Part shown: positions 1 to 64,000 of the stretch, piece by piece
How the letters are laid out: every line of letters begins with the position of its first letter
Position numbering within the stretch: position 1 is the first letter of the stretch
Source: Candidatus Moranbacteria bacterium UBA2282
GTDB lineage: Bacteria > Patescibacteriota > Minisyncoccia > Moranbacterales > UBA2206
Assembly (NCBI GenBank): GCA_002345745.1
Contig: DDWQ01000011.1
Coordinates: 85,995 to 149,994, forward strand
DNA length: 64,000 nucleotides
Direction of reading: 5' to 3'
Notes under the pieces: generated by a model
Told to the model about the DNA's origin: nothing
Seen by the model: the letters and a program-made list of their open reading frames with translations, nothing else
Databases searched by the model: none
Program-made: the position numbers and the translations under genes

Positions 1-867
1 GGAATTGATGAGGTTCTAGTGCAAGTGATTGATGATGGCTCTAAAGATCAAACAATAGAAATTGCCAAAACTGCCGGAGCTGACTTTGTCTATACAAACG
101 GAATTAATCGTGGCATTGGTATAACTTTTAAACATGCGGCTGAGCGAGCTTTGGATAATGGTGCTGATATTATGGTCAATATGGACGCCGACGGACAATT
201 CAATCCGCAAGATATTACAAAGATTATTGCGCCAATTTTAAATAAAACAGCTGATATGGTTAGTGCTACTCGTTTTGGCGACAAGGAAGCCAAGGATATG
301 CCTAAGGCGAAATATTATCTGAATAAAATAGCTGCTAAGATAATCGGTAGTTTTATGGGATTTCCAATTGACGATCTGACTTGTGGTTTCCGTGCTTACA
401 GCCGAGAAACACTTGTTCGTCTAAACATCACTCCAGGATTTACTTACACTCAAGAAACAATTATCGACGCGATCGGAAAAAATTTGAAACTAGTTTGGAT
501 ACCAGTTGAAGTAACTTATTTCGCTGGTCGAAAATCAAGAGTGGTAAAAAGCATTTTTAATTATGTTAGTAACAGTGGAAAAATAATTCTAGAAGCTGTG
601 CGAGACGTTCGTCCAATGAAATTTTTTGGTTGGCCAGCACTAATTCTTCTTCTGTCTTCTTTTGGATTCTTTGTTTATTTTTTTGTCCTATATTTTCAAG
701 ATTTCAAAATATCACCTTACAAAAACATTTTACTTGTAGCAATCACGCTACTTATCGTTGGGATTCAATTCCTAATCTTCGCTTTCATTGCAGATATGAT
801 TAAATCTGCCCGCAAGCTCATCGAAGATCAAGCACACACTTTGAAAAAATGGCATTATAAAAAATAA
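1..867 (+). CDS. GT2-family glycosyltransferase (polyprenol-phosphate sugar synthase, DPM1/GtrB/ArnC-like); 5' end lies outside the window
   Basis: The reading frame is open from base 1 (GIDEVLVQVIDDGSKDQT). GT-A motifs DDGSKD and DADGQ are present, with C-terminal TM helices. ORF track 19..867. Confidence 0.75.
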   Translation, partial: GIDEVLVQVIDDGSKDQTIEIAKTAGADFVYTNGINRGIGITFKHAAERALDNGADIMVNMDADGQFNPQDITKIIAPILNKTADMVSATRFGDKEAKDMPKAKYYLNKIAAKIIGSFMGFPIDDLTCGFRAYSRETLVRLNITPGFTYTQETIIDAIGKNLKLVWIPVEVTYFAGRKSRVVKSIFNYVSNSGKIILEAVRDVRPMKFFGWPALILLLSSFGFFVYFFVLYFQDFKISPYKNILLVAITLLIVGIQFLIFAFIADMIKSARKLIEDQAHTLKKWHYKK

Positions 868-884
868 TCACGACATTAGCCTCT

Positions 885-915
885 AAAAACCCACTATTCA
901 AACGGTGGGTTTTTT
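885..915 (+). terminator. Rho-independent terminator-like hairpin after the GT2 gene
   Basis: Stem aaaaacccac/gtgggttttt with a 10-nt loop, followed by a T-rich run. Confidence 0.5.
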
Positions 916-961
916 ACTTGAAAAATAGTGTGCTTTGAGGTAGAATAAGAAGGTAAATTAA

Positions 962-2056
962 ATGATACATACTATGAAAATTCTATTCATTTCTCACGCC
1001 TATCCGCCCACTGTCGGCGGAGTTGAAAATCAAAATTTTGAACTTGCTTCGTGGCTCGGAAAAATTGCTGAAGTCCGTATAATGGCCAATGGTCGTGGTA
1101 AGAAAGTTTTACCGCTCTGGATGCCCTACACACTCCTCAAATGCTTTTTTGTTGCACCCAAATATGATGTCATCCTTTTGGGCAATGCTCTTTTGGCCCA
1201 TATGGGTTGGATTTTGAAAATTATTTATCGAAAGCCGGTCATTGTAGTAGCACATGGACTTGATCTGACTTTCAAAAATTGGATCTACCAAACTTTTTGG
1301 GTGGGTTTTTTCATCAAGAAAATGGATAAAATAATCTGTGTTGGCAACGAAACTATCCGTGTTGCCAAAGAAAAAGGCATTGATGCAGAAAAATTAGTTT
1401 TCATTCCTAATGGCGTCAACACTAACAAATTTATAGCAGAATATTCTTGGACTGACATAGAAAAAATTTTTGGAAAAAAATTAGCTCAGAAAAAAATTCT
1501 AATGACTTCTGGAAGACTAGCAAGAAGAAAAGGTGTGGCGTGGTTTATTCGCAATGTGATGCCAAAACTAGATCAAAATATTTTGTATATTGTCGCAGGT
1601 GATGGTGTTGATAAAGAGAATATTCAAGTTGCCATCCAAGAAAAAAATTTAGCTGACCGCGTGCAAATGATTGGCTATATGGGCGACCCAGTGCGAGATA
1701 TGCTTTTTCACACCTGTGATTTATTTATCCAACCCAACATTAAGACTGTTGGCGATATGGAAGGTTTTGGTCTATCAGTTATTGAAGCTGCTTATTGTGG
1801 CATTCCAGTTCTTGCTGCTAATCTTGAAGGGCTTAAAGATGCTATCAAGGATGGACAGGATGGTTTTTTAATTGAACCAGAAGATGTTGCTGGATATGTT
1901 GCCAAAATTAATGAACTTTTGTCCAATGATGAAAACCGAAAAGCTTTTGGACAAAAGGCTAGACAGTTTGTCATTGATAATTATAGTTGGGATAAAATAG
2001 CTGAAAAATATTTAACGGAAATAGAAAAGACAATCTCAAATCAAAAAAATATTTAA
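962..2056 (+). CDS. GT4-family (GT-B) glycosyltransferase
   Basis: C-terminal EGFGLSVIEAAYCGIPVLA...DGFL motif (E-x7-E-type GT4 signature). N-terminal YPPTVGG. Confidence 0.8.
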   Translation: MIHTMKILFISHAYPPTVGGVENQNFELASWLGKIAEVRIMANGRGKKVLPLWMPYTLLKCFFVAPKYDVILLGNALLAHMGWILKIIYRKPVIVVAHGLDLTFKNWIYQTFWVGFFIKKMDKIICVGNETIRVAKEKGIDAEKLVFIPNGVNTNKFIAEYSWTDIEKIFGKKLAQKKILMTSGRLARRKGVAWFIRNVMPKLDQNILYIVAGDGVDKENIQVAIQEKNLADRVQMIGYMGDPVRDMLFHTCDLFIQPNIKTVGDMEGFGLSVIEAAYCGIPVLAANLEGLKDAIKDGQDGFLIEPEDVAGYVAKINELLSNDENRKAFGQKARQFVIDNYSWDKIAEKYLTEIEKTISNQKNI

Positions 2057-2118
2057 ATATTTAGACTTCATTTTGAAATTTTAAATTTAGAATTTGAAAT
2101 TAAACAAAAAAATCTATA

Positions 2119-3999
2119 ATGCTACAACACATACTAAACCAAATAACTTTCTTCATCACACTAGCCTTTGTGTTATTTATTCCTGGCTATGTAATGCTTC
2201 TGGCAATTTTTGGCAAAAGCAAAATTTTGAGTACGCTAGAAAAATTTATTATTTCTTTTGGCTTGAGCATTGTTGGTGTTGATTTTATTTTCTTTGCCAT
2301 CGCAAAATTAAATATTCCTATCACTCGCCTATCATCTGTCATTAGTATTGCATTGTTTATTTTTATTTGTTGGATTATTTATAAATTTAGACATTTTTCA
2401 ACTTCAAATGAAAGCACACCATTATTCTCTTTTTCTAAAAATCAATTCATTCTAATTCTGCTTTTGCTATTTCTAACTCTTTTTATAAAAACAGCCTTTT
2501 TAACTGATACGGTTTTTCCAACAGCGACCGATATGGGACACCATATGTATTGGGCCAAGTGGATGGTAGAAAATCATCAATTGCCAACCTATGACGGTAT
2601 GCCGGATTTTATTATTGGTGAACACATCATATTTGCTACTATATCAACACTTAGTGGTGCCAGTTTTCTATCTGCTTTTCCAATTGTTGTTTTGTTTCTT
2701 ATAAATATGCTCAGTATTTTAACAGTATTTATCCTAACCCTGCGTATTTTTAAAGAGAAAAATATTGCTATTCTAACCTTATTATTTTTAGGTGTTTTGT
2801 ATGCAGTCGCTTCACCGCAAGCCAAATTTGTTTCTGGCGGCGTCATTGGCAACCTGATCGGAAATTTCCTACTACCATTGTCATTCTATTTCTATTATCG
2901 TGCTTTTAGTTTTTTTGAAACTGATGCGAAGTTAACGACTGATAATAAAACATTCCTAGCTCTGGCAATTTTCTCAACCTTTGGATTGTTCTATACACAT
3001 CATCTTACTTCTTTTATTTTTCTTTTTATTTTTACCTTGTTAGTGTTGATATTTTTGGTCGTCAATCGAAATCACTTAAAAAGTATCTTTTCAGCTTTGT
3101 TTAAAATTATTCTTTCTCCACAGGTGCTAGCAACGTTTTTCACTGGATTGCTATTTTTCTTTTTTATTTTCACACCAAACTACATCAAAAATAGTGCTGT
3201 CGAAACAGCCGTCGGCGCTCCTAGCAAAGAAACTCGCGTAGGGCTTACGATTGACAATTTACGTTCATCTGTTGGCGAAGCCAGAATCGCACTTGGCTTT
3301 CTGGGACTGCTCATTCTTGCAATTGGATTTAAGAAAAAAAATATTGGTTTCGCAATTGTCGCTGCTTGGGCGGTGATGATTTTCATTATGTCTACACAAC
3401 CCCAAATGTTGTTTATAAATCTGCCTAGCACGCGTATTGGTAACTATCTTTCCTATCCAATCGCAATTTTGAGTGCCTATGCTTTCTATGAAATTTTCAA
3501 GGCACGCCAAAATGATACCAAAAAAATAAATAACCTGCTTAAAATAAGTTTTGTCATTATTGCAACATTTTTTTTAGTGGATGGCATTTCCGATTCAGCC
3601 ACAAGTTTCAAAGTCAAGACTGATCTTAGTCCGCTGGCACAAACTTTTGATGCTTCCAATTATCTTGCAACTGTCACTACTGATACTGATGAAATACTAA
3701 AAGATCACAACTATATTACAGCTGATTCTTGGATGAAAATCTTTCTGATGCGTGGCTATAAATATCCACTGTCTCGCGGATATTTCAAACGCTATGATGA
3801 CCCAACAAAACCGCGCGAAATGTGTACGCTCAATATGATTTCCACACCAGCGAGTCCTGAGGCACAGCAGTGTTTCATTGAAACACAAACTAATTTCATT
3901 GTAGTCAATCCAAACTATGACAGCGCGCAGTTCATTAAATTGAAAAATTTTGATCAAGTCTATTCTAGTGTTGGAATAAATATTTATTACAAAAAATAA
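2119..3999 (+). CDS. Polytopic membrane protein with a large C-terminal extracytoplasmic domain; possibly a GT-C-type glycosyltransferase or polymerase
   Basis: About 12 predicted TM segments followed by a roughly 200-aa soluble tail. The ATG overlaps a TATAAT hexamer, so the start is uncertain. Confidence 0.45.
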   Translation: MLQHILNQITFFITLAFVLFIPGYVMLLAIFGKSKILSTLEKFIISFGLSIVGVDFIFFAIAKLNIPITRLSSVISIALFIFICWIIYKFRHFSTSNESTPLFSFSKNQFILILLLLFLTLFIKTAFLTDTVFPTATDMGHHMYWAKWMVENHQLPTYDGMPDFIIGEHIIFATISTLSGASFLSAFPIVVLFLINMLSILTVFILTLRIFKEKNIAILTLLFLGVLYAVASPQAKFVSGGVIGNLIGNFLLPLSFYFYYRAFSFFETDAKLTTDNKTFLALAIFSTFGLFYTHHLTSFIFLFIFTLLVLIFLVVNRNHLKSIFSALFKIILSPQVLATFFTGLLFFFFIFTPNYIKNSAVETAVGAPSKETRVGLTIDNLRSSVGEARIALGFLGLLILAIGFKKKNIGFAIVAAWAVMIFIMSTQPQMLFINLPSTRIGNYLSYPIAILSAYAFYEIFKARQNDTKKINNLLKISFVIIATFFLVDGISDSATSFKVKTDLSPLAQTFDASNYLATVTTDTDEILKDHNYITADSWMKIFLMRGYKYPLSRGYFKRYDDPTKPREMCTLNMISTPASPEAQQCFIETQTNFIVVNPNYDSAQFIKLKNFDQVYSSVGINIYYKK

Positions 4000-4004
4000 C
4001 TACT

Positions 4005-4370
4005 ATGCAACAACAAACTAAAATTATCTTATTTTTTCTGAGTCTGTTTCTAGCAAGCTCAGTCTATTTATTTTCCATTGATTCCAATTACAACAAAGCA
4101 GGAAATAACAATGACTGGTATGCACTATATTTCACCAATCCAAAATCAGATGACCTCAGCTTTGCTATTAAAAATTTTAGCAGCGAAACTAATTTTCACT
4201 GGGAAATTTTAGCTGACAATAAAAAAATAGCTGAACAAAATGTTAGCATTCAAACTGACGAAGAACTAGGATTCAATCCGACTGCAGTTGACACGGAAAT
4301 TAAAAAATATATCATCCGTGTTTCTGCTGGCAACATCACGCAAGAAATTTATAAAAATATAAAAAAATAA
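4005..4370 (+). CDS. Small hypothetical protein with an N-terminal signal/anchor
   Basis: 121-aa ORF with a hydrophobic N-terminus, tightly spaced between flanking genes. Confidence 0.35.
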   Translation: MQQQTKIILFFLSLFLASSVYLFSIDSNYNKAGNNNDWYALYFTNPKSDDLSFAIKNFSSETNFHWEILADNKKIAEQNVSIQTDEELGFNPTAVDTEIKKYIIRVSAGNITQEIYKNIKK

Positions 4371-4372
4371 TT

Positions 4373-5506
4373 ATGCCAACTCCTAAAAAAATTCTCCTCG
4401 TCACGCGTCCAATCGCTCCCCCTTGGGATGAAGCGTCCAAAAATTTCGCCTACGCCTTGGCTAGTGATTTGCGGTCAAACACAGACCTAGAATTACATTT
4501 GATGACCAACGGTTTTGTTTCGCAGCTGCCAACAGAGGTTATTCAAGAACAGATTTATACCCAATCACAAAATGACTTTAGTTTTTCACAAAAAATAAGA
4601 CTCTTTTGGTTTCTGTTGTGGAGTTCTCACAAATTCGATATCATTCATTTGCTTTTCACACCGACAAAAATAAACATTTTTTTTATTAAATTAGTCTTAG
4701 CATTCTCCAAAGTTAAAACCGTACAAACAGTAGCCACCTTGCGTGAGGATATTTTTTCGCCGGAAGAAATAAAAAAATTAATGTTTGCCGATATTATTGT
4801 TACCTATTCTGACTATGCAAAAAACAAACTACTCACATTAGGAATTGAAAACAGCCAGTGTATTTATCCAGGGATTAATTTGGAGGAATATTGCAAAAAA
4901 GAAAAAAATCCAGAACTCCTAGCTCAATATAATTTTACTGCTACGGACTTTATTATTAATTTCTCTGGTGAATACACGCGTCTCGGAGCAATGGATGATG
5001 TCATTGATTCTTTCATAGAAACCTCTGCCAAAATTCCAAATGTAAAGCTATCACTGGCAGTACGGGTAAAAAATGAACGAGATGCAAAGAAAAAGAAAGA
5101 GGTTGTAGAAAAATTACAAAAAAATGACTTACTTGCAAAAGTTGCCTTTCATGATGATGGAAAATATAATATGACTGATATTTATAATCTAGCTGACATT
5201 TCTATTTTTCCGGTGCAAAATATGCACGGCAAGTTTGATATTCCCTTGGTCGTAGTTGAAGCGATGGCATGTGAAAAAGCGGTTATTGTTTCCAATTTGC
5301 CGATCCTGCGAGAATTTACTTCGGAAATAACTGCAGTTACAATTACCAAAGGCAATGTGCCAGAATTAACTGTCGCGATTATTGACCTCTATGAAAACCC
5401 AGAGAAACGCAATTCTCTTGGGAAAAATGGACGAAAATTTTGTGAAGAACATTTTGATATTAAAAAAGTTTCCGCTAAATATGAACGCCTCTATAAAAAT
5501 TTATAA
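4373..5506 (+). CDS. GT-B glycosyltransferase (GT4-like)
   Basis: C-terminal PLVVVEAMACEKAVIVSNL motif typical of GT4 C-domains. Confidence 0.6.
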   Translation: MPTPKKILLVTRPIAPPWDEASKNFAYALASDLRSNTDLELHLMTNGFVSQLPTEVIQEQIYTQSQNDFSFSQKIRLFWFLLWSSHKFDIIHLLFTPTKINIFFIKLVLAFSKVKTVQTVATLREDIFSPEEIKKLMFADIIVTYSDYAKNKLLTLGIENSQCIYPGINLEEYCKKEKNPELLAQYNFTATDFIINFSGEYTRLGAMDDVIDSFIETSAKIPNVKLSLAVRVKNERDAKKKKEVVEKLQKNDLLAKVAFHDDGKYNMTDIYNLADISIFPVQNMHGKFDIPLVVVEAMACEKAVIVSNLPILREFTSEITAVTITKGNVPELTVAIIDLYENPEKRNSLGKNGRKFCEEHFDIKKVSAKYERLYKNL

Positions 5507-5515
5507 ACAAAAATT

Positions 5516-7024
5516 ATGAATAATCCCAAGGAAAATTTATCAGAAATAACACCACATCAATATGATTTTCAGACAGAAAAAATGTCTGTGCCAAGTCGCT
5601 TTTTTATGAGCTCAGATCTTTTGCCTGAAGAGCAAACATTTCTGCAAACAGAAGACATTGCTTCCAATAAAGATGTTTTTTTTCGCCATACTGTTGCTAT
5701 GCCAGATGTCTGTTCCAAACCAGGAAGGAAAAATGCGGCCGGAACCACTATCGTATCAGAAAAATATATTCTGCCACAGGTTAATGATTCTGATCCTAAT
5801 TGCGGTATGCGTCTAGTCAAAACAAATTTGACCGAGGACAACATTACGCCAACCGAAATTCATAAACTATTTGAATATTTGGTCGATGTTGTACCCACGA
5901 AAAAATTAATTGGAACTACAGTGCCTTTCAAAACTGTGGTGGACATTTGTCGCAAAGGGACGAGTGCTGTCATAGAACATTTTGGGGTTAAAACCAAAAA
6001 TGAATTAGAAAATACACAGTCAGGAGGAAATTTTTTCAGCAAAGAAATGACCCCGCAAGATATTTTTGATGCCATCCCGAAATTGTATTTGCATTTTGCA
6101 AAATATCGTCTTGGAATTCTTGGTGCAGCTGGTAATCATTTTCTTGATTTAGTTAAAGTCACTGAAATTATTGACCCTCTAATGGCTGAAAAATTTGGCG
6201 TAAAAAAAGGTCAGTATCTTTTTATGATACACACTGGTTCTGGCATTCTCGGACAATATACAATGTATTCCTACACTGCCAAAAAGAGAGAACATCTTTC
6301 TCAAGCAATTATGGTGAAACTTGGACAACTCACTTTCAATTCCAGAAAGAAAGATATCTACGACTCTATGCAAAAATCTATCGCCAAACATATGGCAGAT
6401 GATAATTCACTTTTGAAATATGATGCCAACGGACCGGACGGCGAACTCTATATGAATGCCCGTGCGGCCGCTTCTAACTTTGGCACCGCTAATCGTGCCG
6501 TTATCACACACAACATTTCCGAAGCTATTAAAAAAATTCTAGATCGTGATCCGGAAATGGATTTGATTTATGACATTCCACACATCTCGATTACAAAAGA
6601 AGAACATTTTAGCACGCCGGTGATGGTGCATCGCAATAACACCTCACGAGCCTTTGGACCAAGCAAGATGTCTGCTCATCCTCTTTACAAAGAAACTGGC
6701 GAGCCAGCATTTATTCCATCTTCAATGAGCACTTCAGCCTATCTTTGCGTCGGCACTGATGACAACGCTGAAAGTTTCTATTCTGCCCCGCACGGGACTG
6801 GAAAAGGTCAGAATGCTACGGAAAAGTCCATTACTAACAAAGAGGAGCTATTTGAAAAAATGAAGGAAAAAGGCGTGCATCTATATAACGCTAAATCGTC
6901 CATCGTCATGAACCAAGATTCTGCCAGATACAAAAACATCAATCAAGTAATCACTGGTGTCGAAGCTAATGGCATCGCCCACGTGGTGGCAAAAATGGAG
7001 CCTGTGGCAGTGTTAATGTATTAA
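5516..7024 (+). CDS. RtcB-family protein (RNA 3'-phosphate ligase family), divergent
   Basis: Motifs align with RtcB: AMPDVCSKPG (PDVH-like, but His is replaced by Cys), DPNCGM (DIGCGM), AAGNHFLD (GNHFIE), IHTGSGILG (HSGSRGLG), APHGTGKG (HGAGR). Confidence 0.6.
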   Translation: MNNPKENLSEITPHQYDFQTEKMSVPSRFFMSSDLLPEEQTFLQTEDIASNKDVFFRHTVAMPDVCSKPGRKNAAGTTIVSEKYILPQVNDSDPNCGMRLVKTNLTEDNITPTEIHKLFEYLVDVVPTKKLIGTTVPFKTVVDICRKGTSAVIEHFGVKTKNELENTQSGGNFFSKEMTPQDIFDAIPKLYLHFAKYRLGILGAAGNHFLDLVKVTEIIDPLMAEKFGVKKGQYLFMIHTGSGILGQYTMYSYTAKKREHLSQAIMVKLGQLTFNSRKKDIYDSMQKSIAKHMADDNSLLKYDANGPDGELYMNARAAASNFGTANRAVITHNISEAIKKILDRDPEMDLIYDIPHISITKEEHFSTPVMVHRNNTSRAFGPSKMSAHPLYKETGEPAFIPSSMSTSAYLCVGTDDNAESFYSAPHGTGKGQNATEKSITNKEELFEKMKEKGVHLYNAKSSIVMNQDSARYKNINQVITGVEANGIAHVVAKMEPVAVLMY

Positions 7025-7081
7025 TAATTGGTTTAAAGGTCTGTCACGTGCTATTATTTTGATGTAATAAAAAAATACGAT

Positions 7082-7684
7082 ATGAAAATAATTACTATTT
7101 CAGGTGTCGACGGCTCAGGAAAATCTACGCAAATTGAGCTTTTGAAAGAATATTTAGAATCGCAAAATAAGCGGGTTTTCTATTTTCACGCCATCGAGTT
7201 CGGTTTGGCTAATAAATTAGCGCGGTTCAAACATAGCTATTGTCTGCTCTGCAAAATCAAATCACCTTCTGCTACCAAAAGTGTCACCCGGGCTAATTGG
7301 CTACAAATCCAATTGCGCAAAATATTTCTAATTATTGATATTTGGCGATTTGATAAATTAGTTAAAAAATTAAACAAAGAAAATTTTGACTATCTTTTAA
7401 GCGATCGTTATTTCTACGATAGTATTATTAATATCAAATATTTATCTGAAACAACTTGGACACCCAGTGTCCAAGTGAAAAAACCAGATGTATCATTTTT
7501 TCTTGATATGAACCCGGAACAAATTATGCAACGCGAAAGAAAGCCAGATCAGGGTCTGGAATATTTACAGAAAAAAACAGCTCTATTCAAAGCTAAAATT
7601 GTTGAATGGAATATGAAAATTATTGATGCCAATCAGTCCAAAGAAGAACTTTTTAACACCATAAAAAATATTCTAGCTTTATAA
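7082..7684 (+). CDS. Thymidylate kinase (Tmk)-family P-loop kinase with an unusual insertion
   Basis: P-loop GVDGSGKST, DRYFYDS (Tmk DRY motif), and FLDMNPEQIMQRER lid-like region. A roughly 40-aa insert follows strand 2. Confidence 0.5.
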   Translation: MKIITISGVDGSGKSTQIELLKEYLESQNKRVFYFHAIEFGLANKLARFKHSYCLLCKIKSPSATKSVTRANWLQIQLRKIFLIIDIWRFDKLVKKLNKENFDYLLSDRYFYDSIINIKYLSETTWTPSVQVKKPDVSFFLDMNPEQIMQRERKPDQGLEYLQKKTALFKAKIVEWNMKIIDANQSKEELFNTIKNILAL

Positions 7685-7720
7685 ACTTTACGGACTTTAT
7701 AAACTTTTAACTTTATATAT
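7685..7720. repeat. Short array with 9-bp periodicity (ACTTTnnnn units)
   Basis: actttacgg actttataa actttttaa ctttatat, the same unit family as the other intergenic arrays. Confidence 0.4.
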
Positions 7721-9262
7721 ATGTCAAATACTATCGCCAAATCAGCCCTCTGGGTTACCATTTCCGAGATACTCTTTAATCTATCTGGATTCATTATCCA
7801 CAGCGTTCTGGGACGCGTTTTAGGGCCTGCAGACTATGGCCGCTATGGCCTAATTGTGACTTTGACCACGATGGTTATCGTACTCATCGGCAATGGCATT
7901 CCGACCGCTATGGCTAAATATATCAGTGAGATTTTTGAAACTGATCCACGGATGGTTTTGCAAATCAAAAAGCAAGCTATCAAATTGCAAATGATTATCG
8001 TTGGTGCCATCACAGTTATTTTCTATCTTTCCGCCGGACTAATTTCTAAAGCATTGGGAGATCCAACTCTGGCGCCACTCTTCCGTTTTTCAACCTTAAT
8101 CATCCCCGCTTTCGCCGCCGCATCTTTTTATTTTTCCTACTACACTGGTCTGCATAAATTTAATACTCAAGCCACACTCAAAACAATTCGCTCAGTGATG
8201 CGTATCGGCTTTGTCATTGGTATGGCTATCCTGTTTGGACTCAAAGGCTCTCTCTCTGGCTACATCATCGCGCCATTTTCTGTTTTCGCAATTGCCTTTC
8301 TGATTGATAAATTCAAAATTTCAAAAGAATTAAAATCCCACATCGCCGTAAAGACGCAAAATATTGCGTCTCTACCGAAGGAAACATCCTTTGATTGGAA
8401 AAAATTAGTCAATTATGGTTGGCAGATAGTGGTTTTTTTCCTGGCCTACGAACTACTCATCAGTATTGATTTATATATGGTCAAAGCCATTTTGCACGAC
8501 GATGTTTTAACTGGAATCTACAACGCCTCACTCACCGTCGGTCGCATTCCCTACTACATCTTCTATGCTATGACCGTCTTTCTTCTGCCAATGATGTCAA
8601 AATCAACTGCACAAAATAATCACAGTGAGACAACTAGAATCCTTGCTCAAGCACTGCGTATCATTTTAATTTTACTAGTGCCAATGATAATTCTGCTCTC
8701 AATTTTTTCTTTGCCAACTTTGGAACTGCTCTATGGTCAAAAATATTTAGCAGGAGCTGTGCCAATGTCAATTTTGGTTTTTGGCGTCGGGTTCCTCACT
8801 CTTTTCTATGTCTTGAGTTTTGCAATGAATGGTGCTGGCAAAACTAAACTTGTGATGTGGATTGCCTCGATTGGACTCGCAATAAACTCAACTTTAAATT
8901 ATTTTTTCATCCAAAAATACGGCATTCTTGGTTCAGCTATTGCCACTTCCGTTGCTTCGTTTGTCATAATGATCATTATGCTCTGTTATTTGCACCGTGA
9001 TTTCGGCGTTGCCTACAAAATCAGAAGTGTTTCATCTGTAGCATTGGCTGGACTTGGCATCTATATTTTTTCACTCATCATCCCATTGGATAAAAAATTC
9101 TTTATCATTGAATCAATCATTCTTTTGGGAGTCTATTTCGGTTCGCTTTGGCTTCTGCGGGAAATCAAAAAGGAGGACCTCACGATCCTCCAAAACCTTA
9201 TTCGCCGTAAGAAAGTCGTGGAAGTGGAACAAGAACTTTCCGGCAATGAACCCAGCGCCTAA
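7721..9262 (+). CDS. Polysaccharide biosynthesis protein, Wzx/MOP-superfamily flippase
   Basis: 513 aa, about 14 TM helices, typical Wzx/MurJ-like topology and length. Confidence 0.7.
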   Translation: MSNTIAKSALWVTISEILFNLSGFIIHSVLGRVLGPADYGRYGLIVTLTTMVIVLIGNGIPTAMAKYISEIFETDPRMVLQIKKQAIKLQMIIVGAITVIFYLSAGLISKALGDPTLAPLFRFSTLIIPAFAAASFYFSYYTGLHKFNTQATLKTIRSVMRIGFVIGMAILFGLKGSLSGYIIAPFSVFAIAFLIDKFKISKELKSHIAVKTQNIASLPKETSFDWKKLVNYGWQIVVFFLAYELLISIDLYMVKAILHDDVLTGIYNASLTVGRIPYYIFYAMTVFLLPMMSKSTAQNNHSETTRILAQALRIILILLVPMIILLSIFSLPTLELLYGQKYLAGAVPMSILVFGVGFLTLFYVLSFAMNGAGKTKLVMWIASIGLAINSTLNYFFIQKYGILGSAIATSVASFVIMIIMLCYLHRDFGVAYKIRSVSSVALAGLGIYIFSLIIPLDKKFFIIESIILLGVYFGSLWLLREIKKEDLTILQNLIRRKKVVEVEQELSGNEPSA

Positions 9263-10854
9263 TTTCTTAGAGATTTAATTAACCCAAAGCGACCGAAGGA
9301 TTTAAAATCTAAAACATTAGAATTTTTTTCTAGTGTTTTTATTTTATTGTCTTTTGATTCAGTGCTAATCAAGGTAAAGACGATGTTACCAGCGACGCTA
9401 TTTTTCTTATTTAATGGTTGCAAATGCACCCCTTGCTTTTCTGTCAAATAGATTAAACCCTTGGATGCCTTAAATAAATATTGACTGTTTCCATCCAACA
9501 AAACATCTTGCGATAAGTTATTTTGTGCAGTAATGTAGTTTGCCATCATTGCAAGCTCCCCCAGATATACATTATCAAATCCATCCATATTGCTACTTTC
9601 AGTATAATTATTCAAAGCAATAAAATTATCTCTAACCGTCCAGAGATTTAAAGCAATTAAAATTATCATAATAGTTAGCGTAATAACAACCTCATTGTTT
9701 TTAAATTTCTGTATTAAAAATTCTAGCCATAAACCTAAAAATATAAATGGTAAAAAGGTGATAATCAGAAAGTATCGCAATGAAAGTTCATAAGCGACAG
9801 GAGTCATAAAGAAAGCCATAAGCCCCGCATAGCTCAAAATTAGCCCTAGGAAGCGTTTTCTATCTTCACTAGTCTCTTTTACTAATCGCCAAATTCCCAG
9901 GCCTAGACCACCCAAAAACAACAGTCCGCCCAACAAAATATCCACAATATGACCTGCTGTTTTAACTGGCAAAAAGTTGCACTGATCCGATTCTCCTACC
10001 GATGAAATTGTAAAGGTCGTGGCAGTCATAAAGCATTCCCCCACGCGTCCAGCCTTCAGCAATAAATTTTCATCTTCTTTCTTAGTTGTCACACCGCTGA
10101 AAAGAGCTTTGACATTGTCACCGCCTGTTTTTGCTTCATTATATAACTGCGGAATATTTAAAAAAATTGAAACAACAAAAACAATCATAAAACTCTTCCA
10201 GAGATTATTTTTCTTAGGCACCTCAATTCTCAGATAAACAAAATACGCAATAGTCAGCAGTGGCATCACCACGAGCAAAAAAGTGTGCAACTGCACCCCG
10301 ACGCCTACAGCGACACCAGCCATCACTGACCAGAAGATTCGATGCTTGCCTTGAGATTCGGCTAATTGCAAAAGTGCATAGAGAAAAAGCATCGTCCAAA
10401 AAGGCGTTGAATTTGGATTCCAAGCAAAATGTGCATACTTAATGGCGTAAAAAGAAACGGCAAAGAGTGCAGTCAGTGCCAGTGCTAATTTTTCACTGAA
10501 ATATTTTTTTAGGAAAAAAAACAAAAGTGGAATAGATAGCAAAGAAAAGAATAAGTCTGGGTATGCTAATTTGTCAGGATAATTGCCAAATATTTTTCCA
10601 GCAATTATTTGAAATTCATAGAAAATTGGACCCAGACGAAAATCAGTTCCACCCGCTTTTGGTCCCAAAAGTGGCCAACCAGTTTCTCCATTGATAACTT
10701 CACCAACAAGCGTTGCATCTCGTGCTTGATCAGCGTTGAACCGCAAGCCATCGTGAAAATTGTAAGTACGCAAAAAAATTCCAACTAAAATTATTGCGAG
10801 GAGAATCCAGGTCTCTTTTTTTATATTTTTAACTATGTTTATCATTTTAACCAT
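9259..10854 (-). CDS. GT-C fold membrane glycosyltransferase (ArnT/PMT-like, GT39/GT83-type), paralog 1
   Basis: N-terminal loop RFNADQARDA...PLLGPKAGG resembles the DE-x-RYA/KPPL motifs of ArnT. It is polytopic and has paralogs at 11792..13444 and 16082..17836. Confidence 0.7.
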   Translation of the reverse strand: MVKMINIVKNIKKETWILLAIILVGIFLRTYNFHDGLRFNADQARDATLVGEVINGETGWPLLGPKAGGTDFRLGPIFYEFQIIAGKIFGNYPDKLAYPDLFFSLLSIPLLFFFLKKYFSEKLALALTALFAVSFYAIKYAHFAWNPNSTPFWTMLFLYALLQLAESQGKHRIFWSVMAGVAVGVGVQLHTFLLVVMPLLTIAYFVYLRIEVPKKNNLWKSFMIVFVVSIFLNIPQLYNEAKTGGDNVKALFSGVTTKKEDENLLLKAGRVGECFMTATTFTISSVGESDQCNFLPVKTAGHIVDILLGGLLFLGGLGLGIWRLVKETSEDRKRFLGLILSYAGLMAFFMTPVAYELSLRYFLIITFLPFIFLGLWLEFLIQKFKNNEVVITLTIMIILIALNLWTVRDNFIALNNYTESSNMDGFDNVYLGELAMMANYITAQNNLSQDVLLDGNSQYLFKASKGLIYLTEKQGVHLQPLNKKNSVAGNIVFTLISTESKDNKIKTLEKNSNVLDFKSFGRFGLIKSLRN

Positions 10855-11786
10855 AAATTTAATTTACCAATTTTCTTTTCAATCTCAAACTTTTGCGCAT
10901 ATTCACCGTGTTTTTCAATAATTATTTTCGCTTTTTTAGTACATTTATTATATTTAGCTTCCAATGATACAAAGTTTACCAAGGCCTGAGATGTCGCTAT
11001 GTTTCCAACAATAAGATAGTTTATTCCTTCAACATTTTCAAACCTATATCCTGGCTCATGTCCTGATATGACAAGCACTAAATTTTTATATTTTTTAAAA
11101 AAATTATGAACATCTATGCCATTGGAGAGATTTTTAAAATTAGAAACAAGTTCTCCATCAATCTTAGATGGAATTGAACTATGATGAGAAAAAATAATAG
11201 TCGGCTTTTCTGTATTAAGCACATCTTCAAGCCACTCAAATTCTGCCTTACTTACATATCCATTCACATAATAATCTGGACCAAAATCAGAACCATCTAT
11301 TTTGAAATTAGTATCCATTAATACAAATCTCCAATCACCTAAATCTATATAACTATGATTATCATTCATCGCAAGCATATCTCTTAACTCTTCTTTATTT
11401 AGATCACGAAGATCATGATTTCCAAAAACATATTCTCTCCTTGTTTCTAGTTTTGAGAAAATTGCATTTATCTTTTCAAACTGCTCAATAGTAGTTTTTT
11501 TCTTAGACAATGAACTCTCCACCATATCTCCACCCATAATCACAATTTCTGGATTAAATTTTTCGTTAAAAAAAGTCACAGCCTTTTCTAATGCATCAGG
11601 TGAATCCTTGGGTAGTTTATTGCCAACATTGTTTTTATACCCATATTCTAAATCAGTCACAAAACCAAATTTTAAATCAGTTTCAGTATTAATTTTATTC
11701 CAATATGTAGATCCCGCTAGAATAATAATACTTACGCAAATATACAATAAAATTTTATTAGATTCATTATTTGAATATTTTTTCAT
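10842..11786 (-). CDS. Membrane-anchored metallophosphoesterase (calcineurin-like), copy 1
   Basis: N-terminal TM anchor; motifs GGDMVE, GNHDLR, SGHEPG. Overlaps the upstream GT-C gene by 13 bp. Confidence 0.7.
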   Translation of the reverse strand: MKKYSNNESNKILLYICVSIIILAGSTYWNKINTETDLKFGFVTDLEYGYKNNVGNKLPKDSPDALEKAVTFFNEKFNPEIVIMGGDMVESSLSKKKTTIEQFEKINAIFSKLETRREYVFGNHDLRDLNKEELRDMLAMNDNHSYIDLGDWRFVLMDTNFKIDGSDFGPDYYVNGYVSKAEFEWLEDVLNTEKPTIIFSHHSSIPSKIDGELVSNFKNLSNGIDVHNFFKKYKNLVLVISGHEPGYRFENVEGINYLIVGNIATSQALVNFVSLEAKYNKCTKKAKIIIEKHGEYAQKFEIEKKIGKLNLWLK

Positions 11787-11791
11787 ACGCC

Positions 11792-13444
11792 TTATTTTAA
11801 ATTACTATTTTTTAAAATATAAACGTCCACTGAGTCGAAATGTTCACCGGCAACTACTTGATAATCACGAATTGATTTTGAAAAGCCATCTGTTTTGTTT
11901 TTAATATAAACAAATTTTTGCCCCGATGGTATTTTTTCCTTTACTTTGGTAATATCAACTTCAGCAACCTCCAGTCCTTGTCGATAAAGCATATAGTCGA
12001 TGGACCCAAAATACCTATCCAAATACTTACCCTCCCCACTCATATAAATAATCTTTGAGCCAAGATTATTTTCTCCCAAAAAATCGACTACATTTTCCAC
12101 CCAACCTAAATTTGAATTATTAATATTGTTATCAAGTCCCTTCTTATAAAAATAATATTTTTTAATGTCAGTTTGCAATAAAACAATGGCCATAATTACT
12201 GCTAAAATTAGCGCTAATATCTTTCCATTTTTTCTAAATTTTTGCTGGAAAAATTGCAATAAGAAACCTAGGAATATAAACGGGATAAAAAATAAAATAT
12301 TAAAATAACTAACAGAAATAGAAGAAATGACGGGTATAAAGACTAGAAGACCAATCGCATTAAAAAGACCCGCAACTAACAAGAATGTTTTTCTATTTCT
12401 ATCTTTTTCTTTAAGAAAATTAATAACAAGAATTGCATAGCCCAAGACATAAAAGATAAAAATAGATACAAAAGTTGAAATATAGACGACTTTTCTTAAT
12501 GTGCGATTTTTAATTTCTCCATACAATTCTTTCGAGCCATTTTTAACATCAATACTCACGCCATCGTAACACTTATCCAAAACTGGAGCATATAGAATTA
12601 TATTTGCATTTGATTTTGCTTGACAAATAATAACTAACGCTGCATTTTTAACTAAATTATTTTCATTACCTCCTTTATCAATTGTTCCTAGTATAAAATT
12701 TCTTGTATTTTCTCCCCGGGTATTAATCTCACTGATAATTTGTGTAACATTTACAGTAACAGCAATTAGGATAATGATTATAAAATATTGCAAATATTGC
12801 ATCTTGCTTCTTTTGAAAATATACGCAGAAATGACCAATGTAAATATAGGCATAATAACCATTAAAGTTGTGTGCAATTGAACTCCGATTCCCAATGATA
12901 ATCCTACTAAAATTGACCACCACAGATAATTTCTATTTTTAAAATTAGTAATTTTAAAAATAGAAAGCAAAAACAATAAAACAAAAAATGGAGCCAAATT
13001 TGGATTTGATGAAAAACGAGATGCTTCAATAAAGAAATATGAAAAACTCATTACGCCTGTAATGCTCAGTGAGATATGTTTACTAAAATATTCTCTCAAA
13101 AACAAAAAGAGCAGTGGTATAGCTAAGATTGAAAATATAAGACTTGGGTATGCCATTTTGTCTGGATAATTGCCAAATATCTTCGCAGAAAGAAGCGAAA
13201 AATAATAATATGCTGGTCCAAGATGAAAACTTGTTCCGCCAGCTAACGGACCAAGCAATGGGATTGCTGTTTTCCCATCCAACACATCACTAATAATAAA
13301 TGCATCGCGTGATTGATCCATACTAAAGCGCAACCAATCATGAAAATGATAGGTACGCAGAAAAATACCAACTACTATTATCACCAAAAGAATCCAAATA
13401 TGGATTGGTATTTTTTTTATTTTATTTTGCAAATACTTTAACAT
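11792..13444 (-). CDS. GT-C fold membrane glycosyltransferase (ArnT/PMT-like), paralog 2
   Basis: RFSMDQSRDA...PLLGPLAGG N-terminal loop. Co-linear similarity to 9259..10854. Confidence 0.7.
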   Translation of the reverse strand: MLKYLQNKIKKIPIHIWILLVIIVVGIFLRTYHFHDWLRFSMDQSRDAFIISDVLDGKTAIPLLGPLAGGTSFHLGPAYYYFSLLSAKIFGNYPDKMAYPSLIFSILAIPLLFLFLREYFSKHISLSITGVMSFSYFFIEASRFSSNPNLAPFFVLLFLLSIFKITNFKNRNYLWWSILVGLSLGIGVQLHTTLMVIMPIFTLVISAYIFKRSKMQYLQYFIIIILIAVTVNVTQIISEINTRGENTRNFILGTIDKGGNENNLVKNAALVIICQAKSNANIILYAPVLDKCYDGVSIDVKNGSKELYGEIKNRTLRKVVYISTFVSIFIFYVLGYAILVINFLKEKDRNRKTFLLVAGLFNAIGLLVFIPVISSISVSYFNILFFIPFIFLGFLLQFFQQKFRKNGKILALILAVIMAIVLLQTDIKKYYFYKKGLDNNINNSNLGWVENVVDFLGENNLGSKIIYMSGEGKYLDRYFGSIDYMLYRQGLEVAEVDITKVKEKIPSGQKFVYIKNKTDGFSKSIRDYQVVAGEHFDSVDVYILKNSNLK

Positions 13445-13453
13445 AAAATTTTC

Positions 13454-14323
13454 CTATTTAGCAAATTTGTAATCCACCTGATTATTTTCTAAGTTTATTG
13501 TGGCATACGCACCTTCACTACCCTCTCTTGTCAAAGCTGATTCACCATAATATTCAATTCCATTATATTCTTTTCGCCACGACATATGCCAATGTCCAGA
13601 CAGAACCATCTTTACATTATTACTTTCACTCAAAATGCCTTCCAACTCCGAAAATCTTTCCAAAACATCCTGGCTTAAACCAAAAAATTCACTCTTTAAA
13701 TCATAAGTATTGATGGCTTCAGTGTCTGAATCGAAAACTGGAATATGCATAGCAACAATAATTTCTTTATCAGTTTTCACTGCTTCTCGCAACCAAGCCA
13801 ATTGCTCAGGATTAACTCCTCCTTTATAGTCATATTCGCTATTCAAATATTCCGTAGTGTCCATGACGATAATCCTAGTGTTGCCATAATCATTGTAATA
13901 ATAATCTTCTACACCCAGAATACCCATCACTTCGTCATTGTCGTGATTGCCCCTTACCCAAAGTACCTCCATTTTTTTCTCATCTGCGATTCTCTTTAAA
14001 TCTCTTGCGTAATTATCATCGCCAGAATTAGTGTTGTCTCCAGTGGCAATGACTACATCAACACCCTCATCTTTCATAGCATCCAAAGTTTTTGGCAGAT
14101 ATTCCATATATTTTTTTGGATAAATAATTCCACTATCCACATCTCGTTTTTTGAAACGGTCAGCATGAATATCTGTCACCCAACCAATTTTTGTTTCACT
14201 TTGTATTAAATAGTGTAACCCATATTTTTTTACCAAAACAAAAAAAATACTGACCGCTAGAATAGCCACCATAATAACAATTAGCCACTTCTTTTTAGGT
14301 ATTCTTTTTAAATATTTTTTCAT
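13454..14323 (-). CDS. Membrane-anchored metallophosphoesterase (calcineurin-like), copy 2
   Basis: Motifs DIHAD, ATGDNTN, RGNHDN, SGHWH. N-terminal TM anchor. Confidence 0.8.
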   Translation of the reverse strand: MKKYLKRIPKKKWLIVIMVAILAVSIFFVLVKKYGLHYLIQSETKIGWVTDIHADRFKKRDVDSGIIYPKKYMEYLPKTLDAMKDEGVDVVIATGDNTNSGDDNYARDLKRIADEKKMEVLWVRGNHDNDEVMGILGVEDYYYNDYGNTRIIVMDTTEYLNSEYDYKGGVNPEQLAWLREAVKTDKEIIVAMHIPVFDSDTEAINTYDLKSEFFGLSQDVLERFSELEGILSESNNVKMVLSGHWHMSWRKEYNGIEYYGESALTREGSEGAYATINLENNQVDYKFAK

Positions 14324-16072
14324 TTAAGGTTTTCCTAAATCAGTAATTTGATAGGCCACGATATAATCATCTTCATATTTGCTATCATACTGTATATATT
14401 TTTCAATAAATCTCTCCGCATTAACCAAAACTTTCTCTTTCACAAATTTTTTGCTAATTGTTATATAGCCTATGTTGTTTTCATTTAATATCTTATTAGC
14501 CTGAGAAAAATATTCTTCTGGATTTGGAAATTTTGTATCTGGATCATTACCCTTGGGCAACGTATATAGCAATTGCTTGATTACGGGCGTGTTCTGTTGC
14601 ATATCAAATTGATCCTTGATTTTCCTAGCGAGTGGCATACCATTCACCAATTCCTTGTGATGCACTGTTTGCAATATCATTTCATAACTAGCAAAGTTAT
14701 AACTCGTACTACCAGGAATTTCTAGTAGTTTATAGCTTCCACCGTCAGCGCCAATTTTATTATAGAACTTAGAATATCCCATAGAATTCATTTCGATTGG
14801 GATAACAGAAAACTCGAGCATAATCAATAGAACAATTCCTGATGCTAGCAATTTTTTATTATTAGCATATTTTTTAAATATATAAACCAATGCATATCCG
14901 GCTAAAATAGAAATTCCAATAAGAGCAAAGACAAACAATCTTCCAGTGGTTCGGATATTTTCATAGAATGGAACAAGTTTATATAAAAGATAATATGGCA
15001 AGTAAATTTTTACTTTAAAAATAGAAAAATATGGTCCCATCGCTAAAATACAAAATACCAGCGTTTCCACGACCCAAAAATTCAAACTACTGGAAATTGA
15101 ACGCAATTTTTTCCCTGCTGTTTCTTTTTTCAGGAGCAAAAAACCGATGACAATTATCGTTATAACACTAAATCCTACGAAATATACATTATCACCAGAA
15201 CCAATCAACTTGCCAAAAAAATTCCAAATAGAATGTGCCTCCGGAGGTGAAATCGGATCTAACAAATTCATTGAATATTTTGAGGCCTTACCTATTCCCG
15301 CATCCAAAAAATTATTTTCCGAAGTTGCAACTTTTAACAATGGCTTAAATATTGTTAGCGCTAAGGTGACTAAAAATAAAAGAGATGAAACAGCATATAA
15401 CCATAATTTCTTATTTTTGAGAATTTCTCTTTCCGTGATTGCTTTATAAACAATGAAAAATACTGCAAAAATAACCGTGAAAGCCAGCAGCTGATGCTCA
15501 GTTATCGCAATTAAAAGTGCTGTACCAATCAAAGCGATAAAATATCTTAATTTTAATTTTTCAAAAAATTTAAACAGGAATAAAATGAAAAAAGGCAACA
15601 ATTCCTGATGCATTGTTCCGATATTTGTCGAAAGAGCTTGATGAAAATGAAAAGGCGAAAAAGCAAAGATAACCCCCGCAATGAAAGCCACTGTCTTATC
15701 TTTAATAAAATATAAAGTCAGTAAATACATTCCAACTCCGCTTAAAACGAAACTAGCCAGAAAAAGAAAATTATATGCAAAAAAATTGTTAGTGAAGAAA
15801 GCTAATATTGAATACGGCAAAAAGACATTGATTTGAAAAGTCTCCGCTAAATATTTCAGCCCAACTGAGAATCCACTCGCCTGCATAATTCCGACCTGAC
15901 TACTAATATTTCCAAAAGCCTGATAGACATCACTGCCCCACATTGGAACCATCGAATTTATATTAAAGATGACTGGATAGGTAAATATAACCACAAGCAT
16001 AGCATACAATCCAGTGATTGTTGTTATTGGATAGCACCTAAAAAAATCCAGTAGCAGTTTTTTAATTTTCAT
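14324..16072 (-). CDS. Polytopic membrane protein; possibly a YfhO/GT-C-like glycosyltransferase
   Basis: 582 aa with at least 12 TM helices. Lies inside the GT-C/phosphoesterase operon with no intergenic gaps. Confidence 0.45.
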   Translation of the reverse strand: MKIKKLLLDFFRCYPITTITGLYAMLVVIFTYPVIFNINSMVPMWGSDVYQAFGNISSQVGIMQASGFSVGLKYLAETFQINVFLPYSILAFFTNNFFAYNFLFLASFVLSGVGMYLLTLYFIKDKTVAFIAGVIFAFSPFHFHQALSTNIGTMHQELLPFFILFLFKFFEKLKLRYFIALIGTALLIAITEHQLLAFTVIFAVFFIVYKAITEREILKNKKLWLYAVSSLLFLVTLALTIFKPLLKVATSENNFLDAGIGKASKYSMNLLDPISPPEAHSIWNFFGKLIGSGDNVYFVGFSVITIIVIGFLLLKKETAGKKLRSISSSLNFWVVETLVFCILAMGPYFSIFKVKIYLPYYLLYKLVPFYENIRTTGRLFVFALIGISILAGYALVYIFKKYANNKKLLASGIVLLIMLEFSVIPIEMNSMGYSKFYNKIGADGGSYKLLEIPGSTSYNFASYEMILQTVHHKELVNGMPLARKIKDQFDMQQNTPVIKQLLYTLPKGNDPDTKFPNPEEYFSQANKILNENNIGYITISKKFVKEKVLVNAERFIEKYIQYDSKYEDDYIVAYQITDLGKP

Positions 16073-16081
16073 TATTTTAGA

Positions 16082-17836
16082 TTATTTTACATTAACCTTT
16101 GTTCCAAAAACATCTTTCCAAAAAAGCCTGTCTTCACTACCACTATCTTTTTTGACTTTAAACTCTGCTGAAACAGCACGTGTGGGAAAATTAATCTCTG
16201 CCACCAACAACTGTCCAACTTTTTCTCTAGAAAGAACATCGAAATCCAATTTATATTTATCTCCAACACTATCCAATCCATCTTTTTTATCAGGCACAAT
16301 CGCAAAATATTGCGCATTCGGATCTTTATTGATTTTTAAAGTTGAAAAATTAAAATTTGGATCGTGCTTTTCTTCCAACAGATATTGAATTGGTCGCTCA
16401 TGCTCTGGTTTAACGTAGTAATAGATATTAGCTCCTTCCTTATGCTTAATATAAATAAAATCGGCTACGCGTTGTAATTCACCTAATGTCACACCATCCT
16501 TTGCTTTGAGAATCAAAGTTCTTTTGACTTTTATTCTGGAATTTTGCGATGCGGACTGCTCGCTAAACCAAGCGTATGTTCCATACATATTGGAAATTAT
16601 AATCGCCATTGTAACCAACAGTGCAACAAAAAACATTTTTTTGCCATAACGATTTTCCAGAAACTCAAAAAGCAAACCCAGAAAAATAAATGGCACTGCG
16701 AACACAACAATAAAAAAACGCGGACGCAATTGAAAAGAAATCGGAATTGTCAGAATAAAAAACACACCAATCCAAATCATTAACAAAACAAGAAAATTTC
16801 TCTTTTTCTCATCTTTAATTTTTATAAAATTCCAAACCGACAAAAATAGACCTGCCATTAAAATCAATCCCGTTACTAAAACTGAGCCAGTGTTGTCTCC
16901 CAAGTCTCCTGCGTAACAATCTGATGTTGTTATTAAACAATAGTAATTTAAATTTTCCTCTAGGTTCTTGCCTATTTTTTCTATCAAAGGCTTATTAGTT
17001 GGTTTTGACCCTAAAGCCTCAATAAAATTATTCGCATTCTGACCTTTTTCAAAAACATCGCTTATAATAACTGGTGCATAGATAAACACAAAAATAATCG
17101 TCACAATCGCAAAATATTTAGAAAAATTCAATAAAGTTGTTTTTTGAAAATATTTTTTCCAGGATTCCTTGCTCCAAGGCTTTAGGCTATATAAAATTAC
17201 TAGTCCTGATATGCCCAATAAGCTGAAAAAGCCAAAAAAATGTAATTGTGAACCAATAGCTAACGCAAATGTCCATAATGCTATCCACCATTTTTTCTTT
17301 TTGGCATCTTCCTCGTTAATAAATTTCAATAAACCGAAAAAGGTTAATAGTAAGAAAAATTGCAAAGAATTCGGATTCCAAGCAAAACGTGAGTATTGGA
17401 TAATTATGAAGGAAAAAGCATACATCGCCATAATCATCAATGCGTGCTTTTGGGAAAAATATAGCCGACTGAAAAAATACACCAGTGCGATTGCCGCCAA
17501 TGAAAAAAATAAATCCGGATAAGCCATTACATATGGCTCAGTCGAATGAGCAATCAAAGCAGCTAGATATTGAAAATAGTAGTAAACTGGACCTAGACGC
17601 AAAAAACCACTTTCTAGTGTTGTTGCTCCGGCACGTGGCCCTAGGAGTGGCAAATAACCTGGATCAGCTATGGCTTTGCTAATCAGCATTGCATCCCTCG
17701 CTTGATCCATTTTGAAATATAACCAATCTTCGTGTTTATAAATTCTGACTGCAAAAGCAGCAATCATAATCGCCAAAATAAGCATTGGAACCACAAATTT
17801 TCTTTGTGCTAATGTTTCTATAAAATATTTTTTCAT
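16082..17836 (-). CDS. GT-C fold membrane glycosyltransferase (ArnT/PMT-like), paralog 3
   Basis: YFKMDQARDA...PLLGPRAGA N-terminal loop. First gene of the minus-strand operon. Confidence 0.7.
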   Translation of the reverse strand: MKKYFIETLAQRKFVVPMLILAIMIAAFAVRIYKHEDWLYFKMDQARDAMLISKAIADPGYLPLLGPRAGATTLESGFLRLGPVYYYFQYLAALIAHSTEPYVMAYPDLFFSLAAIALVYFFSRLYFSQKHALMIMAMYAFSFIIIQYSRFAWNPNSLQFFLLLTFFGLLKFINEEDAKKKKWWIALWTFALAIGSQLHFFGFFSLLGISGLVILYSLKPWSKESWKKYFQKTTLLNFSKYFAIVTIIFVFIYAPVIISDVFEKGQNANNFIEALGSKPTNKPLIEKIGKNLEENLNYYCLITTSDCYAGDLGDNTGSVLVTGLILMAGLFLSVWNFIKIKDEKKRNFLVLLMIWIGVFFILTIPISFQLRPRFFIVVFAVPFIFLGLLFEFLENRYGKKMFFVALLVTMAIIISNMYGTYAWFSEQSASQNSRIKVKRTLILKAKDGVTLGELQRVADFIYIKHKEGANIYYYVKPEHERPIQYLLEEKHDPNFNFSTLKINKDPNAQYFAIVPDKKDGLDSVGDKYKLDFDVLSREKVGQLLVAEINFPTRAVSAEFKVKKDSGSEDRLFWKDVFGTKVNVK

Positions 17837-17883
17837 ATAGCCATATTTTACCTTATTTACAGCTTGCGGTCAAAGCAAATTCG

Positions 17884-17913
17884 TTAGACTTATCTTGTGA
17901 CTTATTGTATAAT
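17884..17913 (+). promoter_or_regulatory. Sigma70-like promoter (TTAGAC, 18-nt spacer, TATAAT)
   Basis: The TATAAT at 17908-17913 overlaps the TTG start given by the ORF track, which implies the real start is the downstream ATG at 17947. Confidence 0.45.
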
Positions 17914-17946
17914 GAAAACCATAAATCAAGTCTAATATTCTATTTT

Positions 17947-19797
17947 ATGAACCAAAAAAATGTCCTTACGCTCACTATTATTTTTGCTATTTTTGCTATA
18001 AATATTTTTTTTGGCTTTCCGCGTATTTCCGAATATTCTTCCGTAGACGAACCCTATTGGACATATGATCGCACACCTGATTTTTGGAATGCTATTACTG
18101 AGAGAAAGTGGAAAAAAACTGATATAAACGACAAGCCAGGTATAACTGTAGCAGAAATCTCTGGGATTGGGCTTAGCAGCGGAATACAACCCTTAGAATA
18201 TAAATCTGTTCGTCAAGAAGCAAAAACCCCCCAAACTGTTGCTGAAATTATTAAAATAAATTTTTTTCTTCGACTACCTATCTATCTAGCGGGACTTCTT
18301 CTGCTTCTGACATTCTATTTCTTTCTGAAAAAACTTTTCAATCGCCCCATTGCCCTCCTATCTTTAACTTTCATTGGACTTTCTCCAATTATTCTGGGCA
18401 TTTCGCTCATAATTAACCCGGACTCGCTTCTCTGGGGATTTCTGCCACTCTCAATTATTGGTTTTTTAATTTACCAACGAGAAAATCAAAAAAAATATTT
18501 AGTTTTTTCAGGAATTTTATTAGGACTCGCATTGCTTACTAAATATGTAGCCAATATTTTATATGTATATCTATTGGGACTCCTTTTTCTGGAATATATC
18601 TATGCTGACAAAGGTACTCTGAATTTTGCTGTCTATCTCAAAAAAGCACTCTTAAATTATGCAATATTAATTATTATTTCTCTCGCCGTTTTTTTTATTC
18701 TTTATCCAAGTTGTTGGGTTAAGCCAGAAATGCTCCTTAAGGGAACCATCCTTAGTGCAGCTTTCGAAACAACCTGGCCAATTTTTGCCGGATTTATTGG
18801 ACTATTACTAGCTGATTTATTTTTCTTAAAAAGTCGCATTTCATCTTGGATTATGAATTTTCTTTCCAAATATAGTCAGCACTTTAAACTAGCAATTGGA
18901 GGTTTGTTTTTAGTAGGAATTATTTTTGTTTTGCTTAATACTTATACTAGTATGCAAATCTTTGACTTTGAAGGAGAGATGGCTTCCCCTAAGGGTGACA
19001 ATATACTTGCATTGTCGCATATTTTGAAAATTACAACTTCTGATTTATACGCACTTATTTTCGGACTCACTCCAATTGTTTTTATTTTTTTCGTCTGGTC
19101 AATTATTAAAAATACTTTTCAAACAGGCAAGATAACAAAAGAAGCTGCCGTTGTTTCCTATTTTTTGATTTTTATTTTACTATATTACATTGCTTCAACT
19201 ATAAATCAGGTTACAGCAACCGTCCGCTACCAAATTACTATCTATCCCCTAGCCTCAATTATTGCAGCCATTGGAGCATATCAATTCAGTCAATTAGAAA
19301 AAATAAAGAAATATTTTGATAATGGAATCTTCTATATTATAATCATCTTAATATCTGTCTCAAGCCTTTATTTATCCAGTCCGTTCTTTTTCAATTATTC
19401 CTCAGTCCTTTTGCCAGAAAAATATATTCTCAATCTAAAAGATATGGGCGATGGCAGTTTTGAAGCGGCGAAGTTTCTAAATCAACTGCCTGATGCAAAA
19501 AATCTTGTCATTTGGTCAGATAAAGGTGCAGTTTGTGAAACCTTTCTTGGAAAATGTAAAACCAGTTTTAATGAGAATGACACATTAACTTTTGATTTCG
19601 ACTACTTTGTTGTTTCCACTGGCAGAAAATCACGTTCTTTGAAACTAGAAAAGTCCACTGATTTCAAATATGAAATAGATTTTCCAAAATTGTATATGCC
19701 AAATATTGAGGATGCAGATTTTGAAATTAATTTTGGTGACAACCCAAATAATTTTGTAAGAGTAATTAAGACAGAAAAAATTATCCAGAATAATTAA
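17947..19797 (+). CDS. Polytopic membrane protein; likely a GT-C-type glycosyltransferase of a different subfamily
   Basis: VDEPYWTYDR loop after TM1 resembles the DE-x-x-Y motif of GT-C. About 12 TM helices. Start moved from 17905 (TTG) to the ATG at 17947 (MNQKNVL). Confidence 0.5.
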   Translation: MNQKNVLTLTIIFAIFAINIFFGFPRISEYSSVDEPYWTYDRTPDFWNAITERKWKKTDINDKPGITVAEISGIGLSSGIQPLEYKSVRQEAKTPQTVAEIIKINFFLRLPIYLAGLLLLLTFYFFLKKLFNRPIALLSLTFIGLSPIILGISLIINPDSLLWGFLPLSIIGFLIYQRENQKKYLVFSGILLGLALLTKYVANILYVYLLGLLFLEYIYADKGTLNFAVYLKKALLNYAILIIISLAVFFILYPSCWVKPEMLLKGTILSAAFETTWPIFAGFIGLLLADLFFLKSRISSWIMNFLSKYSQHFKLAIGGLFLVGIIFVLLNTYTSMQIFDFEGEMASPKGDNILALSHILKITTSDLYALIFGLTPIVFIFFVWSIIKNTFQTGKITKEAAVVSYFLIFILLYYIASTINQVTATVRYQITIYPLASIIAAIGAYQFSQLEKIKKYFDNGIFYIIIILISVSSLYLSSPFFFNYSSVLLPEKYILNLKDMGDGSFEAAKFLNQLPDAKNLVIWSDKGAVCETFLGKCKTSFNENDTLTFDFDYFVVSTGRKSRSLKLEKSTDFKYEIDFPKLYMPNIEDADFEINFGDNPNNFVRVIKTEKIIQNN

Positions 19798-19809
19798 TTT
19801 CTATAAAAA

Positions 19810-20751
19810 CTAGATGTTTTTTCGACGCACAACATACATCGGACGATTGATAACCTCACTGTGAATATTAGCAACATACATTGCCAAAAGACCTATTGAA
19901 ATCAGAATTATACCTACAAGAAAAAGAATAAGAATAGCTAAATTTTCTGCATCAGAAAAAGTTGAAGCAAAATTCGTACGAAAAACATATTTACCCAACA
20001 AAATATAGAAGCCTGCTACACCAGAAATTGTTGTTATAAAGATACCAAGTGATCCAGCCAGTTTCAACGGCACAAGGCTAAGTGACATAAAGCTATTAAC
20101 CGCAAGTTTAAATAATTTCCAAAAACCGTAGCTTGCTGTTCCATATAATCTTTCGTTAGCATTAAAATAAACACAAGTTCGCTGAAATCCCAGCCAATCA
20201 ATGAGAGCTCTGGTCATGCGATTTGTTTCCGTGAAACGATTAAATTCGGCAATAACAACCTTATCAATCAAGCGAAAATCAGTAGCACTCGGTATGATAT
20301 GCACATCTGCTATTTGATTTATAATTTTATAAAATATTTTTGAACCAATTTTCTTAATTAATTTATCACTTTTATTTTCTTTTCGCACACCGACGACAAC
20401 ATCATTACCCTCTTCCCATTTGGCAATAAATTCAGGAATAAGCTCTACTGGATGTTGCATATCTGCGTCCAACATAATACAAGCATCAGAGACACAATTA
20501 TTTATTCCAGCGGTAGTCGCCAGCTCCTTTCCAAAATTCCTAGAAAAATCAATGTATTTAACTGTCATATCCGATTTGGATAATTTCTCAATTTCAAAGA
20601 TTGTGTTGTCCGTGCTGCCGTCATTAATAAACAATATACTGAATTCGTATGACTTTCCCACAGAAACAAAGACCTTTTTAAGGGCATTATATATAGGAGC
20701 TATATTCTTCTCCTCATTATACGCTGGAATGACTATGGAAATTGACTTCAT
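19810..20751 (-). CDS. GT2 polyprenol-phosphate glycosyltransferase (GtrB/ArnC/DPM1-like)
   Basis: SIVIPAYNEEKNI, NDGSTDNT, DADMQH motifs. Two C-terminal TM helices. Confidence 0.85.
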   Translation of the reverse strand: MKSISIVIPAYNEEKNIAPIYNALKKVFVSVGKSYEFSILFINDGSTDNTIFEIEKLSKSDMTVKYIDFSRNFGKELATTAGINNCVSDACIMLDADMQHPVELIPEFIAKWEEGNDVVVGVRKENKSDKLIKKIGSKIFYKIINQIADVHIIPSATDFRLIDKVVIAEFNRFTETNRMTRALIDWLGFQRTCVYFNANERLYGTASYGFWKLFKLAVNSFMSLSLVPLKLAGSLGIFITTISGVAGFYILLGKYVFRTNFASTFSDAENLAILILFLVGIILISIGLLAMYVANIHSEVINRPMYVVRRKNI

Positions 20752-20898
20752 ATTGGTGATATTAATCCTAAGTTATCTTCTTTCAGTATAACAGCTATTT
20801 TCTTTTACTCAAATGATATTTATTATATAATAGCTATACAAGTAGTTTCTACCAGAAATAAAGACTAGTCAACCACTAACAATAAATAAAAATTTAAT

Positions 20899-21618
20899 AT
20901 GCTTAAAAAAAATAACAGCACTCTGATAATTTCCGTAGACGACTTTGGTATTAGCAAGTTAGCTAATGAAAATATTCTTCGACTCGCGAGATATGGCAAA
21001 ATTGACCGAGTAGAAATAATGATGAGTCAAAATATCATGCCTAGCCACGTCACGGAACTCCTAGCCTCTGGCGTTGCACTGGACATTCATCTGCATCTAG
21101 CCAAAGGTAGCTTGGATTTATGGCAAGATAATTTTAGAAAATCAAGTCCTGGAACAATACAAAGAATTTTTGCGTTTCTCTTCAGTTATTTTTTTGGTAA
21201 AAACAGACCCAAAGAAATTGCTAAAGAGTGGGAAGAACAAATACAGGAATTTAAAAGACTTTTTCAAAAAAATCCGGATGGGATAAGCTCTCATGAACAT
21301 ATTCATTTTTTCCCTTCCTATTTTTCGCTAGTCTTAAAACTTGCTAAAAAAAATAATATTCCGTATGTGCGTTTTGGAAAATATTGGGTCAAAGAAAAAA
21401 ATCCCGCTTGTCTGATTCTAAATTTTTTAAAAAAAATTAATAGTTTAATTTTTAATGAAACTAGATTTGACTCGACTGACCTGATGATTAGTTTCAACTG
21501 GATAACTGATTTTGATAAGTTTTTACAAAATTGTCCAAGCAATAAAAAAATTGAGCTTGTTTTTCATCCGGAGAAAACAAATGAATTTGAATTTCTAAAA
21601 AAACTTTCTTTAGAATAA
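20899..21618 (+). CDS. YdjC/ChbG-family carbohydrate deacetylase
   Basis: N-terminal ISVDDFGIS matches the YdjC NADDFG motif. About 240 aa. Confidence 0.65.
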   Translation: MLKKNNSTLIISVDDFGISKLANENILRLARYGKIDRVEIMMSQNIMPSHVTELLASGVALDIHLHLAKGSLDLWQDNFRKSSPGTIQRIFAFLFSYFFGKNRPKEIAKEWEEQIQEFKRLFQKNPDGISSHEHIHFFPSYFSLVLKLAKKNNIPYVRFGKYWVKEKNPACLILNFLKKINSLIFNETRFDSTDLMISFNWITDFDKFLQNCPSNKKIELVFHPEKTNEFEFLKKLSLE

Positions 21619-21626
21619 AAAAACTG

Positions 21627-22571
21627 CTATTTTTTGCTTCCCAAATAAACCGGCAAAGCAAAGAAGCTTAGTAGCATTTGCAAGAAGCGACTGAGAATTG
21701 CTACCGTAATAACAACCGTGGCACTGACTCCGAAAAACCCAAAAAAAGTTACATACGCCCATTCCTTCACGCCAATATTATTAATGCTAATTGGCAAGGC
21801 TGAAATAAAGCTAATTAGAAATATAACTGACAGATAATCCAGAATATTTATCTGAACTCCCAACGCCAGAAAAAGCACAAAATTAGTTGCAGCCAGACCA
21901 ATCAGCCCAAAGGCCATTGACCACGCCACAGCGCGTCCTAGCACGCCTGAGTCGCTATGATAGTGCGATAATTCCTTCACAAAGCTCCAAATTTTTTCCG
22001 GCACATACTTAGCAAAGCTCAAATTGCGTACTGTCATTTTTTCCCAAAATCGCATTTGTCTTGTAACAAAAAATAACAATACAATCATCACGCTCAATAA
22101 TACCCCCGCATTTAACACTAACAAGATATGCTTAGTGCTGATTGTGCTAAAATTTATAACAGAAAAAAACAGCGTCAAAAGCGTCGCGCCAAAAAGACCA
22201 GTTAATCGATCCATCACCACCGAAGAGGCGGCCTCCGCATATTTTTTCTCAACTTTACCAATTTGATAAGCACGAAAAGTATCGCCACCAATAAAAGATG
22301 GCATAAAATTATTAACAAAAGTTCCAGCTAAATAAAACTTAAAAAAAGCACCTAAGGACAGCTCGATGCCTTTAAACTTTGCCAGCATTCGCCACTTCTG
22401 TGCGGAAACAGCAATGCCGATAAGCAAGATAACGAAATATAATATAATATATCCTATTTTAATCTGAGCTAGCAACGTCAGAACCTCTTGCCAATTCACT
22501 CGATAAATAATCCACAGCAAAAACACCACACTAACAACCAGTTTAATAATAAATTTTGTATTTTTTTTCAT
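21627..22571 (-). CDS. Flippase-like membrane protein (LPG-synthase TM domain / UPF0104 family)
   Basis: N-terminal KLVVSVVFLLWIIYRVNW...AQKWRMLAK pattern typical of PF03706. About 8 TM helices. Confidence 0.65.
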   Translation of the reverse strand: MKKNTKFIIKLVVSVVFLLWIIYRVNWQEVLTLLAQIKIGYIILYFVILLIGIAVSAQKWRMLAKFKGIELSLGAFFKFYLAGTFVNNFMPSFIGGDTFRAYQIGKVEKKYAEAASSVVMDRLTGLFGATLLTLFFSVINFSTISTKHILLVLNAGVLLSVMIVLLFFVTRQMRFWEKMTVRNLSFAKYVPEKIWSFVKELSHYHSDSGVLGRAVAWSMAFGLIGLAATNFVLFLALGVQINILDYLSVIFLISFISALPISINNIGVKEWAYVTFFGFFGVSATVVITVAILSRFLQMLLSFFALPVYLGSKK

Positions 22572-23741
22572 TTACTTAGAAACTTCTTGATATAGTTCAA
22601 AATATTGTCGAGCCACTTCTTGCCAACTCATTTTTTCCGCTAGCTGGCGACTAACTTGGCTCATTTTCTCACATAGCTCTGGATTTAATATTAATCTTTC
22701 AATTCTTTCCGCCAAGTCTTCCCTGCTACCCATTGCAACTATGAAGCCATTTTCTCCTTCCGTCACCAGTTCTTTAGTTCCGCCCGTCTCTGTCGCGATA
22801 ATTGGAAGTCCAGTCGCCAAGGCTTCTAGCATCGCATTACTCATTCCTTCATTGAAGGATGGCAGAATAAAGACATTTGCTTCTTGATAGTAGTTCGCTG
22901 TTTCTTCTCTAGGAATGCGTCCTAAAAATTGCACATTATTTTCTAATTTTAACTTCTTTGCCAACATAACTAAATTTTCCTTTTCATCGCCATCCCCCAT
23001 TATTTTCAAAAGAATATTAGGATATTTTGGCAAAAGCTGTTTCACTGCTTTAATCAAAAATTCCAACCCCTTGCGTTTTGTCACGCGTGAAGCACCAGGA
23101 GTAATAACAAATTTATCCAATATTTTTTTATTCTGATTGGGTTTGAAATTATCAATGTCGATGCCATTGTGAATAACCCCGATTTTCTGACTCGGTCTTG
23201 CCTTGAGTGCCAAATCTTTCAAACCATCACTATTAGAAATAACAGCATCTGACTTTTTCCAAACATATCTAATAATTGGCAAGAGAATATAATATATCCA
23301 ACCAAACCTATCGCTATACCCCGGAACGTCTGAACCACGCAAAGACACAATGTAGTGCAGATTATATTGATATTTCAATAGTAGCGACAAAAAACCGCAC
23401 GGCACAGAAAAAAAGGAATGCGTTAAGTCATATTTATTTTTCTTAATCAGCTTCTTAGAAAAAAAATAAGCTTTCCAAGAATATACCAACAAATCTTTTT
23501 GCGACTGAAAATGCAGATTATTTTCATTTTTTCCAATCGGAAGCTTGTGAATTTGCACGTTGCTACCAATTTTTTCCAAATGATATTTATCATCGATTGA
23601 TGAGGTTACTAAATCGACTTCCAAATTTGGAATTTTCGCAAACTCGCCTAAAATATAGGCGGTTGCATTAGCTGCTCCTCCTCCAAGTGGTGGATATTCA
23701 TAGTTAAAAAAAAGTATTTTCATAAAATTCAGCGCTACCAA
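22572..23741 (-). CDS. GT4-family glycosyltransferase
   Basis: SFNEGMSNAMLEALATGLPIIATETGG...NGF motif. Confidence 0.85.
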   Translation of the reverse strand: MVALNFMKILFFNYEYPPLGGGAANATAYILGEFAKIPNLEVDLVTSSIDDKYHLEKIGSNVQIHKLPIGKNENNLHFQSQKDLLVYSWKAYFFSKKLIKKNKYDLTHSFFSVPCGFLSLLLKYQYNLHYIVSLRGSDVPGYSDRFGWIYYILLPIIRYVWKKSDAVISNSDGLKDLALKARPSQKIGVIHNGIDIDNFKPNQNKKILDKFVITPGASRVTKRKGLEFLIKAVKQLLPKYPNILLKIMGDGDEKENLVMLAKKLKLENNVQFLGRIPREETANYYQEANVFILPSFNEGMSNAMLEALATGLPIIATETGGTKELVTEGENGFIVAMGSREDLAERIERLILNPELCEKMSQVSRQLAEKMSWQEVARQYFELYQEVSK

Positions 23742-23905
23742 ATAATAAAAAACATAAAAGTTCTGTTTGGGAAGTCTTTGTTTCTCTGATATTTTCCTAG
23801 GGGCGTGTTGAATGAGGGAAAATATTAGCTAGAAACAAAGTGGTTCGAGTTAAGTTTTATGTTTTTTATTATTTGGCAATTTAGTTCTTACACGCTTTCA
23901 TTATA

Positions 23906-23936
23906 ACAAAAAAGAGGTGATGTTGCCATCACCTCT
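23906..23936 (-). terminator. Rho-independent terminator of ugd
   Basis: Hairpin agaggtgatg-ttgc-catcacctct; on the minus strand it is followed by TTTTTTG. Confidence 0.6.
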
Positions 23937-23943
23937 AGTTAAT

Positions 23944-25290
23944 TTACAGTTTATCTCCCCGGCCAATGGCATAATATTCAAATCCGGCCTTTTTTATGAA
24001 TGGAATATCAAACAAATTGCGACCGTCAAAAATCACTGGATTGATTAGCAATTTTTTCATACGCTCTAAATCAGGCGAGCGATATTCCTCGGTCTCAGTA
24101 GCAATTATAAGTGCTTCGCATCCATCTAGAAGGCTATATTTATCCATTTTTTCATAACTAATGCCCTCCCGATTAGCTAGATAAACATTTTTAGCTTCTT
24201 CAACTGCTAGTGGGTCATAAGCCACAATAGTAGCTCCGTGTTTGAGCAACTCTTCAACGATTGTAATTGCCGCAGATTCACGCATATCATTAGTCTCAGC
24301 CTTAAAAGCCAAACCCCAAAGAGCAAACTTTTGCCCAGTCAAATCCGCACCAAAACGTGCCACTACCTTGCTTGAAATAATGGTTTTCTGATAATCATTA
24401 ACATCTTCGATAGATTTCAAAAGATTGCGATATGGCTCTGGAACTCCAATTTTTTCCGCAAATTTAATGAGTGCTTTCACGTCTTTTGGAAAACAACTAC
24501 CGCCATATCCACAACTGGCATATAGAAATTTATTACCAATCCGCGGATCACTGCCCATTCCCTTGGCAATTTGCTTTACATCACCACCAATCATTTCACA
24601 AATTGCGGACATAGTATTAATATATGAAATCCTTTCCGCCAATATAGTGTTAGAGGCATATTTTATGAGTTCTGCCTCATGAACACCAACATGAATAAAA
24701 CGATCACCGCTCATCATAAAAGGCTTATATAGTTGATGTAATTTTTCAGCTACTTCAATATTGTCTGTGCCAACCACTACGCGACTTGGCTCCATCATAT
24801 CAGAAACAGCCCGACCTTCAGCCATAAATTCAGGATTACTAACGACATGAAATTCAATATTTTCTCCACGCTTATCCAATTCTGCTTGAATAATAGCTCG
24901 CACATTGTCAGCTGTTCCAACTGGCACAGTTGATTTATCCGCGATAATCAATGGTTTTTGCATTCGACTGCCGATTTCATATGCCACACTCTCCACAAAA
25001 CGCAAATCAGCACTACCATCTTGACCAGGAGGTGTCCCCACAGCCACAAAAACAATTTCAACATTACTAAGTGTTTCATCATAGTCTGTCGTAAAATGCA
25101 ACAATTTATGTTCCATTCCTTTTTTTACCAATTCTTCCAAGCCAGCCTCATCAATTGGCAAAATCCCTTGCTTGAGATTTTCAATTTTCTTCGCATCAGT
25201 ATCCAAGCAATAGACAGTATTTCCCATCTTGGCAAAAGCTGCTGCTAGTGGCAAGCCCACAAACCCAATTCCAATTACTCCGATTTTCAT
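23944..25290 (-). CDS. ugd: UDP-glucose 6-dehydrogenase (nucleotide-sugar dehydrogenase)
   Basis: MKIGVIGIGFVGLPLA Rossmann N-terminus. Catalytic GYGGSCFPKDV motif. 448 aa. Confidence 0.88.
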   Translation of the reverse strand: MKIGVIGIGFVGLPLAAAFAKMGNTVYCLDTDAKKIENLKQGILPIDEAGLEELVKKGMEHKLLHFTTDYDETLSNVEIVFVAVGTPPGQDGSADLRFVESVAYEIGSRMQKPLIIADKSTVPVGTADNVRAIIQAELDKRGENIEFHVVSNPEFMAEGRAVSDMMEPSRVVVGTDNIEVAEKLHQLYKPFMMSGDRFIHVGVHEAELIKYASNTILAERISYINTMSAICEMIGGDVKQIAKGMGSDPRIGNKFLYASCGYGGSCFPKDVKALIKFAEKIGVPEPYRNLLKSIEDVNDYQKTIISSKVVARFGADLTGQKFALWGLAFKAETNDMRESAAITIVEELLKHGATIVAYDPLAVEEAKNVYLANREGISYEKMDKYSLLDGCEALIIATETEEYRSPDLERMKKLLINPVIFDGRNLFDIPFIKKAGFEYYAIGRGDKL

Positions 25291-25390
25291 ATGTTTTAGT
25301 CTTTAAAGTCATAAAGCTGAAAGTCCATAAAGTCGATTTGAAAAAATGCTTTATGAACTTTATGAACTTGATAGACTTTTGACTTAATTG
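25291..25390. repeat. Intergenic palindromic array of 9-bp periodic units (AAAGTC half, then GACTTT half)
   Basis: gtctttaaa gtcataaag ctgaaagtc cataaagtc ... ctttatgaa ctttatgaa cttgataga cttttgact. Shares acttgatagacttt with the 53552 copy. Confidence 0.6.
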
Positions 25391-26353
25391 TTAATTATTG
25401 ATAATTGATTTGATTGAATAATTCATTTGGTCTCGATTTTTGTAATAATTCTTCACCAAGATATCTGCGAGCAATCCTGAAATAAAAAGTTGCATACCAG
25501 TCAAAATAAAAAATATCCCGATAAGTGGCCAGATTTTTTCCGCCAGAGAGGCATTAAAAAAGATTTTTTCGATAGCCATCCATATTAGAATAAATGTGCC
25601 TACAACTGAAAAAACTATTCCAGCACCACCAAACAGATGCAGTGGACGATTTGCATATTTTCTCCAAAACCAAATAGAAATCATATCTACAAAGCCTTTG
25701 ATAGCTCGCTTCCAATTATATTTCGTCACGCCATGAATTCTGGGATGATGCGAGACGACCACTTCACCAACTTTGTAACCTTGCATTTCCAAAATTGCTG
25801 GCATAAAGCGATGCATTTCACCAAACAAATCCACTTCCTCAAAACAACTTCTTTTGTATGCCTTCAAACTGCAACCACTATCATGAATCTTATCTTGAAT
25901 TAGAATCTTGCGTAAAAGATTTGCCGTGCGTGAAAAAAACTTTTTCATGAAAGTGTCTTTGCGATGAAAACGCCAACCGGAAACAACATCAAATAATCCT
26001 CTGTCCATTTCTTCTAGCAACAATTTAATATCCGCGGGGTCATTTTGCAAGTCGCCATCCATCGTCACAATAATTTCGCCCGTCGCTTCTTTAATACCGG
26101 CATCAAAAGCGGCTGTTTGTCCAAAATTTTTGCGGAATTGAATCAACTTCAAAGGCGAAAGATTAACAGCTTTCTCTACGGTCTTGTCTTTTGAACCATC
26201 ATCAATAAAAATTATTTCAAAGCTTTTTCCCAACGCCACACAAGCGTTTTTAATTCGCTCATGCAACAGTTCAACATTGCCTTCCTCATTATACAGCGGT
26301 ACGACAACTGATAAATAAATTTTGTCTGTTTTTAACTTTGCATCTTCTTCCAT
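25391..26353 (-). CDS. GT2 polyprenol-phosphate glycosyltransferase (ArnC/GtrB-like)
   Basis: LSVVVPLYNEEGNV, DDGSKDKT, DGDLQNDP motifs. C-terminal TM helices. Confidence 0.85.
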   Translation of the reverse strand: MEEDAKLKTDKIYLSVVVPLYNEEGNVELLHERIKNACVALGKSFEIIFIDDGSKDKTVEKAVNLSPLKLIQFRKNFGQTAAFDAGIKEATGEIIVTMDGDLQNDPADIKLLLEEMDRGLFDVVSGWRFHRKDTFMKKFFSRTANLLRKILIQDKIHDSGCSLKAYKRSCFEEVDLFGEMHRFMPAILEMQGYKVGEVVVSHHPRIHGVTKYNWKRAIKGFVDMISIWFWRKYANRPLHLFGGAGIVFSVVGTFILIWMAIEKIFFNASLAEKIWPLIGIFFILTGMQLFISGLLADILVKNYYKNRDQMNYSIKSIINN

Positions 26354-26402
26354 ATTTTTAGAATTCTAATAAGTTAGCTACTCTGTTATTTTACAGCGAA
26401 TC

Positions 26403-26423
26403 GCTAATATTGGCAATATTAGC
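26403..26423. promoter_or_regulatory. Operator-like palindrome in a divergent intergenic region
   Basis: GCTAATATTG-g-CAATATTAGC: 10-bp perfect arms with a 1-nt spacer. Confidence 0.35.
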
Positions 26424-26455
26424 CAAAATAGCCAAAAGAATATGTTTTTTTATTA

Positions 26456-26510
26456 CTTAGTCTACTTAGGACTCTACTTAGGACGGTCCTAAGTAGACCT
26501 AAGTAGATTA
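26456..26510. repeat. REP-A element (extended nested palindrome around the CTTAGGAC-G-GTCCTAAG core)
   Basis: tctacttaggactctacttaggac g gtcctaagtagacctaagtaga. Same core as the copies around RAYT-1. Confidence 0.7.
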
Positions 26511-26568
26511 GAAAAATTTTACGAAAACTGCTATACTTAATCTATATTAGATAAAAAACAAAAAAATA

Positions 26569-28023
26569 ATGCTTATCAAAATAAAATTTATCATATTCAT
26601 TCTCACTCTTTCTTTTCTACTGACCCCGCTTTTTGATGTTCACGCCTCCTTGTCTGATGACGCGAACGCTTACCAAAAATATCCTTTGCATGAAAAATAT
26701 GAAAAGAAAAAGAAATATAAGGAATACTTAAAAGCTAAAGAAAAATATGCTTTTGAAACCACTGAAGAAAAACTCGAATACAAGCAAGCTTATGATAATT
26801 ACAAACTATTTAAAAAAAATCCGGTAACCTATCGTCGATATGCTGTTCTTTTACCTGAATATAATAAATATAAGAAATATAAGGAAAAATATCTTCCCCT
26901 AAAAAAATATTCCACATACAAGAAATATAACAAAAAGGAATATGATAGATACAAAAATTACGGTTCTAATGGATATAAGGATGGCTACAACCGCTACAAG
27001 GTTTTTATGAATGACCTTGGAAATGTGACCACTAATCGTGGACCAGAAATAAAAGTTGGACTTTGGAGCTATTCCATTGCAGATCTTCAAAGCAGTCCAT
27101 TCAAGATTACTGCTAACAAACCATTTGATGTCACCAATTGTGATTCGACCAAAATAAATCCAACTCCTATTGCCATCGGTGAAAATGCCAGAGTAACATA
27201 TCTTGGTCCGGATGGAATACTTCAAGTCTATAACAGTAACATTCCTGAACTTTTTCCAATCACTGACAATCAGGACAAATTTTGTTTTGTGGCTTCTGAC
27301 GGCAACAATGATGATATGATTTTTGATGTTAATAGACCATCCTCTACTTACGATCAATACCGTGGAAAAATAAAAATTCAGCATAGCTATACCCAAGACA
27401 ATCAAGATCAAGAAGGAGATTTGCGACGCATTTGGGTTATCAATGAACTTCCACTTGAACATTATGTTTGGGGCTTTGGAGAAATTGGCGGAGGAGTCCA
27501 GCAACATTCACTCGCGATGTTAGTGACAGCTCGCACATACGCACGCTGGTATCTCCAACCAACTGTGACTAGGTGGAATGAAGAAGGTTTCAATGTTCTC
27601 TCAACTTCAGGTTCACAAATATATAGTGGCTATGACTACGAAAAAGATCATCTCACAATTCCGGATCTTGCACGCCAAACAAATGGAATCATAATGAGAA
27701 ATCAAGATGGCGATGTCGTGCTGGCAGCCTATAGCAGTTGGACAGATGGACGCACACGAAAATATGAAGATGGTCTTTTTGGCGGAAGTTGCAAGGCTGT
27801 TACCGCTGGAGATACATCATCTGCATATCCAGAACTCAGTGCTGTGTCTGACCCCTATGGAAAAAATTCAAGTCTAGACACTTGTGCCTTAGGTAGCGCT
27901 GGAAATCATATGGTCGGCCTCAGTGCCAACGGTTCACTTAATCTTGCCGCAAATTATGGCTGGTCTTGGACAAGAATTTTGAGTTATTACTATTCAGGCA
28001 TTAACATAGTCAAAGAATATTAA
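26569..28023 (+). CDS. Secreted SpoIID/LytB-domain protein with a Lys/Tyr-rich repetitive N-terminal region
   Basis: Signal peptide. YKKY-type low-complexity repeats. C-terminal HSLAMLVTARTYARWY resembles the SpoIID AQAVAARTYA motif. Confidence 0.5.
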   Translation: MLIKIKFIIFILTLSFLLTPLFDVHASLSDDANAYQKYPLHEKYEKKKKYKEYLKAKEKYAFETTEEKLEYKQAYDNYKLFKKNPVTYRRYAVLLPEYNKYKKYKEKYLPLKKYSTYKKYNKKEYDRYKNYGSNGYKDGYNRYKVFMNDLGNVTTNRGPEIKVGLWSYSIADLQSSPFKITANKPFDVTNCDSTKINPTPIAIGENARVTYLGPDGILQVYNSNIPELFPITDNQDKFCFVASDGNNDDMIFDVNRPSSTYDQYRGKIKIQHSYTQDNQDQEGDLRRIWVINELPLEHYVWGFGEIGGGVQQHSLAMLVTARTYARWYLQPTVTRWNEEGFNVLSTSGSQIYSGYDYEKDHLTIPDLARQTNGIIMRNQDGDVVLAAYSSWTDGRTRKYEDGLFGGSCKAVTAGDTSSAYPELSAVSDPYGKNSSLDTCALGSAGNHMVGLSANGSLNLAANYGWSWTRILSYYYSGINIVKEY

Positions 28024-28040
28024 ATAAATAATTACGACCT

Positions 28041-28586
28041 ATGAGCAAATTCTCCAAAATCTCTCTCACAATTTTCATTTTTGTACTAGCAGGATTATTG
28101 ATTTATAGTTTTCTCATTTTCCGTGACCGTAATTCCGTGCCAAACAAGGATGATTCTCAACAATCAGCAGAGCAAGAACAAGAAAATGCTCCTTCAACAG
28201 ATTCATCAACTGATTCAGTCACAGATAATTCAAGCATAGATTCCGAAGACGCCGATAACACAGAGGGAGAGTCTGAAAGTGTCACATCTGAAAATACTGA
28301 TTATATCAATATTTCACGCTCTGATTGTGACAACAATTGCCAGGATTTCACTGACCCAGACGATCTCAAATATTGTCAACAAGTTTGCGGGCTGACGGAA
28401 ATCAAAAAGGACGTCACAGAAAAAACTGGTTGCGACGCCCTGCAAGATTTGGAAAAAGACTATTGTCTCAAAGATTTGGCGATTACCAAAAAAGATATCA
28501 GCCTTTGCGCAAAAATCAGCGACACCAATGTCCTCAAGACTTGCAAAAATCGCATCGCCCAAGACCTACTGGAATCACAAAATTAA
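28041..28586 (+). CDS. Small secreted/anchored protein with an acidic Ser/Asp-rich region and a Cys-rich C-terminal domain
   Basis: N-terminal TM/signal segment, a low-complexity S/D/E stretch, and 8 Cys in the C-terminal half. Confidence 0.4.
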   Translation: MSKFSKISLTIFIFVLAGLLIYSFLIFRDRNSVPNKDDSQQSAEQEQENAPSTDSSTDSVTDNSSIDSEDADNTEGESESVTSENTDYINISRSDCDNNCQDFTDPDDLKYCQQVCGLTEIKKDVTEKTGCDALQDLEKDYCLKDLAITKKDISLCAKISDTNVLKTCKNRIAQDLLESQN

Positions 28587-28596
28587 ATAATAGATT

Positions 28597-28620
28597 TACT
28601 TAGGACGGTCCTGGGGAATA
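28597..28620. repeat. REP-A copy
   Basis: acttaggacggtcctggggaata. Confidence 0.65.
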
Positions 28621-28743
28621 TAACCGATTAGAAATCGCATATTTAGACTCAAACATAATACTTTAAGTTATATTCTATAGTCTTATTATAGACGATTGAT
28701 AGACGATTGTCAACCTCACTAGCCTACTGGCGGTTACGCATTT

Positions 28744-28785
28744 CATTGGCAGGTGAGTATTCACCAGTCAATACTCACCCCCAAT
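28744..28785. other. Nested stem-loop (CATTGG..GGTGAGTATT..AATACTCACC..CCAATG); possible terminator or small structured RNA
   Basis: 10-bp inner arms plus 6-bp outer arms; lies between convergent genes. Confidence 0.3.
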
Positions 28786-28832
28786 GCGAGTGAAATATTT
28801 TCAGGCTCCAATTTTTAAAAAATTTATAATGT

Positions 28833-29825
28833 CTACACTTCACTAATTACATCAAATCCCTTGAAGCTTCCGGTAATTGAGAGTCCAATAACCTTTTTTG
28901 CAATTCCCTTTTGCTTGATTTGCAAAGCAGTTTCATTGAGCGTCGCCCCTGACCCAACAGCATCATCAATCAACAGAACATTATCAAATACTCCACGCTC
29001 ATCCACAATAATCGTATTTCTGGCATTCTCAATACGATCACTCAATTTAGTGAGGGTTTTTTGCGGAACAATAATCTCAGTCTTGATTTTGACAATAGAA
29101 ACTCTGCGAACATGCTCATGTAGATTCTTTTCCAATTCTTTCATAAGTTGCACTTCACGTTTCACTGTCGGTGGAATAAATCCAATTCCATCAATTTTAT
29201 ATCTTACAATGAGTTCATCGATTCTTGATTTGACGTCACTTGTCAATTCACGCATCAATTTTTTATCCTGACTCTGTTTGGCATACAAAAGCAATTGTCC
29301 AAGTTTTGTTTTGCCGAATCTTTCAATACTATAAAAATCCAAATAAAAAACCTTATCCAGTCCAACTTTTTCAAATGTAGCTTTGAACTTTTCAATCCCA
29401 TCAATGACACTATTTTTCTTGAATGCATTATATTTTTCTAGAGTTTTGACATATTCAACGGCAGTTTTCTCAACTGACTGATTTGTTCTCCCGCACCAAT
29501 ATTCAAAACCATCCACTCCTTGCTTGCGTTCTCCTGAAGGCGAAATAAAAAGAAAATTTTCTTCTATAATTTTTTTAATATTATCACCAATAATAAAAGG
29601 ACTTTTTTTTGCAAAAAACTCGTCACTAATCATATAAAAAACCTTTGGTGACTTACCAATCTTACTCAGTGTGTTATCAGCAATCAAATTAGCCAACTGT
29701 TTGAAAACAGCTCTTTCGCTAATTAACAAATAATCAACAAGTTCACTAGCCGTTACTTGTTTTTTTGCCTGTATATATTCAACAATTTTTTCTGCAGTAG
29801 TTTTTTTCATAAGTTCATAGTTCAT
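28833..29825 (-). CDS. Winged-helix plus phosphoribosyltransferase (PRTase, type I)-domain protein
   Basis: C-terminal NVLLIDDAVGSGATL PRPP-binding motif. The N-terminal roughly 60 aa are wHTH-like. Confidence 0.6.
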   Translation of the reverse strand: MNYELMKKTTAEKIVEYIQAKKQVTASELVDYLLISERAVFKQLANLIADNTLSKIGKSPKVFYMISDEFFAKKSPFIIGDNIKKIIEENFLFISPSGERKQGVDGFEYWCGRTNQSVEKTAVEYVKTLEKYNAFKKNSVIDGIEKFKATFEKVGLDKVFYLDFYSIERFGKTKLGQLLLYAKQSQDKKLMRELTSDVKSRIDELIVRYKIDGIGFIPPTVKREVQLMKELEKNLHEHVRRVSIVKIKTEIIVPQKTLTKLSDRIENARNTIIVDERGVFDNVLLIDDAVGSGATLNETALQIKQKGIAKKVIGLSITGSFKGFDVISEV

Positions 29826-30010
29826 ACTTAACTATGAACCAATATAACATATTTATATCTTTTGTCAATACCTCAATTTTATGGCTTAATACAGCCCACT
29901 TTACCCAAGCCATCTTTTCCAAAATGGCTGGCGCAGAAAGGCAGGAGAGAAAAATTCGTCGTGGGTGAGATACTAACTTAGGCAAACTTAGGACGGTCCT
30001 AAGGAATATC
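29822..30010. repeat. Copy A of a roughly 185-bp repeated element ending in REP-A
   Basis: Near-identical to 30987..31175. Contains the GCCATcttttccaaaATGGC hairpin and ends gtgggtgagatactaacttaggcaaacttaggacggtcctaagg. Confidence 0.7.
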
Positions 30011-30060
30011 GTGGATGAGATACTAACTTAGGCGAACTTAGGACGGTCCTAAGGAATATT
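29961..30060. repeat. 50-bp tandem duplication carrying two REP-A cores
   Basis: The unit gtggDtgagatactaacttaggcRaacttaggacggtcctaaggaatat occurs twice. Confidence 0.7.
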
Positions 30061-30065
30061 ATCTT

Positions 30066-30285
30066 GCAGTTGTCAATACCTGAATTTTATGGCTTAAAAT
30101 TAGGATTTTTCTGCTCTTTTCACTGAGGACGATCCTAGAGAATAGCGACGCTTATCCAAGCCATCTTTTCCAAAATGGCTGGTGCAGAAAAGCAGGGGAG
30201 AAAAATTCATCGTGGGTGAGATACTAACTTAGGCAAACTTACTTAGGACTACGAACTTAGGACGGTCCTAAGTAAACTAAGTAAA
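30066..30285. repeat. Diverged copy B of the 185-bp element plus an extended REP-A
   Basis: Shares ttgtcaatacctSaattttatggcttaa and ccaagccatcttttccaaaatggctgg...gtgggtgagatactaacttaggcaaactta with copies A and C. Ends in acttaggactacgaacttaggacggtcctaagtaaactaagtaa. Confidence 0.6.
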
Positions 30286-30286
30286 T

Positions 30287-30916
30287 CTAATCTTCCAAAT
30301 AAAACTTGCTCATTTCTTTTCGCTCTTTCATGCCAACGACTTTTTCCATACAGAAAACACTGTAATCTTCCGCATTTTTGAATTGTCCAAGCACTTCATC
30401 TTTTTGACATCCAATCCCCGATTTTCCCATATATTCTGAGAAACTGCACCATGGATATTTTTCAGCTTTTTCAATGCCATGAATTTGACTATTGCAATTC
30501 ACATACGCCGACATATACAAAAGTAAATCATTTGAATTTATGTGCACAGACTTGAATCTTCCCTGAAATAAAACTCCTGATCGATTATATCTTTTGTTAA
30601 AATACATAGCATAGCCAGTGCCAATCTTTTTCATAAACATCGCAATACCGTTTTCTTTATTCTCTCTTAGAATGAGATGGAAATGATTTTGATTTAAGCA
30701 ATATGACACCACATCAACCAATCTTTCTTCTGGTCTTGGACGAACCTTATCCTCATCTCTCATTTGAATTGGATTTTCAGTATTAAAAAATATCAAAGAC
30801 CTAAGCAGACGGGTATAATCCGTATTCCGCTTGAATATTTGTCTTTTTTCTACTCCACGATTGAAGATATGATAATATTCGCCAATCGTGAAAAATTCTC
30901 TTCGTTGCATAAACAA
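30287..30916 (-). CDS. REP-associated tyrosine transposase (RAYT; IS200/IS605 TnpA-like HuH Y1 enzyme), copy 1
   Basis: EYYHIFNRG, the HuH motif NHFHLIL, and GRFKSVHINSNDLLLYMSAYVNCN (catalytic Tyr region). REP-A palindromes flank it on both sides. Confidence 0.75.
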   Translation of the reverse strand: MFMQRREFFTIGEYYHIFNRGVEKRQIFKRNTDYTRLLRSLIFFNTENPIQMRDEDKVRPRPEERLVDVVSYCLNQNHFHLILRENKENGIAMFMKKIGTGYAMYFNKRYNRSGVLFQGRFKSVHINSNDLLLYMSAYVNCNSQIHGIEKAEKYPWCSFSEYMGKSGIGCQKDEVLGQFKNAEDYSVFCMEKVVGMKERKEMSKFYLED

Positions 30917-30961
30917 ATTCTAGCACAAAGCGCCTTCTATACCTAGACTTACTTAGGCAAA

Positions 30962-30979
30962 CTTAGGACGGTCCTAGGG
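30962..30979. repeat. REP-A copy (upstream of RAYT-1)
   Basis: cttaggacggtcctaggg. Confidence 0.7.
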
Positions 30980-30986
30980 AATATAG

Positions 30987-31175
30987 TTCATACTTAACTA
31001 TGAACCAATATAACATATTTATATCTTTTGTCAATACCTCAATTTTATGGCTTAATACAGCCCACTTTACCCAAGCCATCTTTTCCAAAATGGCTGGCGC
31101 AGAAAGGCAGGAGAGAAAAATTCGTCGTGGGTGAGATACTAACTTAGGCAAACTTAGGACGGTCCTAGGGAATAG
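30987..31175. repeat. Copy C of the 185-bp element ending in REP-A
   Basis: Near-identical to 29822..30010. Confidence 0.7.
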
Positions 31176-31627
31176 TGGTAACAGTTTCGGCAAGGTTTCA
31201 TAAAAAGTTTGTCGACGATGATTGATACCAAAATATTCTTTGAGCAATTCAATTGATTGTAATTTTGATGCTGGCTGGATAATTCGCATAATTACCAAAT
31301 CATGCAAGAGTGTATTGCCAACAGCGGTAAATTTAAAACGATCAAGTAGTTTGATTAAAATTTCATAGATAAAATTGTAACGAAATCCGATGTATTCACA
31401 TTTATCCAAAATGGCAAAGCTGTGTTGTTCCTCAACTTTATCAAACAAGCTCTGTTGCTTGGTTGTTTTTTAACCCAAGCCCCGGCAATTTTTAGAAGTG
31501 CATCAATTTCTTCATTTGTGCGACCACTGCCAATATGCTTGGACAGTGTCATTTTGCGTTCAAGGTAACTTACAACTTGCACAGCTGTTGCTCCGGAAGC
31601 AGTTTTAGTTTTACGAATATGATACAT
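31176..31627 (-). pseudogene. IS1634/IS4-superfamily transposase remnant (N-terminal part, frameshifted and truncated by the 185-bp element)
   Basis: ORF 31355..31627 begins MYHIRKTKTASGATAVQVVSYLERK..HIGSG, as IS1634 transposases do. It continues in another frame (31176..31448); the C-terminal part of that frame is a translated repeat. Confidence 0.5.
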
Positions 31628-31785
31628 GGCAGTACATTACTACCCTTAGTATGACAAAAAACTCTTTTTTTCACAAATTATCCTTTAGTTTAGCTGAAAT
31701 ATTTTTTTGGAAAAATGAGGCGGACAAGTCGGGACCATGGATATTCGGCAATCCAGCCAATATTTTTCAAACTAAAAAACTTCTG

Positions 31786-31801
31786 CCGAGGACGGTCCTA
31801 G
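31786..31801. repeat. Degenerate REP-A copy
   Basis: gaggacggtcctaggg. Confidence 0.5.
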
Positions 31802-31813
31802 GGAATGTTAACT

Positions 31814-31894
31814 TTATCTTGCAATGTTTTTATCAAATCCACGATTAAAAATGTGATAATATTCGCCAATCGCGAAAAATTCTCTTCGTTGCAT
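31814..31894 (-). pseudogene. Duplicated 5' fragment of the RAYT-1 gene (26 codons then a stop)
   Basis: 31836..31963 duplicates 30858..30985. It encodes MQRREFFAIGEYYHIFNRGFDKNIAR*. Confidence 0.6.
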
Positions 31895-31932
31895 AAACAA
31901 ATTCTAGCACAAAGCGCCTTCTATACCTAGAC

Positions 31933-32412
31933 TTACTTAGGCAAACTTAGGACGGTCCTAGGGAATAAAGCGATATTTCCATAGGTTCTAAAAAAGGAAT
32001 ATCCGTACAATTTAGAATTTTTCATAAATCGAGATCCAAGAATGGCTGCTAGTTCATCATTTCGCTCAATTTCACTGATAAAATTGTTAATTTCCTGTGT
32101 TTTTGCCTGATCATCGCCATGCAAAATGATCACATAATCCATTCCATTTTCAAAGCCAAAATTGAAGGCAACCTTGTGAGATCCTCCTAAACCATAATTA
32201 TTATCATTTCTAAAGACATTAAATTTATCATGGCCAATTGTTTTTGTTTTTATCGCATTAATTGCTGAATTTATAGTATCATCCTTGCTTTGATTATCTA
32301 TGATAATCACTTTCTCAATCTTATCCAATAGATTTTCATCAAAACCAGCAATTACCCGCTTTATTTGGATTTCACAATTATAACAAGGAATCGCCACTAA
32401 TATTTTTGACAT
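31933..32412 (-). pseudogene. GT2 glycosyltransferase truncated after about 150 aa by the REP/RAYT-fragment insertion
   Basis: The N-terminus ILVAIPCYNCE...IIIDNQSKDDT...HGDD is a GT2 A-domain. The last 10 codons (FPRTVLSLPK) are a translated REP-A. There are no C-terminal TM helices. Confidence 0.5.
31946..31963. repeat. REP-A copy
   Basis: cttaggacggtcctaggg. Confidence 0.7.
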
Positions 32413-32413
32413 A

Positions 32414-33109
32414 TTATTTTATATTATTTGAGGTTAGTAAATCATAAGCGGATTTAAAGGAAACTGCACTAACTTCTAAAATAATCGGATCGGAAGAAAT
32501 TTTATGCCTCAATCCAATCATATCTTTTTTATAGTTTTTCAGAGCCTCCTCTTTATTTTGGGGCAATTTAGAAATTCTAGCAATACTTAGATGCAATATA
32601 TTTTTCATCTTAATCGGTTTTAATCCGCATTTCTCATATATGTGCCCCAATTCCAATCTTACTCTTTCAATTTCTTCTGGCATATCAGTCGAAGTCAACA
32701 AAACATTTTCCTTATCTATTAAAATATATTTAAATTGAATTTGAATGCCGGAAAGATTTTGAATGTTCTCTTTAAATTCACCGCTTTCAATAATTTCTTT
32801 AAAAATTTTTTCTCTATCTGAAACTTGAATGCCCTCAAATAATCCCTCTAGCAAAGTTGAGTGAAAAGGATAATCTTTACCGCCTAAAATAAAACCGACT
32901 TCATTTTCTTTCCCGATTATTTCTATATTAGATGCTATCCGTTGATTTATTTGGTCATTGGATTCATCAGAAAATAAGATAGCACAATTCAATCTATTTT
33001 TTAGATCCTCTGAAAATCCATTAAATATTTTAATGTTCTCGGCATCATTGAGAGACTTTCTCCCAGAATAATCTATGCCAGCATATTTTATTATTGTTTC
33101 TTTGAACAT
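32414..33109 (-). CDS. Putative 2H-phosphoesterase superfamily protein (LigT/CPDase-like)
   Basis: Two H-x-S/T-x motifs, PFHSTLLEG and ILHLSIARI, about 90 aa apart as in LigT. Otherwise unrecognised. Confidence 0.4.
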   Translation of the reverse strand: MFKETIIKYAGIDYSGRKSLNDAENIKIFNGFSEDLKNRLNCAILFSDESNDQINQRIASNIEIIGKENEVGFILGGKDYPFHSTLLEGLFEGIQVSDREKIFKEIIESGEFKENIQNLSGIQIQFKYILIDKENVLLTSTDMPEEIERVRLELGHIYEKCGLKPIKMKNILHLSIARISKLPQNKEEALKNYKKDMIGLRHKISSDPIILEVSAVSFKSAYDLLTSNNIK

Positions 33110-33122
33110 ACCCTTACTTTAT

Positions 33123-33479
33123 TTATTTAAAAACAAATTTTAATCTAAACCAAAAATTCCAGAAAAATGTAACAGCCATCGATATGAATTTTCCAATATA
33201 TGGCAATAATTTGAAATGCTCAACACAAATAATGGTAATAAAAATCTGCAATAAAACTCCAAAAATACTCCCAACAAAAATCATTATTATTTCCTTTCCA
33301 ATTTTTTCTGATCCATTTTTAAAAACAATCTTCTTACTAAAATACCAATTTAGAACTGTAGCTATCACAAAACTAATCACTATGGCAATAACATAATATA
33401 TCTGTAAATAACTATTCAAAAATATGAAAGCTTCCATCTCAAATGCGACAAGAACAAGTGCGACAGCAAAATATCTCAC
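33123..33479 (-). CDS. GtrA-family small membrane protein (polyprenol-P-sugar flippase-like)
   Basis: 118 aa with 4 TM helices and the C-terminal WNFWFRLKFVFK pattern of GtrA. The start is taken at the internal Met (MVRYFAV) to avoid overlapping the upstream gene. ORF track 33123..33575. Confidence 0.55.
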   Translation of the reverse strand: MRYFAVALVLVAFEMEAFIFLNSYLQIYYVIAIVISFVIATVLNWYFSKKIVFKNGSEKIGKEIIMIFVGSIFGVLLQIFITIICVEHFKLLPYIGKFISMAVTFFWNFWFRLKFVFK

Positions 33480-33516
33480 CATCTTTTCATAAATAAAATT
33501 AAATTTATTCACATAA

Positions 33517-35682
33517 TTATATAATATCTTCATGTATAAAATCATCGTAAAATTCATTAAGTAACCTAATTGCAACGCTATAGAATGCTAAAAAAGTTTC
33601 TGGGTTTATCTTTGCTCGGTATGTTAACATTCTGAAATAATGGATAGCTTCATGAAATTTTATCAACTTTAACCTATCATGTGTTAAATTTTCAGATAGT
33701 ATTTTTTCTAAATGCAGGAATAACTCAGAATATTTTGAAGAAATATTCTCTTCAAAATAAATCTCATTTCCATTGTATCGAACACTTTCCAACATGCATA
33801 AAAATTCATACCCAGAATGCAATGATTGATAGAGCTTTGCATAGTCAACTAATGGATCGGAGATATAATTTTCATTATTAGGATCCAATAATATAAACTT
33901 GCCCTCATTTACTATAATATTATCAACTGTCAAATCTCCATGCAACGAGGTTTGATAATATCTTGAGATAGATTGCATTATCCTTTCATTGCTGGTTATT
34001 TTTTCCATTATTATAGAAAAATTATCATACTCCTTTCCATTTATAATTATTTTTGGATAATCTATAATTTGAGGAAGTTGATGATTTAAAACCAAGCAAT
34101 CATTAACTTTATCAAATATCTTTGTTTTTATATAATAATCTAGATTTTTAACTGATTCAATAATTTCTCCACTAGAATATAGCTCCTTATTAACAAAAAT
34201 TATAACGTCCTCTAATATTTTTTTGCTTACATCTATATTACTTGAGTGAATAAAATCAAAAAATGGAATATATTCTTTATTATATTCTATATCAATTGAA
34301 TAAGATACTTCGTCTTTTTCACATCCAATTATATTGGGAATATTTTCCAAATGCTGCCGTTCCTTTATCCAATTATATTGATCTTCTAATTTAGCTGCGT
34401 GCTGTAAGAGAGTTATCTTTCGTACACACTCTCTCTCACCATTCCACGCCAAGATAGTAACCGCATTCGACCCGCCCTTAAACGTTTTCAAAAGTCGTGT
34501 TTTATCCGATATTTCTTGCAAACTAATAATCCGTGCGATTTCTAGATTTTTAAAATATGCATCTAAAAAATAGCTCATTTCATTCGAAATATCCTCATAT
34601 CTAAATAACTTATTCATATATTTACCACTCGCATCCCCAGCTATCTCCTTCGCGCTAAAAAAATCAAATATTCCATATTGTCTAAGACCATTACCAAAAA
34701 GAAATAGTGCTCCAATTATGGATATCGGAATAACAAGAATCACCCACGAAATCAGAGAGAAAGATAATATATTTTCTTTCTGAGATATTATATTGCTCAC
34801 TATAATTGTCAAATAATAATGATATGTCCCAACATACGCTGGCCCAGATGGAATAGAGGCGCTAATGTATGAGGCAAGTGATATCAATAAATTCTTAGCA
34901 ACATCTCCATTTTTAAATACTACCTTTGCCAATAACAGGAGGGACTCCACATAAAATATCCACATCAATACAGACAAGGCTACATATTTTTTAATACTTA
35001 CTTTTTGGTATATTGTATTTATTCCATAAATAACAGACCAGATAATAAATCTTAACTTATCTTTTATTTTATTATTAAAAAGATTTGTTAATTTATAAAA
35101 GAATTTAAGAAGCATTTTGTTTTGAACATATAATTCAAATATTACAATCAATATAACCAGAGAAATCGCAATCATAGCAATAATAAACGGAAGCAGGATG
35201 GATATAAAATTCAGAGCTACTTTAACATTTCCACCCACAAGAAGCGCAACGGCAACTCCAGCCAACACGATAATCACATCAATTGATCTTTCAAATAAAA
35301 TCGTTATAAAAACGACTGTGCGGCTAATATTGAGCTTTTTTCCGATTACATGCGCCCGCATAAGCTCTCCCATTCTAAAAGGTAATATGGAATTAAATAG
35401 AAAACCTATCCCTAGGGACTTAAATAAAAATAAACTATTTGTGTTTTTAATTGGATTAATTAATAATGATGACTTGTATGCTCTTAAATAATGACCGACC
35501 ATTTGAAGCAACACGATTAAAATAAGCAGTAAAATACTAGGGTGAAAAAAATTTTCGTCCCGTAGATCAATATTAAATTGGCTAAAAAATCTAATTAGGT
35601 AAAATAGACTTACCACTGTGCCAATAAAAAAAATGCTCAATAATAGTTTTTTGCTTTTTAACATCATATTTATACCATTCAA
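33517..35682 (-). CDS. Fusion protein: N-terminal flippase-like LPG-synthase-TM domain plus C-terminal APH/choline-kinase-like phosphotransferase domain
   Basis: The N-terminal 330 aa are polytopic and carry the ILPFRMGELMRAHVI (P-x-R-x-GE-x-x-R) hallmark. The C-terminal part carries HGDLTVDNIIV and LLDPNN (the APH catalytic and Mg-binding loops). Confidence 0.6.
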   Translation of the reverse strand: MNGINMMLKSKKLLLSIFFIGTVVSLFYLIRFFSQFNIDLRDENFFHPSILLLILIVLLQMVGHYLRAYKSSLLINPIKNTNSLFLFKSLGIGFLFNSILPFRMGELMRAHVIGKKLNISRTVVFITILFERSIDVIIVLAGVAVALLVGGNVKVALNFISILLPFIIAMIAISLVILIVIFELYVQNKMLLKFFYKLTNLFNNKIKDKLRFIIWSVIYGINTIYQKVSIKKYVALSVLMWIFYVESLLLLAKVVFKNGDVAKNLLISLASYISASIPSGPAYVGTYHYYLTIIVSNIISQKENILSFSLISWVILVIPISIIGALFLFGNGLRQYGIFDFFSAKEIAGDASGKYMNKLFRYEDISNEMSYFLDAYFKNLEIARIISLQEISDKTRLLKTFKGGSNAVTILAWNGERECVRKITLLQHAAKLEDQYNWIKERQHLENIPNIIGCEKDEVSYSIDIEYNKEYIPFFDFIHSSNIDVSKKILEDVIIFVNKELYSSGEIIESVKNLDYYIKTKIFDKVNDCLVLNHQLPQIIDYPKIIINGKEYDNFSIIMEKITSNERIMQSISRYYQTSLHGDLTVDNIIVNEGKFILLDPNNENYISDPLVDYAKLYQSLHSGYEFLCMLESVRYNGNEIYFEENISSKYSELFLHLEKILSENLTHDRLKLIKFHEAIHYFRMLTYRAKINPETFLAFYSVAIRLLNEFYDDFIHEDII

Positions 35683-35698
35683 CCTAAAAATTTTATAG

Positions 35699-36859
35699 TT
35701 ATTTTTTAATTATTATTTCAAGAATTTTCTCTATATTTTCAACTTGTTTTTTTGGAGAATATTTTTCAAGACAATAATCATTTGCAGATAAAATCAAAGA
35801 TTGATCTATCCCCTTTTCATATACAGTCTTAATGGTTGAATACCAATCACCTTCCTCACATAAATATCCATTTTTTTCATTATTAATATTTTCTTTATAT
35901 ACAAAGGTAGGTATTGCACATGTTATCGTTCCAACCACAGCAGCTTCAAAAAATTTTAATTCTGACTTGCAATTGGTAAATTCATTGTCCACTAATGGTA
36001 CAATATTAACATCAACTTCTGATATCTTTCTTTGTAATGTCAAAAAATCAACAAAGGGACGGTGAATTATTCTTTTTTTATTAGCTAAATCTTTCATATT
36101 ATCAGGAAATTCCATATAGCCAGTTACTTCCAATGTAATATTAGGACAATCCTCGAGCAATCTAATCATCTCACTTGAAATTTTTTTAAAATCATTTATA
36201 TGGGAAGGTGTTCCACTAAAATATCCAACTCTAAAAAATTTCTTTTTCTGAATTCTCTCTTTACTTTTTTGTGAAAACAACCTAGCTGAAATTTTAATCT
36301 GCTCATTATTTAAAAAATTGTTTACAATAAAAACTGGTTTCTTAAACGTATTTTCGATTTTATCACACAAAAATTTATTTGTACCTATAAAAAAATCACA
36401 TTTCTTCCCCATAAGCCACAACCTAGAAACATAAGAAAACCAATAGGAATAATTTTCTGGATTGTTAAAATCAATATTTAACGTATTCATTATTAGTGGG
36501 ATCTTTTCAACATCAAAAACTAAATCATCGGTATCAAATACTATTGGTTTTGTTGCTTTTTTAATCTTATTTATGAATTCATCTATCCGTATTGACCATC
36601 TCGTTCGCACAAAAATGAATATATCAACTTTTTCAATATATTCACCTAATAACGGTAATTCATCTTCAAAGAAATACGAACCCACCCATTTGGAGCTATA
36701 GTCTAGGGATTGGCACATATTGTACACACGATATCTAAATGTACTTGAATCGGCTTTTTCATAAATATAAACAACTCTTTGTTTGATATTTTCTTTTTTT
36801 AATATCTCTAATCTTTCCCAAAAAGAAATATTCCAAGGCTCACTATTAATCTTTTCCAT
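35699..36859 (-). CDS. Putative GT-B glycosyltransferase (GT4-like), paralog of 52370..53551
   Basis: Shares FDTDDLVFD, RVGYFSGTPSH and SELKFFEAAVVG motifs with the paralog. C-terminal E..EA..G pattern. Confidence 0.5.
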   Translation of the reverse strand: MEKINSEPWNISFWERLEILKKENIKQRVVYIYEKADSSTFRYRVYNMCQSLDYSSKWVGSYFFEDELPLLGEYIEKVDIFIFVRTRWSIRIDEFINKIKKATKPIVFDTDDLVFDVEKIPLIMNTLNIDFNNPENYSYWFSYVSRLWLMGKKCDFFIGTNKFLCDKIENTFKKPVFIVNNFLNNEQIKISARLFSQKSKERIQKKKFFRVGYFSGTPSHINDFKKISSEMIRLLEDCPNITLEVTGYMEFPDNMKDLANKKRIIHRPFVDFLTLQRKISEVDVNIVPLVDNEFTNCKSELKFFEAAVVGTITCAIPTFVYKENINNEKNGYLCEEGDWYSTIKTVYEKGIDQSLILSANDYCLEKYSPKKQVENIEKILEIIIKK

Positions 36860-36885
36860 ATTATTTTTTTATAACAGCTTCTTAA

Positions 36886-38256
36886 CTATTTATTTTCATG
36901 CATAAATTCAAGAACTTTTTCAAAACTTTTTCCCCAATCTCTCTCTATATTATTTTTTTGAAAATTAACTTCCCTTTTCTGTTCGTCTTTTACCAACGCA
37001 ACCGCCTTGACGAATCCATCCAAAATCGAAGGGGTGTCAAGATCTGAACATATAATGTTTTCAGAATAATATAAGGACTGCTTATTTAAAAATTTATTTG
37101 TTAAAACCACCCCGCCTGAGGCAGCGATGTCTAGCGGTGGATAGCTTGGATGAGGAGTGCTCATAAGACACAATCCCAAATCAACATTTTTTATAAATTC
37201 TGAATATTGCAACCATGTCATCTGTCCTAGAGATATCGATTTCATCCCATTTGAAAATACAACGGAATCGATTTCGGATCCAGCAAAATAAATATCCCAA
37301 TCATCCTTATTGATTATTCCAGCTGAAATAGCCTCTTCTAAAATTTTTATTCCAGTGTAAAACATGTTTCTGGGATTATTTGGTCTTGCGTAAAAAAATA
37401 ATTTATATTTATTTTTTTTATCAATATTTTTAGTATTTCCTGATGAATATATATCTTCCGGAAAAGCTGGTTCAAAATAAATTCCATTCTCTGTCACATT
37501 GTTATGATTATTTTGCAAATAATAATCATAGAGAAGTTTGGAGTTTATAATATATTTAACATTTTTTTTCAATAAGGTAGTTGTACATAAAATCTGCTCG
37601 TCACCACTTGGATAAAAAAATGATTCTACCTCTTGGAGGATATAGAAAAAATCTTTTCTAAAATTAATTTCTTCCACGACTTTTGTTGTCCACCACGATG
37701 TTGATAGATAAATATCTTTATCCGATGTTTCAATGCCAGAATACCTGCCAGAATTATTCCTGTCATAATCAGAAAAATATTCTACCTCTTTTGGGATTGA
37801 GATATTCATTAATTTTAAAAAATCCTCAAAATCAATAGGATTGTTTTCTGTCTCTCGAGTGACTATTCGTAAAGAAAAATTGTATTTATTGGCAAATAAA
37901 GTAGCAAGAATCAATGATGTTGCTACGCCCCCAAATAAACTTTCCTTTTTAACGCTATCTGTGACAATATTTATTCGGTATTTTTCTCTTTCAACTTTTA
38001 TATACTTTATGGGCTGAATATTTCTGAACCTTTCATTATATAAATCACTTGCCATTACCTCCCTCTTAATTAACACATTCACATTTTTTGGGAATGAGAC
38101 AATCTTTAATTGGAGGAAATCTAATGATTTATATAGAAAAGCCTTCAATCCGTATTTTTTCAACACCAAAATCGCTGCGCGAGGAACATCTTTCAGTCGT
38201 ATAGATGGGTTTTTTATTTTATAATTATTGTTCTGCATTTTTTTATTATTATTCAA
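36886..38256 (-). CDS. Hypothetical protein, possibly a GT-B-like glycosyltransferase (RgpF/WsaF-like)
   Basis: FFYARPNNPRNMF and C-terminal MSTPHPSYPPLDIAASGGVVLTNKF resemble rhamnosyltransferase-type GT-B C-domains. Weak call. Confidence 0.35.
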   Translation of the reverse strand: MNNNKKMQNNNYKIKNPSIRLKDVPRAAILVLKKYGLKAFLYKSLDFLQLKIVSFPKNVNVLIKREVMASDLYNERFRNIQPIKYIKVEREKYRINIVTDSVKKESLFGGVATSLILATLFANKYNFSLRIVTRETENNPIDFEDFLKLMNISIPKEVEYFSDYDRNNSGRYSGIETSDKDIYLSTSWWTTKVVEEINFRKDFFYILQEVESFFYPSGDEQILCTTTLLKKNVKYIINSKLLYDYYLQNNHNNVTENGIYFEPAFPEDIYSSGNTKNIDKKNKYKLFFYARPNNPRNMFYTGIKILEEAISAGIINKDDWDIYFAGSEIDSVVFSNGMKSISLGQMTWLQYSEFIKNVDLGLCLMSTPHPSYPPLDIAASGGVVLTNKFLNKQSLYYSENIICSDLDTPSILDGFVKAVALVKDEQKREVNFQKNNIERDWGKSFEKVLEFMHENK

Positions 38257-38259
38257 TAT

Positions 38260-39315
38260 TTAACCAAAATAATTCTTAATCTGTTTATATTTTTTATATA
38301 AAAAATTTGGAATTTTCCAACGCAGAGAATTGACGACGGAGGACAATTGTTTTTCTTTTTGAATAATTTCATCTTTTAGATGTTGTACTTTTTCTTCCCC
38401 AGCCTCTATTTCTCGCTCATTAGCTTGTGTTTTTTGCTTTTCATTCAATACCTCTTTAGTTTTTATTTCAATACTAATTTTATTTTCTATATTTATTTTA
38501 TTCATCATATCCATCGCATTTTTTATCGTTTTCAAGAAAAGATTATCATCAATCAAGCTTTTAGCTATTTCTAAATCCTTTAATTCATTGCTTTTCTTAA
38601 TAAAATATATTTTTCTATAAGATGGGTCTTGATTATCAAAAGGAAAAACCTCTGTATTATAAAAATAATTAAATTTCTGGTGATTACTATGGAGTTCATC
38701 TGACATATTTTCTTCAATCAAAAATTCCATCCCTAATAATAATTGCCACAAAAACAATCTGTTATTTTGTAGCTTCTGAAATGATACTGCCTTTTCTTCT
38801 AACAAATTTTCAAATTCAATCATTTCTGGCAAACCATTTTCTATATGCTCCTTGAGCCAAATATGATCCTCTCCATTATGTAGCATTTTATAATTTTCAT
38901 TTGCATTTATTTCTGCTTGCGCAACCGCTGGAGAGTAGAAAGGTGCCACTAGGACAACTCCTAATTTTGCAACTCGCAAGTTTTCCTCTAAAAAATTTTT
39001 TCTTTTTTCTTTTGGTATATGTTCAAAAACATCAGTAGAAACAACCCAGTCAAAACTTTCATCAACCAATGGCATATTGCAGCCATCCCCCTTGATAAAA
39101 TTTTCGTCCTCAGAATCAAGAAACGGATCGAGATAAAAGACATCATCCTCTGGAAAAAATTTTTTCATCCAGTTACCCCTACCACCCACATCAAGAATTT
39201 TTAATTTTTCATTACCTTTGCGATTTTTTTCTACAATATTCTGAATAGGTGCAAATCGTCCATACAAATGGAAAACCATTTCTTTTTTAAATTGTTCTTC
39301 TGCTATTTTTTCCAT
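38260..39315 (-). CDS. Class I SAM-dependent methyltransferase with a C-terminal coiled-coil region
   Basis: LDVGGRGNWM (motif I), DESFDWVVSTDVFEHIP, LRVAKLGVVLV. The C-terminal roughly 80 aa are K/E-rich and predicted helical. Confidence 0.7.
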   Translation of the reverse strand: MEKIAEEQFKKEMVFHLYGRFAPIQNIVEKNRKGNEKLKILDVGGRGNWMKKFFPEDDVFYLDPFLDSEDENFIKGDGCNMPLVDESFDWVVSTDVFEHIPKEKRKNFLEENLRVAKLGVVLVAPFYSPAVAQAEINANENYKMLHNGEDHIWLKEHIENGLPEMIEFENLLEEKAVSFQKLQNNRLFLWQLLLGMEFLIEENMSDELHSNHQKFNYFYNTEVFPFDNQDPSYRKIYFIKKSNELKDLEIAKSLIDDNLFLKTIKNAMDMMNKINIENKISIEIKTKEVLNEKQKTQANEREIEAGEEKVQHLKDEIIQKEKQLSSVVNSLRWKIPNFLYKKYKQIKNYFG

Positions 39316-40601
39316 AATGTTTCTATTTTTATTAATCCATTTTGGTTCTCTTCTTGAGAAATTATTTTAAATCCATAAAACCTATCCTTAAAATCAATTG
39401 GAGTTACACAATCCCAATTAAATAATGCTGCGGTAAATCTATAACTACCCGTGAAAAATTTATTTTCAATAATTACAAAATCAAAAGAGCCAAGACCTTC
39501 GATATAATCTATTATAAATTTAGAAGTTTTTGTATTTGGACCGGAAATATGAATTCCGTCTTGTGTATAAATAGCAACACCGAAGACAGGTTTTTCTATT
39601 TTCTTTTTTGCATTGTAATATATCCGCGCTACAATATCATCCCCTGTCTCAAAAACATTCTTTGCTTTCCCGTCCTTATCCAAAAATTCAACCTTAGTTA
39701 TTTCTATGACTTTACTTTTTCTTTCTTCGCTATCTTCTTTATTGATATTTTTTTTACCATCTTCTTCCTTTTTTTGCTCATCATACATCCTCTTTTCCTC
39801 ATCCGACATATTCTGATAGACATATTCATTGCCAACTTCTTCCGCTTTGCCAATTTTAACAATTTTTCCATTACGAAGCAACATTGCCCGATCGCAATAT
39901 CTTTGCACTACGGCGATATCATGAGTGACAATTATTACTGTTCTCCCCATACCTCGATATCTATTAAATTCTTCCAGACATTTCGATTGAAAATTTGAAT
40001 CTCCCACCGCCAAAACCTCATCCATAAGTAGTATATCACGATTAGCGTGAATGGACACCGAAAAAGCCAACCTCACCTGCATGCCGGAAGAATAGTTTTT
40101 CAATTTTTGGTCAATGAAGCGTTCCAGTTCAGAAAATTTCACAATGGAATCGAATTTCTTGTCGATTTGCTTTTTGGTCATCCCCAGCACTGTGGCGTTC
40201 AAATAGACATTATCCCGTCCGGAAAGCTCGGGATTGAAACCGATGCCCAACTCCAAAAAGGGTGAAATCATGCCATCAATCTTTACCCCGTGAAATTCCG
40301 CCTTAGGCGGACGGGCTCCGCCCGATTTCACTGGGGTGCCTTTCTTGGGTTTATCCGCCTGATAAATCCCCGCCAAAACCTTCAACAGCGTCGATTTTCC
40401 GCTGCCATTCCGACCAATGATGCCAAAAAATTCGCCCTTTTTCACCTCAAAAGAAACATCGTCTAATGCTTTGAATTCTTCGTAACCCCTCTTTTTACTA
40501 AAAACCGAAATAGCAGCTCCTCTTAGCGAGGAGATTTTTTCATGTGGTATTTTAAACGTCTTACTGACGTTTTTTACACTAATTGCGATGTCTTTATCCA
40601 T
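39303..40601 (-). CDS. wzt: ABC transporter ATP-binding protein of Wzt type, with a C-terminal carbohydrate-binding domain
   Basis: Walker A GRNGSGKST, signature SSGMQ, Walker B LLMDEVLAVGD. A roughly 170-aa C-terminal beta-rich extension. A roughly 20-aa GC-rich insertion lies after Walker A. Confidence 0.8.
   Translation of the reverse strand: MDKDIAISVKNVSKTFKIPHEKISSLRGAAISVFSKKRGYEEFKALDDVSFEVKKGEFFGIIGRNGSGKSTLLKVLAGIYQADKPKKGTPVKSGGARPPKAEFHGVKIDGMISPFLELGIGFNPELSGRDNVYLNATVLGMTKKQIDKKFDSIVKFSELERFIDQKLKNYSSGMQVRLAFSVSIHANRDILLMDEVLAVGDSNFQSKCLEEFNRYRGMGRTVIIVTHDIAVVQRYCDRAMLLRNGKIVKIGKAEEVGNEYVYQNMSDEEKRMYDEQKKEEDGKKNINKEDSEERKSKVIEITKVEFLDKDGKAKNVFETGDDIVARIYYNAKKKIEKPVFGVAIYTQDGIHISGPNTKTSKFIIDYIEGLGSFDFVIIENKFFTGSYRFTAALFNWDCVTPIDFKDRFYGFKIISQEENQNGLIKIETLWKK
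40287..40336. repeat. GC-rich nested-hairpin element inserted in frame in the wzt ATPase domain
   Basis: ccccgtgaaat tccgcc tta ggcgga cgggc tcc gcccg atttcactgggg. It encodes the extra KPKKGTPVKSGGARPPKAEF segment. Confidence 0.55.
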
Positions 40602-40652
40602 TGCTTAATAATACCTAATAAATGCCGAAAATACAATGATCCCTTACTTAAA

Positions 40653-40800
40653 AACCAAGATACAAGATAGTTAGTGAAGAAACAAGGTACAAGATACAAA
40701 CATCAAACAATATTCAATAATCAAATTTCAATATTCAAACTTTTTTGGTTATTGTCTTTTGGAATTTGTATCTTGTTTGGTACCTGTTTCTTGGTTATTG
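40653..40800. repeat. Long imperfect palindrome built from CCAAGATACAA/TTGTATCTTG units
   Basis: Left half ccaagatacaagata...caaggtacaagatacaaac; right half tttgtatcttgtttggtacctgtttcttgg. Confidence 0.55.
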
Positions 40801-40812
40801 GTAATTATTAGC

Positions 40813-41172
40813 CTATTTACCCTCTATTTTGTTTATGATGGTTGATAATATATTTTTTATCTCGTTTGCTTCTCGCTTGATGTCTTGCATACAATCTTTT
40901 AGCTCTGGGTTTGCTTCTTCAATAAGGTCTAGCCAGTGAATTGTTTCCTTGGCTTCTTTTCTAGCAATCTTCATTCGCATTATCAAATCTTTTTTGCCTA
41001 AAGAATCATTTGCTTCTCGATAATTTGCTCCAACAGAACCAGCCGAGCCTACAGCTTGCCCTGTTAGGCGATTGTTTATTGAATTTTTTGGCAAAGAAAT
41101 ACACAATCTAACTACCCGTTTTCCGAATTCAGTAGTTCTTTCCTCTAAATCAAATTTGCGATTATTTTCCAT
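40813..41172 (-). CDS. Four-helix-bundle protein (23S rRNA intervening-sequence protein family)
   Basis: 119 aa. AVGSAGSVGANYREA and KETIHWLDLIEE segments typical of this family. Confidence 0.7.
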   Translation of the reverse strand: MENNRKFDLEERTTEFGKRVVRLCISLPKNSINNRLTGQAVGSAGSVGANYREANDSLGKKDLIMRMKIARKEAKETIHWLDLIEEANPELKDCMQDIKREANEIKNILSTIINKIEGK

Positions 41173-41229
41173 AGATATTTTTTTAATGTTTGTTTTTTGT
41201 ATTTTGATGCTTGAAATTTGTTTGGTTAT

Positions 41230-41300
41230 TGTATCTTGGTGTTTGTATCTTATTTTTGCGTTTGTATCTTGCTTAGCGTTTGTATCTTAAGCATTATTTG
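41230..41300. repeat. Iteron-like direct repeats: 4 copies of GTTTGTATCTT spaced 15-18 bp apart
   Basis: ttgtatcttggt, gtttgtatcttat, gcgtttgtatcttgc, gcgtttgtatcttaa. Confidence 0.6.
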
Positions 41301-41321
41301 ATATTTCTTAGATATTATAGC

Positions 41322-42662
41322 CTATTTTTTAATAATTTTCCAATATCCTCCCTTGTCGGGACCAACCCTTTTTAGCAAATCTTTTTCCTTTAATTTTGAG
41401 ATATCTCTTTTAATAGTTTTTTCATTAACACCTGCCTTTTTGGCTATTTCTGGAATTGTAATTCTATTATTATTTCTAATAATTTCCACAACAATATCTT
41501 CTCGATTTTCAGGGACATTTTCAGGGACATTTTCAGGGACATTTTCTAATGCCATTCTTTTGAAAATTATAGAGAACCAATTCTCGTTGGTTTCAATTTT
41601 TGGATTTGGAAGACCATATTCTTTCATGGCTTTTTTCATCCGCAGAATTCCAGACCCTATTTTCTCCACCAAATCCATTCTCTGCATCAAGCCAAATAGA
41701 AGATTATTTCTGGACAAACTTCTTTTACCCAATTCTTTTATCGTCATTCCCCGCACTAGCCCTCCGGGATTAGTTATTTCAACTCGATCAGAAAAAATAT
41801 AAATCTGAATATTCGCACCTGTCACGAAATAGTTTCTGTGCGCAATTGCATTCAGGATTGCTTCGCGCAATGCGTCTTCTGGTAGTTCTAATTTTTCTTC
41901 TCGCGGTCCACCTTTTATGATAAATTCTGTGTTCAACTTTGAACGCAGATAATCCATGGCATTCTCATAATTGCTAAATAGGTCAGCATCAAATTCTTTT
42001 CGGTCCAATATTCTGTATTTTGTCCTTCCATAAAAAAGCACGCATGTAATCGTTGACTGCAAAAGAAACTTTGTAATATCATTGGAAAAAAGAAGTACAC
42101 CGGCATTTTTCATTTTATCATCAGAGACCAAATTAAGATTTGTCAAAATGTCGCGTGTTGGCAAAATTTTTCTTATATGAGATAGTCGTAAAAAGTTATT
42201 AAAAGATTTTTTATTTAAATCCTTTTTGATATCAAATTTTTCATTAACCCTCTCATCAAAAAGAACCAGGCCTTCTTTTTGAAAAAAATATTTGATTTCA
42301 TTTCTCGTAAGTTGCTGACTATTGGCTCCTTGGCGCAAGTAAAATTTTCCCACAATTGAATATGGTTTTTCTTTGCCCTCTGGGACATCAACAATCAAAA
42401 TACCCTCAATTTCTTGCAAATGTATGGTCATTTTCGGATCAAGATTTCTGCCAATAACCTGAATTTCTGATTTTAATTTGTTGGTAATTTTGATTTCTTT
42501 TTTTATTCCGGAATCAGTAATTCCAATAAATATCTTTCCCCCAGAAGCATTGGCAAAAGCACACATTTCTTTTCCAATTGTGGAACTATGCGACTCTTTA
42601 AATTCAATATTATAGCCTTCTCCTTGGCTGATATAAAATTCTAATTCTTTTTTCATTAACAT
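41322..42662 (-). CDS. AlbA_2 (Schlafen-like) plus HATPase_c_4 (RecG-C-like) plus wHTH putative ATP-dependent DNA-binding regulator
   Basis: N-terminal YNIEFKES...CAFANASGG (AlbA_2/divergent AAA). The C-terminal wHTH is RITIPEIAKKAGVNEKTIKRDISKLKE. It contains an ENVPENVPENVPEN repeat. Confidence 0.6.
   Translation of the reverse strand: MLMKKELEFYISQGEGYNIEFKESHSSTIGKEMCAFANASGGKIFIGITDSGIKKEIKITNKLKSEIQVIGRNLDPKMTIHLQEIEGILIVDVPEGKEKPYSIVGKFYLRQGANSQQLTRNEIKYFFQKEGLVLFDERVNEKFDIKKDLNKKSFNNFLRLSHIRKILPTRDILTNLNLVSDDKMKNAGVLLFSNDITKFLLQSTITCVLFYGRTKYRILDRKEFDADLFSNYENAMDYLRSKLNTEFIIKGGPREEKLELPEDALREAILNAIAHRNYFVTGANIQIYIFSDRVEITNPGGLVRGMTIKELGKRSLSRNNLLFGLMQRMDLVEKIGSGILRMKKAMKEYGLPNPKIETNENWFSIIFKRMALENVPENVPENVPENREDIVVEIIRNNNRITIPEIAKKAGVNEKTIKRDISKLKEKDLLKRVGPDKGGYWKIIKK
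41507..41546. repeat. 12-bp tandem repeat (3 units) inside a CDS, encoding (VPEN)n
   Basis: agggacattttc repeated three times. Confidence 0.8.
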
Positions 42663-42684
42663 TTTTTTACTTCTAATTTTTATT

Positions 42685-43548
42685 TTAGTTGCTTAGTGTC
42701 ACATTCACCTCTTTCAACTCATTGAAATCTTCCCATTCGATTAGATTGGTTTTTGAGAGAATTTTTTCAGCCTCCCTATTCTTCAGATGATAATTACAGC
42801 CGATATCATAATTAGGAACAGTCAATGAGGGAAATTCTTTAATAAAATAGAGTTTATTGTCATCACTATATAAAAACAAAAAGGATTTTATTGGTTTTAT
42901 TTTATTTATCAAACTAAGCCCGAAAATAAATTTGGAGTTTGTTTCGCGACCACCTGATGATCCGCCTCCACCTTTGCGAAAAACCTTCCTATCATCCTCC
43001 TCCCAAACAAAAATAGTATCATATGGATTTCGCCAATCCACATGATTCAAGGGAGACGGTAAATTATAATATCGACTCTTTTTAATTTCTACTCGTGGCT
43101 TAAACAACTTTTCATGATTTTTATATTTTTTCAATATTTTTTCTCTATATCGAGGCTCCAATTCGTTCTTGATGATATAGTCATCCAGTTCCTTTTTCAT
43201 TTCTTCTTTTTTCCAAACGGCCGTGTATTTATCCAGCCATTTTGCATACACCTCATTTCCCTCGCGATGATCAAATTCAGTAAAAAAATACTCATACAAG
43301 AGTTCCATATAGTGGGACTGAATTGGCATTCGTGTCTTTTCAACGTATTTCTTATTATTCCAAAATTTTGGATCGAGATTATCAATAATGATAGTAATGG
43401 TATATGGATTTTTATTTTTTAGTTTTTGAGCAATTGTTTTGTGATCATTAAGCACATCAAATGCATGCTCAGATATCGAAAAAATTTCCGGATTATATTC
43501 CTGACTCAGCTTGGATTTATTAATTTTAATGCTTTTATTTACTAACAC
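42685..43548 (-). CDS. Hypothetical protein (two-lobed, with an internal GGGGSSGG linker)
   Basis: 287-aa ORF with no recognisable motifs. The Gly-linker codons are locally GC-rich. Confidence 0.4.
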   Translation of the reverse strand: MLVNKSIKINKSKLSQEYNPEIFSISEHAFDVLNDHKTIAQKLKNKNPYTITIIIDNLDPKFWNNKKYVEKTRMPIQSHYMELLYEYFFTEFDHREGNEVYAKWLDKYTAVWKKEEMKKELDDYIIKNELEPRYREKILKKYKNHEKLFKPRVEIKKSRYYNLPSPLNHVDWRNPYDTIFVWEEDDRKVFRKGGGGSSGGRETNSKFIFGLSLINKIKPIKSFLFLYSDDNKLYFIKEFPSLTVPNYDIGCNYHLKNREAEKILSKTNLIEWEDFNELKEVNVTLSN

Positions 43549-43675
43549 ATTAATTGATAAGTTTGTTATAATGATATTATATCACCATACACAAAAACTG
43601 TCTAGTTCCAATTTTTTATATATTCAGGTTGAGAAGCACAGTGCTTAATTTGAAAGTTTAAATACGCTTGAAATA

Positions 43676-43745
43676 ACCAAGATACAATACTTAATTTAAA
43701 ATTTATAATTTAAAATTACTCTTTGGTTTATTGTATTTGTTTGAT
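43676..43745. repeat. Right-hand copy of the AACCAAGATACAA repeat plus a degenerate inverted partner
   Basis: aaccaagatacaatac ... attgtatttgtttg. The same 13-mer occurs at 40653. Confidence 0.5.
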
Positions 43746-43800
43746 AATTGATCCATTGAAAATTTATTCCGCATGTATTTTTCTGATATTGGGTCATTTT

Positions 43801-44190
43801 TTATTTTCTCTTTGAAAGATGATATATGATTATGTATACGCTGATGGCTCCATAGATAATTGACGAAAAGAATGCCACCGTGCCTTTTTCAATGGGAATC
43901 ATCCAATTGCTGGAATACGATGGAGCCATTAGAATCATCAGCATAGAAAGCGGAATCCAAACACGGGAAAATTTCCACCAAGTTTGATATACATCTTCTT
44001 TCATTTTATAGGTGATGAGAGAGAAAATAAATAATGGAATGATTATAACAAATATAAGCATAGCATCATGCATAGTATCCATGCAGTTGCTATATCCCTT
44101 GCCACCACATAAACCAAAAGTCCCAATCAAATTAAGAATAATCAGTAACGCGGAACCAACAAAAGAAGCTAGTATTGTCATTATTTTCAT
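43801..44190 (-). CDS. Small membrane protein (4 TM), hypothetical
   Basis: 129-aa hydrophobic ORF. Confidence 0.35.
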   Translation of the reverse strand: MKIMTILASFVGSALLIILNLIGTFGLCGGKGYSNCMDTMHDAMLIFVIIIPLFIFSLITYKMKEDVYQTWWKFSRVWIPLSMLMILMAPSYSSNWMIPIEKGTVAFFSSIIYGAISVYIIIYHLSKRK

Positions 44191-44213
44191 ATTTTTTATT
44201 TATTTTTAAAAAT

Positions 44214-44825
44214 TTAAAATTTTTTAAACATCCCAATTCCCCACCGCCTAATTCCAAAAATAATAATTATAAAGAGGACAACCAAGCTAACAAAAATTTC
44301 TCTTATAATCTGATTTTTATTTTTTTCATCACTCATTCTATTCTCCCATCTATTTTCTTTTTTATCAATAGCGTCCTTCACTACCTCAGCATAGGCAGTT
44401 GTTTTGGGGATAATGAAGGCATCCGCCAGTTTTGCTCCAATGGGAAATCTTGGAGCAATTTTTCTTGTCTCCGCAATCGAAGTGGCTTTATTTTTTTTGT
44501 GACTATGATTATCATTATCGCCATCACTTTGCGAATCATTTTCAATTCTAATCAAATCACTACTTGTCACTATACCATTGAGGATTGGCGCCACCTCATA
44601 TCCATCTCCATCCTCATCAATGCTCATTTTTGACGCACTGGCAAGATTGCTCGAAATATCTAACATCACTTTTGTTTTCGGAGTGGTGGGCATATTTTGA
44701 AAAGTGATTTTGTTGAGGAGTTCATCACCCCGCAATTCATCTACCGAAAAAGTGAACGTGCCATCGCCATAACCATCCATCATGATATTTTGAGTTGATC
44801 CTTCCTCAGAAAAAATATACTTCAC
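44214..44825 (-). CDS. Hypothetical protein with a C-terminal TM anchor
   Basis: 203-aa ORF with an acidic D/G-rich middle region and a C-terminal hydrophobic segment. Confidence 0.35.
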   Translation of the reverse strand: MKYIFSEEGSTQNIMMDGYGDGTFTFSVDELRGDELLNKITFQNMPTTPKTKVMLDISSNLASASKMSIDEDGDGYEVAPILNGIVTSSDLIRIENDSQSDGDNDNHSHKKNKATSIAETRKIAPRFPIGAKLADAFIIPKTTAYAEVVKDAIDKKENRWENRMSDEKNKNQIIREIFVSLVVLFIIIIFGIRRWGIGMFKKF

Positions 44826-44905
44826 ATCGCCGAATTGTTGATAGTATGTCCCCGGAATTTGTTCTTCAATTTGACCATCTTTATCAATGCCCGTGTGATT
44901 ACCAT

Positions 44906-44937
44906 AAAAAAAATCGGAGTCGAACTCCGATTTTTTG
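44906..44937 (-). terminator. Rho-independent terminator (bidirectional-capable)
   Basis: aaaaaaaatcggagt-cgaa-actccgatttttt: perfect 13-bp stem with A and T runs on both sides. Confidence 0.75.
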
Positions 44938-44956
44938 TATATTCAAGAAATTTTGA

Positions 44957-45289
44957 CTACGCACTTACCAAAGATGCTTTTTCTAATTTCACAATGCGAG
45001 TTTCATGATTGTCAGTGACGGTCTTTTTGGCCTTGTTTTCTAATTTTTCATCAATATTATCAAGACGGAGTTTTATATCCACAATATCTGTTTTTATATA
45101 CACAATATCCGACTTCATATCCACAATGTCAGACTTTATTTCATCAATATCTTCCAAAATCAAGTCAACAGTTTTCTTCACATCATTCAAGCCTTCACCA
45201 AAAACCTTGAAATCACTGCGAATATCCTCAAGCATTATTTCTACTTGAGCTTTAGGCATAAAGTCTTTATTTTCTACTTGTTCTTCCAT
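44957..45289 (-). CDS. Heptad-repeat coiled-coil protein
   Basis: DIDEIKS/DIVDMKS/DIVYIKT/DIVDIKL heptads encoded by 21-bp tandem DNA repeats. Confidence 0.45.
   Translation of the reverse strand: MEEQVENKDFMPKAQVEIMLEDIRSDFKVFGEGLNDVKKTVDLILEDIDEIKSDIVDMKSDIVYIKTDIVDIKLRLDNIDEKLENKAKKTVTDNHETRIVKLEKASLVSA
45075..45158. repeat. Four 21-bp tandem repeats inside a CDS
   Basis: atatccacaatatctgttttt, atatacacaatatccgacttc, atatccacaatgtcagacttt, atttcatcaatatcttccaaa. Confidence 0.75.
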
Positions 45290-45327
45290 ATCTCAATTTT
45301 ATCACATAAAAAATTCATGTCAAACTA

Positions 45328-47829
45328 CTATACTTTTGTCAAAAAGAAAATCAAACCTTTGCGCGCTACAAAAACCGCTATCAGTGAGGCAAAGATTTCG
45401 AAGACAATTTTTCCACTGCCACTGCCAGTTTCACTATTTTTCTTGATCACCTCTTCCGCCTGGGCAGTTTTAGCTAATTCAATATCCTGGCTCAACTTAT
45501 CAAAACCATTCTTCAAATTGGCAACGATTGAATTTTCATCACGACTATCATTACTACCGCTAACTTGCGGTTCACTGCTCTCAACAATTGCAAGTTGATT
45601 GTCATCTTCCTTCGAAGATTCTTGCTGATGTTTCTCGGTTTTTTTCTCGTGACTACTCTCAGCGACGACTTCTTGATTTTCTTCAATCACAGGCTCTTGC
45701 TCCTCCTGAATGTCTTGTGAGTCAGAATCTTGCTCGTCCTGAACCTCATTTTGAACAGTGGGATCAATTACCGTTTCGCCCGCAACTTCCACTGTGAATG
45801 CTTTTTGCGCGTCTGGCGTGGTCTTGCCAACAAGTGCCACCGTCGATTCCTGCGCGCTACCGTCCTCTTGTTCAGAGATTTCAGTTGTCTCAACCTTGAA
45901 ATCACCCTCGCCAGTTCCTTGGGTTAAAATTTTGTATTCACCGTCTATCGGATTGGGAATGGTCAAAAATTCATTCTCCGTCGCATAGCCGGAATAATAG
46001 GCGCCTTCAATTTCATCAAAAACCTCACCCGTCACAAAATCCTTCCCGACCCTTTTCCCATCCGGCGCAATGACTTGAATGTCGATTGGGGAGAAAACTT
46101 GCGTAATAAATATATTTTTAATCAAACCACTCTCAACTTTGATATCAGGTCTAATAGTTGTCAGAAGTTCCAACACATCTTTTTGTGCATCTGTTACAAT
46201 ACTTCGATGATCTGACGGCAGTTCAATTAAATTATCCGATGGTACATTTTCACTTTTGGATGAACTTAAAGGAACCGTGACATCTCCAGCATCATATCGA
46301 ATACCTCTATCACCAACAAAAACTTCAAATCCTAATGGATAACCATCAACCCAATATTTACCCATATCAGCACTTACAACATTTATTCCGCTAATTGTAT
46401 CTTTCCCCTTTGTGTTACCAATAATTTTATCATATTCAACCGCAGAAGTAAGCTTGAGAGCATTATTATTTAGCTTTTCCAAAAACTCATTATGAGGATA
46501 ACCAATTGGATATGATTTTAAATCATATCCATTATCGGCTTCATATAAATAATCATAGACTGGCAAAAGTTCCTGCAGAGAAGCAATTGGCCGATTGTGC
46601 ATATAATCAAATCTATCGGCAAAACCACCTTCCTCAGCTTCTTGAGTTACAATATGCTTCATAAAAATGTCCACCAGACTGAAAAACCAGCCATCACCAT
46701 CCCACTTCATATACGATTCAGGTGCACCAAGATTTGGAGTAGCCAGAGTAACCAGCTGGTCAACATCTCCCTGATAATAATCTGATTCAATATATTCTCG
46801 CACCAAAAGTCCACCCATCGAATGTGCTACGACATCAACTTTAGGCCAGTTAGTTACGATTTTTATCTCAGCAATTTTGCTTTTTAATTTCTTGGCATTT
46901 TCTATATTGCTATCTCGCCATTCGTAAGGAAAGATAAATAAATCTTTATCCGGTACATATCCATTATTAGCAAATTCGGTGTAGAGATTGTCATAGGTGT
47001 GAAAAACTGGATCGAGTTGCAATTTCCCATCTTTTTCCCAAGAGCCAAAAATTCCTGGAACAATTACAACTGGGTCGTGAAAACTTTTTTCTGGCAAAAA
47101 ATTAGAAAAATCAATATCGCCATCAATTTTTTCATAATAGCAAGACTGTCCACTGTAACATTTCTGCTGTGGTCCGTTAGCATCTCCCCACCAATTATAT
47201 TGAAAGTTTGGCAATGAATCTCCATCACCACGATAGACAACATCAGCAATTGCATTATTTTCAAATGTTGATCGATTCACTTTCACATCAGCAGAATTAA
47301 CATCGCCAATAAACATCACGACATCATTATCATGAAAATCACAACCTTCCGCATCTAGTGATCCACTATTTAGTTTAATGCCGCCATTATAAAAAGCATT
47401 CACAGCATTTATAATTGAATTGCCTTTCATCAGTTGAATAGAAGCACCCGCTCCGCTCATGTCCGTATTACGCATCACAATTTTACCGCCATCAACAGCA
47501 ATGGAATAGCTAGGTGCCCCGTCAGATTTTCTCAACTTCACATTATCTTTCAATGTTCCTGCAATAATCAAACTTCCATACACATCTACACCTCCGCCAT
47601 CGAAAGTTATTGTAACTCCTTTTTTTATTACTAAAGTTGCACCCTCATCAATAGACACATAAGATGTTATGGATTTATCAGTAGTCCATTCTTCATACCC
47701 AGTGATATGCTCGTTTCCATATTCATCAATTGTCTGCGAATGCACAATAAAATTCAGAGGTGAGATCGGAGCGAGGACAAGAACGATAACCAGAAAAACT
47801 CCGCAAAAAAAATTATTTATTCTTTGCAT
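45328..47829 (-). CDS. Large secreted protein: parallel beta-helix region plus LCAT/PGAP1-like alpha/beta-hydrolase (lipase/esterase) domain plus acidic low-complexity tail with a C-terminal anchor
   Basis: Signal peptide. Repeated G-x-I/V beta-helix rungs. VVIVPGIFGSW and the AHSMGG nucleophile elbow. The tail QDEQDSDSQDIQEEQE... ends in a hydrophobic segment. Confidence 0.6.
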   Translation of the reverse strand: MQRINNFFCGVFLVIVLVLAPISPLNFIVHSQTIDEYGNEHITGYEEWTTDKSITSYVSIDEGATLVIKKGVTITFDGGGVDVYGSLIIAGTLKDNVKLRKSDGAPSYSIAVDGGKIVMRNTDMSGAGASIQLMKGNSIINAVNAFYNGGIKLNSGSLDAEGCDFHDNDVVMFIGDVNSADVKVNRSTFENNAIADVVYRGDGDSLPNFQYNWWGDANGPQQKCYSGQSCYYEKIDGDIDFSNFLPEKSFHDPVVIVPGIFGSWEKDGKLQLDPVFHTYDNLYTEFANNGYVPDKDLFIFPYEWRDSNIENAKKLKSKIAEIKIVTNWPKVDVVAHSMGGLLVREYIESDYYQGDVDQLVTLATPNLGAPESYMKWDGDGWFFSLVDIFMKHIVTQEAEEGGFADRFDYMHNRPIASLQELLPVYDYLYEADNGYDLKSYPIGYPHNEFLEKLNNNALKLTSAVEYDKIIGNTKGKDTISGINVVSADMGKYWVDGYPLGFEVFVGDRGIRYDAGDVTVPLSSSKSENVPSDNLIELPSDHRSIVTDAQKDVLELLTTIRPDIKVESGLIKNIFITQVFSPIDIQVIAPDGKRVGKDFVTGEVFDEIEGAYYSGYATENEFLTIPNPIDGEYKILTQGTGEGDFKVETTEISEQEDGSAQESTVALVGKTTPDAQKAFTVEVAGETVIDPTVQNEVQDEQDSDSQDIQEEQEPVIEENQEVVAESSHEKKTEKHQQESSKEDDNQLAIVESSEPQVSGSNDSRDENSIVANLKNGFDKLSQDIELAKTAQAEEVIKKNSETGSGSGKIVFEIFASLIAVFVARKGLIFFLTKV

Positions 47830-48097
47830 TTTTTCTTTGATTATATTTAATTATTAAAAAGATATTTATAATTGGCCAAATTATTAGTGAAAAATATTGC
47901 AACCATAACAAGTCAAAACTAATAAACATTCTTGATCCAATATTAACCAAAAAAGACAAGTTAGCTAAAACTGAAAAAACAACAAGTGTTTTAAATATTT
48001 TTTTAGACAAAGCAAAAACAATTACCGCCACTATCGCCGACAATATTAGTAGTGCCATTGTTATTTGCATGTCCAGCACCGGATTCGAAAAAAACAT
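47813..48097 (-). CDS. Small membrane protein, hypothetical
   Basis: 94 aa with 3 TM helices. Confidence 0.3.
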   Translation of the reverse strand: MFFSNPVLDMQITMALLILSAIVAVIVFALSKKIFKTLVVFSVLANLSFLVNIGSRMFISFDLLWLQYFSLIIWPIINIFLIIKYNQRKNAKNK

Positions 48098-48187
48098 ATT
48101 TTTTTATTTTAATTTAATTACATTTTTATTATACTCCATCCCTCAAAAATACAAAACGCTTAAACACGCTTTGCCACACATATATTC

Positions 48188-48208
48188 TGTAGGGGTTTCA
48201 CCCCTACA
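48188..48208. repeat. REP-B copy (TGTAGGGGT-TTC-ACCCCTACA), immediately 3' of RAYT-2
   Basis: 9-bp perfect arms with a 3-nt loop. Confidence 0.75.
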
Positions 48209-48210
48209 GA

Positions 48211-48849
48211 TTATTCTTCCAGCAAATATCTTCTCATTTCATTTCTGCGTTGATTTATTTCCTTCGCATTTACATCAACAAATTTACCATAATCACTTTT
48301 ATTCTTAAACTGATTTAGAATTATTTCTGGATTGCATAACTTTTCAACATCATCACCCAAATAGCTTTTCAAACTTGACCTAAATTCTTTTACATCATGA
48401 ATAACATTATTACCATTCACATAAGCTGACAGATGCAATAAATATTCATTACTATTTATATGTATAGCCTTAAATCTTCCTTGAAATAATGAACCATTTC
48501 TTTTATTTCTATGATTAAAATATCCTGTATATCCACCGCCTATGCGTTTCATAAATTCCGATATACCACCATCACTCAACTGCTTTAGTATAAAATGAAA
48601 ATGATTTGGAAGCAGATTGTAGACAATTATTTCCACTAACGCACCATTCTGTAGGGGTTTCACCCCTACATCATTTACTTTACTTTTTATATATAAACTA
48701 ATGATGGGTTCGATTTCATTAAATTCTTTCATTGATTTAAGAAACCTGGCATAATCATATTTATCCAAAAAAATATCTCGCTTCTCCACTCCACGATTAA
48801 ACACGTGATAATATTCGCCATTTACAAATTCAAAAGAAAAGTTTCCCAT
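48211..48849 (-). CDS. REP-associated tyrosine transposase (RAYT), copy 2
   Basis: EYYHVFNRG, PNHFHFILK (HuH), GRFKAIHINSNEYLLHLSAYVNGN. Flanked by REP-B copies, and contains one REP-B in frame. Confidence 0.75.
   Translation of the reverse strand: MGNFSFEFVNGEYYHVFNRGVEKRDIFLDKYDYARFLKSMKEFNEIEPIISLYIKSKVNDVGVKPLQNGALVEIIVYNLLPNHFHFILKQLSDGGISEFMKRIGGGYTGYFNHRNKRNGSLFQGRFKAIHINSNEYLLHLSAYVNGNNVIHDVKEFRSSLKSYLGDDVEKLCNPEIILNQFKNKSDYGKFVDVNAKEINQRRNEMRRYLLEE
48650..48670. repeat. REP-B copy inside the RAYT-2 coding sequence, in frame
   Basis: tgtaggggtttcacccctaca encodes ...VGVKPLQNG... within the protein. Confidence 0.75.
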
Positions 48850-48874
48850 CTTTTTTGTTTTAGTTTTTTATATC

Positions 48875-48895
48875 TGTAGGGGTGAAACCCCTACA
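48875..48895. repeat. REP-B copy (inverted-loop orientation), 5' of RAYT-2
   Basis: tgtaggggtgaaacccctaca. Confidence 0.75.
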
Positions 48896-48934
48896 TTATT
48901 CCACTATTTAAGTTCTACTCCCTGAAGACATATC

Positions 48935-50107
48935 TCAATCATTGATCTTTTCAACTTCATCCTTCCCACAATTTGGACAATGCGATAAATATTTTATTTT
49001 AAACTCCCCACAATGTTTGCATCTTTCTTTTAACTGAAGTCCGCAATTAGGACAAAAGGTGTGTTGCGAATCTAAAGAAAAAGAGCATTTGGGACATTTT
49101 TTATCCTTCAGTCTTCTGATTGCAATTTTTGCAGAACTAAAAACTTTCTTTTGGATATAATAGACAATTCCACCAAAAATCACAATTACGATAATCACGG
49201 AACCATAATAAATTACATACCGCAAAAATGGCACTTCCATAAAGAATTTAAAAATCCTCTCCAACCATTCTTTCGGCAGGATATCATAAAGAAAAACGCC
49301 AACCACCTGCAAAAACAGTATAGCAAATGCTGTCGTTGTTGCGGTTAGAATTATCGTATAGGGACTATTCTTTCTTTTCAATTTAAAATAGAAAAACACG
49401 GAGAATGCGAAAAATGGCAGAACAAATACTAATGTAAGCAAAAATACCTTAAATTTAAGCCAAGCAACTTTATTTAAAAAATAATCTGTTGCTTCTTTGT
49501 GACTCTGCTCAATTGATTTAATAGAATCACTTATTTGGGAAATAAAAATACTTTTTTTGCTTTCCAAGGATTTGGTTTCTTCTTGAATGGCGCTAGCTTT
49601 GGCTCTCGTGCTTGTGATTTCATTTTTGATATTCTCCTTGTTCGCTATTGCCTTTTCACCAGCCATTTTCTCTTGCAAACTCAGATCATATTCTTTGATT
49701 AACTTTTGGATACTGTTTTCCAAGCCCCTAACCTCGCTTTTATTCGATTCTATGCCAGTATTTAATAAAACTATTTCCTGCAATTGCGGCTTTATGCCAT
49801 CATACTTCTCATCTAATCCAAATTTTCTATCGACATCATTGAATGAATTTTGGCAGATCGAATATTTTGTCAGGTTTTTGGGATTATGTATGGAATTCAT
49901 AACACATCCAGATGGAGCAATCGGTTTTTCAGGAATTCTCGCCAAATCAGAAAAAATTGTCTCCCCGACACCAATCACAAAAGTTACCATCACAATTAAG
50001 AGAATATATCCTAATTTTGAAGTTCTTTTTTCACTTATTTCTTCATAAGAATTTTGATCATTTTTGCCAATCTTTTTTTCTAATTGTTTTTCATTTTGCA
50101 GATTCAT
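48935..50107 (-). CDS. Membrane protein with a coiled-coil N-terminal region and a C-terminal double zinc-ribbon
   Basis: CPKCSFSL...CPNCG...CKHCG...CPNCG (four CxxC pairs). 4-5 TM helices. Confidence 0.5.
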   Translation of the reverse strand: MNLQNEKQLEKKIGKNDQNSYEEISEKRTSKLGYILLIVMVTFVIGVGETIFSDLARIPEKPIAPSGCVMNSIHNPKNLTKYSICQNSFNDVDRKFGLDEKYDGIKPQLQEIVLLNTGIESNKSEVRGLENSIQKLIKEYDLSLQEKMAGEKAIANKENIKNEITSTRAKASAIQEETKSLESKKSIFISQISDSIKSIEQSHKEATDYFLNKVAWLKFKVFLLTLVFVLPFFAFSVFFYFKLKRKNSPYTIILTATTTAFAILFLQVVGVFLYDILPKEWLERIFKFFMEVPFLRYVIYYGSVIIVIVIFGGIVYYIQKKVFSSAKIAIRRLKDKKCPKCSFSLDSQHTFCPNCGLQLKERCKHCGEFKIKYLSHCPNCGKDEVEKIND

Positions 50108-50139
50108 TTTTTTATTGCTATTTAATAAATTAGTAATTT

Positions 50140-50160
50140 TGTAGGGGTGAAACCCCTACA
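50140..50160. repeat. REP-B copy
   Basis: tgtaggggtgaaacccctaca. Confidence 0.75.
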
Positions 50161-50181
50161 AAATTATTTCTTGCTTCGATC

Positions 50182-50958
50182 CTAGATATCTTCCGCAATG
50201 CGTGGTGCTAATTTGCGGTAGGACCAGATGCTGAAGCCGAAAGCTCCGAAGACAATCGAAACAAAAACAGCATACTGATTAAAGCTGGCGAAATGATTAT
50301 TGATGAGTGATTCTTTGGTGAAATGGATGATGAAGGCCAAAGGATTAAGCAGAATTAGAGTGTGATATTTGGCTGGCAAAGTTGACAAGGGATAGATGAT
50401 TGGTGAGCCATACATAATAATCATCAAAAGCACCTCCCAAATCATTGAGAGGTCGCGAAATTTCACATAGAGCGGTGCGGTTATTAGAGCAAAAGATAGG
50501 ACGATAATATAGATGAAGATTGAAAACAGCAGGAACATTCCAATGGCTGGAAGACTTGGCATAAAACCCTTAACCGCAAAAAAGAAAATAATCACTACCA
50601 GATTCATCAAAAATATCATCGTGGCATTGATAGTTGACGCTAAAATGATAGTCCAACGCGGGACATAAATTTTCGTCACTAATTGCGACTTGCTCAATAA
50701 TGAATTCATACCAGCATTAGTGCCTTCGGCAAAAAAATAGAACATCATCAGAGCCACAAGAAGTTGCAAAGAATAGGTGTCCACACCTCCCGTTCTTGGA
50801 TTGAAAACAGATGAGAAAACAAAATTCAAAATCGCAAAAGTTAAAAGCGGTTTAAGCAATGCCCACAAATAACCCAAAAAACTACCATGATAGCGTAGCT
50901 TGAAATCAGTCTTTGCTAACATCCAGATTAGCTCTTTATAATTTTCGTGATGACGCAT
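50182..50958 (-). CDS. wzm: ABC-2 type polysaccharide exporter permease (Wzm/KpsM/TagG-like)
   Basis: LAKTDFKLRYHGSFLGYLWALLKP N-terminal signature. 6 TM helices. 258 aa. Confidence 0.75.
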   Translation of the reverse strand: MRHHENYKELIWMLAKTDFKLRYHGSFLGYLWALLKPLLTFAILNFVFSSVFNPRTGGVDTYSLQLLVALMMFYFFAEGTNAGMNSLLSKSQLVTKIYVPRWTIILASTINATMIFLMNLVVIIFFFAVKGFMPSLPAIGMFLLFSIFIYIIVLSFALITAPLYVKFRDLSMIWEVLLMIIMYGSPIIYPLSTLPAKYHTLILLNPLAFIIHFTKESLINNHFASFNQYAVFVSIVFGAFGFSIWSYRKLAPRIAEDI

Positions 50959-51020
50959 AGCGTCTAGTCTATAAAGCCTATAAAGTCTATAAAGTCCTTA
51001 AAGCCTTACTAATTAAATTA
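50959..51020. repeat. 9-bp periodic array (GTCTATAAA-type units)
   Basis: gtctataaa gcctataaa gtctataaa gtccttaaa gccttac. Confidence 0.6.
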
Positions 51021-51368
51021 TTATTTCAATTGCTTGATGAAACCCGAAAGCATCTTAGAAATTTCTAATGATTTCCCGTACATAGTTTCGAAACTTATTT
51101 TATCAATATAGTCTAAATCTGAAGCTAAGTAAAGCATTGAGCGAACTTCACCACAAGATCCCTTTGCTATGAATAAAAATCTTCCAAGTTCTTTGTCACC
51201 TTTACGTTCATATCCCTCTGCAATGTTATTCATTATTGAAACCGCAGCTCTTTGAATTTGATCTCTAAAGGAAAAGTCCCTACTTAATTTAAAAGCCCTA
51301 TAAACATCCAGCGTGAGTACGCGCGCCTTTTGCCAAGCGATAATATCTTCAAATTTTTCTATTGCCAT
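51021..51368 (-). CDS. Four-helix-bundle protein (23S rRNA IVS protein family), second copy
   Basis: 115 aa. IAEGYERKGDKE and GSCGEVRSMLYLA motifs. Confidence 0.7.
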   Translation of the reverse strand: MAIEKFEDIIAWQKARVLTLDVYRAFKLSRDFSFRDQIQRAAVSIMNNIAEGYERKGDKELGRFLFIAKGSCGEVRSMLYLASDLDYIDKISFETMYGKSLEISKMLSGFIKQLK

Positions 51369-51410
51369 TCTTTTGACTTTATGAACTTTATGGGCTTGAT
51401 GGACTTTCTA
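51369..51410. repeat. 9-bp periodic array (GACTTT-type units)
   Basis: cttttgact ttatgaact ttatgggct tgatggact ttc. Confidence 0.55.
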
Positions 51411-52364
51411 ATAATTTTGTTTATTTTTCTGATACCACTCTACAAAATTCTTCATCCCATCTTCAATTTTGGTTTTAGGATTATAGTCCAGCATTTTTCT
51501 AGCTTTTGTAATGTCGGCATAAGTTATTGGAACATCACCAGAAAACATTGGGTATTCTTTGATGTTGGCTTTTTTGCCAAGACATTTTTCCACCACTGCG
51601 ATGAAGCTATTGAGATCAATCGTATCAGAATTTCCGAGATTAAAAATTTCATAACCAAAAATTCGATCAATAGCAGAAATGACGCCGTCCACAATATCAT
51701 CAATATAGGTATAGTCACGTCTGGTTGAGCCGTCGCCAAATCTTTTCACTTCTGTGCCTTCGTCAATCCACTTGGTGCACAAAAACGGAAACATATCTGG
51801 TCGTCCACCTGGTCCATAGACAGTGAATGGTCGCACGATGTTGACATTCAATTTGTGCAGATAGTGATAGGCGTGCGCCATCAGTTCGGTGGCTTTTTTG
51901 GTCGCTGCATAGGGTGAGATGGGAAAATCAACATTATCAGTTTCGGAAAATGGAACTTTTTTGTTTTCACCATAGACTGAAGATGAACTGGTCAAGACGA
52001 AATTTTCAATCCCGAAGTCTTTTGATAAATCTAGCAAATTCAATGTGCCGATATAGTTGGTGTCGGCATAGATGAATGGATCAGCAATGCTAGGTCGCAC
52101 ACCAGCACGTGCGGCTGGATGAAAAACACGCTCAAACTTTTCCATCGCAAAAATATTTTTCATAAAGTCATAGTCAGCAATGTCGCCACGATATAATTTG
52201 TAATTTGGATTTTGTGCAAATTGTGCCACGTTTGCCTCCTTCACTTTCGGCGAATAATAATCATTGAAACTATCCACGCAAACCACGCTATCGCCTCTTT
52301 CTAATAATTTTTTGGTAACAGCTGACCCAATGAAACCTGCTCCTCCTGTGACTAATATTTTCAT
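51408..52364 (-). CDS. NAD-dependent UDP-glucuronate 4-epimerase-like SDR (epimerase/dehydratase family)
   Basis: MKILVTGGAGFIGS and the YAATKKATELMAHAYHYL (YxxxK) motif. Strong co-linearity with Cap1J/LpsL-type UDP-GlcA 4-epimerases. Confidence 0.8.
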   Translation of the reverse strand: MKILVTGGAGFIGSAVTKKLLERGDSVVCVDSFNDYYSPKVKEANVAQFAQNPNYKLYRGDIADYDFMKNIFAMEKFERVFHPAARAGVRPSIADPFIYADTNYIGTLNLLDLSKDFGIENFVLTSSSSVYGENKKVPFSETDNVDFPISPYAATKKATELMAHAYHYLHKLNVNIVRPFTVYGPGGRPDMFPFLCTKWIDEGTEVKRFGDGSTRRDYTYIDDIVDGVISAIDRIFGYEIFNLGNSDTIDLNSFIAVVEKCLGKKANIKEYPMFSGDVPITYADITKARKMLDYNPKTKIEDGMKNFVEWYQKNKQNY

Positions 52365-52369
52365 ATTTT

Positions 52370-53551
52370 TTATAATTTAGATCTTAAATAATTATAATAT
52401 TCTTCGTTATGGCTATTTTTATTGGTATATTTTTTTAAAACAGTAACTCGAGCTTGCTTTCCCATTCTAACACGAAATTCCTTATCGACAATTAATTTTT
52501 CTAATTTCTCCACCCATTCCGTGGTGCCATTCGCCACAAAGCCATCAACACCATCGGAAATCGCTTCACAAAAGACTTGTGTCGCACTAGCTACGGTTGG
52601 AACATTCATAATTCCGGCCTCAAAAAATTTAAGCTCTGATTTTGATTCACAATATGGATCACCAATTTCAAGCGGCGCTAAATTTATATCAACGTTAGAA
52701 ATATTTTCGAAATGTTTATCCCTTGGCACAAATGGAGATTGTTCGATTCTATCCTTGAATTTATTTAATTTATTTTCAACTTCTAGCGGACCAGCCAAAA
52801 TTAATTTTGTTTGCGGATATTTTTCCATGATTTCCAATAATGCATCGGCGATTGTGGCAAAATCACGATTATGACTCATAGTTCCACTGAAATATCCGAT
52901 TCTAATAAAACTATTCTTTAAATTTTTATTATTGCAAATAATTTTTTCTGTAACTTCCAAATCATGATCAGAAATTTTATTCTTAACGATAAAAACTTTT
53001 TTATTATAACCCGCTAAGATATTCGCAAGATATTTTGTCGAAGTTGAACAAACCTTAATATATTCGTCTCTTAATATTTCTTCACCCACACCTTTAGCAT
53101 ATTGTTTTTTTTCAAAATAACTCATTTTTTCATAGCTACCCGTTGCATGCATATATTTTGTGTCAAAAACCAAATCATCAGTTTCAAAAATAATTTCTTT
53201 ATTTTGTTTTTTTATATTTTTGATTAACTTTTTTACGCTTGAAGTTACAAGTGTTCGATGAAAAACAAACACGCTAAACTTATTTGCAAATAATGGAAGA
53301 AATGGATTATCTTGCATTGTGACTTCTGCATTAATACCATGTAAATTTAATTCCTCCGCAACTCTGTGCGAACGATAGTCCGCACTATCACCAACTCCTC
53401 CAGTAATAAACAAAACATCTCCTGATTTGAAACTTAAAGCAGTTTTAAAAAAAGTCCTCAAATAACTCAATGATCTTCTTCCGCCAACAATAATTCCATC
53501 TCTTTGCACCGCCGCGATTGCCTTGCCTAATTTTATCAAATATAGATTCAT
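52370..53551 (-). CDS. Putative GT-B glycosyltransferase (GT4-like), paralog of 35699..36859
   Basis: FETDDLVFD, RIGYFSGTMSH, ESKSELKFFEAGIMNVP. Confidence 0.5.
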   Translation of the reverse strand: MNLYLIKLGKAIAAVQRDGIIVGGRRSLSYLRTFFKTALSFKSGDVLFITGGVGDSADYRSHRVAEELNLHGINAEVTMQDNPFLPLFANKFSVFVFHRTLVTSSVKKLIKNIKKQNKEIIFETDDLVFDTKYMHATGSYEKMSYFEKKQYAKGVGEEILRDEYIKVCSTSTKYLANILAGYNKKVFIVKNKISDHDLEVTEKIICNNKNLKNSFIRIGYFSGTMSHNRDFATIADALLEIMEKYPQTKLILAGPLEVENKLNKFKDRIEQSPFVPRDKHFENISNVDINLAPLEIGDPYCESKSELKFFEAGIMNVPTVASATQVFCEAISDGVDGFVANGTTEWVEKLEKLIVDKEFRVRMGKQARVTVLKKYTNKNSHNEEYYNYLRSKL

Positions 53552-53663
53552 AATAATGTAGTCTTTAAAGTCATAAAGTTGAAAGTCCTTAAAGTCTATA
53601 AAGTCGAAAGCTTTACGGGCTTGACGGACTTTTGGACTTGATAGACTTTACAGACTTTTAGAC
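53552..53663. repeat. Intergenic palindromic array of twelve 9-bp units (AAAGTC half, then GACTTT half)
   Basis: gtctttaaa gtcataaag ttgaaagtc cttaaagtc tataaagtc gaaagcttt acgggcttg acggacttt tggacttga tagacttta cagactttt agactt. Confidence 0.65.
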
Positions 53664-54839
53664 TTAGTTAACTTTCCTATAAATTTCATCAATCTTTTGC
53701 GCCGAATTTTTCCAACTAAATGAGGCGGCGCGTTTTTTATTATTTTCACCTTTCACACGTGCCTCCTGTGGATTTTGTGCTAAATACAAAATACCCTCCG
53801 TAATTCCTTCGGCTGACGGCGCGCAGAAATAGCCACCCTCGCCCAGATAATTGCGATTGTTAGCTTTATCAAAACACACCACTGGCAATCCCGCGGACAT
53901 ATAATTCAACATTTTACCGCTGGCTTGATTAGTATCGGAATTCTTCGGATCAATCGCCACGTCAGCTACACAATTAAAAGCTGGCAAGTCGAAATAATTT
54001 AGTGGGCTCACCACTCGTACAAATTTTTCCAACTTATTCTCCCGCACAAACTGGACAGCATAATGATCTGGAAAGCCACCAATCAAAAAGAAAATGTTCG
54101 AATTTTGTTTCACTGTCAATTCAATCGCTCGAAAAAGATAGTCGATGCCTTTGTTTGGCACCAATCCTCCCGAATAGACCACAACAAATTTATCAGCTGG
54201 AATTTCCAGCTCTTTTCGAAGTTCATTTTTGTCCTGCTTTAAATTAAAACTATCTAGATTAGTTCCGTCCAGTATCACTTCGACGCTTTCCTTGTTTTTT
54301 CTGGCATCTTTTATGGTTGCTAAATTTTCCCAAGAACTGACCACCGCCCAATCTCCCAGACTATTGATGAATCTTTCAACTATCTGAAAAAACCATTTCA
54401 AGCCTTTTTTTAGATAACCATGAGAAACCATCTCACCAGTCAAACTGCCATGAAAATCAGCTACTAATTTTATTTTTCTCCAAAAAAGAATTTTCTGTAC
54501 AAGGAAGCCGATCAAAACTCCTTCATGCAAATGACCGTGAATAATGTCTGGCTTTTGTGTACGTGCCAAAAAAAGAACTTTTTTAATAAGCATCAGATCC
54601 AAAATGATTTTTTGCCAATCCGGACCAGCTTCCAATTTTTTATACCAAAAAAGCAAGCGACGGATTCTCCGCACATCAATTTTGGTTTCAATTTCAGCTG
54701 AAATATCTTTACCAATATGATAGGTGGCAATTGTAATTTGATTGCCCAGCTTTTCCAAAGCCAGTGCTTCTTCCAAAATCCGAATATGTGTTCCGCGATC
54801 AGAAAAAAATGGCGTAGGAGCAATAACAAGAATTTTCAT
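53664..54839 (-). CDS. GT4-family glycosyltransferase
   Basis: MKILVIAPTPFFSDRGTHIR N-terminus. C-terminal GKMLNYMSAGLPVVCFD. Confidence 0.8.
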   Translation of the reverse strand: MKILVIAPTPFFSDRGTHIRILEEALALEKLGNQITIATYHIGKDISAEIETKIDVRRIRRLLFWYKKLEAGPDWQKIILDLMLIKKVLFLARTQKPDIIHGHLHEGVLIGFLVQKILFWRKIKLVADFHGSLTGEMVSHGYLKKGLKWFFQIVERFINSLGDWAVVSSWENLATIKDARKNKESVEVILDGTNLDSFNLKQDKNELRKELEIPADKFVVVYSGGLVPNKGIDYLFRAIELTVKQNSNIFFLIGGFPDHYAVQFVRENKLEKFVRVVSPLNYFDLPAFNCVADVAIDPKNSDTNQASGKMLNYMSAGLPVVCFDKANNRNYLGEGGYFCAPSAEGITEGILYLAQNPQEARVKGENNKKRAASFSWKNSAQKIDEIYRKVN

Positions 54840-54951
54840 AAGGATTATATATATTAAGTCAAAAATTCATAAGCTTTATGAACTTATACCAATTTTACCC
54901 CATAAATATCCATTTGGCAAAAGCCTATTTAGGCTATATAATTAAGTAACT
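54840..54951. repeat. Divergent promoter region containing a short 9-bp periodic array
   Basis: ttcataagc tttatgaac ttatacc. Confidence 0.4.
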
Positions 54952-56772
54952 ATGAAACTACAAATACCAGAGATAACTTTAAATAGATACCAACTATTCA
55001 CAATCTTTGCCCTGTTTTGGATAGGATTGGGATGGCTTGGTTTGGCATTGTCTCTTTTGGGTATTTTTTATAATATCTTTCTTGTCAGTTATATAGTCCT
55101 TGGTGTAATAACGTTGGTATATTTAATCAATTTCAATAAAACCAAAATTGAAATTAATCCGCGTTTCTTTTTGATGTTATTTCTCACCCTGACAGCAATT
55201 TTTATTTTTTCCACCTACACCACACCTAGCATCTTTTCTGGACGGGACCAAGGATCACTCAGTGAAGCAGCAATTCGATTGTCACAAAACCATCACATTT
55301 CTTTTTCTTCTCCCGTTTCAGAAGAATTTTTCAAAATTTATGGTCCTGGCAAAGCCTTAAATTTTCCTGGCTTCAACTATACGGCATCCGGAAATATGTC
55401 AACCCAATTTCCACTCGGCTATATTTCTTGGCTGGCGATTTTTTATTCTTTATTTGGACTAAATGGTTTTATTGTTGCCAATAGCATTACGTTTTTCATA
55501 TTTATTTTTTCTTTTTATTTAGTTACTAGATATTATCTGCGAGCTTCTTCCGCAATTGCCGCGGTTGCTCTAGTGTTGACTTCCTTTGTTTTTTCTTGGT
55601 TTTTCAAATTCACCCTCAGTGAAAATCTCGCGTTGATGCTAACTTGGTTTGGAATTTATGAATTCGTACTCTTCACTAAAAATAGATCGCGTTTTTATTT
55701 ACTTTCCTCTCTCACAGCTTTTCTATTGCTGTTTTTTACCCGTGTAGAAGCACTCGGATTTCTAGCGATTATTTTTGCGATGCTTATTATCAAATACAAA
55801 GATTGGAAATATCTCCTGTTTGTTGTTATTGGGAAAAAAGCACTGTTATTTATTGGCTGTTTTCTTTTACTGCATATTTTTCATTTAACAATCGATAGTC
55901 CATCATATTTCTCAATGTTGAAAAGCATCCTCAGTCCATTTATCTCCCTTGGTTCCGGACTTAAGGATTATTCACAAACTGATTCCGTACCATTTCTAGC
56001 AACGTCTTTCTATGTGCTTAAAGTTTTTTCTGTCTACGCTCTTTTCAATTTCCTTCTTTTCGGTTTCATTGGTTTTGTCTATTTATGGAAACACAAAAAA
56101 TTTGAAATTCTTGTTCCGTTTCTGATTGTCTTGCCAACCCTTGTTTATCTTGTTCATCCTAGTATTTCCGCCGATCATCCCTGGATGTTGCGCCGTTTTG
56201 TTTTTTCGATTATTCCCATCAGCATTCTCTATAGTATTTGGTTTTTCGATTCCTGCCTGCCGGCAGGCAGAGGTTTTTTCAAAAGAATTTATTTTTACAT
56301 TGCTATCTCCATGCTACTTGTTACCAATCTAATTGTTTCCGTGCCATTTCTGACAGTTTCACCTGACAAAAATCTGCTGCCGCAAATCAAAGCCATCAGT
56401 GGAAATTTCCAAGACTCCGATTTGATTCTGGTGGATCGCGATGCTACGGGAGATGGCTGGTCGATGATGACCGGTCCGATGAATTTTCTATTTAACAAAC
56501 AGGCAGTGTATTTTTTTAATCCGAAAGATCTAGCTCAAATTGACCGCAACAAATTCAGCGCGATTTATTTCATTATTCCCGATACTAAACTAGATTTTTA
56601 TCGCTCCAACGGAATTCTTGAAAAACTGGCTCCTATCAAAAATTACTCTATTGCTACAGAAATTTTAGCTATAAAAACCGGAGAAAAACAAGAAATGTTT
56701 ACCGCTCCAATTGAATTGCCTTCTGTGCAAGACGTCACAATTTATGGTAAAATTTATTTATTAACCGATTAG
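54952..56772 (+). CDS. Polytopic membrane protein; possibly a GT-C-type glycosyltransferase
   Basis: 606 aa with at least 13 TM helices. The first extracytoplasmic loop is FSGRDQGSLSEAAIRL (DE-x-x-x-A-like). Confidence 0.45.
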   Translation: MKLQIPEITLNRYQLFTIFALFWIGLGWLGLALSLLGIFYNIFLVSYIVLGVITLVYLINFNKTKIEINPRFFLMLFLTLTAIFIFSTYTTPSIFSGRDQGSLSEAAIRLSQNHHISFSSPVSEEFFKIYGPGKALNFPGFNYTASGNMSTQFPLGYISWLAIFYSLFGLNGFIVANSITFFIFIFSFYLVTRYYLRASSAIAAVALVLTSFVFSWFFKFTLSENLALMLTWFGIYEFVLFTKNRSRFYLLSSLTAFLLLFFTRVEALGFLAIIFAMLIIKYKDWKYLLFVVIGKKALLFIGCFLLLHIFHLTIDSPSYFSMLKSILSPFISLGSGLKDYSQTDSVPFLATSFYVLKVFSVYALFNFLLFGFIGFVYLWKHKKFEILVPFLIVLPTLVYLVHPSISADHPWMLRRFVFSIIPISILYSIWFFDSCLPAGRGFFKRIYFYIAISMLLVTNLIVSVPFLTVSPDKNLLPQIKAISGNFQDSDLILVDRDATGDGWSMMTGPMNFLFNKQAVYFFNPKDLAQIDRNKFSAIYFIIPDTKLDFYRSNGILEKLAPIKNYSIATEILAIKTGEKQEMFTAPIELPSVQDVTIYGKIYLLTD

Positions 56773-56779
56773 CAAAAAT

Positions 56780-58120
56780 ATGTGGTTTGATTTAACTCAA
56801 GAAGTTCAACTTCCAGAAAAAAAATATATGCTTTATAAAAAGCTACAGACCATGCTCTATGTTGTGGCCTTTTTGCTTGCTATCATTATGGCCTTGCGTG
56901 TAATATTTGATTCACAAAATTTTTATTCATCTCTTACTAATCTAGATTCAAACAAAAACACTCTTGATTTACTTCAATATCAAGGTACGGACTCACCTAC
57001 AAACGGCAATATAGTTGCTGGAAGTGCATTATATTTTGATACGGTGCCTGTGGGAACTTTTTCCAAAGCCGTTATCAAATTTCCTCAAGACAATCAATCA
57101 CAAAAAATAACCACGGGTGAAATCACAATCAGAAAATCGCACCAAGCGTTTCTCTACCCCGAAGGCGGATCACTTGGATTCAAAGATGGCACGCTACTAA
57201 AAAACAAATCTGCCTATTACATAGTTTCCAAAGGAGAACTTCGTAAATTCGAAACATCCACTGTCTCTGCATTTGGTTATCCGCTCAATGCTTTCGTTGA
57301 GGTTACGACTGAAGAATTGCAATATAATCCCGCAGGACAATTAGTTGAAGACGCTACAGTCTATCCAGAATCTTCGCTCTTCAAGATTGATAGTGATTAT
57401 TATATCCTGCAAAATTCCCAATTAAAAAAATTTACAAGTGAATATGCTTTCCTTAGTCAATACAAGGCAGTGCAAGCTATCCAAAAAGATCAAACATTTT
57501 TTACCCAATACGCTCTAGCTGATGATGTTGTTGGTTTTAGTGATGGATCACTCGTCTCCTTTGGTGATTCAATTTATATCATTAGCAGTGGTAAATATTT
57601 TCCTATCAACAACCCCGAAACTTTTATTGAGAAGGGCTATAGCTGGGATGATGTAATTCCTGCCGGTTCTGATGAAATAGCACTCTACGAAAAAACAGCC
57701 CTGTTCACAATCAGACGTGATCATCCAAATGGCACAATTTTCAAAACCATCGAGAGTGGCAAATATTTCATCGTTAATAATTTAAAAAAACAATTTCTGC
57801 CATCTCAAAATATCGTCGACTCATGGTCTAATCGCTCTCCCATTCTCGTTTCAGAAAAAAGTCTAGAAACCACCAGCCAATGTGCTATTAAAAAATCTTT
57901 CTTTGGTTCATACTCTTGTGAAATCGGAATTGATAATCTTCAGAATCTTATTGGCGTCAATTATGAATTCATTATGAAATTAAATAATGATACTACAATT
58001 GCAGACTTAAATGTTTCTTTCAAAAAAGACATAAACCGCACAAATCTAATGGTATTTCTACGTAATATTTATAATAAAATTACAAATAAGTATGTTGCAA
58101 AAATTACTCCAACTCAATAA
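56780..58120 (+). CDS. Hypothetical protein with an N-terminal TM anchor and a large extracytoplasmic domain
   Basis: 446-aa ORF. Confidence 0.4.
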   Translation: MWFDLTQEVQLPEKKYMLYKKLQTMLYVVAFLLAIIMALRVIFDSQNFYSSLTNLDSNKNTLDLLQYQGTDSPTNGNIVAGSALYFDTVPVGTFSKAVIKFPQDNQSQKITTGEITIRKSHQAFLYPEGGSLGFKDGTLLKNKSAYYIVSKGELRKFETSTVSAFGYPLNAFVEVTTEELQYNPAGQLVEDATVYPESSLFKIDSDYYILQNSQLKKFTSEYAFLSQYKAVQAIQKDQTFFTQYALADDVVGFSDGSLVSFGDSIYIISSGKYFPINNPETFIEKGYSWDDVIPAGSDEIALYEKTALFTIRRDHPNGTIFKTIESGKYFIVNNLKKQFLPSQNIVDSWSNRSPILVSEKSLETTSQCAIKKSFFGSYSCEIGIDNLQNLIGVNYEFIMKLNNDTTIADLNVSFKKDINRTNLMVFLRNIYNKITNKYVAKITPTQ

Positions 58121-58484
58121 TCAAGATAAGACTATGATCGCCTATAAACTTCTCCATGATTTTCTATTTCTGTGGATGATTTTTTTCGTCTTCGCTTTGA
58201 TTGCTGATGGTTTGATTGCGGGAATAGTATCAGCGCGGATGGGGCTTTATGCAATTGCATTAATATTACTTGTTAATGTTTTTTTAATTCATCAGTTGAG
58301 AATTAGCACTCAAATAGAAAACATTGGTAAAGTAAACAAAAAAATAGCTGGGTTGCTATTTTTCATATTTGGTCTATTAATTTTCAACAGCTTGATTAAA
58401 CTGCCAATATTTTTAAGTTTATTTATTTTAATCATTGTCTTCGTAATTTTTTATTTTCTACTTAAAGTGTTTCAAGAAGAATAA
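58092..58484 (+). CDS. Small membrane protein, hypothetical
   Basis: 130 aa with 4 TM helices. Overlaps the upstream ORF by 29 bp. Confidence 0.35.
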   Translation: MLQKLLQLNNQDKTMIAYKLLHDFLFLWMIFFVFALIADGLIAGIVSARMGLYAIALILLVNVFLIHQLRISTQIENIGKVNKKIAGLLFFIFGLLIFNSLIKLPIFLSLFILIIVFVIFYFLLKVFQEE

Positions 58485-58491
58485 TAGACTC

Positions 58492-59646
58492 CTAGTTCTT
58501 CAAATATTCCAGAGTCTCTTGCGCGCATTTTTCCCAAGAGAATTCTTTTAATTGCTCACGCCCTTTTGCAATCAACTCAATTTGCAGATCTTTAGAAATC
58601 AAAACTTGTTCTATTTGTGTACTGAGTTGTGCTGTATTCTGTGCATCAAAATATAGTGCACCTTCTCCACCAATTTCTCGCAAAGAAGAATTATCCGCTG
58701 TTATCAAAGGCACACCAGCGGCATATGCCTCTAGGATTGTGATGCCAAAGCCCTCATAAAGTGAAGGATAGACAAATACACTAGCCCCCCGAAACAAACA
58801 CCCTACATCGCAAAATTTGAGCCTGCCAGGCATTATGATGTCTTTAGAATAGACGCTATTTCTAGCCTTTTTTTCTATAGATTCCGCGAGCCATGCCTTT
58901 TCTCCCGCTAAAACCAATTTGAGAGCGCAAAAGGAGCTAAGCTCCCAAGCTTGGGAGCTTAGCTCCTTTTGCTTCCGGCTTTTTAATAAGTCAAATGCCT
59001 CAATCAATTTTTCAATATTTTTTCTCGGCTGTAACGCACCAGAATACAAAATATACTCTCCTACTATTCCAAGTTTATTTTTCAATTCTTGCTCTTTGCC
59101 ATGATCACGTGCTTGAGAAAAAACATCTGGACTAAAGCCATGATAGATGACCTGGATTTTATTGGCGTCAATTTCCGGATAAAATTTTATGATGTCATGC
59201 TTGGTCGCCTGTGAAATGGCAATAATTTTGTCTGCCTGCCTAATTGAGTAGTCCGCAAATAAATTTAGTTTGCGTAAATCTTTTGGAGGAAAATATTGTG
59301 GAAAATATTTAAAAGCCAAGTCATGAATAGTCACCACTGTTTTCAAATTTTTTCGACGTAGATATGGCAGAGCCGCCATCGGCATCCACAAAACAGTTGG
59401 TTTTTCTTTCCACACTTCCCATGCAAATCTAATTTGCGTCCACAGGATTGGAAAAGACTTTTGAATAATTTTATAATTTGAAAATTCCGGCGGAGTGAGT
59501 TCCGGATTAAATTTACTTTTGTGATAAATTAAAAACTCGCTCTGTAAATCTAGCTTGCCAAAGTGTTTTAGCAAGTTAAAAATATAGACGCGAGTTCCAT
59601 CAATGCGCTCGTGATCAAGGTCAGCTGCAGAAATTGCAATTTTCAT
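58492..59646 (-). CDS. GT4-family glycosyltransferase carrying an in-frame 46-bp perfect palindrome at the inter-domain linker
   Basis: YPSLYEGFGITILEAYAAGVPLITAD motif. Inserted peptide KELSSQAWELSSF. Confidence 0.8.
   Translation of the reverse strand: MKIAISAADLDHERIDGTRVYIFNLLKHFGKLDLQSEFLIYHKSKFNPELTPPEFSNYKIIQKSFPILWTQIRFAWEVWKEKPTVLWMPMAALPYLRRKNLKTVVTIHDLAFKYFPQYFPPKDLRKLNLFADYSIRQADKIIAISQATKHDIIKFYPEIDANKIQVIYHGFSPDVFSQARDHGKEQELKNKLGIVGEYILYSGALQPRKNIEKLIEAFDLLKSRKQKELSSQAWELSSFCALKLVLAGEKAWLAESIEKKARNSVYSKDIIMPGRLKFCDVGCLFRGASVFVYPSLYEGFGITILEAYAAGVPLITADNSSLREIGGEGALYFDAQNTAQLSTQIEQVLISKDLQIELIAKGREQLKEFSWEKCAQETLEYLKN
58927..58972. repeat. Perfect 46-bp palindrome inside the GT4 CDS
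   Basis: GCAAAAGGAGCTAAGCTCCCAAG|CTTGGGAGCTTAGCTCCTTTTGC. Confidence 0.9.
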
Positions 59647-60504
59647 TTATTTCTTAGATTGAATAAATTCATCTAGTGTGTCCTTCAAATCTTCTCTATC
59701 TGAAGCATAGGCCAAGATGGTTTTCAAATAATTTGCTGGATCACCTGTCGTAAACCATTGTCCATCTTTAATTTCTTTAGCGACAAAAACGCCACCTCTT
59801 CGGATATATTCTTTGATGGCATCGGTAATCCAAAGCTCATTGCCCTTACCAAGACTCGTGGTTCTTAGAATATCAATAATTTCTTGATTCAAAATATATC
59901 TTCCAAATCCAGCCAAGCGAGAAGGTGCTTCTTCAACGGAGGGTTTTTCAATAATATCTTCCATCTGGTTTGTTCCTTCTTTTAATTTAACTATTCCATA
60001 TCTAACAACATCTTTTTTATCCACCTCTTGCACGCCCAAAATCAAATTACCATTCTTTTCATAGTCCTCCACCATTTGTTTTGTGAAAGATGTTTTTGAT
60101 TTGACAAGGTCATCTCCGAAACAAAAAACAAATGGCTCATCATTAACAAGGCTGGCTGCTGATAGAATTGGCGTTCCATTACCATATGGACCCTTTTGAC
60201 GCACGTGTATAAAATTTGCCATTTCAGCAATTTTAGAAATACTATCAGCTGCCTCATTTTTGCCATTTTTTCTCAGATCATTTTCCAAGGCAACACTATG
60301 ATCAAAATGATCCTCCAATGGTTTCTTGTCCCAACGAGTTACAAAAATAATATCTTCAATACCAGCCTCAACCAATTCTTCAACAACCAACTGAATGATT
60401 GGTTTGTCTACGATTGGCAACATTTCTTTGGGCATTGATTTTGTGGCTGGCAACAATCTTGTGCCCGAACCAGCAACTGCAATTACAGCTTTTTTGATTT
60501 TCAT
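59647..60504 (-). CDS. galU: UTP-glucose-1-phosphate uridylyltransferase
   Basis: AVIAVAGSGTRLLPATKSMPKEMLPIVDKP N-terminus. 285 aa. Confidence 0.85.
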   Translation of the reverse strand: MKIKKAVIAVAGSGTRLLPATKSMPKEMLPIVDKPIIQLVVEELVEAGIEDIIFVTRWDKKPLEDHFDHSVALENDLRKNGKNEAADSISKIAEMANFIHVRQKGPYGNGTPILSAASLVNDEPFVFCFGDDLVKSKTSFTKQMVEDYEKNGNLILGVQEVDKKDVVRYGIVKLKEGTNQMEDIIEKPSVEEAPSRLAGFGRYILNQEIIDILRTTSLGKGNELWITDAIKEYIRRGGVFVAKEIKDGQWFTTGDPANYLKTILAYASDREDLKDTLDEFIQSKK

Positions 60505-60543
60505 AATGAGATAAATTTAAAAATAAAAAAATGAATAGTTAAA

Positions 60544-61341
60544 TTAATTTAATCTTTTTTTAGCTATAATTTTTAATTCTTCATTAAATTCAGCAATGGC
60601 AGTATCAATAATTGGATCAAAATTTTTATAGATTTCCTTGTTCTTCACAATGTTACTTGCCTCCAATAATGAATCGAATGTTCCAGCATCCAGCCATTCG
60701 CCAGAAACTGTTGTTACTTGCAATTCACCTAATTGCAAATAATAATTTTGCAAAGAGGTTATTTCAATCTCGCCTCGCTCTGATGGCACAGCACTTTTTG
60801 CCACTTTCACCACGCGATTATCATAGATATACAATCCCGTTACGGCGTAATCACTAATCCATTCGCTTGGTTTTTCAATAACTTCTACTGCTTTATTATT
60901 TTCATCGAACTTAACCACCCCAAATCTTTCTGGATCCTGCACTTTTTTCGCGAAGACATGCCCGCCTGATTTGAAATTTTTAATTTCCTCCGAAAAATCA
61001 TCTTCAAAAATATTATCACCCAAAATCATTGTAACATTGTCCTGACCGATAAAAGATTCTCCCAGAATAAAGGCATCGGCCAATCCGCGCGGAACTTTTT
61101 GCACTTCAAAATAAATATTAATACCAAATTTTTTCATCGTCGAGCCCAACAAATTCAAATATTGTCCGCTGTGTTCCGGCGAAACAATCATTAAAATATC
61201 TTTGATACCAGCCTTAATTAGTGTATTCAAAGGATAGAAAATCATCTGCCGATTATAGACCGGCAATAGTTGCTTGCTTGTGGTGGCTGTTAGTGGAAAA
61301 AGTCGAGTGGCTGTTCCACCGGAAAGTATAATCCCCTTCAT
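60544..61341 (-). CDS. rmlA: Glucose-1-phosphate thymidylyltransferase (short form)
   Basis: MKGIILSGGTATRLFPLT...SKQLLPVYNRQMIFYPL...PRGLADAF...LGDNIF. Confidence 0.8.
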   Translation of the reverse strand: MKGIILSGGTATRLFPLTATTSKQLLPVYNRQMIFYPLNTLIKAGIKDILMIVSPEHSGQYLNLLGSTMKKFGINIYFEVQKVPRGLADAFILGESFIGQDNVTMILGDNIFEDDFSEEIKNFKSGGHVFAKKVQDPERFGVVKFDENNKAVEVIEKPSEWISDYAVTGLYIYDNRVVKVAKSAVPSERGEIEITSLQNYYLQLGELQVTTVSGEWLDAGTFDSLLEASNIVKNKEIYKNFDPIIDTAIAEFNEELKIIAKKRLN

Positions 61342-61351
61342 AAAATTATTT

Positions 61352-62680
61352 TTACCAATTTAAATCTTTATACAATGGAAATTTTTTGCACAAATTTTTA
61401 ATTTCACTTTTTATGCTTTTTAATTTTTTATTTTTTCCAATGTATGCTTTAAATTTTTTCAAAGCCGCTATTCTTTCTTCTTTGTCTTCTGGAAATTCAA
61501 AGGTTTTGATTTCTTCCATTACTTCCGCAATCCATCCAGCTATTTTTTTCATCTCTTTTTCTTTCATACCTCGCACAGTAAGTGATGGAGTTCCCAGTCT
61601 AACTCCGCTTGGATAAAAAGGAGTCGAGGGATCTAGCGGTATAGTATTTTTATTAACTGTCATTCCCGCCATTCCCATGGCATCTTGCAAAAGCACTCCT
61701 CTGCCCTTACCGCAGTCAATAAGCATCAGGTGATTATCTGTGCCATTACTTACTAATTTTATACCTGATTTCATCAACTCAGCGGCCAGAGCTTTGGCAT
61801 TTTTAACAACTTGCTGTCCATATTTTTTAAACGAAGGTTTCATCGCTTCACCCAAGGCTACCGCGATTGCGGCTGTCTGATGATTATGCGGTCCGCCTTG
61901 AAGATTAGGAAAAATGGCACGATCAATTTTTTGCGCCAATTCCGGATCTTTTTTCAATCCCTTAGTAGTAACCATTATCATTCCACCTCTCGGTCCGCGA
62001 AGTGTTTTGTGAGTTGTTGTCGTAATAATATGTGCATATTTTGCAGGACTCTTATGCACTCCAGCTATTACTAGTCCAGCGATATGAGCGATATCCGCAG
62101 CTAAATATGCGCCAACTTTGTCAGCTATTTTAGCTATTTTTTCAAAAGGAAATTCTCGAGCATATGCAGTGGCACCGACCCAAATCAATTTTGGTTTGTG
62201 TTTCAATGCTAATCTTTCAATTTCCTCTAAATCAAGTCGTCCATCTGGTTTCACGTGATATGGGATTGTATTATAGAACATACTAGTCGCGCTAGCTTTC
62301 CAACCATGAGTTAGGTGACCGCCATCCAAAAGATTCAATCCCATCACAGTGTCCCCTGGTTTGCAGACAGCAACATAAACTGCCAAATTAGCTGGACTGC
62401 CAGAATAGGGTTGCACATTAGCGTGCGGAACACCAAATAATTTTTTCGCTCTTTCAATCGCAATGCTTTCCACAATATCCGTGTTTTCTTGTCCTCCATA
62501 ATATCTTTTATATGGATAACCCTCGCTATATTTATTAGTCAAAACAGATCCCAAGGCTTCCATCACTGGAATTGATGCGGCAATTTCTGATGGAATAAGT
62601 TCTAGACCTTCTTCTTGTCTTTTGATTTCATTTTTAATCGCATTATAAATTTTTGGATCCTGTTTTTTTAAATTTTTCAT
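61352..62680 (-). CDS. glyA: Serine hydroxymethyltransferase
   Basis: LELIPSEIAAS..., TTTTHKTLRGPRGGMI (PLP-Lys motif). 442 aa. Confidence 0.92.
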   Translation of the reverse strand: MKNLKKQDPKIYNAIKNEIKRQEEGLELIPSEIAASIPVMEALGSVLTNKYSEGYPYKRYYGGQENTDIVESIAIERAKKLFGVPHANVQPYSGSPANLAVYVAVCKPGDTVMGLNLLDGGHLTHGWKASATSMFYNTIPYHVKPDGRLDLEEIERLALKHKPKLIWVGATAYAREFPFEKIAKIADKVGAYLAADIAHIAGLVIAGVHKSPAKYAHIITTTTHKTLRGPRGGMIMVTTKGLKKDPELAQKIDRAIFPNLQGGPHNHQTAAIAVALGEAMKPSFKKYGQQVVKNAKALAAELMKSGIKLVSNGTDNHLMLIDCGKGRGVLLQDAMGMAGMTVNKNTIPLDPSTPFYPSGVRLGTPSLTVRGMKEKEMKKIAGWIAEVMEEIKTFEFPEDKEERIAALKKFKAYIGKNKKLKSIKSEIKNLCKKFPLYKDLNW

Positions 62681-62714
62681 ATCAATTATATTTTAGCTTA
62701 TTATTTTTAAACTC

Positions 62715-62795
62715 CTCAAAGGTTAAGCCTTTGCATCGCTTAAACTCCGTAAAGGCTTAACCTTGGAAACTCTCAGTGAAAGTAATAAAGTAATT
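62715..62795. other. Tandem roughly 30-bp units, each with a small hairpin, between the rmlD 3' end and the glyA start
   Basis: aaactcc tcaaaggttaagcctttg ... aaactcc gtaaaggcttaaccttgg aaactct. Confidence 0.35.
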
Positions 62796-62837
62796 TAATA
62801 AACTTAGATCATACAATTTATTTTTAAATATTTTGAT

Positions 62838-63857
62838 TTATGATTTTTTCAAATATTCTTTCAAGGCATCTTTATAACTTCGCAACGGATTGAGTTTGGT
62901 GTTAAGTAACACTGAATAATATGGTCGCTTAGCCGGACGGGGAAATTCCGCTCCATCCACAGGAATGACTTTCGTCTTCAATTTCGCCTGCTGATATAAT
63001 TCTAGAACAGCTTCGTACCAAGTGCAAGGGTCGCCATTTACAATATGATAGATGCCAAATGGCTTCTCGGCTTCAACAATTTCCTTAGTTTTCTTCGCCA
63101 AATCAGGTGCATAAGTGAAACAACTCGTTTCTTCATCCACCGCCTTTACCATTTTATTCTTTTTACCTGCTTCCAGCATCACATCAAAAAAACTGCGTTT
63201 GGCATTTTCTGCCTGAGCTGGTTTTCCAAAAATTTTAGATGGTCGAATAATATAAAAATTCTTAGTATTTTTCTGCACTTCTTTTTCACCCAGCACTTTA
63301 GACTTGCCATAGTTAGAAATCGGATTAGTTTTTGCCTCTTCATCAAAGCCAATTTGTGGCCAGCCTCGCATCGACGAGCGGTCGTCTCCGCGAGTCGAGG
63401 CGGGCACGAAATCAGTATGCAGACTGCAAGAACCGCAAGAATGTGTGCATCCAGTTGGCTCAGGAATTTCAGGCTCGCCGTCAAAAACATAATCAGAAGA
63501 ATAATTCACAAAAACAGCCTTGATTTTCTTTGCCACTTTGGCAAGATACCCCGGTGCTTTGCCATTTAGTTTTTTCGCCAACTCATATTCTTTTTTATCT
63601 TCTTCGCATTTATCCACGGCGTTATAACCCGTAGCATTGATAATAATAGCTGGTTTAAGTTTTGTCACTTTAGCAATTACTTGCTTTTCAGAAGTGATGT
63701 CAATGTCATCTCGATCCCACGCCACAACTTCATAGGCTGTGTCTTTTTTAAAAGCTATTACTAGTTCTTGACCCAACATTCCCCGCGCACCGATTATTAA
63801 AACTTTTTTCTTCTCCGAAGGTTGAGCCTTCGGAAGACTAATTTTTTTATTCACCAT
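62838..63857 (-). CDS. rmlD: dTDP-4-dehydrorhamnose reductase with a roughly 35-aa GC-rich in-frame insertion
   Basis: VLIIGARGMLG, YSSDYVFDG, NPISNYGKSK (YxxxK). The start is taken at MVNKK (63857), where ATGGTGAATAA overlaps the rmlB stop. ORF track 62838..63917. Confidence 0.75.
   Translation of the reverse strand: MVNKKISLPKAQPSEKKKVLIIGARGMLGQELVIAFKKDTAYEVVAWDRDDIDITSEKQVIAKVTKLKPAIIINATGYNAVDKCEEDKKEYELAKKLNGKAPGYLAKVAKKIKAVFVNYSSDYVFDGEPEIPEPTGCTHSCGSCSLHTDFVPASTRGDDRSSMRGWPQIGFDEEAKTNPISNYGKSKVLGEKEVQKNTKNFYIIRPSKIFGKPAQAENAKRSFFDVMLEAGKKNKMVKAVDEETSCFTYAPDLAKKTKEIVEAEKPFGIYHIVNGDPCTWYEAVLELYQQAKLKTKVIPVDGAEFPRPAKRPYYSVLLNTKLNPLRSYKDALKEYLKKS
63364..63470. repeat. GC-rich structured insertion within rmlD (nested hairpins)
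   Basis: GCCTCGCatcGACGAgcggTCGTCtccGCGAGtCGAGGC ... tgcagactgca. It encodes PTGCTHSCGSCSLHTDFVPASTRGDDRSSMRGWP, which Salmonella RmlD lacks. Confidence 0.5.
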
Positions 63858-64000
63858 ATTGTTTTTTATAATAATTTTGATAATCCCCACTCTTGATATT
63901 TTTCCACCACGATTCATTGTTTTGAAACCAAGCTAACGTCTGAGCAATGCCTTCTTCAAAAGTCACTTGTGGTTCGAAACTCAGTTCATTTTTAATTTTT
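63853..64000 (-). CDS. rmlB: dTDP-glucose 4,6-dehydratase, C-terminal 49 codons (gene continues beyond the window)
   Basis: Minus-strand translation ...EEGIAQTLAWFQNNESWWKNIKSGDYQNYYKKQYGE* matches the RmlB C-terminus (WY.N..WW..vksG.Y). Confidence 0.6.

Follow-up and report, generated by a model that had tools for sequence, protein, structure and literature searches.

RAYT/REP systems are widespread. The closest described examples, E. coli TnpA_REP with its REP/BIME elements and the REPIN-RAYT systems of Pseudomonas, combine a nuclease of the Y1/HUH single-tyrosine fold with short GC-rich palindromes that flank its gene on both sides; a GTAG motif heads the palindromes, each paralog has a palindrome family of its own, and in the proteobacterial hosts the gene is present in few copies and mostly in conserved synteny. 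E. coli TnpA_REP, which was captured bound to a REP hairpin in structure 4ER8, requires a mismatch bulge and single-stranded GTAG in the REP (PMC3479197). In the IS200/IS605 family (e.g., IS608 and ISDra2), a Y1 transposase recognizes subterminal hairpins on single-stranded DNA at both ends of the gene. The termini of parvoviruses such as AAV form flip/flop hairpins that are resolved by the HUH nuclease Rep, and either loop orientation can emerge after nicking and copying. Rickettsia palindromic elements (RPEs) and intragenic GTAG/CGTC REPs are palindromes that add a short peptide, in frame, to a tolerated region of a host protein, as sporadic inserts missing from homologs (Di Nocera 2013, PMC3733652). 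The literature that we searched describes intragenic REPs in other genes; it mentions no REP within a RAYT gene and no RAYTs of Patescibacteria.

Here, we analyze a 64-kb stretch of Patescibacteria DNA (the window) that encodes two RAYT paralogs, RAYT-1 and RAYT-2. The RAYT-2 locus resembles RAYT/REP systems in its nuclease fold, in the palindromes on both sides of the gene (in the window and in most of 81 sampled relatives), in the GTAG motif at their head, in the separate palindrome family of each paralog, and perhaps in a gene kept at low copy number and mostly in synteny. It differs from them in host phylum, in a C-terminal helical extension of about 60 residues, in perfect stems that lack a bulge and hold GTAG base-paired, in an apparent concentration of copies at the gene, and in hairpins that, besides flanking the gene, occupy two conserved addresses inside it. 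Unlike the host genes of RPEs and intragenic REPs, the gene encodes the presumed cognate enzyme; the position is conserved across the gene family, and the element co-varies with the flanking copies.

The RAYT-2 gene and its hairpins

RAYT-2 (Table 1) matches Pfam Y1_Tnp (PF01797; 29.1 bits, cutoff 23) and contains the HUH motif H83-F-H85, the catalytic Y143, N147 and H151, with H83, H85, Y143 and N147 invariant in an alignment of 34 sequences. The AF2 model (pLDDT 79.6) has as its best PDB match in Foldseek 4er8_A, E. coli TnpA_REP (E 1e-5, probability 1.0). Together with the identity between the paralogs, these matches bear out an earlier sequence-only reading of this DNA, which had called RAYT-2 a second RAYT-like Y1/HUH paralog. 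Neither protein reaches the 80-bit cutoff of the curated NCBIfam model NF047646 (REP_Tyr_transpos), RAYT-2 scoring 30.7 and RAYT-1 25.6, far under it. RAYT-2 is probably a member of a large clade of putative RAYT-like Y1/HUH single-strand DNA nucleases from Patescibacteria, comprising ~1,200 clusters (50% identity, E<=1e-30), for which hairpin occupancy is known from the 81 sampled relatives.

Table 1. Positions in the 64-kb window of the two paralogs, the hairpin addresses and the dispersed hairpin copy
Feature	Position	Strand	REP-B core	Remarks
RAYT-2, Y1/HUH transposase-like	48211..48849	-		212-aa intact ORF
Address U, cognate hairpin	48875..48895	.	48875-48895	25 nt 5' of ATG; loop TTC on gene strand
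Address I1, cognate hairpin in CDS	48650..48670	.	48650-48670	CDS nt 180-200; encodes (D)VGVKPLQ
Address I2, empty in RAYT-2	48379..48396	-		residues 152-157 (DVKEFR)
Address D, cognate hairpin	48186..48210	.	48188-48208	11-bp stem, adjoins stop codon; loop GAA on gene strand
Fourth, dispersed REP-B copy	50134..50166	.	50140-50160	15-bp stem
RAYT-1, paralog	30287..30916	-		44% identical to RAYT-2; own hairpin family REP-A

The hairpin of this locus, REP-B, has the form TGTAGGGGT-NNN-ACCCCTACA and the layout T-GTAG-GGGT...ACCC-CTAC-A, in which the GTAG head is present but paired within the perfect stem. A search of the window for the pattern TGTAGGGGTNNNACCCCTACA, with up to two mismatches allowed, returned only four matches, all of them exact and within 1.3 kb of the RAYT-2 gene; the chance expectation is 0 (none in 100 dinucleotide-preserving shuffles). 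Each of the four copies folds into a DNA hairpin, the energies lying between -8.8 and -14.3 kcal/mol and the z-scores between -3.8 and -7.5. The sequence-only reading had correctly listed four copies, including the intragenic one, and an upstream copy about 25 bp before the start with its loop flipped (TTC on the gene strand, versus GAA at the downstream and intragenic copies). Its downstream copy, placed 3 bp after the stop codon, has a core that begins 2 nt after, and the extended stem abuts the stop. The intragenic copy is in frame, as had been claimed, but does not encode VGVKPLQNG: its 21 nt run from the third base of D60 to the second base of Q67, with N68 and G69 outside the palindrome.

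Address I1 is located in the loop between helix α1 and the strand leading to the HUH motif. Address I2 lies in the loop that directly follows the helix of the catalytic tyrosine, with the conserved motif N.N..(V/I)H (IH for RAYT-2) on one side and SS(W/L) on the other; a search within the window found no palindrome there in RAYT-2. The dispersed copy sits between an ABC-2 transporter gene and a zinc-ribbon membrane gene, is terminator-like on the minus strand, and keeps its place in the syntenic relative L108. Among 241 million metagenome records, 34 exact REP-B matches were present, too sparse to gauge dispersal; only 6 lie beside homologs, and most of the 34 are in unrelated GC-rich contigs.

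Occupancy of the addresses among relatives

The 81 loci (41-94% identity, from Patescibacteria genomes and metagenomes) are the nearest relatives picked by peptide patterns and not a sample of the whole family. Perfect hairpins occur at U in 65, at I1 in 57, at I2 in 27 and at D in 54, and four further relatives have near-perfect copies at I1. The sequence-only reading considered an intragenic REP in its own transposase gene unusual; among close relatives it is the rule, with 67 of 81 carrying a perfect hairpin in the CDS at I1 and/or I2. Relatives of 63-94% identity all keep the I1 hairpin, unlike the sporadic inserts of RPE type. The addresses are conserved in the sampled close relatives. 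Perfect GC-rich hairpins reach a density of 1.49/kb in the coding sequences of relatives, compared with 0.073/kb in adjacent ORFs, and they seem barely dispersed, with about three copies near each gene and, farther than 150 bp away, 0.047 copies per kb. In L108/L133/L134 the intragenic hairpin has one mismatch; this gene is truncated and lies 95 nt from a contig end, and may be a pseudogene or cut by an assembly break. Eight non-Patescibacteria Y1 relatives had no matching intragenic hairpin, and the hairpin peptide signature, which is blind to other hairpin classes, is ~3x rarer among 135 broader family representatives.

A gene so tightly flanked by hairpins could be an IS200/IS605-type insertion sequence, with U and D as its left and right end hairpins and the internal copies as by-products. 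The Y1 fold also matches the TnpA proteins of IS608 and ISDra2, recognition of subterminal hairpins on single-stranded DNA is presumed here as well, and the U-gene-D unit of L087 and L088, where the LCAT-like neighbor is kept but rearranged, lies on the other side of that neighbor compared with the window. We nevertheless rate this origin as very improbable. Instead of distinct imperfect ends, U and D have the same perfect stem and differ only by a reverse-complemented 3-nt loop, and a moving element would be truncated by internal copies of its end hairpin. There is no tnpB and no sign of multicopy transposition: the 64-kb window holds no near-identical copies of RAYT-2, its two paralogs having diverged as given in Table 1, and synteny with the window is retained in L108. 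Relatives were absent from the viral contigs searched, and only distant ones were found on plasmids.

DNA-level constraint on the intragenic hairpin

Synonymous resampling of I1 in RAYT-2 reached the observed 9-bp stem in 0 of 300 trials. Across the relatives, synonymous-codon resampling gave a median stem of 4.7 bp versus 9.5 bp observed, and the observed stem was reached by <=1% of resamples in 52 of 80 genes. The codons within the hairpin are identical in five relatives at 5 of 6 positions, versus 36% of other conserved codons. The stems are nearly all Watson-Crick, with G.T pairs at 3.8%. The palindrome is thus a feature of the DNA, beyond the needs of the peptide. A pair-change count on 39 I1 hairpins (95.8% paired, double changes at 10 of 10 pairs) was not relied on because that set had been pre-selected as hairpins; the unselected tests of occupancy, resampling and density were used instead.

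The same data dispose of two simple accounts: that a REP inserted into RAYT-2 alone, recently and by accident, and that a conserved peptide merely happens to be encoded by a palindrome. Either could appeal to RAYT-1, which lacks an intragenic palindrome in the same window. Both are already refuted by the resampling, by the codon identity and by the I1 hairpins of the relatives, whose sequences are locus-specific. The sequence-only reading had held that conservation of VGVKPLQNG in REP-free homologs would make the palindrome coincidental. V-G-V-x-P-L-Q is indeed conserved, and the homologs are not REP-free; coincidence does not follow, because in each of them this position is taken by a matching palindrome of its own.

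The hairpin-encoded peptide was also considered as a recognition element in its own right and rejected. A perfect I1 hairpin is missing in 24 of 81 relatives, including the four with near-perfect copies, and the idea was dropped because, in the genes among these that were examined, matching hairpins are retained at the flanks and/or at I2, and because residues 51-66 of RAYT-2, which include the I1 peptide, have pLDDT <50 in the AF2 model.

Hairpin copies change in concert

Within a locus the hairpin copies are identical, and the loci differ from one another. Where a locus has both an intragenic and a flanking hairpin (61 loci), the two cores agree in 52 cases; between loci, such agreement is 1.9%. 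Differences between loci are found mainly in the four inner base pairs and the 3-nt loop, which we call the barcode. The outer stem is conserved, as GTAG...CTAC in the window and as a CTTRG...CYAAG head class that replaces it in 40 of 81 relatives, and head class follows the protein phylogeny (74% versus 37% expected).

The barcode shifts in concert at all addresses. In L085, L086, L087, L088 and L136 (72-94% identity), the core of the window is present at U, I1 and D alike; in L089 and L090 (63%), the compensated variants GCGG/CCGC occupy all three. L135 (75%) presents an intermediate: the change is complete at D, and a single half-changed form, with its mismatch, is shared by U and I1. Imperfect states common to several addresses also occur in L005, L031, L054, L066 and L072. 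Loop orientation is random between addresses, and the intragenic loop is flipped in L087. This randomness fits, as a mechanistic analogy, the flip/flop of parvovirus and AAV termini, although those are ends of linear viral genomes engaged in replication and nothing here indicates replication priming. When the window is compared with L085, a mosaic tract of 170 nt is centered on the I1 hairpin; when three hairpin-bounded modules were compared in 13 sequence pairs, a clear mosaic appeared only in this one, such that the evidence for a conversion tract comes from one sequence pair. The specific transposase-REP co-evolution proposed by the sequence-only reading is strongly supported among the relatives by these matching, co-varying hairpins. 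Judged from sequence, the intragenic hairpin is a conserved, co-evolving trait of the close gene family and not an accident.

Recurrent independent insertion offers another route to this pattern, in which the two loops are tolerated hot spots or preferred targets, and intragenic and flanking copies match because they stem from whichever hairpin family is active at present rather than from conversion at ancient addresses. Replacement by insertion would also account for L047, whose addresses hold three different barcodes. At I1, longer inserts or double palindromes resembling REPINs occur in some relatives, and 19 to 37 codons separate this address from the HUH motif. Unrelated genes of the window contain in-frame REP-like hairpins, in keeping with known intragenic REPs and RPEs (PMC3733652). 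We consider this route unlikely. All 43 CTTRG-class intragenic hairpins use a single reading frame though three are open, and the copy in the thymidylate kinase gene of the window is read in another. The I2 hairpins, which encode xLGxxxSKx, always fall exactly between the VH and SSW motifs. Occupancy of an address goes with a loop just 1-3 aa longer, where an insertion would have added 7-8 aa. In close relatives, moreover, barcode changes are single compensated base-pair changes common to all addresses, and one intermediate is identically mismatched at U and I1. The addresses look old because of the one frame kept by the 43 hairpins and the small gain in loop length.

The hairpins might instead act in RNA, as an mRNA stem-loop for ribosome pausing, for processing or stability, or as a protein operator, with the DNA as template only. 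I1 and I2 are within the transcript, U lies 6-60 nt 5' of the start codon, and D is mostly <=12 nt from the stop codon, abutting it in most loci; the hairpins are also stable, as the DNA folding energies indicate. Liang, Rudd and Deutscher reportedly observed in 2015 that a REP adjoining the stop codon lowers translation in E. coli. As the sole explanation we find this quite improbable, and it is compatible with the explanation we prefer rather than exclusive of it. G.U-compatible pairs are rare (the 3.8% above), unlike in RNA helices of the kind usually under selection; both loop orientations turn up freely across addresses and relatives; and copies of the hairpin also lie outside the transcript, in either orientation, such as the one at 50140. 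No Rfam family or tRNA was found across the 64 kb. A promoter scan around RAYT-2 gave fewer matches than shuffled sequence and is thus uninformative.

Proposed mechanism and significance

The explanation we prefer, and think rather likely, is that the hairpins are the cognate single-stranded DNA sites of the enzyme, that conversion from one copy to another keeps them uniform, and that two flexible loops of the protein tolerate them. Genes of the sampled close relatives have a short, perfect, GC-rich hairpin of their own at up to four fixed addresses (U, I1, I2 and D), of which U, I1 and D are filled at the RAYT-2 locus in addition to one dispersed copy, and the variable inner pairs and loop serve as a locus-specific barcode. 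By analogy with TnpA_REP and IS608 TnpA, the RAYT-2 protein may bind and nick hairpins extruded in single-stranded DNA. Copying primed by the nick from a nearby copy, through short-patch gene conversion or template switching, could then keep the copies identical, perfect their stems and flip their loops. Intragenic copies would persist because they lie in two surface loops that tolerate the 7-9 encoded residues. Recognition may differ from that of TnpA_REP because the stems here are perfect, without a bulge or single-stranded GTAG. The consequence is probably cis regulation, by self-binding and/or slower translation of a potentially genotoxic nuclease, and not a role for the peptide; we infer autoregulation or mobilization as the function.

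A further-reaching version, which is possible though we doubt it, treats gene and hairpins as a self-referential unit. The nuclease would nick its own hairpins, nick-primed copying would home a ~20-nt barcode to a fixed set of addresses, two of them in loops encoded by its own ORF, and a barcode change of one base pair, such as that between L012 and L028, would be how paralogs speciate; enzyme specificity and substrate would therefore be inherited and diversified together. If true, the clade would be a natural library of matched HUH-enzyme/ssDNA-hairpin pairs, readable from the gene sequence.

HUH nucleases are in use as DNA-tagging tools, and the clade may supply hundreds of natural enzyme/hairpin pairs, possibly more, from which to approach an HUH recognition code. 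In these loci, the presumed substrate is written in the gene of the enzyme itself and changes in step with the flanks. They provide direct evidence, from sequence only, for co-evolution of enzyme and repeat and for copy-to-copy homogenization, including an intermediate caught in L135. They also show that a DNA-structure constraint can set 7-9 protein residues across a gene family, and they add the reduced genomes of Patescibacteria, which are ultra-small bacteria, to the range of RAYT-like biology.

RAYT-1 and other palindromes in the window

The hairpin family of RAYT-1, REP-A, has the form ACTTAGGAC-C/G-GTCCTAAGT and nine sites in the window, all between 26.4 and 32.0 kb; a perfect copy at 30255-30273 lies 13 nt past the RAYT-1 stop codon. 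A pattern search of the window agrees with the sequence-only reading that the two paralogs have two non-cross-matching palindromes, each clustered around its own gene. In RAYT-1, I1 and I2 are both empty, and the DNA opposite I1 is not palindromic. The same reading had I1 inserted in a loop absent from RAYT-1; by alignment, the loop is present and six residues shorter, with DKVRP..RP aligned opposite VGVKP..LQ. This loop was considered as a decayed REP-A and rejected, as its best match of 11/19 is no better than those to the hairpins of other loci. Elsewhere in the window, in-frame REP-like hairpins occur in the thymidylate kinase gene (7454-7476) and in a GT4 glycosyltransferase gene (58927-58972).

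A Second RAYT-Like Gene with Its Own Hairpin Family

A pattern search of the 64-kb window for the REP-B hairpin, TGTAGGGGT-NNN-ACCCCTACA, returned exactly four matches, all exact, compared with none in 100 shuffles. Folded as DNA, each gives a stable hairpin, with energies of −8.8 to −14.3 kcal/mol. The copy beyond the neighboring gene looks like an intrinsic terminator of the ABC-2 gene, and its position is kept in a syntenic relative. The sequence-only reading had described these copies and RAYT-2 correctly except in small details.

RAYT-2 scored above the cutoff of Pfam Y1_Tnp and fell far short of that of the NCBIfam RAYT equivalog (30.7 bits versus 80). Its AlphaFold model, from an alignment of 34 homologs (pLDDT 79.6), matched E. 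coli TnpA_REP with a REP hairpin (4ER8, E = 1e-5) best among solved structures; the IS608 and ISDra2 transposases came next. The HUH histidines H83 and H85, as well as Y143 and N147, are invariant in the homolog alignment. RAYT-1, a paralog with 44% identity to RAYT-2, has another palindrome around it, ACTTAGGAC-(C/G)-GTCCTAAGT (REP-A), whose nine sites in the window all lie within 26.4–32.0 kb. The Y1 fold and the distinct palindrome at RAYT-1 support the earlier claim of a second RAYT with its own REP. RAYT-2 homologs carry the taxon names Moranbacteria, Giovannonibacteria, and Patescibacteria, and profile searches sized the family at 1,188 clusters (50% identity) at E ≤ 1e-30 and 11,509 at E ≤ 1e-10.

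RAYT-1 is also bracketed by a direct repeat, each copy of which terminates in a REP-A hairpin. A segment comprising its upstream hairpin and first ~24 codons is duplicated nearby, leaving a truncated 5′ RAYT-1 gene fragment.

Table. Hairpins, genes, and repeats in the window, with the four hairpin addresses across 81 relatives
Feature	Window position	Description	Address in relatives	Occupied
RAYT-2	48211–48849 (−)	intact ORF, 212 aa		
U (upstream), REP-B	48875 (start)	ends 25 nt upstream of RAYT-2 ATG	6–60 nt before start	65/81
I1 (intragenic 1), REP-B	48650 (start)	CDS nt 180–200 of RAYT-2; codes for (D)VGVKPLQ	19–37 codons before HUH motif	57/81, plus 4 near-perfect
I2 (intragenic 2)			exactly between N.N..VH motif (after catalytic helix) and SSW motif; encodes xLGxxxSKx	27/81
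D (downstream), REP-B	48188 (start)	adjoins RAYT-2 stop codon if 11-bp stem included	mostly ≤12 nt from stop	54/81
Fourth REP-B copy	50140 (start)	1.3 kb upstream of RAYT-2, past neighboring gene; 15-bp stem		
RAYT-1	30287–30916 (−)	paralog		
RAYT-1 direct repeat	29817–30008, 30983–31174	192 nt, 99% identical		
RAYT-1 duplicated segment	31828–31970	143 nt, 94% identical		
Thymidylate kinase hairpin	7454–7476	in frame within ORF 7082–7684 (+), PF02223		
GT4 glycosyltransferase palindrome	58927–58972	46 nt, in frame within ORF 58492–59646 (−)		
Intergenic hairpin	44908–44936	13-bp stem		
PF05635 genes	51021–51368 (−), 40813–41172 (−)	'23S rRNA intervening sequence' four-helix-bundle proteins		

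The Intragenic Hairpin Belongs to a Conserved Array

The copy inside RAYT-2 had been read as an unusual insertion, with conservation of its peptide in REP-free homologs to be taken as a sign of a coincidental palindrome. The peptide is indeed conserved: V-G-V-x-P-L-Q recurs across 32 aligned homologs (53–94% identity); VAVRPLQ, VAAGPLQ, and VGIRSLQ are among its variants. Coincidence does not follow, since the relatives' DNA carries matching palindromes of its own. Five loci at 72–94% identity (L085, L086, L087, L088, L136) have the same GTAGGGGT...ACCCCTAC core upstream, at codon 59–60, and directly after the stop; the I1 loop of L087 is reverse-complemented to TTC, giving VGVSPLQ. Two loci at 63% (L089, L090) carry the compensated variant GTAGCGG...CCGCTAC at all three sites, the peptide being altered to match. 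With hairpins upstream, within the CDS, and after the stop in relatives, the insertion reading is replaced: the intragenic copy is part of a conserved, concerted, gene-embedded hairpin array and no private insertion.

We scanned 80 loci from species-representative genomes plus several metagenome contigs, yielding 81 usable genes, for perfect stems of ≥7 bp with ≥3 G/C pairs; these are the closest relatives, collected with two peptide patterns. At least one intragenic hairpin occurred in 67/81 genes. The inner 7 nt were identical between intragenic and flanking hairpins at 52 of the 61 loci having both, versus 1.9% between different loci. Perfect GC-rich hairpins reached 1.49/kb in the sampled CDSs versus 0.073/kb in neighboring ORFs, and the locus-specific hairpin occurred 167 times at 58 genes, compared with only 17 occurrences across 362 kb of farther flank. 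Eight plasmid Y1 relatives outside Patescibacteria had no flank-matching intragenic hairpin. A peptide signature covering both main hairpin classes was found in 48/82 sampled genes versus only 21/135 broader family representatives, so occupancy may drop farther from RAYT-2. At seven loci (L001, L003, L041, L059, L073, L074, L077), I1 holds REPIN-like in-frame double palindromes of 44–52 nt, composed of two inverted hairpins. Several family representatives gave two separate profile matches with a break at profile positions 63–68, indicating even larger inserts at I1.

The outer, conserved part of the stem (the head) is GTAG...CTAC in RAYT-2's clade and CTTRG...CYAAG in 40/81 genes; the four inner pairs and 3-nt loop (the barcode) vary from locus to locus, the covariation count being made on hairpins selected beforehand. 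Head class tracks protein phylogeny (nearest neighbor of the same class in 74% versus 37% expected), and two paralogs in one genome bin, 76% identical, have hairpins differing by one stem pair. All frames of the intragenic hairpins are open, yet CTTRG hairpins use a single one in 43/43 cases (CTT = Leu), and 8/9 GTAG hairpins read as GTA = Val. Occupied loops exceed empty ones by only 1–3 residues. Given this frame use and small length gain, we favor old addresses whose contents turn over, in preference to repeated new insertions. One locus (L047; QIJB01000047.1, gene 1527–2190) has three barcodes over four addresses, TGGAAGC at U and I1, TGGAGAC at I2, and TGGCGGC at D, indicating that a hairpin at a fixed address is replaceable by another hairpin family.

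Constraint Acts on DNA and Copies Change in Concert

We resampled synonymous codons with each protein sequence held. Resampled genes had a median longest stem of 4.7 bp, versus 9.5 bp observed; ≤1% of resamples matched the observed stem in 52/80 genes, and none of 300 did so for RAYT-2. Across five close relatives, 5/6 hairpin codons are identical, versus 36% of other amino-acid-conserved codons. The constraint thus operates at the DNA level. If permitted, G·T pairs account for only 3.8% of stem pairs, a scarcity that fits a DNA palindrome better than a selected RNA helix. The I1-encoded peptide lies in a low-confidence loop of the AlphaFold model (residues 51–66, pLDDT <50).

Within a locus the copies are identical and the barcode changes in concert, at addresses that are themselves conserved. 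L135 (75% identity) stands between the GGGGT-GAA-ACCCC type of the window and the GCGGT-GAG-ACCGC type of L090: its U and I1 copies share the same half-changed, mismatched GGGGT-GAG-ACCGC, and its D copy is fully changed. Five further loci (L005, L031, L054, L066, L072) share imperfect states at ≥2 addresses, in one case in both orientations, and loop orientation among addresses is random. No differences separate the window from L085 between −190 and +99, and the two are near-identical from +268 to +744; +100 to +267 (window 48583–48750, CDS nt 100–267) holds 30 differing positions in a tract of 170 nt, centered on the I1 hairpin, itself unchanged. Over this tract, the window is most like L086 in one direction of comparison and L085 is like L108/L088. 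This single case looks like a hairpin-initiated conversion tract.

Relation to Known Systems and Proposed Mechanism

RAYT/REP is the closest known kind, with the fold, flanking palindromes, GTAG head, and paralog-specific repeats in common. Unlike RAYT/REP, the hairpin here also occupies conserved intragenic addresses, its dispersal is very low in the window and at the sampled loci, RAYT-2 is below the curated family cutoff, and the host phylum differs. Stems here are perfect with a base-paired head, whereas E. coli TnpA_REP requires a bulge and single-stranded GTAG (PMC3479197). In-frame copies of REPs and Rickettsia palindromic elements have been described within unrelated genes, where they occur as sporadic insertions (PMC3733652); our literature search turned up neither a REP within a RAYT gene nor any account of these elements from Patescibacteria. 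A typical IS200/IS605 element is improbable, the ends being identical perfect hairpins and the window holding no near-identical gene copies.

By analogy with TnpA_REP and IS608 TnpA (PMC3479197), RAYT-2 protein may bind and nick the hairpin extruded in single-stranded DNA. Copying primed at the nick, with a neighboring copy as template, would homogenize copies, perfect and lengthen stems, and flip loops. Parvoviral hairpins, in which the HUH Rep nuclease produces flip/flop, offer an analogy for loop flipping. Regulation is plausible, through self-binding or through translation hindered by ORF-internal and stop-codon hairpins.

Other Hairpins and Features in the Window

The thymidylate kinase ORF contains a perfect REP-like hairpin, ACTTGGACACCCAGTGTCCAAGT, with a CTTGG head and a different barcode; it encodes TWTPSVQV in a frame differing from all RAYT-like genes. 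In the GT4 glycosyltransferase ORF, two GGAGC-TAA/TTA-GCTCC hairpins in inverted orientation, with CAAGCTTG between them, form a REPIN-like perfect double palindrome that encodes KQKELSSQAWELSSFC; the window has no RAYT-like gene cognate to this barcode. The intergenic hairpin AAAAAATCGGAGTCGAACTCCGATTTTTT, with A/T runs on either side, resembles a bidirectional terminator, and hairpins of its TCGGAG-core class are seen at two RAYT-like genes (L022, L029). The window (1–64000; GC content 34.5%) has no tRNA genes and no Rfam families at gathering score. Both PF05635 genes lie within a glycosyltransferase/ABC-2 transporter (cell-envelope polysaccharide) cluster.

Follow-up and report, generated by a model that had tools for sequence, protein, structure and literature searches.

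REPINs, pairs of REPs in inverted orientation whose mobility depends on RAYTs (REP-associated tyrosine transposases; Nunvar 2010; Bertels & Rainey 2011, PMC3116915, PMC3337134), are the described elements to which the locus reported here bears comparison. Intragenic REP dimers encoding 20-30 aa are on record, as are REPtrons, and the RPE-4 and RPE-6 repeats have been equated with CGTC REPs (PMC3733652). Our literature searches returned no report linking REPINs or RAYTs with phyla of the Candidate Phyla Radiation (CPR). To our knowledge, RAYT-mediated transposition in vivo is undemonstrated even for classical REPINs. Rickettsia palindromic elements (RPEs), reportedly described by Ogata et al. 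in 2000, are another such group; RPE-1 measures ~100-150 bp, and we know of no dedicated transposase for RPE/CGTC repeats. The IS200/IS605 enzymes recognise subterminal DNA hairpins and work by single-stranded chemistry without target-site duplication, and MITEs are elements of 70-300 bp with terminal inverted repeats and a direct target-site duplication (TSD). Finally, template-switch mutations lengthen the arms of quasipalindromes (PMC7202029, PMC3820800).

In this paper, we describe a short perfect palindrome that lies in frame within a GT4-family glycosyltransferase gene of a Candidatus Moranbacteria genome (the window hereafter means the whole 64-kb stretch of DNA that was analysed). The reading that we favour, to which we assign a probability of about three in four, is that the palindrome is a REP doublet (REPIN-like) of a CPR repeat family with a RAYT-like Y1 (HUH) transposase, which would have been mobilised in trans, brought here by recombination, and symmetrised by template switch.

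The palindrome and its host gene

The palindrome spans positions 58927..58972 of the window and is perfect over its 46 bp (GCAAAAGGAGCTAAGCTCCCAAG followed by CTTGGGAGCTTAGCTCCTTTTGC), its two 23-bp arms being 100% complementary and meeting without a spacer in a central AAGCTT. It is the longest perfect palindrome of the window, the runner-up being AT-rich with 18-bp arms; the number of such palindromes expected by chance in 64 kb at the base composition of the window is 6.7e-9, and shuffled versions of the window contained no match to the half-site. Either arm holds a nested 13-bp palindrome of the form GGAGCT(A/T)AGCTCC. The left REP hairpin unit GGAGCTAAGCTCC (58933..58945, centre A) and the right unit GGAGCTTAGCTCC (58954..58966, centre T) stand head to head around an 8-bp palindromic spacer CAAGCTTG (58946..58953) that contains the AAGCTT, and the three together form the 34-bp core GGAGCTAAGCTCC-CAAGCTTG-GGAGCTTAGCTCC (58933..58966), the likely mobile unit, which is bordered by A4/T4. 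The 6-bp outer arms GCAAAA (58927..58932) and TTTTGC (58967..58972) pair with each other and complete the whole; none of these features is assigned to a strand. The doublet is predicted to fold into a single 21-bp stem with a 4-nt loop, and the folding energy is -25.3 kcal/mol (z -8.4) for the palindrome as DNA and -48.6 kcal/mol (z -5.95) as RNA in a 106-nt context.

The host gene (58492..59646, minus strand) encodes a protein of 384 aa, in which Pfam recognises Glyco_transf_4 (residues 16-174) and Glycos_transf_1 (residues 189-364). On the minus strand the palindrome encodes QKELSSQAWELSSFC, which in the protein reads Q226-K-E-L-S-S-Q-A-W-E-L-S-S-F-C240, and in the AlphaFold2 model (mean pLDDT 93) the insert E228-C240 lies where helix 211-228 of the C-terminal Rossmann domain passes into strand 243-247. 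Among the best 120 orthologs, most are 370-372 aa long and only two carry the palindrome; these carriers are scattered on the ortholog tree, where the sister P0002 is element-free. The closest ortholog (83% identical) lacks the insert and has a 13-residue gap at the site, and another, P0006 (L002), has a single 13-mer there (KQKELSS followed directly by LKLV). Compared with most orthologs, the alignments show the palindrome as inserted in frame. No direct TSD was found around the 46-mer or the 34-bp core, and the flanks, CGGAA on one side and GCTCT on the other, are not direct repeats.

Much of what the sequence-only reading had said about the locus is borne out. It had described a flawless 46-bp palindrome centred on AAGCTT inside the coding sequence without a break of frame, and we found arms without a mismatch and a GT4 frame intact on both flanks. 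It had anticipated a gap in ortholog alignments, and most of the 24 aligned sequences have one of 13 residues at this site; it had also named, as grounds for giving up the idea, orthologs with the same peptide encoded by non-palindromic codons, and the carriers P0003 and P0023 encode the peptide with palindromic codons. Its placement of the site at the linker between the two Rossmann-like domains was wrong, since both Pfam and AlphaFold2 put it within the C-terminal domain, in the connection between the first helix and the second strand.

A hairpin family dispersed through CPR/Patescibacteria genomes

Scanning of the GTDB species representatives for two exact 13-mers 0-30 nt apart located motif pairs at at least 118 loci, compared with ~0.1 expected by chance; the search pattern demanded exact 13-mers and so accounts in part for their apparent invariance. 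The palindrome family is dispersed through CPR/Patescibacteria genomes: among the matches listed, the hosts are mostly Moran-, Falkow-, Uhr-, Nomura-, Parcu-, Gribaldo-, Nealson- and Saccharibacteria (mostly Patescibacteria), and the matches stem from many projects and assemblers. The inverted (head-to-head) type makes up 111 of the 130 motif pairs among the matches listed, and a spacer of 8 nt is the commonest (53 of 130), with GAAGCTTC, GAAGCGTC, TGTATACA and CAGTACTG as alternative spacers in other copies. Across the family the centre base of the 13-mer covaries with that of its partner (A..T, T..A, C..G, G..C), and copies of a single genome combine a constant core with variable outer arms. 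Among the loci listed, the metagenome-assembled genome (MAG) CAIMIV01 has four doublets and two singles, and the largest number per genome is the seven doublets of MAG ELA282.

The inner tetranucleotide is CTTG in the window copy and CTTC, CGTC, TACA or ACTG elsewhere, and a conserved GTAG or CGTC tag is absent from both the inner tetranucleotide and the outer flanks of the family. The copies in Thermoanaerobaculia have GTAG. Many intergenic members carry A-runs and T-runs resembling bidirectional terminators, some of them with the features of an intrinsic terminator, and at one locus (L024) an inverted repeat exceeding 140 bp reaches the end of the retrieved sequence. The motif pair was not found in the viral contigs searched; a search of metagenome contigs with the 20-mer core AGCTCCCAAGCTTGGGAGCT gave one unrelated match (L124) among the matches listed, and a literature search for the 13-mer returned no occurrence, shorter strings matching primers. 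An uptake signal sequence was ruled out by the scarcity of isolated single 13-mers (13 in 826 kb), and a parvovirus-like flip/flop by the fact that a perfect palindrome is unchanged by inversion.

Copies within genes are common. About 41% of the inverted doublets (46 of 111 among the matches listed) lie within ORFs of at least 150 codons, and their hosts in other CPR genomes include LeuRS, ValRS, ArgRS, GatA and HemK. Intragenic doublets with the 8-nt spacer are always read as ELSSxxxELSS, the sole stop-free frame, the other two containing TAA or TAG. The LeuRS, ValRS and GatA copies have the peptide KELSSEASELSS in common, and ArgRS of CAIMIV01 has KELSSQAWELSS. The LeuRS copy corresponds to a 15-residue gap relative to the T. 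thermophilus LeuRS structure 2V0C, and alignments of ArgRS to PDB entries left the insert region uncovered.

The sequence-only reading had proposed a family of RPE-like selfish palindromes inserted in frame into genes, citing cases in wzt and rmlD. The kind of element was well guessed, as the above hosts attest; its support within the window does not hold, since neither wzt (39303..40601) nor the RmlD-like ORF (51408..52364) contains a palindrome with arms of at least 8 bp. Nor did the window yield further copies of the 46-mer, of the half-site (with up to 3 mismatches) or of the 13-mer (with up to 1 mismatch). The evidence for the family therefore comes from other genomes. The association of the hairpin with a RAYT-like transposase family had not figured in that reading. 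The remaining hairpin repeats of the window belong to different REP families, its two RAYT homologs are both accompanied by other hairpins, and no RAYT flanked by GGAGCT hairpins was found within the 64 kb.

RAYT-like genes and the systems compared

A gene at locus L061, in the same MAG as the GT4 carrier locus L027, encodes a 223-aa Y1_Tnp protein whose PF01797 score of 32 bits exceeds the cut-off of 23, and the gene is flanked by single 13-mers and contains one doublet in frame. RAYT homologs flanked by or containing the hairpin were also found at L006 (two genes), L023, L032, L047, L049, L064 and L121, and at L061, L064, L121, L006, L023 and L047 the hairpins lie 6-70 bp from the gene ends, as in REPtrons. 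The associated proteins score 29-32 bits against the PF01797 cut-off of 23, and none of the RAYT-like proteins departs from the HUH motif NH(F/Y)H or lacks the catalytic Tyr; against the NCBIfam RAYT equivalog REP_Tyr_transpos, they fall below the cut-off (31 vs 80 bits). A phmmer search of the PDB with the L061 protein returned nothing and a profile search only ISDra2 TnpA at E 0.13, and such weak sequence matches made a fold comparison necessary. Foldseek comparison of the AlphaFold2 model of a RAYT homolog from the window with the PDB gave as its top match 4ER8 (E 2.6e-6), the complex of the E. coli RAYT with a REP hairpin; IS608 and ISDra2 TnpA ranked next. A rule that the internal hairpin of a RAYT gene is the same as its flanking REP was tried, and fails for P0185/L127. 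Because the same 13-bp hairpins occur at RAYT-like genes, one of them in CAIMIV01, the palindrome appears to be a REP doublet of a RAYT-associated family and not a local accident.

The family shares with the REP/REPIN-RAYT systems a short hairpin unit that occurs both as singletons and as head-to-head doublets folding into one long hairpin, Y1/HUH transposase genes flanked by the same hairpins, several REP families per genome each with its own RAYT (two in this window), and intragenic dimers with a peptide insert. It differs from them in lacking the conserved GTAG/CGTC tag, in a hairpin unit of just 13 bp with a 1-3 nt loop, and in doublets whose symmetry is usually perfect and whose spacer measures 8 bp, compared with 20-100 bp. 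Furthermore, classical REPs have hundreds of copies, whereas the CPR doublets number at most seven per genome among the loci listed; REPs are 'extragenic' by definition, whereas ~41% of the CPR doublets, the window copy included, are intragenic; and the REP/RAYT literature that we searched does not deal with Patescibacteria, the host phylum. RPEs resemble the family in being palindromic repeats in frame in functional or housekeeping protein genes, at positions tolerated by the fold, in host-dependent bacteria with small genomes, and differ in sequence and phylum and in that a RAYT-like gene is associated with the CPR family; on this comparison RPEs would be an analogue of the CPR palindromes rather than their family. 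The IS200/IS605 enzymes (IS608 and ISDra2 TnpA; 2VJV, 2XM3) have the same Y1 HUH fold, but in those elements a gene lies between a left and a right end that differ from each other, and insertion takes place beside a specific tetra- or pentanucleotide, whereas here there is a bare hairpin doublet.

The copy in the GT4 gene lies in a near-identical tract of ~99 nt (58910..59008, minus strand) in common with the GT4 gene of CAIMIV01 (L027, P0003, 74% aa identity). One of 99 aligned nt is mismatched in the tract, compared with 35 of 143 (24.5%) in adjoining sequence (P ~3e-11, or 6e-6 on the 53 flank nt alone). Within CAIMIV01 the flanks of the ArgRS and GT4 copies are unrelated, thus the shared tract points to allelic recombination, and the nucleotide comparison indicates that the element probably arrived in this genome as a ~99-nt recombination patch.

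As for the outer arms, Watson-Crick pairing outside the core in 107 distinct doublets is 84, 76, 57, 57, 52, 53 and 42% at positions 1-7 and drops to a background of ~27% beyond position 7, and positions 3-7 show no base preference. In P0023 (L001), a 67%-identical ortholog, CTA has become CTC in one arm and CTT has become CTG in the other, which keeps the symmetry perfect, and the flanks have diverged by 20%; a comparison of L012 with L058 shows two more paired changes. Mismatches in the arms are not enriched in G·T pairs. The 15-bp arms of the HemK copy (L012) align to native residues, the gap relative to 1SG9 being merely 11 aa, so the arms look like secondary symmetrisation of the flanks. 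Locus-specific arms and paired substitutions by which complementarity is extended or restored are also what quasipalindrome template-switch mutagenesis produces; unlike the systems above, it is a mutational process and not an element, and is invoked for the arms and symmetry only. From two genes, we infer such an origin of the arms.

Putting these together, the 34-bp core would be mobilised in trans, as single-stranded hairpin DNA, by the RAYT-like transposase with which it is associated, and would have entered the GT4 enzyme at a surface connection from alpha to beta that is permissive, its survival there being due to insertion in the one frame free of stops, ELSSxxxELSS. The window copy would have been brought in when a related GT4 allele from Moranbacteria donated a patch of ~100 nt through homologous recombination, rather than by local transposition, and the 6-bp outer arms, the perfect symmetry and the paired substitution in the ortholog would result from hairpin-templated (quasipalindrome template-switch) correction during replication. 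No host function of the palindrome would be implied.

Competing explanations and implications

An unlikely alternative in our estimate is that the palindrome serves the GT4 gene as a functional hairpin maintained by selection, such as an mRNA structure that pauses translation between folding units, a site for RNase III or for protein binding, or a terminator, whether internal or antisense. The fold is indeed very stable, the paired substitution preserves the palindrome despite diverging flanks, A4/T4 stand beside the core, and many intergenic members look like terminators. Yet all but two of the best 120 orthologs, the closest one included, lack the palindrome, an identical core recurs in unrelated genes and beside transposase genes, and RNA stems would show the G·T enrichment that the arms lack. 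Instead of a GC-rich stem with a U-run at a gene end, the palindrome sits mid-gene with four T after the core; an intrinsic terminator scan gave just one weak half-site match, on the antisense strand, and an Rfam search at a permissive threshold gave only sub-threshold hairpin look-alikes (sau-5971 and miRNA precursors), with no family at the gathering score. Still less probable is a MITE or other element moved not by a RAYT but by a DDE transposase, a homing endonuclease or a site-specific recombinase, to which the same site filled in scattered GT4 lineages, a short co-converted tract that looks homing-like and the missing GTAG tag would be congenial. Against this stand the missing TSD and a size of 34-46 bp, far under that of MITEs; no endonuclease is associated with the family, the Y1 transposase is the only recurrent neighbour, and the unrelated ArgRS and GT4 flanks in one genome make the shared tract allelic recombination.

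We consider very improbable a de novo origin of the palindrome, in which template switch at a small pre-existing palindrome would have made a local inverted duplication with no mobile element. The single 13-mer of L002, the complementary and locus-specific outer arms and the HemK arms on native residues would fit such an origin, but the same 34-bp core, with its spacer, recurs in over 100 places across numerous genomes and genes where ~0.1 would be expected, which effectively refutes it for the core, and template switch probably accounts for the arms only. Direct-repeat collapse of a doublet explains L002 equally well, because its 21- and 33-nt periods preserve the frame. As to a sequencing or assembly artefact (a fold-back chimera, an adaptor or a linker), the palindrome in the GT4 gene is none, and we regard the chance of one as negligible: fold-back can create perfect palindromes, the L024 inverted repeat runs up to the end of its locus, and CCCAAGCTTGGG is a classic HindIII linker sequence, but the reading frame of a conserved enzyme runs through both flanks, and 2155 bp including the palindrome are identical, with 0 mismatches, in two other JGI metagenome samples, giving three independent assemblies of the organism. 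The palindrome is also present in the GT4 orthologs of two other species, and the family at large was recovered by many projects and assemblers.

Beyond the REP doublet reading that we prefer, it is conceivable, if rather doubtful, that the CPR carry a distinct, undescribed REP/RAYT system, in which essential genes frequently tolerate an untagged 34-bp doublet in frame, this doublet 'grows' into host codons by hairpin-templated conversion of its flanks (AKKLK/FNFFA in HemK), and the cognate hairpin lies in frame within the transposase gene, at a disordered loop that is conserved. If true, that internal hairpin would hint at cis-recognition or autoregulation, and interspecies spread would proceed by short-patch recombination of occupied alleles.

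These findings turn a curiosity in one gene into evidence for REP/RAYT-type hairpin elements across the CPR. Peptide inserts in core enzymes of very small genomes, aminoacyl-tRNA synthetases among them, bear on CPR gene calling and protein alignments, and since perfect palindromes can fold de Bruijn graphs back, CPR assembly may be affected as well. The family also bears on how selfish DNA persists in streamlined genomes, and its low copy number, perfect symmetry and locus-specific arms make it a clean natural system for studying the origin of REP doublets and the hairpin-templated remodelling of coding sequence.

The palindrome and its host gene

The palindrome at 58927-58972 of the window consists of two 23-bp arms, GCAAAAGGAGCTAAGCTCCCAAG and CTTGGGAGCTTAGCTCCTTTTGC, which meet at AAGCTT without a spacer and are 100% complementary, bearing out the sequence-only reading of a flawless 46-bp palindrome. 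It is by a wide margin the longest perfect palindrome of the window, in which 6.7e-9 palindromes of such length are expected at its base composition. Nested within either arm is a shorter palindrome of 13 bp, GGAGCT(A/T)AGCTCC (the 13-mer), and the order is outer arm (6 bp), 13-mer, CAAGCTTG, 13-mer, outer arm (6 bp). The folding energy is -25.3 kcal/mol (z -8.4) as single-stranded DNA and -48.6 kcal/mol (z -5.95) as RNA in a 106-nt context. An assembly artefact was excluded by independent assemblies, as a stretch of 2155 bp that includes the palindrome recurs with full identity in two further metagenome samples from JGI. As read from the sequence, and in agreement with a family-wide check, only one reading frame in three stays open, the other two meeting TAG or TAA at the 13-mer centres; because the sequence is palindromic, there is one such open frame on either strand. 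Since the palindrome reads alike on both strands, an antisense ORF (58919-59104, plus strand, 61 aa) has the same peptide at its beginning (QKELSSQAWELSSFC), which can mislead gene callers.

The host ORF (58492..59646, minus strand) encodes a GT4 glycosyltransferase of 384 aa with the Pfam domains Glyco_transf_4 (16-174) and Glycos_transf_1 (189-364), and its top homologs are GT4 proteins of Moranbacteria and other Patescibacteria, mostly of 370-372 aa. The gap anticipated from sequence alone was found: in an alignment of 24 sequences, 13 residues are missing at the insertion site from most orthologs, among them the nearest, P0002 (83% identical; ...DDYKTRSKSK-IKLV... versus ...DLLKSRKQK[ELSSQAWELSSFC]ALKLV... 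in the window). In the AlphaFold2 model of the host protein (mean pLDDT 93), the insert follows helix 211-228 and precedes strand 243-247, where the C-terminal Rossmann domain makes its first alpha-to-beta connection. The alpha-to-beta connections of Rossmann folds generally lie on the side opposite the substrate cleft. Thus, of the proposed surface loop at the linker between the two Rossmann-like domains, the model makes a tolerated surface connection plausible, and corrects the interdomain placement to one inside the C-terminal domain.

Carriers of the element are scattered across the ortholog tree, and the window protein's sister, P0002, is without it. The identical insert peptide is found in P0003 (74% identical) and P0023 (67%). 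The same peptide in non-palindromic codons had been named as evidence against an inserted palindrome; the P0023 DNA (L001) again forms a perfect 46-bp palindrome, with one paired change (CTA to CTC in one arm, CTT to CTG in the other), and of the 25 nt to either side of it, 5 per flank are changed relative to the window. Other orthologs have one 13-mer only (P0006, locus L002, KQKELSS/LKLV), single or decayed copies (P0031, P0033), or two 13-mers 20 nt apart, giving 16-bp arms (P0113, L003). Nucleotide identity between the window and L027, the locus of the P0003 gene, is 0.60-0.78 along the gene and rises to 0.95-1.0 around the palindrome; positions 58910-59008 show 1 mismatch in 99 nt, compared with 35 over 143 nt of neighbouring sequence (P ~3e-11; P ~6e-6 for the 53 flank nucleotides of the tract alone). 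Judged from this alignment, a short patch probably recombined between GT4 alleles and took the element along, and the flanking residues LLKSRKQ would accompany the element because the patch carried both.

A dispersed family of hairpin doublets

The window holds no further copy of the palindrome or the 13-mer; the additional copies suggested from sequence were found in other genomes instead. When GTDB species, each represented by one genome, were scanned for two exact 13-mers 0-30 nt apart, at least 118 stretches (a lower bound) emerged versus ~0.1 estimated by chance, the invariance of the 13-mer being partly by construction, as the search pattern required it. Named CPR lineages account for 65 of the 118 loci listed and unclassified 40%-GC MAGs for 24; the rest include a few 'Gammaproteobacteria' MAGs, one Thermoanaerobaculia genome, in which the hairpin lies inside classical GTAG-tagged REPINs (inverted doublets of REP hairpins), and others. 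The spacer is mostly palindromic itself and most commonly 8 nt long (53 of 130 among the matches listed), and the centre bases of paired 13-mers covary (A..T, T..A, C..G, G..C). Among the matches listed, 46 of 111 inverted doublets lie in ORFs of at least 150 codons, and intragenic doublets with an 8-nt spacer always read ELSSxxxELSS. The host genes include those of ValRS, LeuRS, ArgRS, GatA, HemK, an IleRS-like and a DnaG-like protein; the LeuRS element corresponds to a 15-residue gap at ELSSEASELSSKNDS relative to T. thermophilus LeuRS (2V0C). Some copies outside ORFs bear A-runs and T-runs resembling bidirectional terminators. The MAG CAIMIV01 carries copies in GT4 (L027), ArgRS (L111; CAAGCTTG core, GAAAAA/TTTTTC arms) and membrane-protein (L098) genes, as well as at L061.

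Outside the 34-bp core of 13-mer, 8-bp spacer and 13-mer, pairing is 84, 76, 57, 57, 52, 53 and 42% over ~6-7 bp and then falls to background, with no base preference at arm positions 3-7; among the copies of a single genome the core stays the same and the arms vary from 0 to 15 bp. The HemK palindrome (L012, L058) spans 64 bp, yet just 11 residues are absent from Thermotoga HemK (1SG9) in the alignment; AKKLK and FNFFA, which the arms encode, align with native residues, and two paired arm changes separate L012 from L058. Arm mismatches show no G·T enrichment. It has been reported that template-switch mutation of quasipalindromes extends arm identity (PMC7202029, PMC3820800). We infer that the 34-bp core is the mobile unit, and that the arms, the perfect symmetry and the paired substitutions would result from such hairpin-templated mutation.

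A perfect 18-bp palindrome, CTGCCTGCCGGCAGGCAG (56253-56270; 78% GC versus 35% for the genome), lies in frame in a membrane-protein ORF (54952..56772, 606 aa; peptide CLPAGRG), and a locus of Falkowbacteria has the 18-mer unchanged (L025 7873-7890), with a GGAGCT doublet 48 bp away; this is probably one more palindromic element that the genomes share. An AT-rich perfect palindrome with 18-bp arms, TTTCTATTTTTAAAATTA-G-TAATTTTAAAAATAGAAA (12930-12966), lies inside a PMT_2-family glycosyltransferase ORF (11792..13444, minus strand). An ORF with Schlafen AlbA_2, HATPase_c_4 and HTH domains (41322-42662, minus strand) is located between the wzt region and polysaccharide genes. In L024 (JABMPZ010000111.1, doublet at 7848-7881), the flanks stay complementary for at least 54 bp per side, as far as the retrieved sequence reaches, which may be a fold-back misassembly seeded by the palindrome; elements of this kind may corrupt de Bruijn assemblies.

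RAYT-like transposases beside the hairpins

The 223-aa ORF of L061 encodes a Y1_Tnp protein (PF01797, 32 bits; cut-off 23), for which the top NCBIfam model is REP_Tyr_transpos, at a score under that model's cut-off. This ORF includes a doublet in frame, and single 13-mers lie 6 bp past its stop and 13 bp ahead of its start. tblastn homologs flanked by or containing the hairpin were found at L006 (two genes), L023, L032, L047, L049, L064 (doublets on both sides and inside) and L121 (doublets on both sides). These REP-associated tyrosine transposase (RAYT)-like homologs all share the HUH motif and catalytic Tyr without variation and belong to a family that is large in CPR, with 5751 proteins at E ≤ 1e-10, some of them called RayT by IMG. 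In the MAG ELA282 (L054, L060, L064, L067, L119) the doublet is part of a >200-bp repeat (...GGTGGTAGTGATTCGGGCTAAGCCAATATGCGATAATTTCATTCGATGGTTGCG..., then a C/T-rich tract) on at least 5 contigs, overlapping RAYT gene fragments, which resembles a REPtron (a RAYT gene with its own flanking REPs) in the course of proliferation or decay.

The window encodes two RAYT homologs, each with a hairpin family other than the GGAGCT type. That at 48211..48849 (minus strand, 212 aa, PF01797) has four copies of GTAGGGGT-N3-ACCCCTAC: GTAG-tagged flanking hairpins TGTAGGGGT-N3-ACCCCTACA at 48186-48210 and 48875-48895, a third in frame within the gene at 48650-48670 (peptide VGVKPLQ, in a disordered loop) and a fourth at 50134-50166, after an ABC-2 permease gene; together they constitute a REPtron. 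The AlphaFold2 model of its protein (pLDDT 84) best matches 4ER8, the E. coli RAYT complexed with a REP hairpin (E 2.6e-6), followed by IS608 and ISDra2 TnpA. The second homolog (30287..30916, minus strand) is 43% identical to the L061 protein, and eight copies of ACTTAGGACGGTCCTAAG(T/G) cluster around it in 26476-31963 (at 26476, 28598, 29986, 30036, 30255, 30961, 31152 and 31945).

Many RAYT-like genes of this clade have an in-frame hairpin or doublet (L061 5988-6021, L064 7206-7239, L049 2891-2924, L032 5281-5312, and window 48650-48670), always in one variable loop that lies between the FN(D/N) motif and the HUH strand. It belongs to the REP family at or beside the same gene in five cases; in P0185/L127 it is unlike the downstream hairpin. 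The internal hairpin may serve cis-recognition or autoregulation, or mark a preferred landing site.

Origin and affinities of the element

A hairpin selected for a function in the GT4 gene is unlikely, as most orthologs are without the element and the same core is present in unrelated genes, and an inverted duplication of purely local origin is excluded for the core by the dispersed family. As to a MITE or homing element, neither a target-site duplication nor a nuclease was found, and the sole recurrent neighbour is the Y1 transposase. The doublet matches the REPIN definition (PMC3116915, PMC3337134), and the GGAGCT hairpins flanking RAYT genes fit the REPtron arrangement known for REP/RAYT systems (PMC3733652). 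Intragenic REP dimers have already been reported from other phyla (PMC3733652); in the literature on REPINs or RAYTs, we found no paper tying them to CPR bacteria. The element differs from REPs and REPINs in its missing GTAG/CGTC tag, its low copy number among the loci listed and its intragenic position in ~40% of cases.

The sequence-only reading of selfish palindromes that insert in frame like Rickettsia palindromic elements is upheld in kind by the in-frame family in ValRS, LeuRS and other genes, and these elements remain the best analogy for its in-frame behaviour. In its structure and, at the family level, its REPtron association, the element behaves like a REPIN, and this association suggests that the doublet would be mobilised by RAYTs.

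What the first reader, a model, noticed from the sequence alone, without database searches (positions are those of the whole stretch)
63364..63470. GC-rich structured block of about 100 bp in frame within rmlD, encoding a Cys-rich loop
Relative to Salmonella RmlD, this protein has about 35 extra residues between the YSSDYVFDG and NPISNYGKSK motifs: PTGCTHSCGSCSLHTDFVPASTRGDDRSSMRGWP. The DNA is strikingly GC-rich for this genome and folds into nested hairpins (GCCTCGC..GACGA-gcgg-TCGTC..GCGAG-t-CGAGGC). It is either a third in-frame selfish-element insertion or a lineage-specific metal-binding loop (C-x3-C-x2-C).
Basis: partly seen in the sequence, partly recalled or inferred. Interest (0 to 1): 0.55.

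Follow-up and report, generated by a model that had tools for sequence, protein, structure and literature searches.

The report
45-bp coding hairpin element in rmlD
The GC-rich block in this sugar-reductase gene is two things side by side: a cysteine-rich loop conserved across the lineage, and a 45-base mobile DNA hairpin that sits in frame in many housekeeping genes of Moranbacteria and is always found next to a small GIY-YIG nuclease gene at tRNA genes.

Summary

**Cys-rich loop (window 63405-63476, minus strand).** It encodes EPEIPEPTGCTHSCGSCSLHTDFV. C137-x3-C141-x2-C144-x2-H147 is invariant in all 120 closest RmlD homologues. It is a conserved lineage feature and probably a Cys3His metal site.

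**45-nt element (window 63360-63404).**
- It is an exact 45-nt, 73% GC imperfect palindrome, and this protein alone among the 120 carries it.
- It belongs to a sharply bounded family, here called E, with consensus CCCGCCTCGACTCGCGGAGACGACCGCTCGTCGACGCGAGGCGGG.
- I found at least 74 E sites in about 27 Moranbacteria/Parcubacteria genomes.
- Filled and empty orthologue pairs in SecA, PheT, UvrA, RecG, RecJ, TilS, GlmS, RmlB and RmlD show clean 45-nt insertions. There is no target-site duplication.
- Coding copies strongly favour one reading frame, PASTRGDDRSSTRGG.
- AlphaFold gives pLDDT below 50 exactly over the insert.

**Two unexpected results.**
- E copies shared by diverged orthologues stay about 96% identical while the flanking DNA is about 65-74% identical.
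- An E-type hairpin lies just upstream of a small GIY-YIG nuclease gene inside a broken tRNA 5' fragment in every such locus examined. This includes six loci fetched independently by protein identity.

**Verdict.** This is a solo, translated copy of a new RPE-like coding palindrome. GIY-YIG-linked mobilisation is inferred, not shown.

The parts
63360..63404 (-). Solo copy of the 45-nt palindromic element 'E'. Coding strand: CCCGCCTCGACTCGCGGAGACGACCGCTCGTCGATGCGAGGCTGG. It is read in frame as PASTRGDDRSSMRGW (RmlD residues 152-166).
   Evidence: It is an exact 45-nt gap against the closest homologue's DNA (A1). It matches the family profile at E = 4e-14 over positions 1-45, with 2 differences from the consensus. 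pLDDT is below 50 at residues 153-166.
63405..63476 (-). Lineage-conserved Cys-rich loop EPEIPEPTGCTHSCGSCSLHTDFV (residues 128-151). Putative metal ligands are C137 (63447-63449), C141 (63435-63437), C144 (63426-63428) and H147 (63417-63419).
   Evidence: C137, C141, C144, L146 and H147 are invariant in the alignment, and the motif CxxxCxxCxLH is present in 120 of 120 homologues at 65-87% identity. The loop is absent from all solved RmlD structures and from most 50%-identity representatives.
62838..63857 (-). rmlD-family gene (dTDP-4-dehydrorhamnose reductase, 339 aa from MVNKK) that hosts both features.
   Evidence: Pfam PF04321, PDB sequence hits and fold match. The same protein, P0001, was called in public assemblies. 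It sits in an rmlC-rmlB-rmlD ... NTP-transferase neighbourhood.
63847..64000 (-). 3' end of the upstream rmlB-type gene (dTDP-glucose 4,6-dehydratase). It overlaps the rmlD start by 11 nt and runs off the window.
   Evidence: The gene calls on L003/L004 for the same DNA are rmlB 9007-10011 and rmlD 10001-11020.

Best explanation
**Shown: two layers.**
- **Layer 1.** RmlD proteins of this Moranbacteria/Parcubacteria clade carry an extra loop of about 23 aa between strand beta5 (YSSDYVFDG) and the catalytic YGKSK helix. The loop holds an invariant C-x3-C-x2-C-x2-H motif.
- **Layer 2.** Directly after that loop, this genome alone has a 45-bp GC-rich imperfect palindrome. It is one copy of a dispersed element family ('E').
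- E is exactly 45 nt with sharp ends (CCCGCCTCG...CGAGGCGGG).
- E inserts without target-site duplication and without a clear target motif.
- E contains no stop codon in any of the six frames.
- E is found inside intact housekeeping genes as a 15-aa addition.

**Inferred.**
- The rmlD copy is transcribed and translated as a disordered, hydrophilic surface loop. It is tolerated because it landed in an already expanded loop.
- The Cys3His motif binds a structural metal, most likely zinc.
- E is a non-autonomous mobile hairpin. Its partner is a small GIY-YIG nuclease cassette that sits in tRNA-Glu or tRNA-Leu genes.
- The nuclease either moves E or creates the breaks at which E is copied in.
- Nuclease-triggered gene conversion keeps E copies nearly identical.

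My confidence is about 0.9 that the hairpin is a solo copy of this repeat family and that the Cys loop is a separate conserved feature. It is about 0.35 for the GIY-YIG-driven mechanism.
For: **The rmlD copy**
- The indel is an exact 45 nt against the closest homologue, and deleting it restores a gap-free alignment.
- 119 of 120 homologues lack it but keep the Cys loop.

**The family**
- A stems-only pattern hit 63 loci in 596 Gb of genomes. 60 of them are Moranbacteria/Parcubacteria-type MAGs, with several loci per genome, and 3 are chance hits in GC-rich genomes.
- The consensus is sharply bounded at 45 nt.
- There are 74 distinct sites in the fetched loci and 18 more loci in metagenomes.

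**Mobility**
- Filled/empty orthologue pairs show clean 15-aa gaps in SecA, PheT, UvrA, RecG, RecJ, TilS, GlmS, RmlB and RmlD.
- The closest pairs are SecA at 95% and PheT at 91% nucleotide identity in the flanks.
- There is no target-site duplication and no flank palindromy.

**Translation**
- Among 35 independent sites inside ORFs, 20 are in frame F1 (PASTRGDDRSSTRGG) and 8-9 in frame R2. Chi-square p = 4e-9.
- The element length is 3 x 15 nt, and all six frames are open.
- pLDDT is below 50 exactly at residues 153-166 in a model whose mean pLDDT is 89.6.

**Nuclease link**
- 10 of 11 GIY-YIG motif hits in about 600 kb of loci lie within 110 nt of an E copy.
- The ORFs are PF01541.
- All six independent loci fetched through GIY-YIG homologues, not through E, carry an E-type hairpin 11-35 nt upstream of the ATG. 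In each it lies inside a tRNA 5' fragment, and five of the six have an intact tRNA-Glu right after the ORF (the sixth locus ends shortly after the ORF).
- L092 has two tandem units that begin with the hairpin.

**Homogenisation**
- E is 43/45 identical between RecG orthologues and between UvrA orthologues.
- The flanks of those pairs are 63-74% identical, with third codon positions at 40-54%.
Against: - No GIY-YIG gene, tRNA or second E copy lies in this 64-kb window, so the source genome's own partner is unseen.
- A module from the same metagenome (L088) cannot be assigned to this genome.
- E occurs in both orientations upstream of the nuclease gene. That fits an insertion hot spot as well as it fits a fixed terminal sequence.
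- GIY-YIG enzymes are not known to transpose hairpins.
- Nothing here shows cleavage, transcription or translation.
- All six frames being open is expected for 38% of shuffles of this composition, so it is not independent evidence of adaptation.
- The window copy has two substitutions that weaken its hairpin (-11.4 against -16.5 kcal/mol).
- Metal binding by the Cys loop is untested, and the loop is modelled at only pLDDT 62-71.
Confidence: 0.85

Rival explanations
1. E is not purely selfish. It is a maintained, host-useful element, comparable to long-lived REPINs. It might be a DNA or RNA hairpin bound by a host factor, or a flexible linker peptide. On this view the rmlD copy is kept by selection.
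For: - E is about 96% identical between orthologues whose neighbouring synonymous sites are near saturation.
- The same site is occupied in RecG, UvrA and UvrC orthologues at 65-77% protein identity.
- There is strong reading-frame bias.
Against: - Presence is patchy. Each host gene has close relatives without E that are clearly functional.
- Copies are scattered over unrelated genes and intergenic DNA.
- The rmlD copy is unique to one species-level lineage and its hairpin is degraded.
- Conservation is equally explained by gene conversion or by recurrent insertion.
Confidence: 0.2
2. E is mobilised by a different enzyme, not by the GIY-YIG protein. Candidates are a hairpin-specific HUH/Y1 transposase (RAYT or IS200/IS605-like) or host recombination. 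On this view the broken tRNA fragment upstream of the GIY-YIG gene is only a favoured or neutral landing site.
For: - Insertion without target-site duplication and a stem-loop substrate are typical of HUH single-strand transposition (established knowledge).
- E occurs in both orientations at the nuclease modules.
- Most E copies are far from any GIY-YIG gene.
Against: - No transposase-like ORF was noticed next to the E copies I inspected, but I did not screen the fetched loci systematically for transposases.
- IS200/IS605 elements need a fixed 4-5 nt target next to one end. None is seen.
- The association with the GIY-YIG modules is 12 of 12, at only two precise positions at the edges of the D loop. 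That is too regular for a passive landing site.
Confidence: 0.25
3. The whole extra segment of about 38 aa, hairpin part included, is one lineage-specific functional (metal-binding) loop of RmlD.
For: - The segment is contiguous and in frame.
- The Cys/His motif is invariant.
- Other RmlD clades also have Cys-rich loops at this position.
Against: - The 15-aa part is missing from 119 of 120 homologues, including ones at 82-87% identity.
- Its DNA is a copy of a repeat found in dozens of unrelated genes.
- It is predicted to be disordered.
Confidence: 0.03
4. The element is not translated. It is skipped by the ribosome, like the GC-cluster 'byp' elements of Magnusiomyces mitochondria, or it is removed from the mRNA.
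For: GC-rich hairpin inserts in the coding regions of an AT-rich genome are bypassed in one known system (reviewed in PMC8811140).
Against: - A fixed length of 45 = 3n, the absence of stops, and a strong bias to two of the six frames among internal coding copies are what selection on a translated peptide predicts. None of these would matter if the insert were skipped.
- No RNA family matches the region.
Confidence: 0.05
5. The block is an assembly or chimera artefact, or a one-off local template-switch (quasipalindrome) mutation.
For: It is a palindromic, compositionally foreign block in a metagenome-derived sequence.
Against: - The allele is identical in three independent assemblies.
- The same 45-mer occurs in about 27 other genomes, which rules out a local origin.
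Confidence: 0.01

Closest known systems
Rickettsia palindromic elements (RPE; Ogata et al. 2000, as reviewed in PMC10969869 and PMC3184786)
   Same: Both are palindromic repeats dispersed through a small genome. Both insert in frame into unrelated housekeeping genes without destroying them, and both add a peptide segment. The mobilising enzyme is unknown in both cases.
   Different: - RPEs are about 105-150 bp in ten families. E is exactly 45 bp.
- The phylum differs (Patescibacteria/CPR against Alphaproteobacteria), and I saw no reason to expect sequence homology.
- RPEs are reported to lose repeat identity with time (PMC6649704). E stays about 96% identical at orthologous sites while the flanks diverge.
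- E has a consistent nuclease-gene association.
GC clusters of yeast mitochondrial DNA, including the in-frame var1 insertions (PMC8811140)
   Same: Both are short GC-rich palindromes in a very AT-rich genome. Both are polymorphic in-frame insertions in a coding gene, and both have been linked to gene conversion.
   Different: - GC clusters are organellar and highly variable in sequence.
- They usually carry terminal AG/TAG repeats read as target duplications. E shows no target-site duplication.
- Some GC clusters are bypassed in translation.
REP/REPIN elements with their RAYT transposases (PMC3184786)
   Same: Both are GC-rich imperfect palindromes of similar size and present in many copies. 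Both have a single-copy nuclease-type gene flanked by the repeat as the presumed partner. Both show long-term sequence maintenance.
   Different: - REPs are extragenic by definition and often carry a GTAG head. Many E copies lie inside coding sequence.
- The associated gene here is a GIY-YIG nuclease (PF01541), not an HUH/Y1 enzyme.
- That gene is embedded in a tRNA gene.
Free-standing GIY-YIG homing endonuclease genes in tRNA gene regions (phage T4 SegB; recalled from memory, not checked here)
   Same: Both are small GIY-YIG ORFs lodged among or next to tRNA genes. Both have a duplicated target fragment, which suggests homing-type spread.
   Different: - The setting here is bacterial chromosomes of CPR organisms.
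- The cassette regenerates the tRNA.
- The cassette is always accompanied by the E hairpin, which also exists as dozens of solo copies elsewhere.
Canonical RmlD (Salmonella 1KBZ, Clostridium 1VL0)
   Same: The fold, the cofactor-binding N-terminus, the Ser/Tyr/Lys catalytic residues and the rml gene neighbourhood all match.
   Different: The beta5-alpha5 spacer is 57 aa here against 19 aa. It holds a conserved Cys3His motif plus the E-encoded 15 aa. No solved structure has either.

Membership tests
RmlD / dTDP-4-dehydrorhamnose reductase (PF04321) | Significant match to the family profile and to solved members | tested here: met
   PF04321 scores 214 bits against a cut-off of 27. 1VL0 matches at E = 1.3e-42. 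Foldseek gives target TM 0.94 and rmsd 1.4 A.
RmlD / dTDP-4-dehydrorhamnose reductase (PF04321) | Catalytic Ser/Thr...Tyr-x3-Lys of extended SDRs retained | tested here: met
   S120, Y183 and K187 are invariant in the 116-sequence alignment. They align to STDYVF / YGxTK of the solved enzymes.
RmlD / dTDP-4-dehydrorhamnose reductase (PF04321) | Genomic neighbourhood with other rml genes | tested here: met
   dTDP_sugar_isom (rmlC) and an rmlB-type dehydratase lie upstream. NTP_transferase genes lie downstream.
Rickettsia palindromic elements (RPE) | Palindromic repeat inserted in frame in unrelated protein genes | tested here: met
   39 copies lie in ORFs of at least 180 codons, including SecA, AtpA, UvrA, UvrC, RecG, RecJ, GlmS, TilS and PheT.
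Rickettsia palindromic elements (RPE) | Length of about 105-150 bp and membership of one of the RPE sequence families | tested here: not met
   The element is exactly 45 nt.
MITE | Target-site duplication flanking terminal inverted repeats | tested here: not met
   Removing the 45 nt restores gap-free alignment to empty sites. Direct repeats at the flanks are no more frequent than in shuffled pairings for 1-3 nt; identical 4-nt flanks occur at 2 of 50 sites against about 0.2 expected, which is too few to indicate a regular duplication.
MITE | Derived from an IS element with matching ends and a transposase | tested here: inconclusive
   I did not notice an IS-like parent near the E copies I examined. 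The only recurrent neighbour is a GIY-YIG ORF. Whole genomes were not searched.
REP/REPIN-RAYT | Extragenic location | tested here: not met
   More than half of the copies lie inside long ORFs.
REP/REPIN-RAYT | Associated RAYT (HUH/Y1) gene flanked by the repeats | not tested
   Only 8-kb flanks were available, and no systematic search for Y1 transposases was possible.
Yeast mitochondrial GC clusters | Terminal AG/TAG direct repeats read as a target duplication | tested here: not met
   No terminal direct repeats are present. The feature is as described in PMC8811140.
Translational bypass (byp) elements | Inserts that break the frame or carry stops and are skipped by the ribosome | tested here: not met
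   The length is 3n, all six frames are open, and coding copies are frame-biased. Translation itself is not testable here.
GIY-YIG homing-type cassette (as partner of E) | ORF with a GIY-YIG catalytic domain | tested here: met
   PF01541 matches at E = 6e-14 to 6e-12 for three module ORFs. This is in related loci, not in the window.
GIY-YIG homing-type cassette (as partner of E) | Consistent physical linkage between the nuclease gene and the element | tested here: met
   10 of 11 motif hits lie within 110 nt of E. All 6 independently fetched homologue loci carry an E-type hairpin upstream.
GIY-YIG homing-type cassette (as partner of E) | Nuclease cleaves E or its target and promotes copying | not testable with these tools
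   This needs biochemistry.
Structural Cys3His metal site | Four conserved ligand residues in a short loop | tested here: met
   C137, C141, C144 and H147 are invariant in 120 of 120 homologues, while the intervening residues vary.
Structural Cys3His metal site | Bound metal | not testable with these tools
   The AlphaFold loop confidence is only 62-71, and no coordinates were available to measure ligand geometry.

The most novel reading that the evidence does not exclude
E and the small GIY-YIG/tRNA cassette together form a previously undescribed two-part mobile system in CPR bacteria.
- A GIY-YIG nuclease housed in a self-repairing tRNA-Glu or tRNA-Leu insertion recognises a 45-nt hairpin.
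- It spreads that hairpin, without target-site duplication, into coding sequences across the genome.
- It keeps the copies homogeneous by break-induced gene conversion.

This would be a GIY-YIG analogue of the RAYT/REPIN partnership. It would also be the first candidate enzyme for 'coding palindromes' of the RPE type.
Probability: 0.3. Interest if true: 0.85.

Novelty: new variant of a known kind. Interest (0 to 1): 0.7.

Why it matters
- **A second lineage with coding palindromes.** Coding palindromic selfish DNA has essentially one classic bacterial example, Rickettsia RPEs, and how those move has never been explained. Here a much smaller, exactly 15-codon element does the same thing in ultra-small CPR genomes. 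It hits core proteins such as SecA, ATP synthase alpha and PheT.
- **A candidate enzyme.** E comes with a concrete candidate partner enzyme and a defined DNA substrate, which makes the mobilisation question testable in vitro.
- **A practical point for annotation.** Protein-family alignments and structure predictions for CPR organisms contain 15-aa PASTRGDDRSSTRGG-type inserts. These are mobile DNA, not lineage-specific functional motifs.
- **A separate question about RmlD.** The conserved Cys3His loop is an unstudied feature of an enzyme that is a drug target in other bacteria.

Tried and rejected
- **Second copy in the window.** blastn-short and a family HMM found only the rmlD copy.
- **Known RNA families.** Rfam gave nothing at gathering threshold over the window, nor at E <= 1 around the block. 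The window has no tRNA.
- **Phage origin.** There were 0 hits in viral contigs and only chance-level hits in phage genomes.
- **Empty allele with identical flanks in metagenomes.** None was found, so recent polymorphism within the species is untested.
- **Copy number in the source genome.** The genome is not among the species representatives hit. The rmlD copy itself was not returned by the metagenome scan. The copy number therefore stays unknown.
- **Target-site duplication, extension of the palindrome into the flanks, conserved target motif.** No regular duplication, flank palindromy or target motif was detected; identical 4-nt flanks occur at 2 of 50 sites against about 0.2 expected. There is only a weak preference for a purine at -1 and C/AA after the element.
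- **E inside functional tRNA genes.** ARAGORN on element-deleted junctions found no tRNA spanning a junction. The tRNA-like flanks turned out to be 5' fragments next to GIY-YIG genes.
- **Six open frames as a sign of adaptation.** Rejected as independent evidence, because 38% of same-composition shuffles share the property.
- **Transposase between paired copies.** Nothing relevant lay between them: YidD-like and CorA-like ORFs (named from their sequence, no family search run).
- **Literature.** No report of such elements in CPR, Patescibacteria or Moranbacteria is in the held library.
- **Geometry of the Cys loop.** This could not be measured because model coordinates are not exposed.
Full report
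**What is at the coordinates**

The minus-strand ORF 62838-63917 (most likely start MVNKK at 63857, 339 aa) is an RmlD-family reductase.
- PF04321 matches at E = 2.8e-63.
- The best solved relative is 1VL0 at E = 1.3e-42.
- The AlphaFold model has mean pLDDT 89.6 and superposes on 1VL0 with target-normalised TM 0.94 and rmsd 1.4 A.
- The gene lies in an rmlC-rmlB-rmlD ... nucleotidyl-transferase neighbourhood.

Every solved RmlD aligns in two stretches that skip residues of about 132-170. The window is 34.5% GC. The richest 100-nt window (60%) and the richest 45-nt window (73%, starting at 63358, 4.3 SD above the mean) of the whole 64 kb are both here. The quoted nested hairpin is present. Folding energy alone is unremarkable, with z between -1.3 and -2.1 against dinucleotide shuffles.

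**The block is two things**

I aligned the 120 closest homologues, which are Moranbacteria/Parcubacteria proteins at 65-87% identity.
- All of them share the loop PEIPEPxGCxHxCxxCxLHxxFxPQIGF. CxxxCxxCxLH is present in 120 of 120. C137, C141, C144, L146 and H147 are invariant, while the positions between them vary.
- Only the window protein has the next 15 residues, PASTRGDDRSSMRGW.

At the DNA level the difference from the nearest relative (82% aa identity) is one clean 45-nt gap. The empty site reads ...GTGCCC|CAGATC. The filled site reads ...GTG[CCCGCC...GGCTGG]CCACAA. The same filled allele occurs in ENA and JGI assemblies, so it is not an assembly artefact.

The GC excess belongs to the 45 nt at 63360-63404 (73%). 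The Cys-loop DNA at 63405-63476 is 49% GC. AlphaFold gives pLDDT below 50 exactly at residues 153-166, and 62-71 over the Cys loop.

**The Cys loop**

Among 150 representatives of RmlD clusters at 50% identity, the spacer between YVF and YGxxK is 19 aa in most. About eight representatives carry other Cys-rich loops at the same place, for example SCNHICHEC, GCCGGGCC and GCCGSGCxGC.

The Cys3His motif is therefore a conserved, clade-specific feature at a loop that has repeatedly acquired cysteine clusters. A structural metal site, probably zinc, is the natural inference but is untested. No solved RmlD has such a loop.

**The 45-mer is a dispersed element**

I scanned one genome per species with a pattern that fixes only the stems, CTCGCGNNGACGANNNNTCGTCNNNGCGAG. 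It returned 63 loci. Sixty are Moranbacteria, Parcubacteria or Patescibacteria-type MAGs from about 27 assemblies, with up to seven or more loci per genome. Three are unrelated chance hits in GC-rich genomes.

Aligned copies give a sharply bounded 45-nt consensus, CCCGCCTCGACTCGCGGAGACGACCGCTCGTCGACGCGAGGCGGG. The flanks revert at once to unrelated AT-rich sequence. A profile search finds 74 distinct sites in the fetched loci and only one in the window. A metagenome scan added 18 loci. No copies were found in viral contigs or phage genomes, and there is no Rfam match. I call the element E. The window copy differs from the consensus at two positions, which weakens its hairpin (-11.4 against -16.5 kcal/mol as DNA).

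**E is mobile and lands in genes**

Thirty-nine copies lie inside ORFs of at least 180 codons. By Pfam the hosts include ATP synthase alpha, GlmS, UvrA, UvrC, RecG, RecJ, a TilS-type PP-loop enzyme, SecA (two copies in one gene) and PheT.

Orthologues present in other fetched loci supply empty sites. In each case the protein alignment shows a clean 15-residue gap. Deleting exactly 45 nt restores gap-free nucleotide alignment.

| Host gene | Filled locus | Empty locus | Flank nt identity |
|---|---|---|---|
| SecA | L064 | L013 | 95% |
| PheT | L065 | L013 | 91% |
| RmlD | window | L001 | 87% |

UvrA, RecG, RecJ, TilS, GlmS and RmlB give further pairs.
- RecJ carries independent insertions two codons apart and in opposite orientations in two genomes.
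- RecG and GlmS orthologues each carry E at different positions.
- There is no target-site duplication, no extension of the palindrome into the flanks and no clear target motif. There is only a weak preference for a purine before the element and C/AA after it.
- Intergenic copies also exist.

**Evidence that coding copies are translated**

E is 15 codons long and has no stop in any of its six frames. The latter follows largely from composition: 38% of same-composition shuffles are also open in all six frames, against 0.7% of host 45-mers.

The frame distribution is more telling. Among 35 independent ORF sites, 20 are read as PASTRGDDRSSTRGG and 8-9 as PPRVDERSSxRVEAG. The remaining frames occur mostly within 30 codons of the ORF start, where the copy is probably upstream of the true start codon (chi-square p = 4e-9). 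Selection on a tolerated hydrophilic peptide explains this. RNA-level removal or ribosomal bypass, known for some mitochondrial GC clusters (PMC8811140), would not.

**E does not decay like neutral DNA**

Some orthologues share E at the same site.

| Gene | E identity | Flank nt identity | Third-position identity |
|---|---|---|---|
| RecG | 43/45 | 68-74% | 46-54% |
| UvrA | 43/45 | 63-65% | 40-50% |
| UvrC | 45/45 | 84-88% | 62-74% |

Either the same nucleotide position is hit repeatedly, or copies are kept alike by selection or gene conversion. RPEs, by contrast, are reported to lose repeat identity over time (PMC6649704).

**A recurrent neighbour: a GIY-YIG nuclease in a tRNA gene**

Several E copies had flanks that looked like the 5' half of a tRNA. 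A motif scan of all fetched loci, about 600 kb, found 11 small GIY-YIG ORFs. Ten of them lie within 110 nt of an E copy. Three that I tested are PF01541.

The architecture is constant:
1. A tRNA 5' fragment.
2. E, inserted at one of only two positions, the 5' or the 3' edge of the D loop (..CGTC|E|TAG.. or ..GGTYAG|E|GAC..).
3. 11-35 nt of spacer.
4. A GIY-YIG ORF of about 85 aa.
5. An intact tRNA-Glu (UUC or CUC), or once tRNA-Leu (UAG), which sometimes overlaps the ORF end by 21 nt.

As an independent test I searched for homologues of one nuclease (24 proteins) and fetched their contigs by protein identity. All six independent loci with DNA carry an E-type hairpin with the same termini in the same place.
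- L086 has a canonical 45-mer.
- L087, L089, L090 and L092 have 31-50-nt variants with different centres.
- L088 has nested copies.

L092 has two tandem units, each beginning with the hairpin and ending at tRNA position 21, followed by the intact tRNA. This defines the unit as E + tRNA(22-36)-like + ORF + tRNA(1-21). A GIY-YIG gene of another subfamily (L054) has neither E nor a tRNA. At least five genomes contain both a module and solo E copies.

**How it most likely works**

*Shown:* the rmlD hairpin is a solo copy of E, inserted precisely and in frame next to a conserved Cys3His loop.

*Inferred, high confidence:* it is translated as a disordered 15-aa surface loop with little effect on the enzyme.

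*Inferred, moderate to low confidence (about 0.35):* E is the non-autonomous partner of the GIY-YIG/tRNA cassette. There are two possibilities.
- The nuclease recognises the hairpin and moves it.
- Its double-strand breaks are repaired by copying E from other copies. This would explain three things at once: the lack of target duplication, the two precise positions at the nuclease's own doorstep, and the homogenisation of copies.

*Caveats:*
- Both orientations of E occur at the modules.
- GIY-YIG enzymes are not known to transpose hairpins.
- The window holds no module, no tRNA and no second copy.
- An HUH-type transposase or another enzyme remains a live alternative.

**Comparison with what is known**

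Functionally this is closest to Rickettsia palindromic elements (PMC10969869, PMC3184786). It differs in four ways: it is a third of their size, it belongs to another phylum, it does not decay, and it has a nuclease association.

It resembles yeast mitochondrial GC clusters in size and in GC contrast with the host genome (PMC8811140), but it lacks their terminal repeats. It resembles REP/RAYT in logic, but it is intragenic and linked to a different enzyme family. It fails the MITE criterion of a target-site duplication.

I found no report of such elements in CPR bacteria in the held literature. Absence from that library is not proof of novelty. I rate it a new variant of a known kind.

**Other palindromes in the window**

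The window also carries two other in-frame palindromes of different sequence.
- A 51-nt one lies in a Wzt-type ABC ATPase. Its encoded PVKSG...FHG peptide is patchily present among homologues and once occurs in two tandem copies.
- A perfect 46-nt one lies in a glycosyltransferase ORF.

A further family, TCTCCTTATAAAGGAGA encoding SPYKGEG, recurs in the related loci: inside the UvrA and UvrC ORFs and at three further places whose genes I did not identify. Coding palindromes thus look like a general trait of these genomes.

Noticed in passing
window 40279-40352 (minus-strand ORF 39303-40601): A 51-nt GC-rich palindrome, CCCCAGTGAAATCGGGCGGAGCCCGTCCGCCTAAGGCGGAATTTCACGGGG (DNA fold z = -6.9), lies in frame in a Wzt/TagH-type ABC ATPase and encodes ...PVKSGGARPPKAEFHG. 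Related peptides are present in only some of the 120 homologues at the same site, and one homologue (P0128) has two tandem copies. This is a different coding-palindrome family.
   Followed up: partly
window 58927-58972 (minus-strand ORF 58492-59646): A perfect 46-nt palindrome, GCAAAAGGAGCTAAGCTCCCAAG|CTTGGGAGCTTAGCTCCTTTTGC, lies inside a glycosyltransferase-type ORF. It is read in frame as KQKELSSQAWELSSFC. It is probably another in-frame palindromic insertion. Homologues were not checked.
   Followed up: no
window 62716-62767 and 63818-63830: The motif AAGGYTNARCCTT occurs three times, only around rmlD (0.66 expected). Two copies form a 17-nt inverted repeat in the rmlD-SHMT spacer. One lies inside the N-terminal extension of rmlD (SLPKAQPSEKK), which many homologues lack.
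   Followed up: partly
L039 560-1010, L043, L059, L063, L082, L084, L086-L092: Small GIY-YIG nuclease genes (about 85 aa, PF01541) are inserted in tRNA-Glu or tRNA-Leu genes. A duplicated tRNA 5' fragment lies upstream and an intact tRNA downstream. The ORF sometimes ends in the tRNA D loop (…LSSNG*). L092 carries two tandem units.
   Followed up: yes
L030/L038 (RecG), L014/L035 (UvrA), L048/L056 (UvrC): E copies at the same codon position in orthologues at 65-77% protein identity are 43-45/45 identical, although flanking third codon positions are about 40-74% identical. This implies recurrent same-site insertion or active homogenisation.
   Followed up: partly
L006 7248, L014 (rc) 7037, L015 1936, L048 (rc) 6773 and 7447: Another short palindrome, TCTCCTTATAAAGGAGA with GC-rich shoulders, is read as (P)SPYKGEG at five places in four loci. 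Two of them lie inside the UvrA (L014) and UvrC (L048) ORFs; the other three hosts were not identified, and one is followed closely by stop codons.
   Followed up: no
Proteins P0241, P0243, P0244, P0278, P0295, P0360 (RmlD representatives): Other RmlD clades carry different Cys-rich loops (SCNHICHEC, GCCGGGCC, GCCGSGCxGC...) at the same beta5-alpha5 position. The usual spacer there is 19 aa. This suggests repeated gain of cysteine clusters at this loop.
   Followed up: partly
L009 5540-5660 and 7080-7170; flanks of several intergenic E copies (L010, L015, L018, L031): Intergenic E copies are often embedded in AT-rich sequence with recurring TTCGTAA/ATTCGCATCG-like motifs. E may sit inside, or prefer, a larger intergenic repeat.
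   Followed up: no
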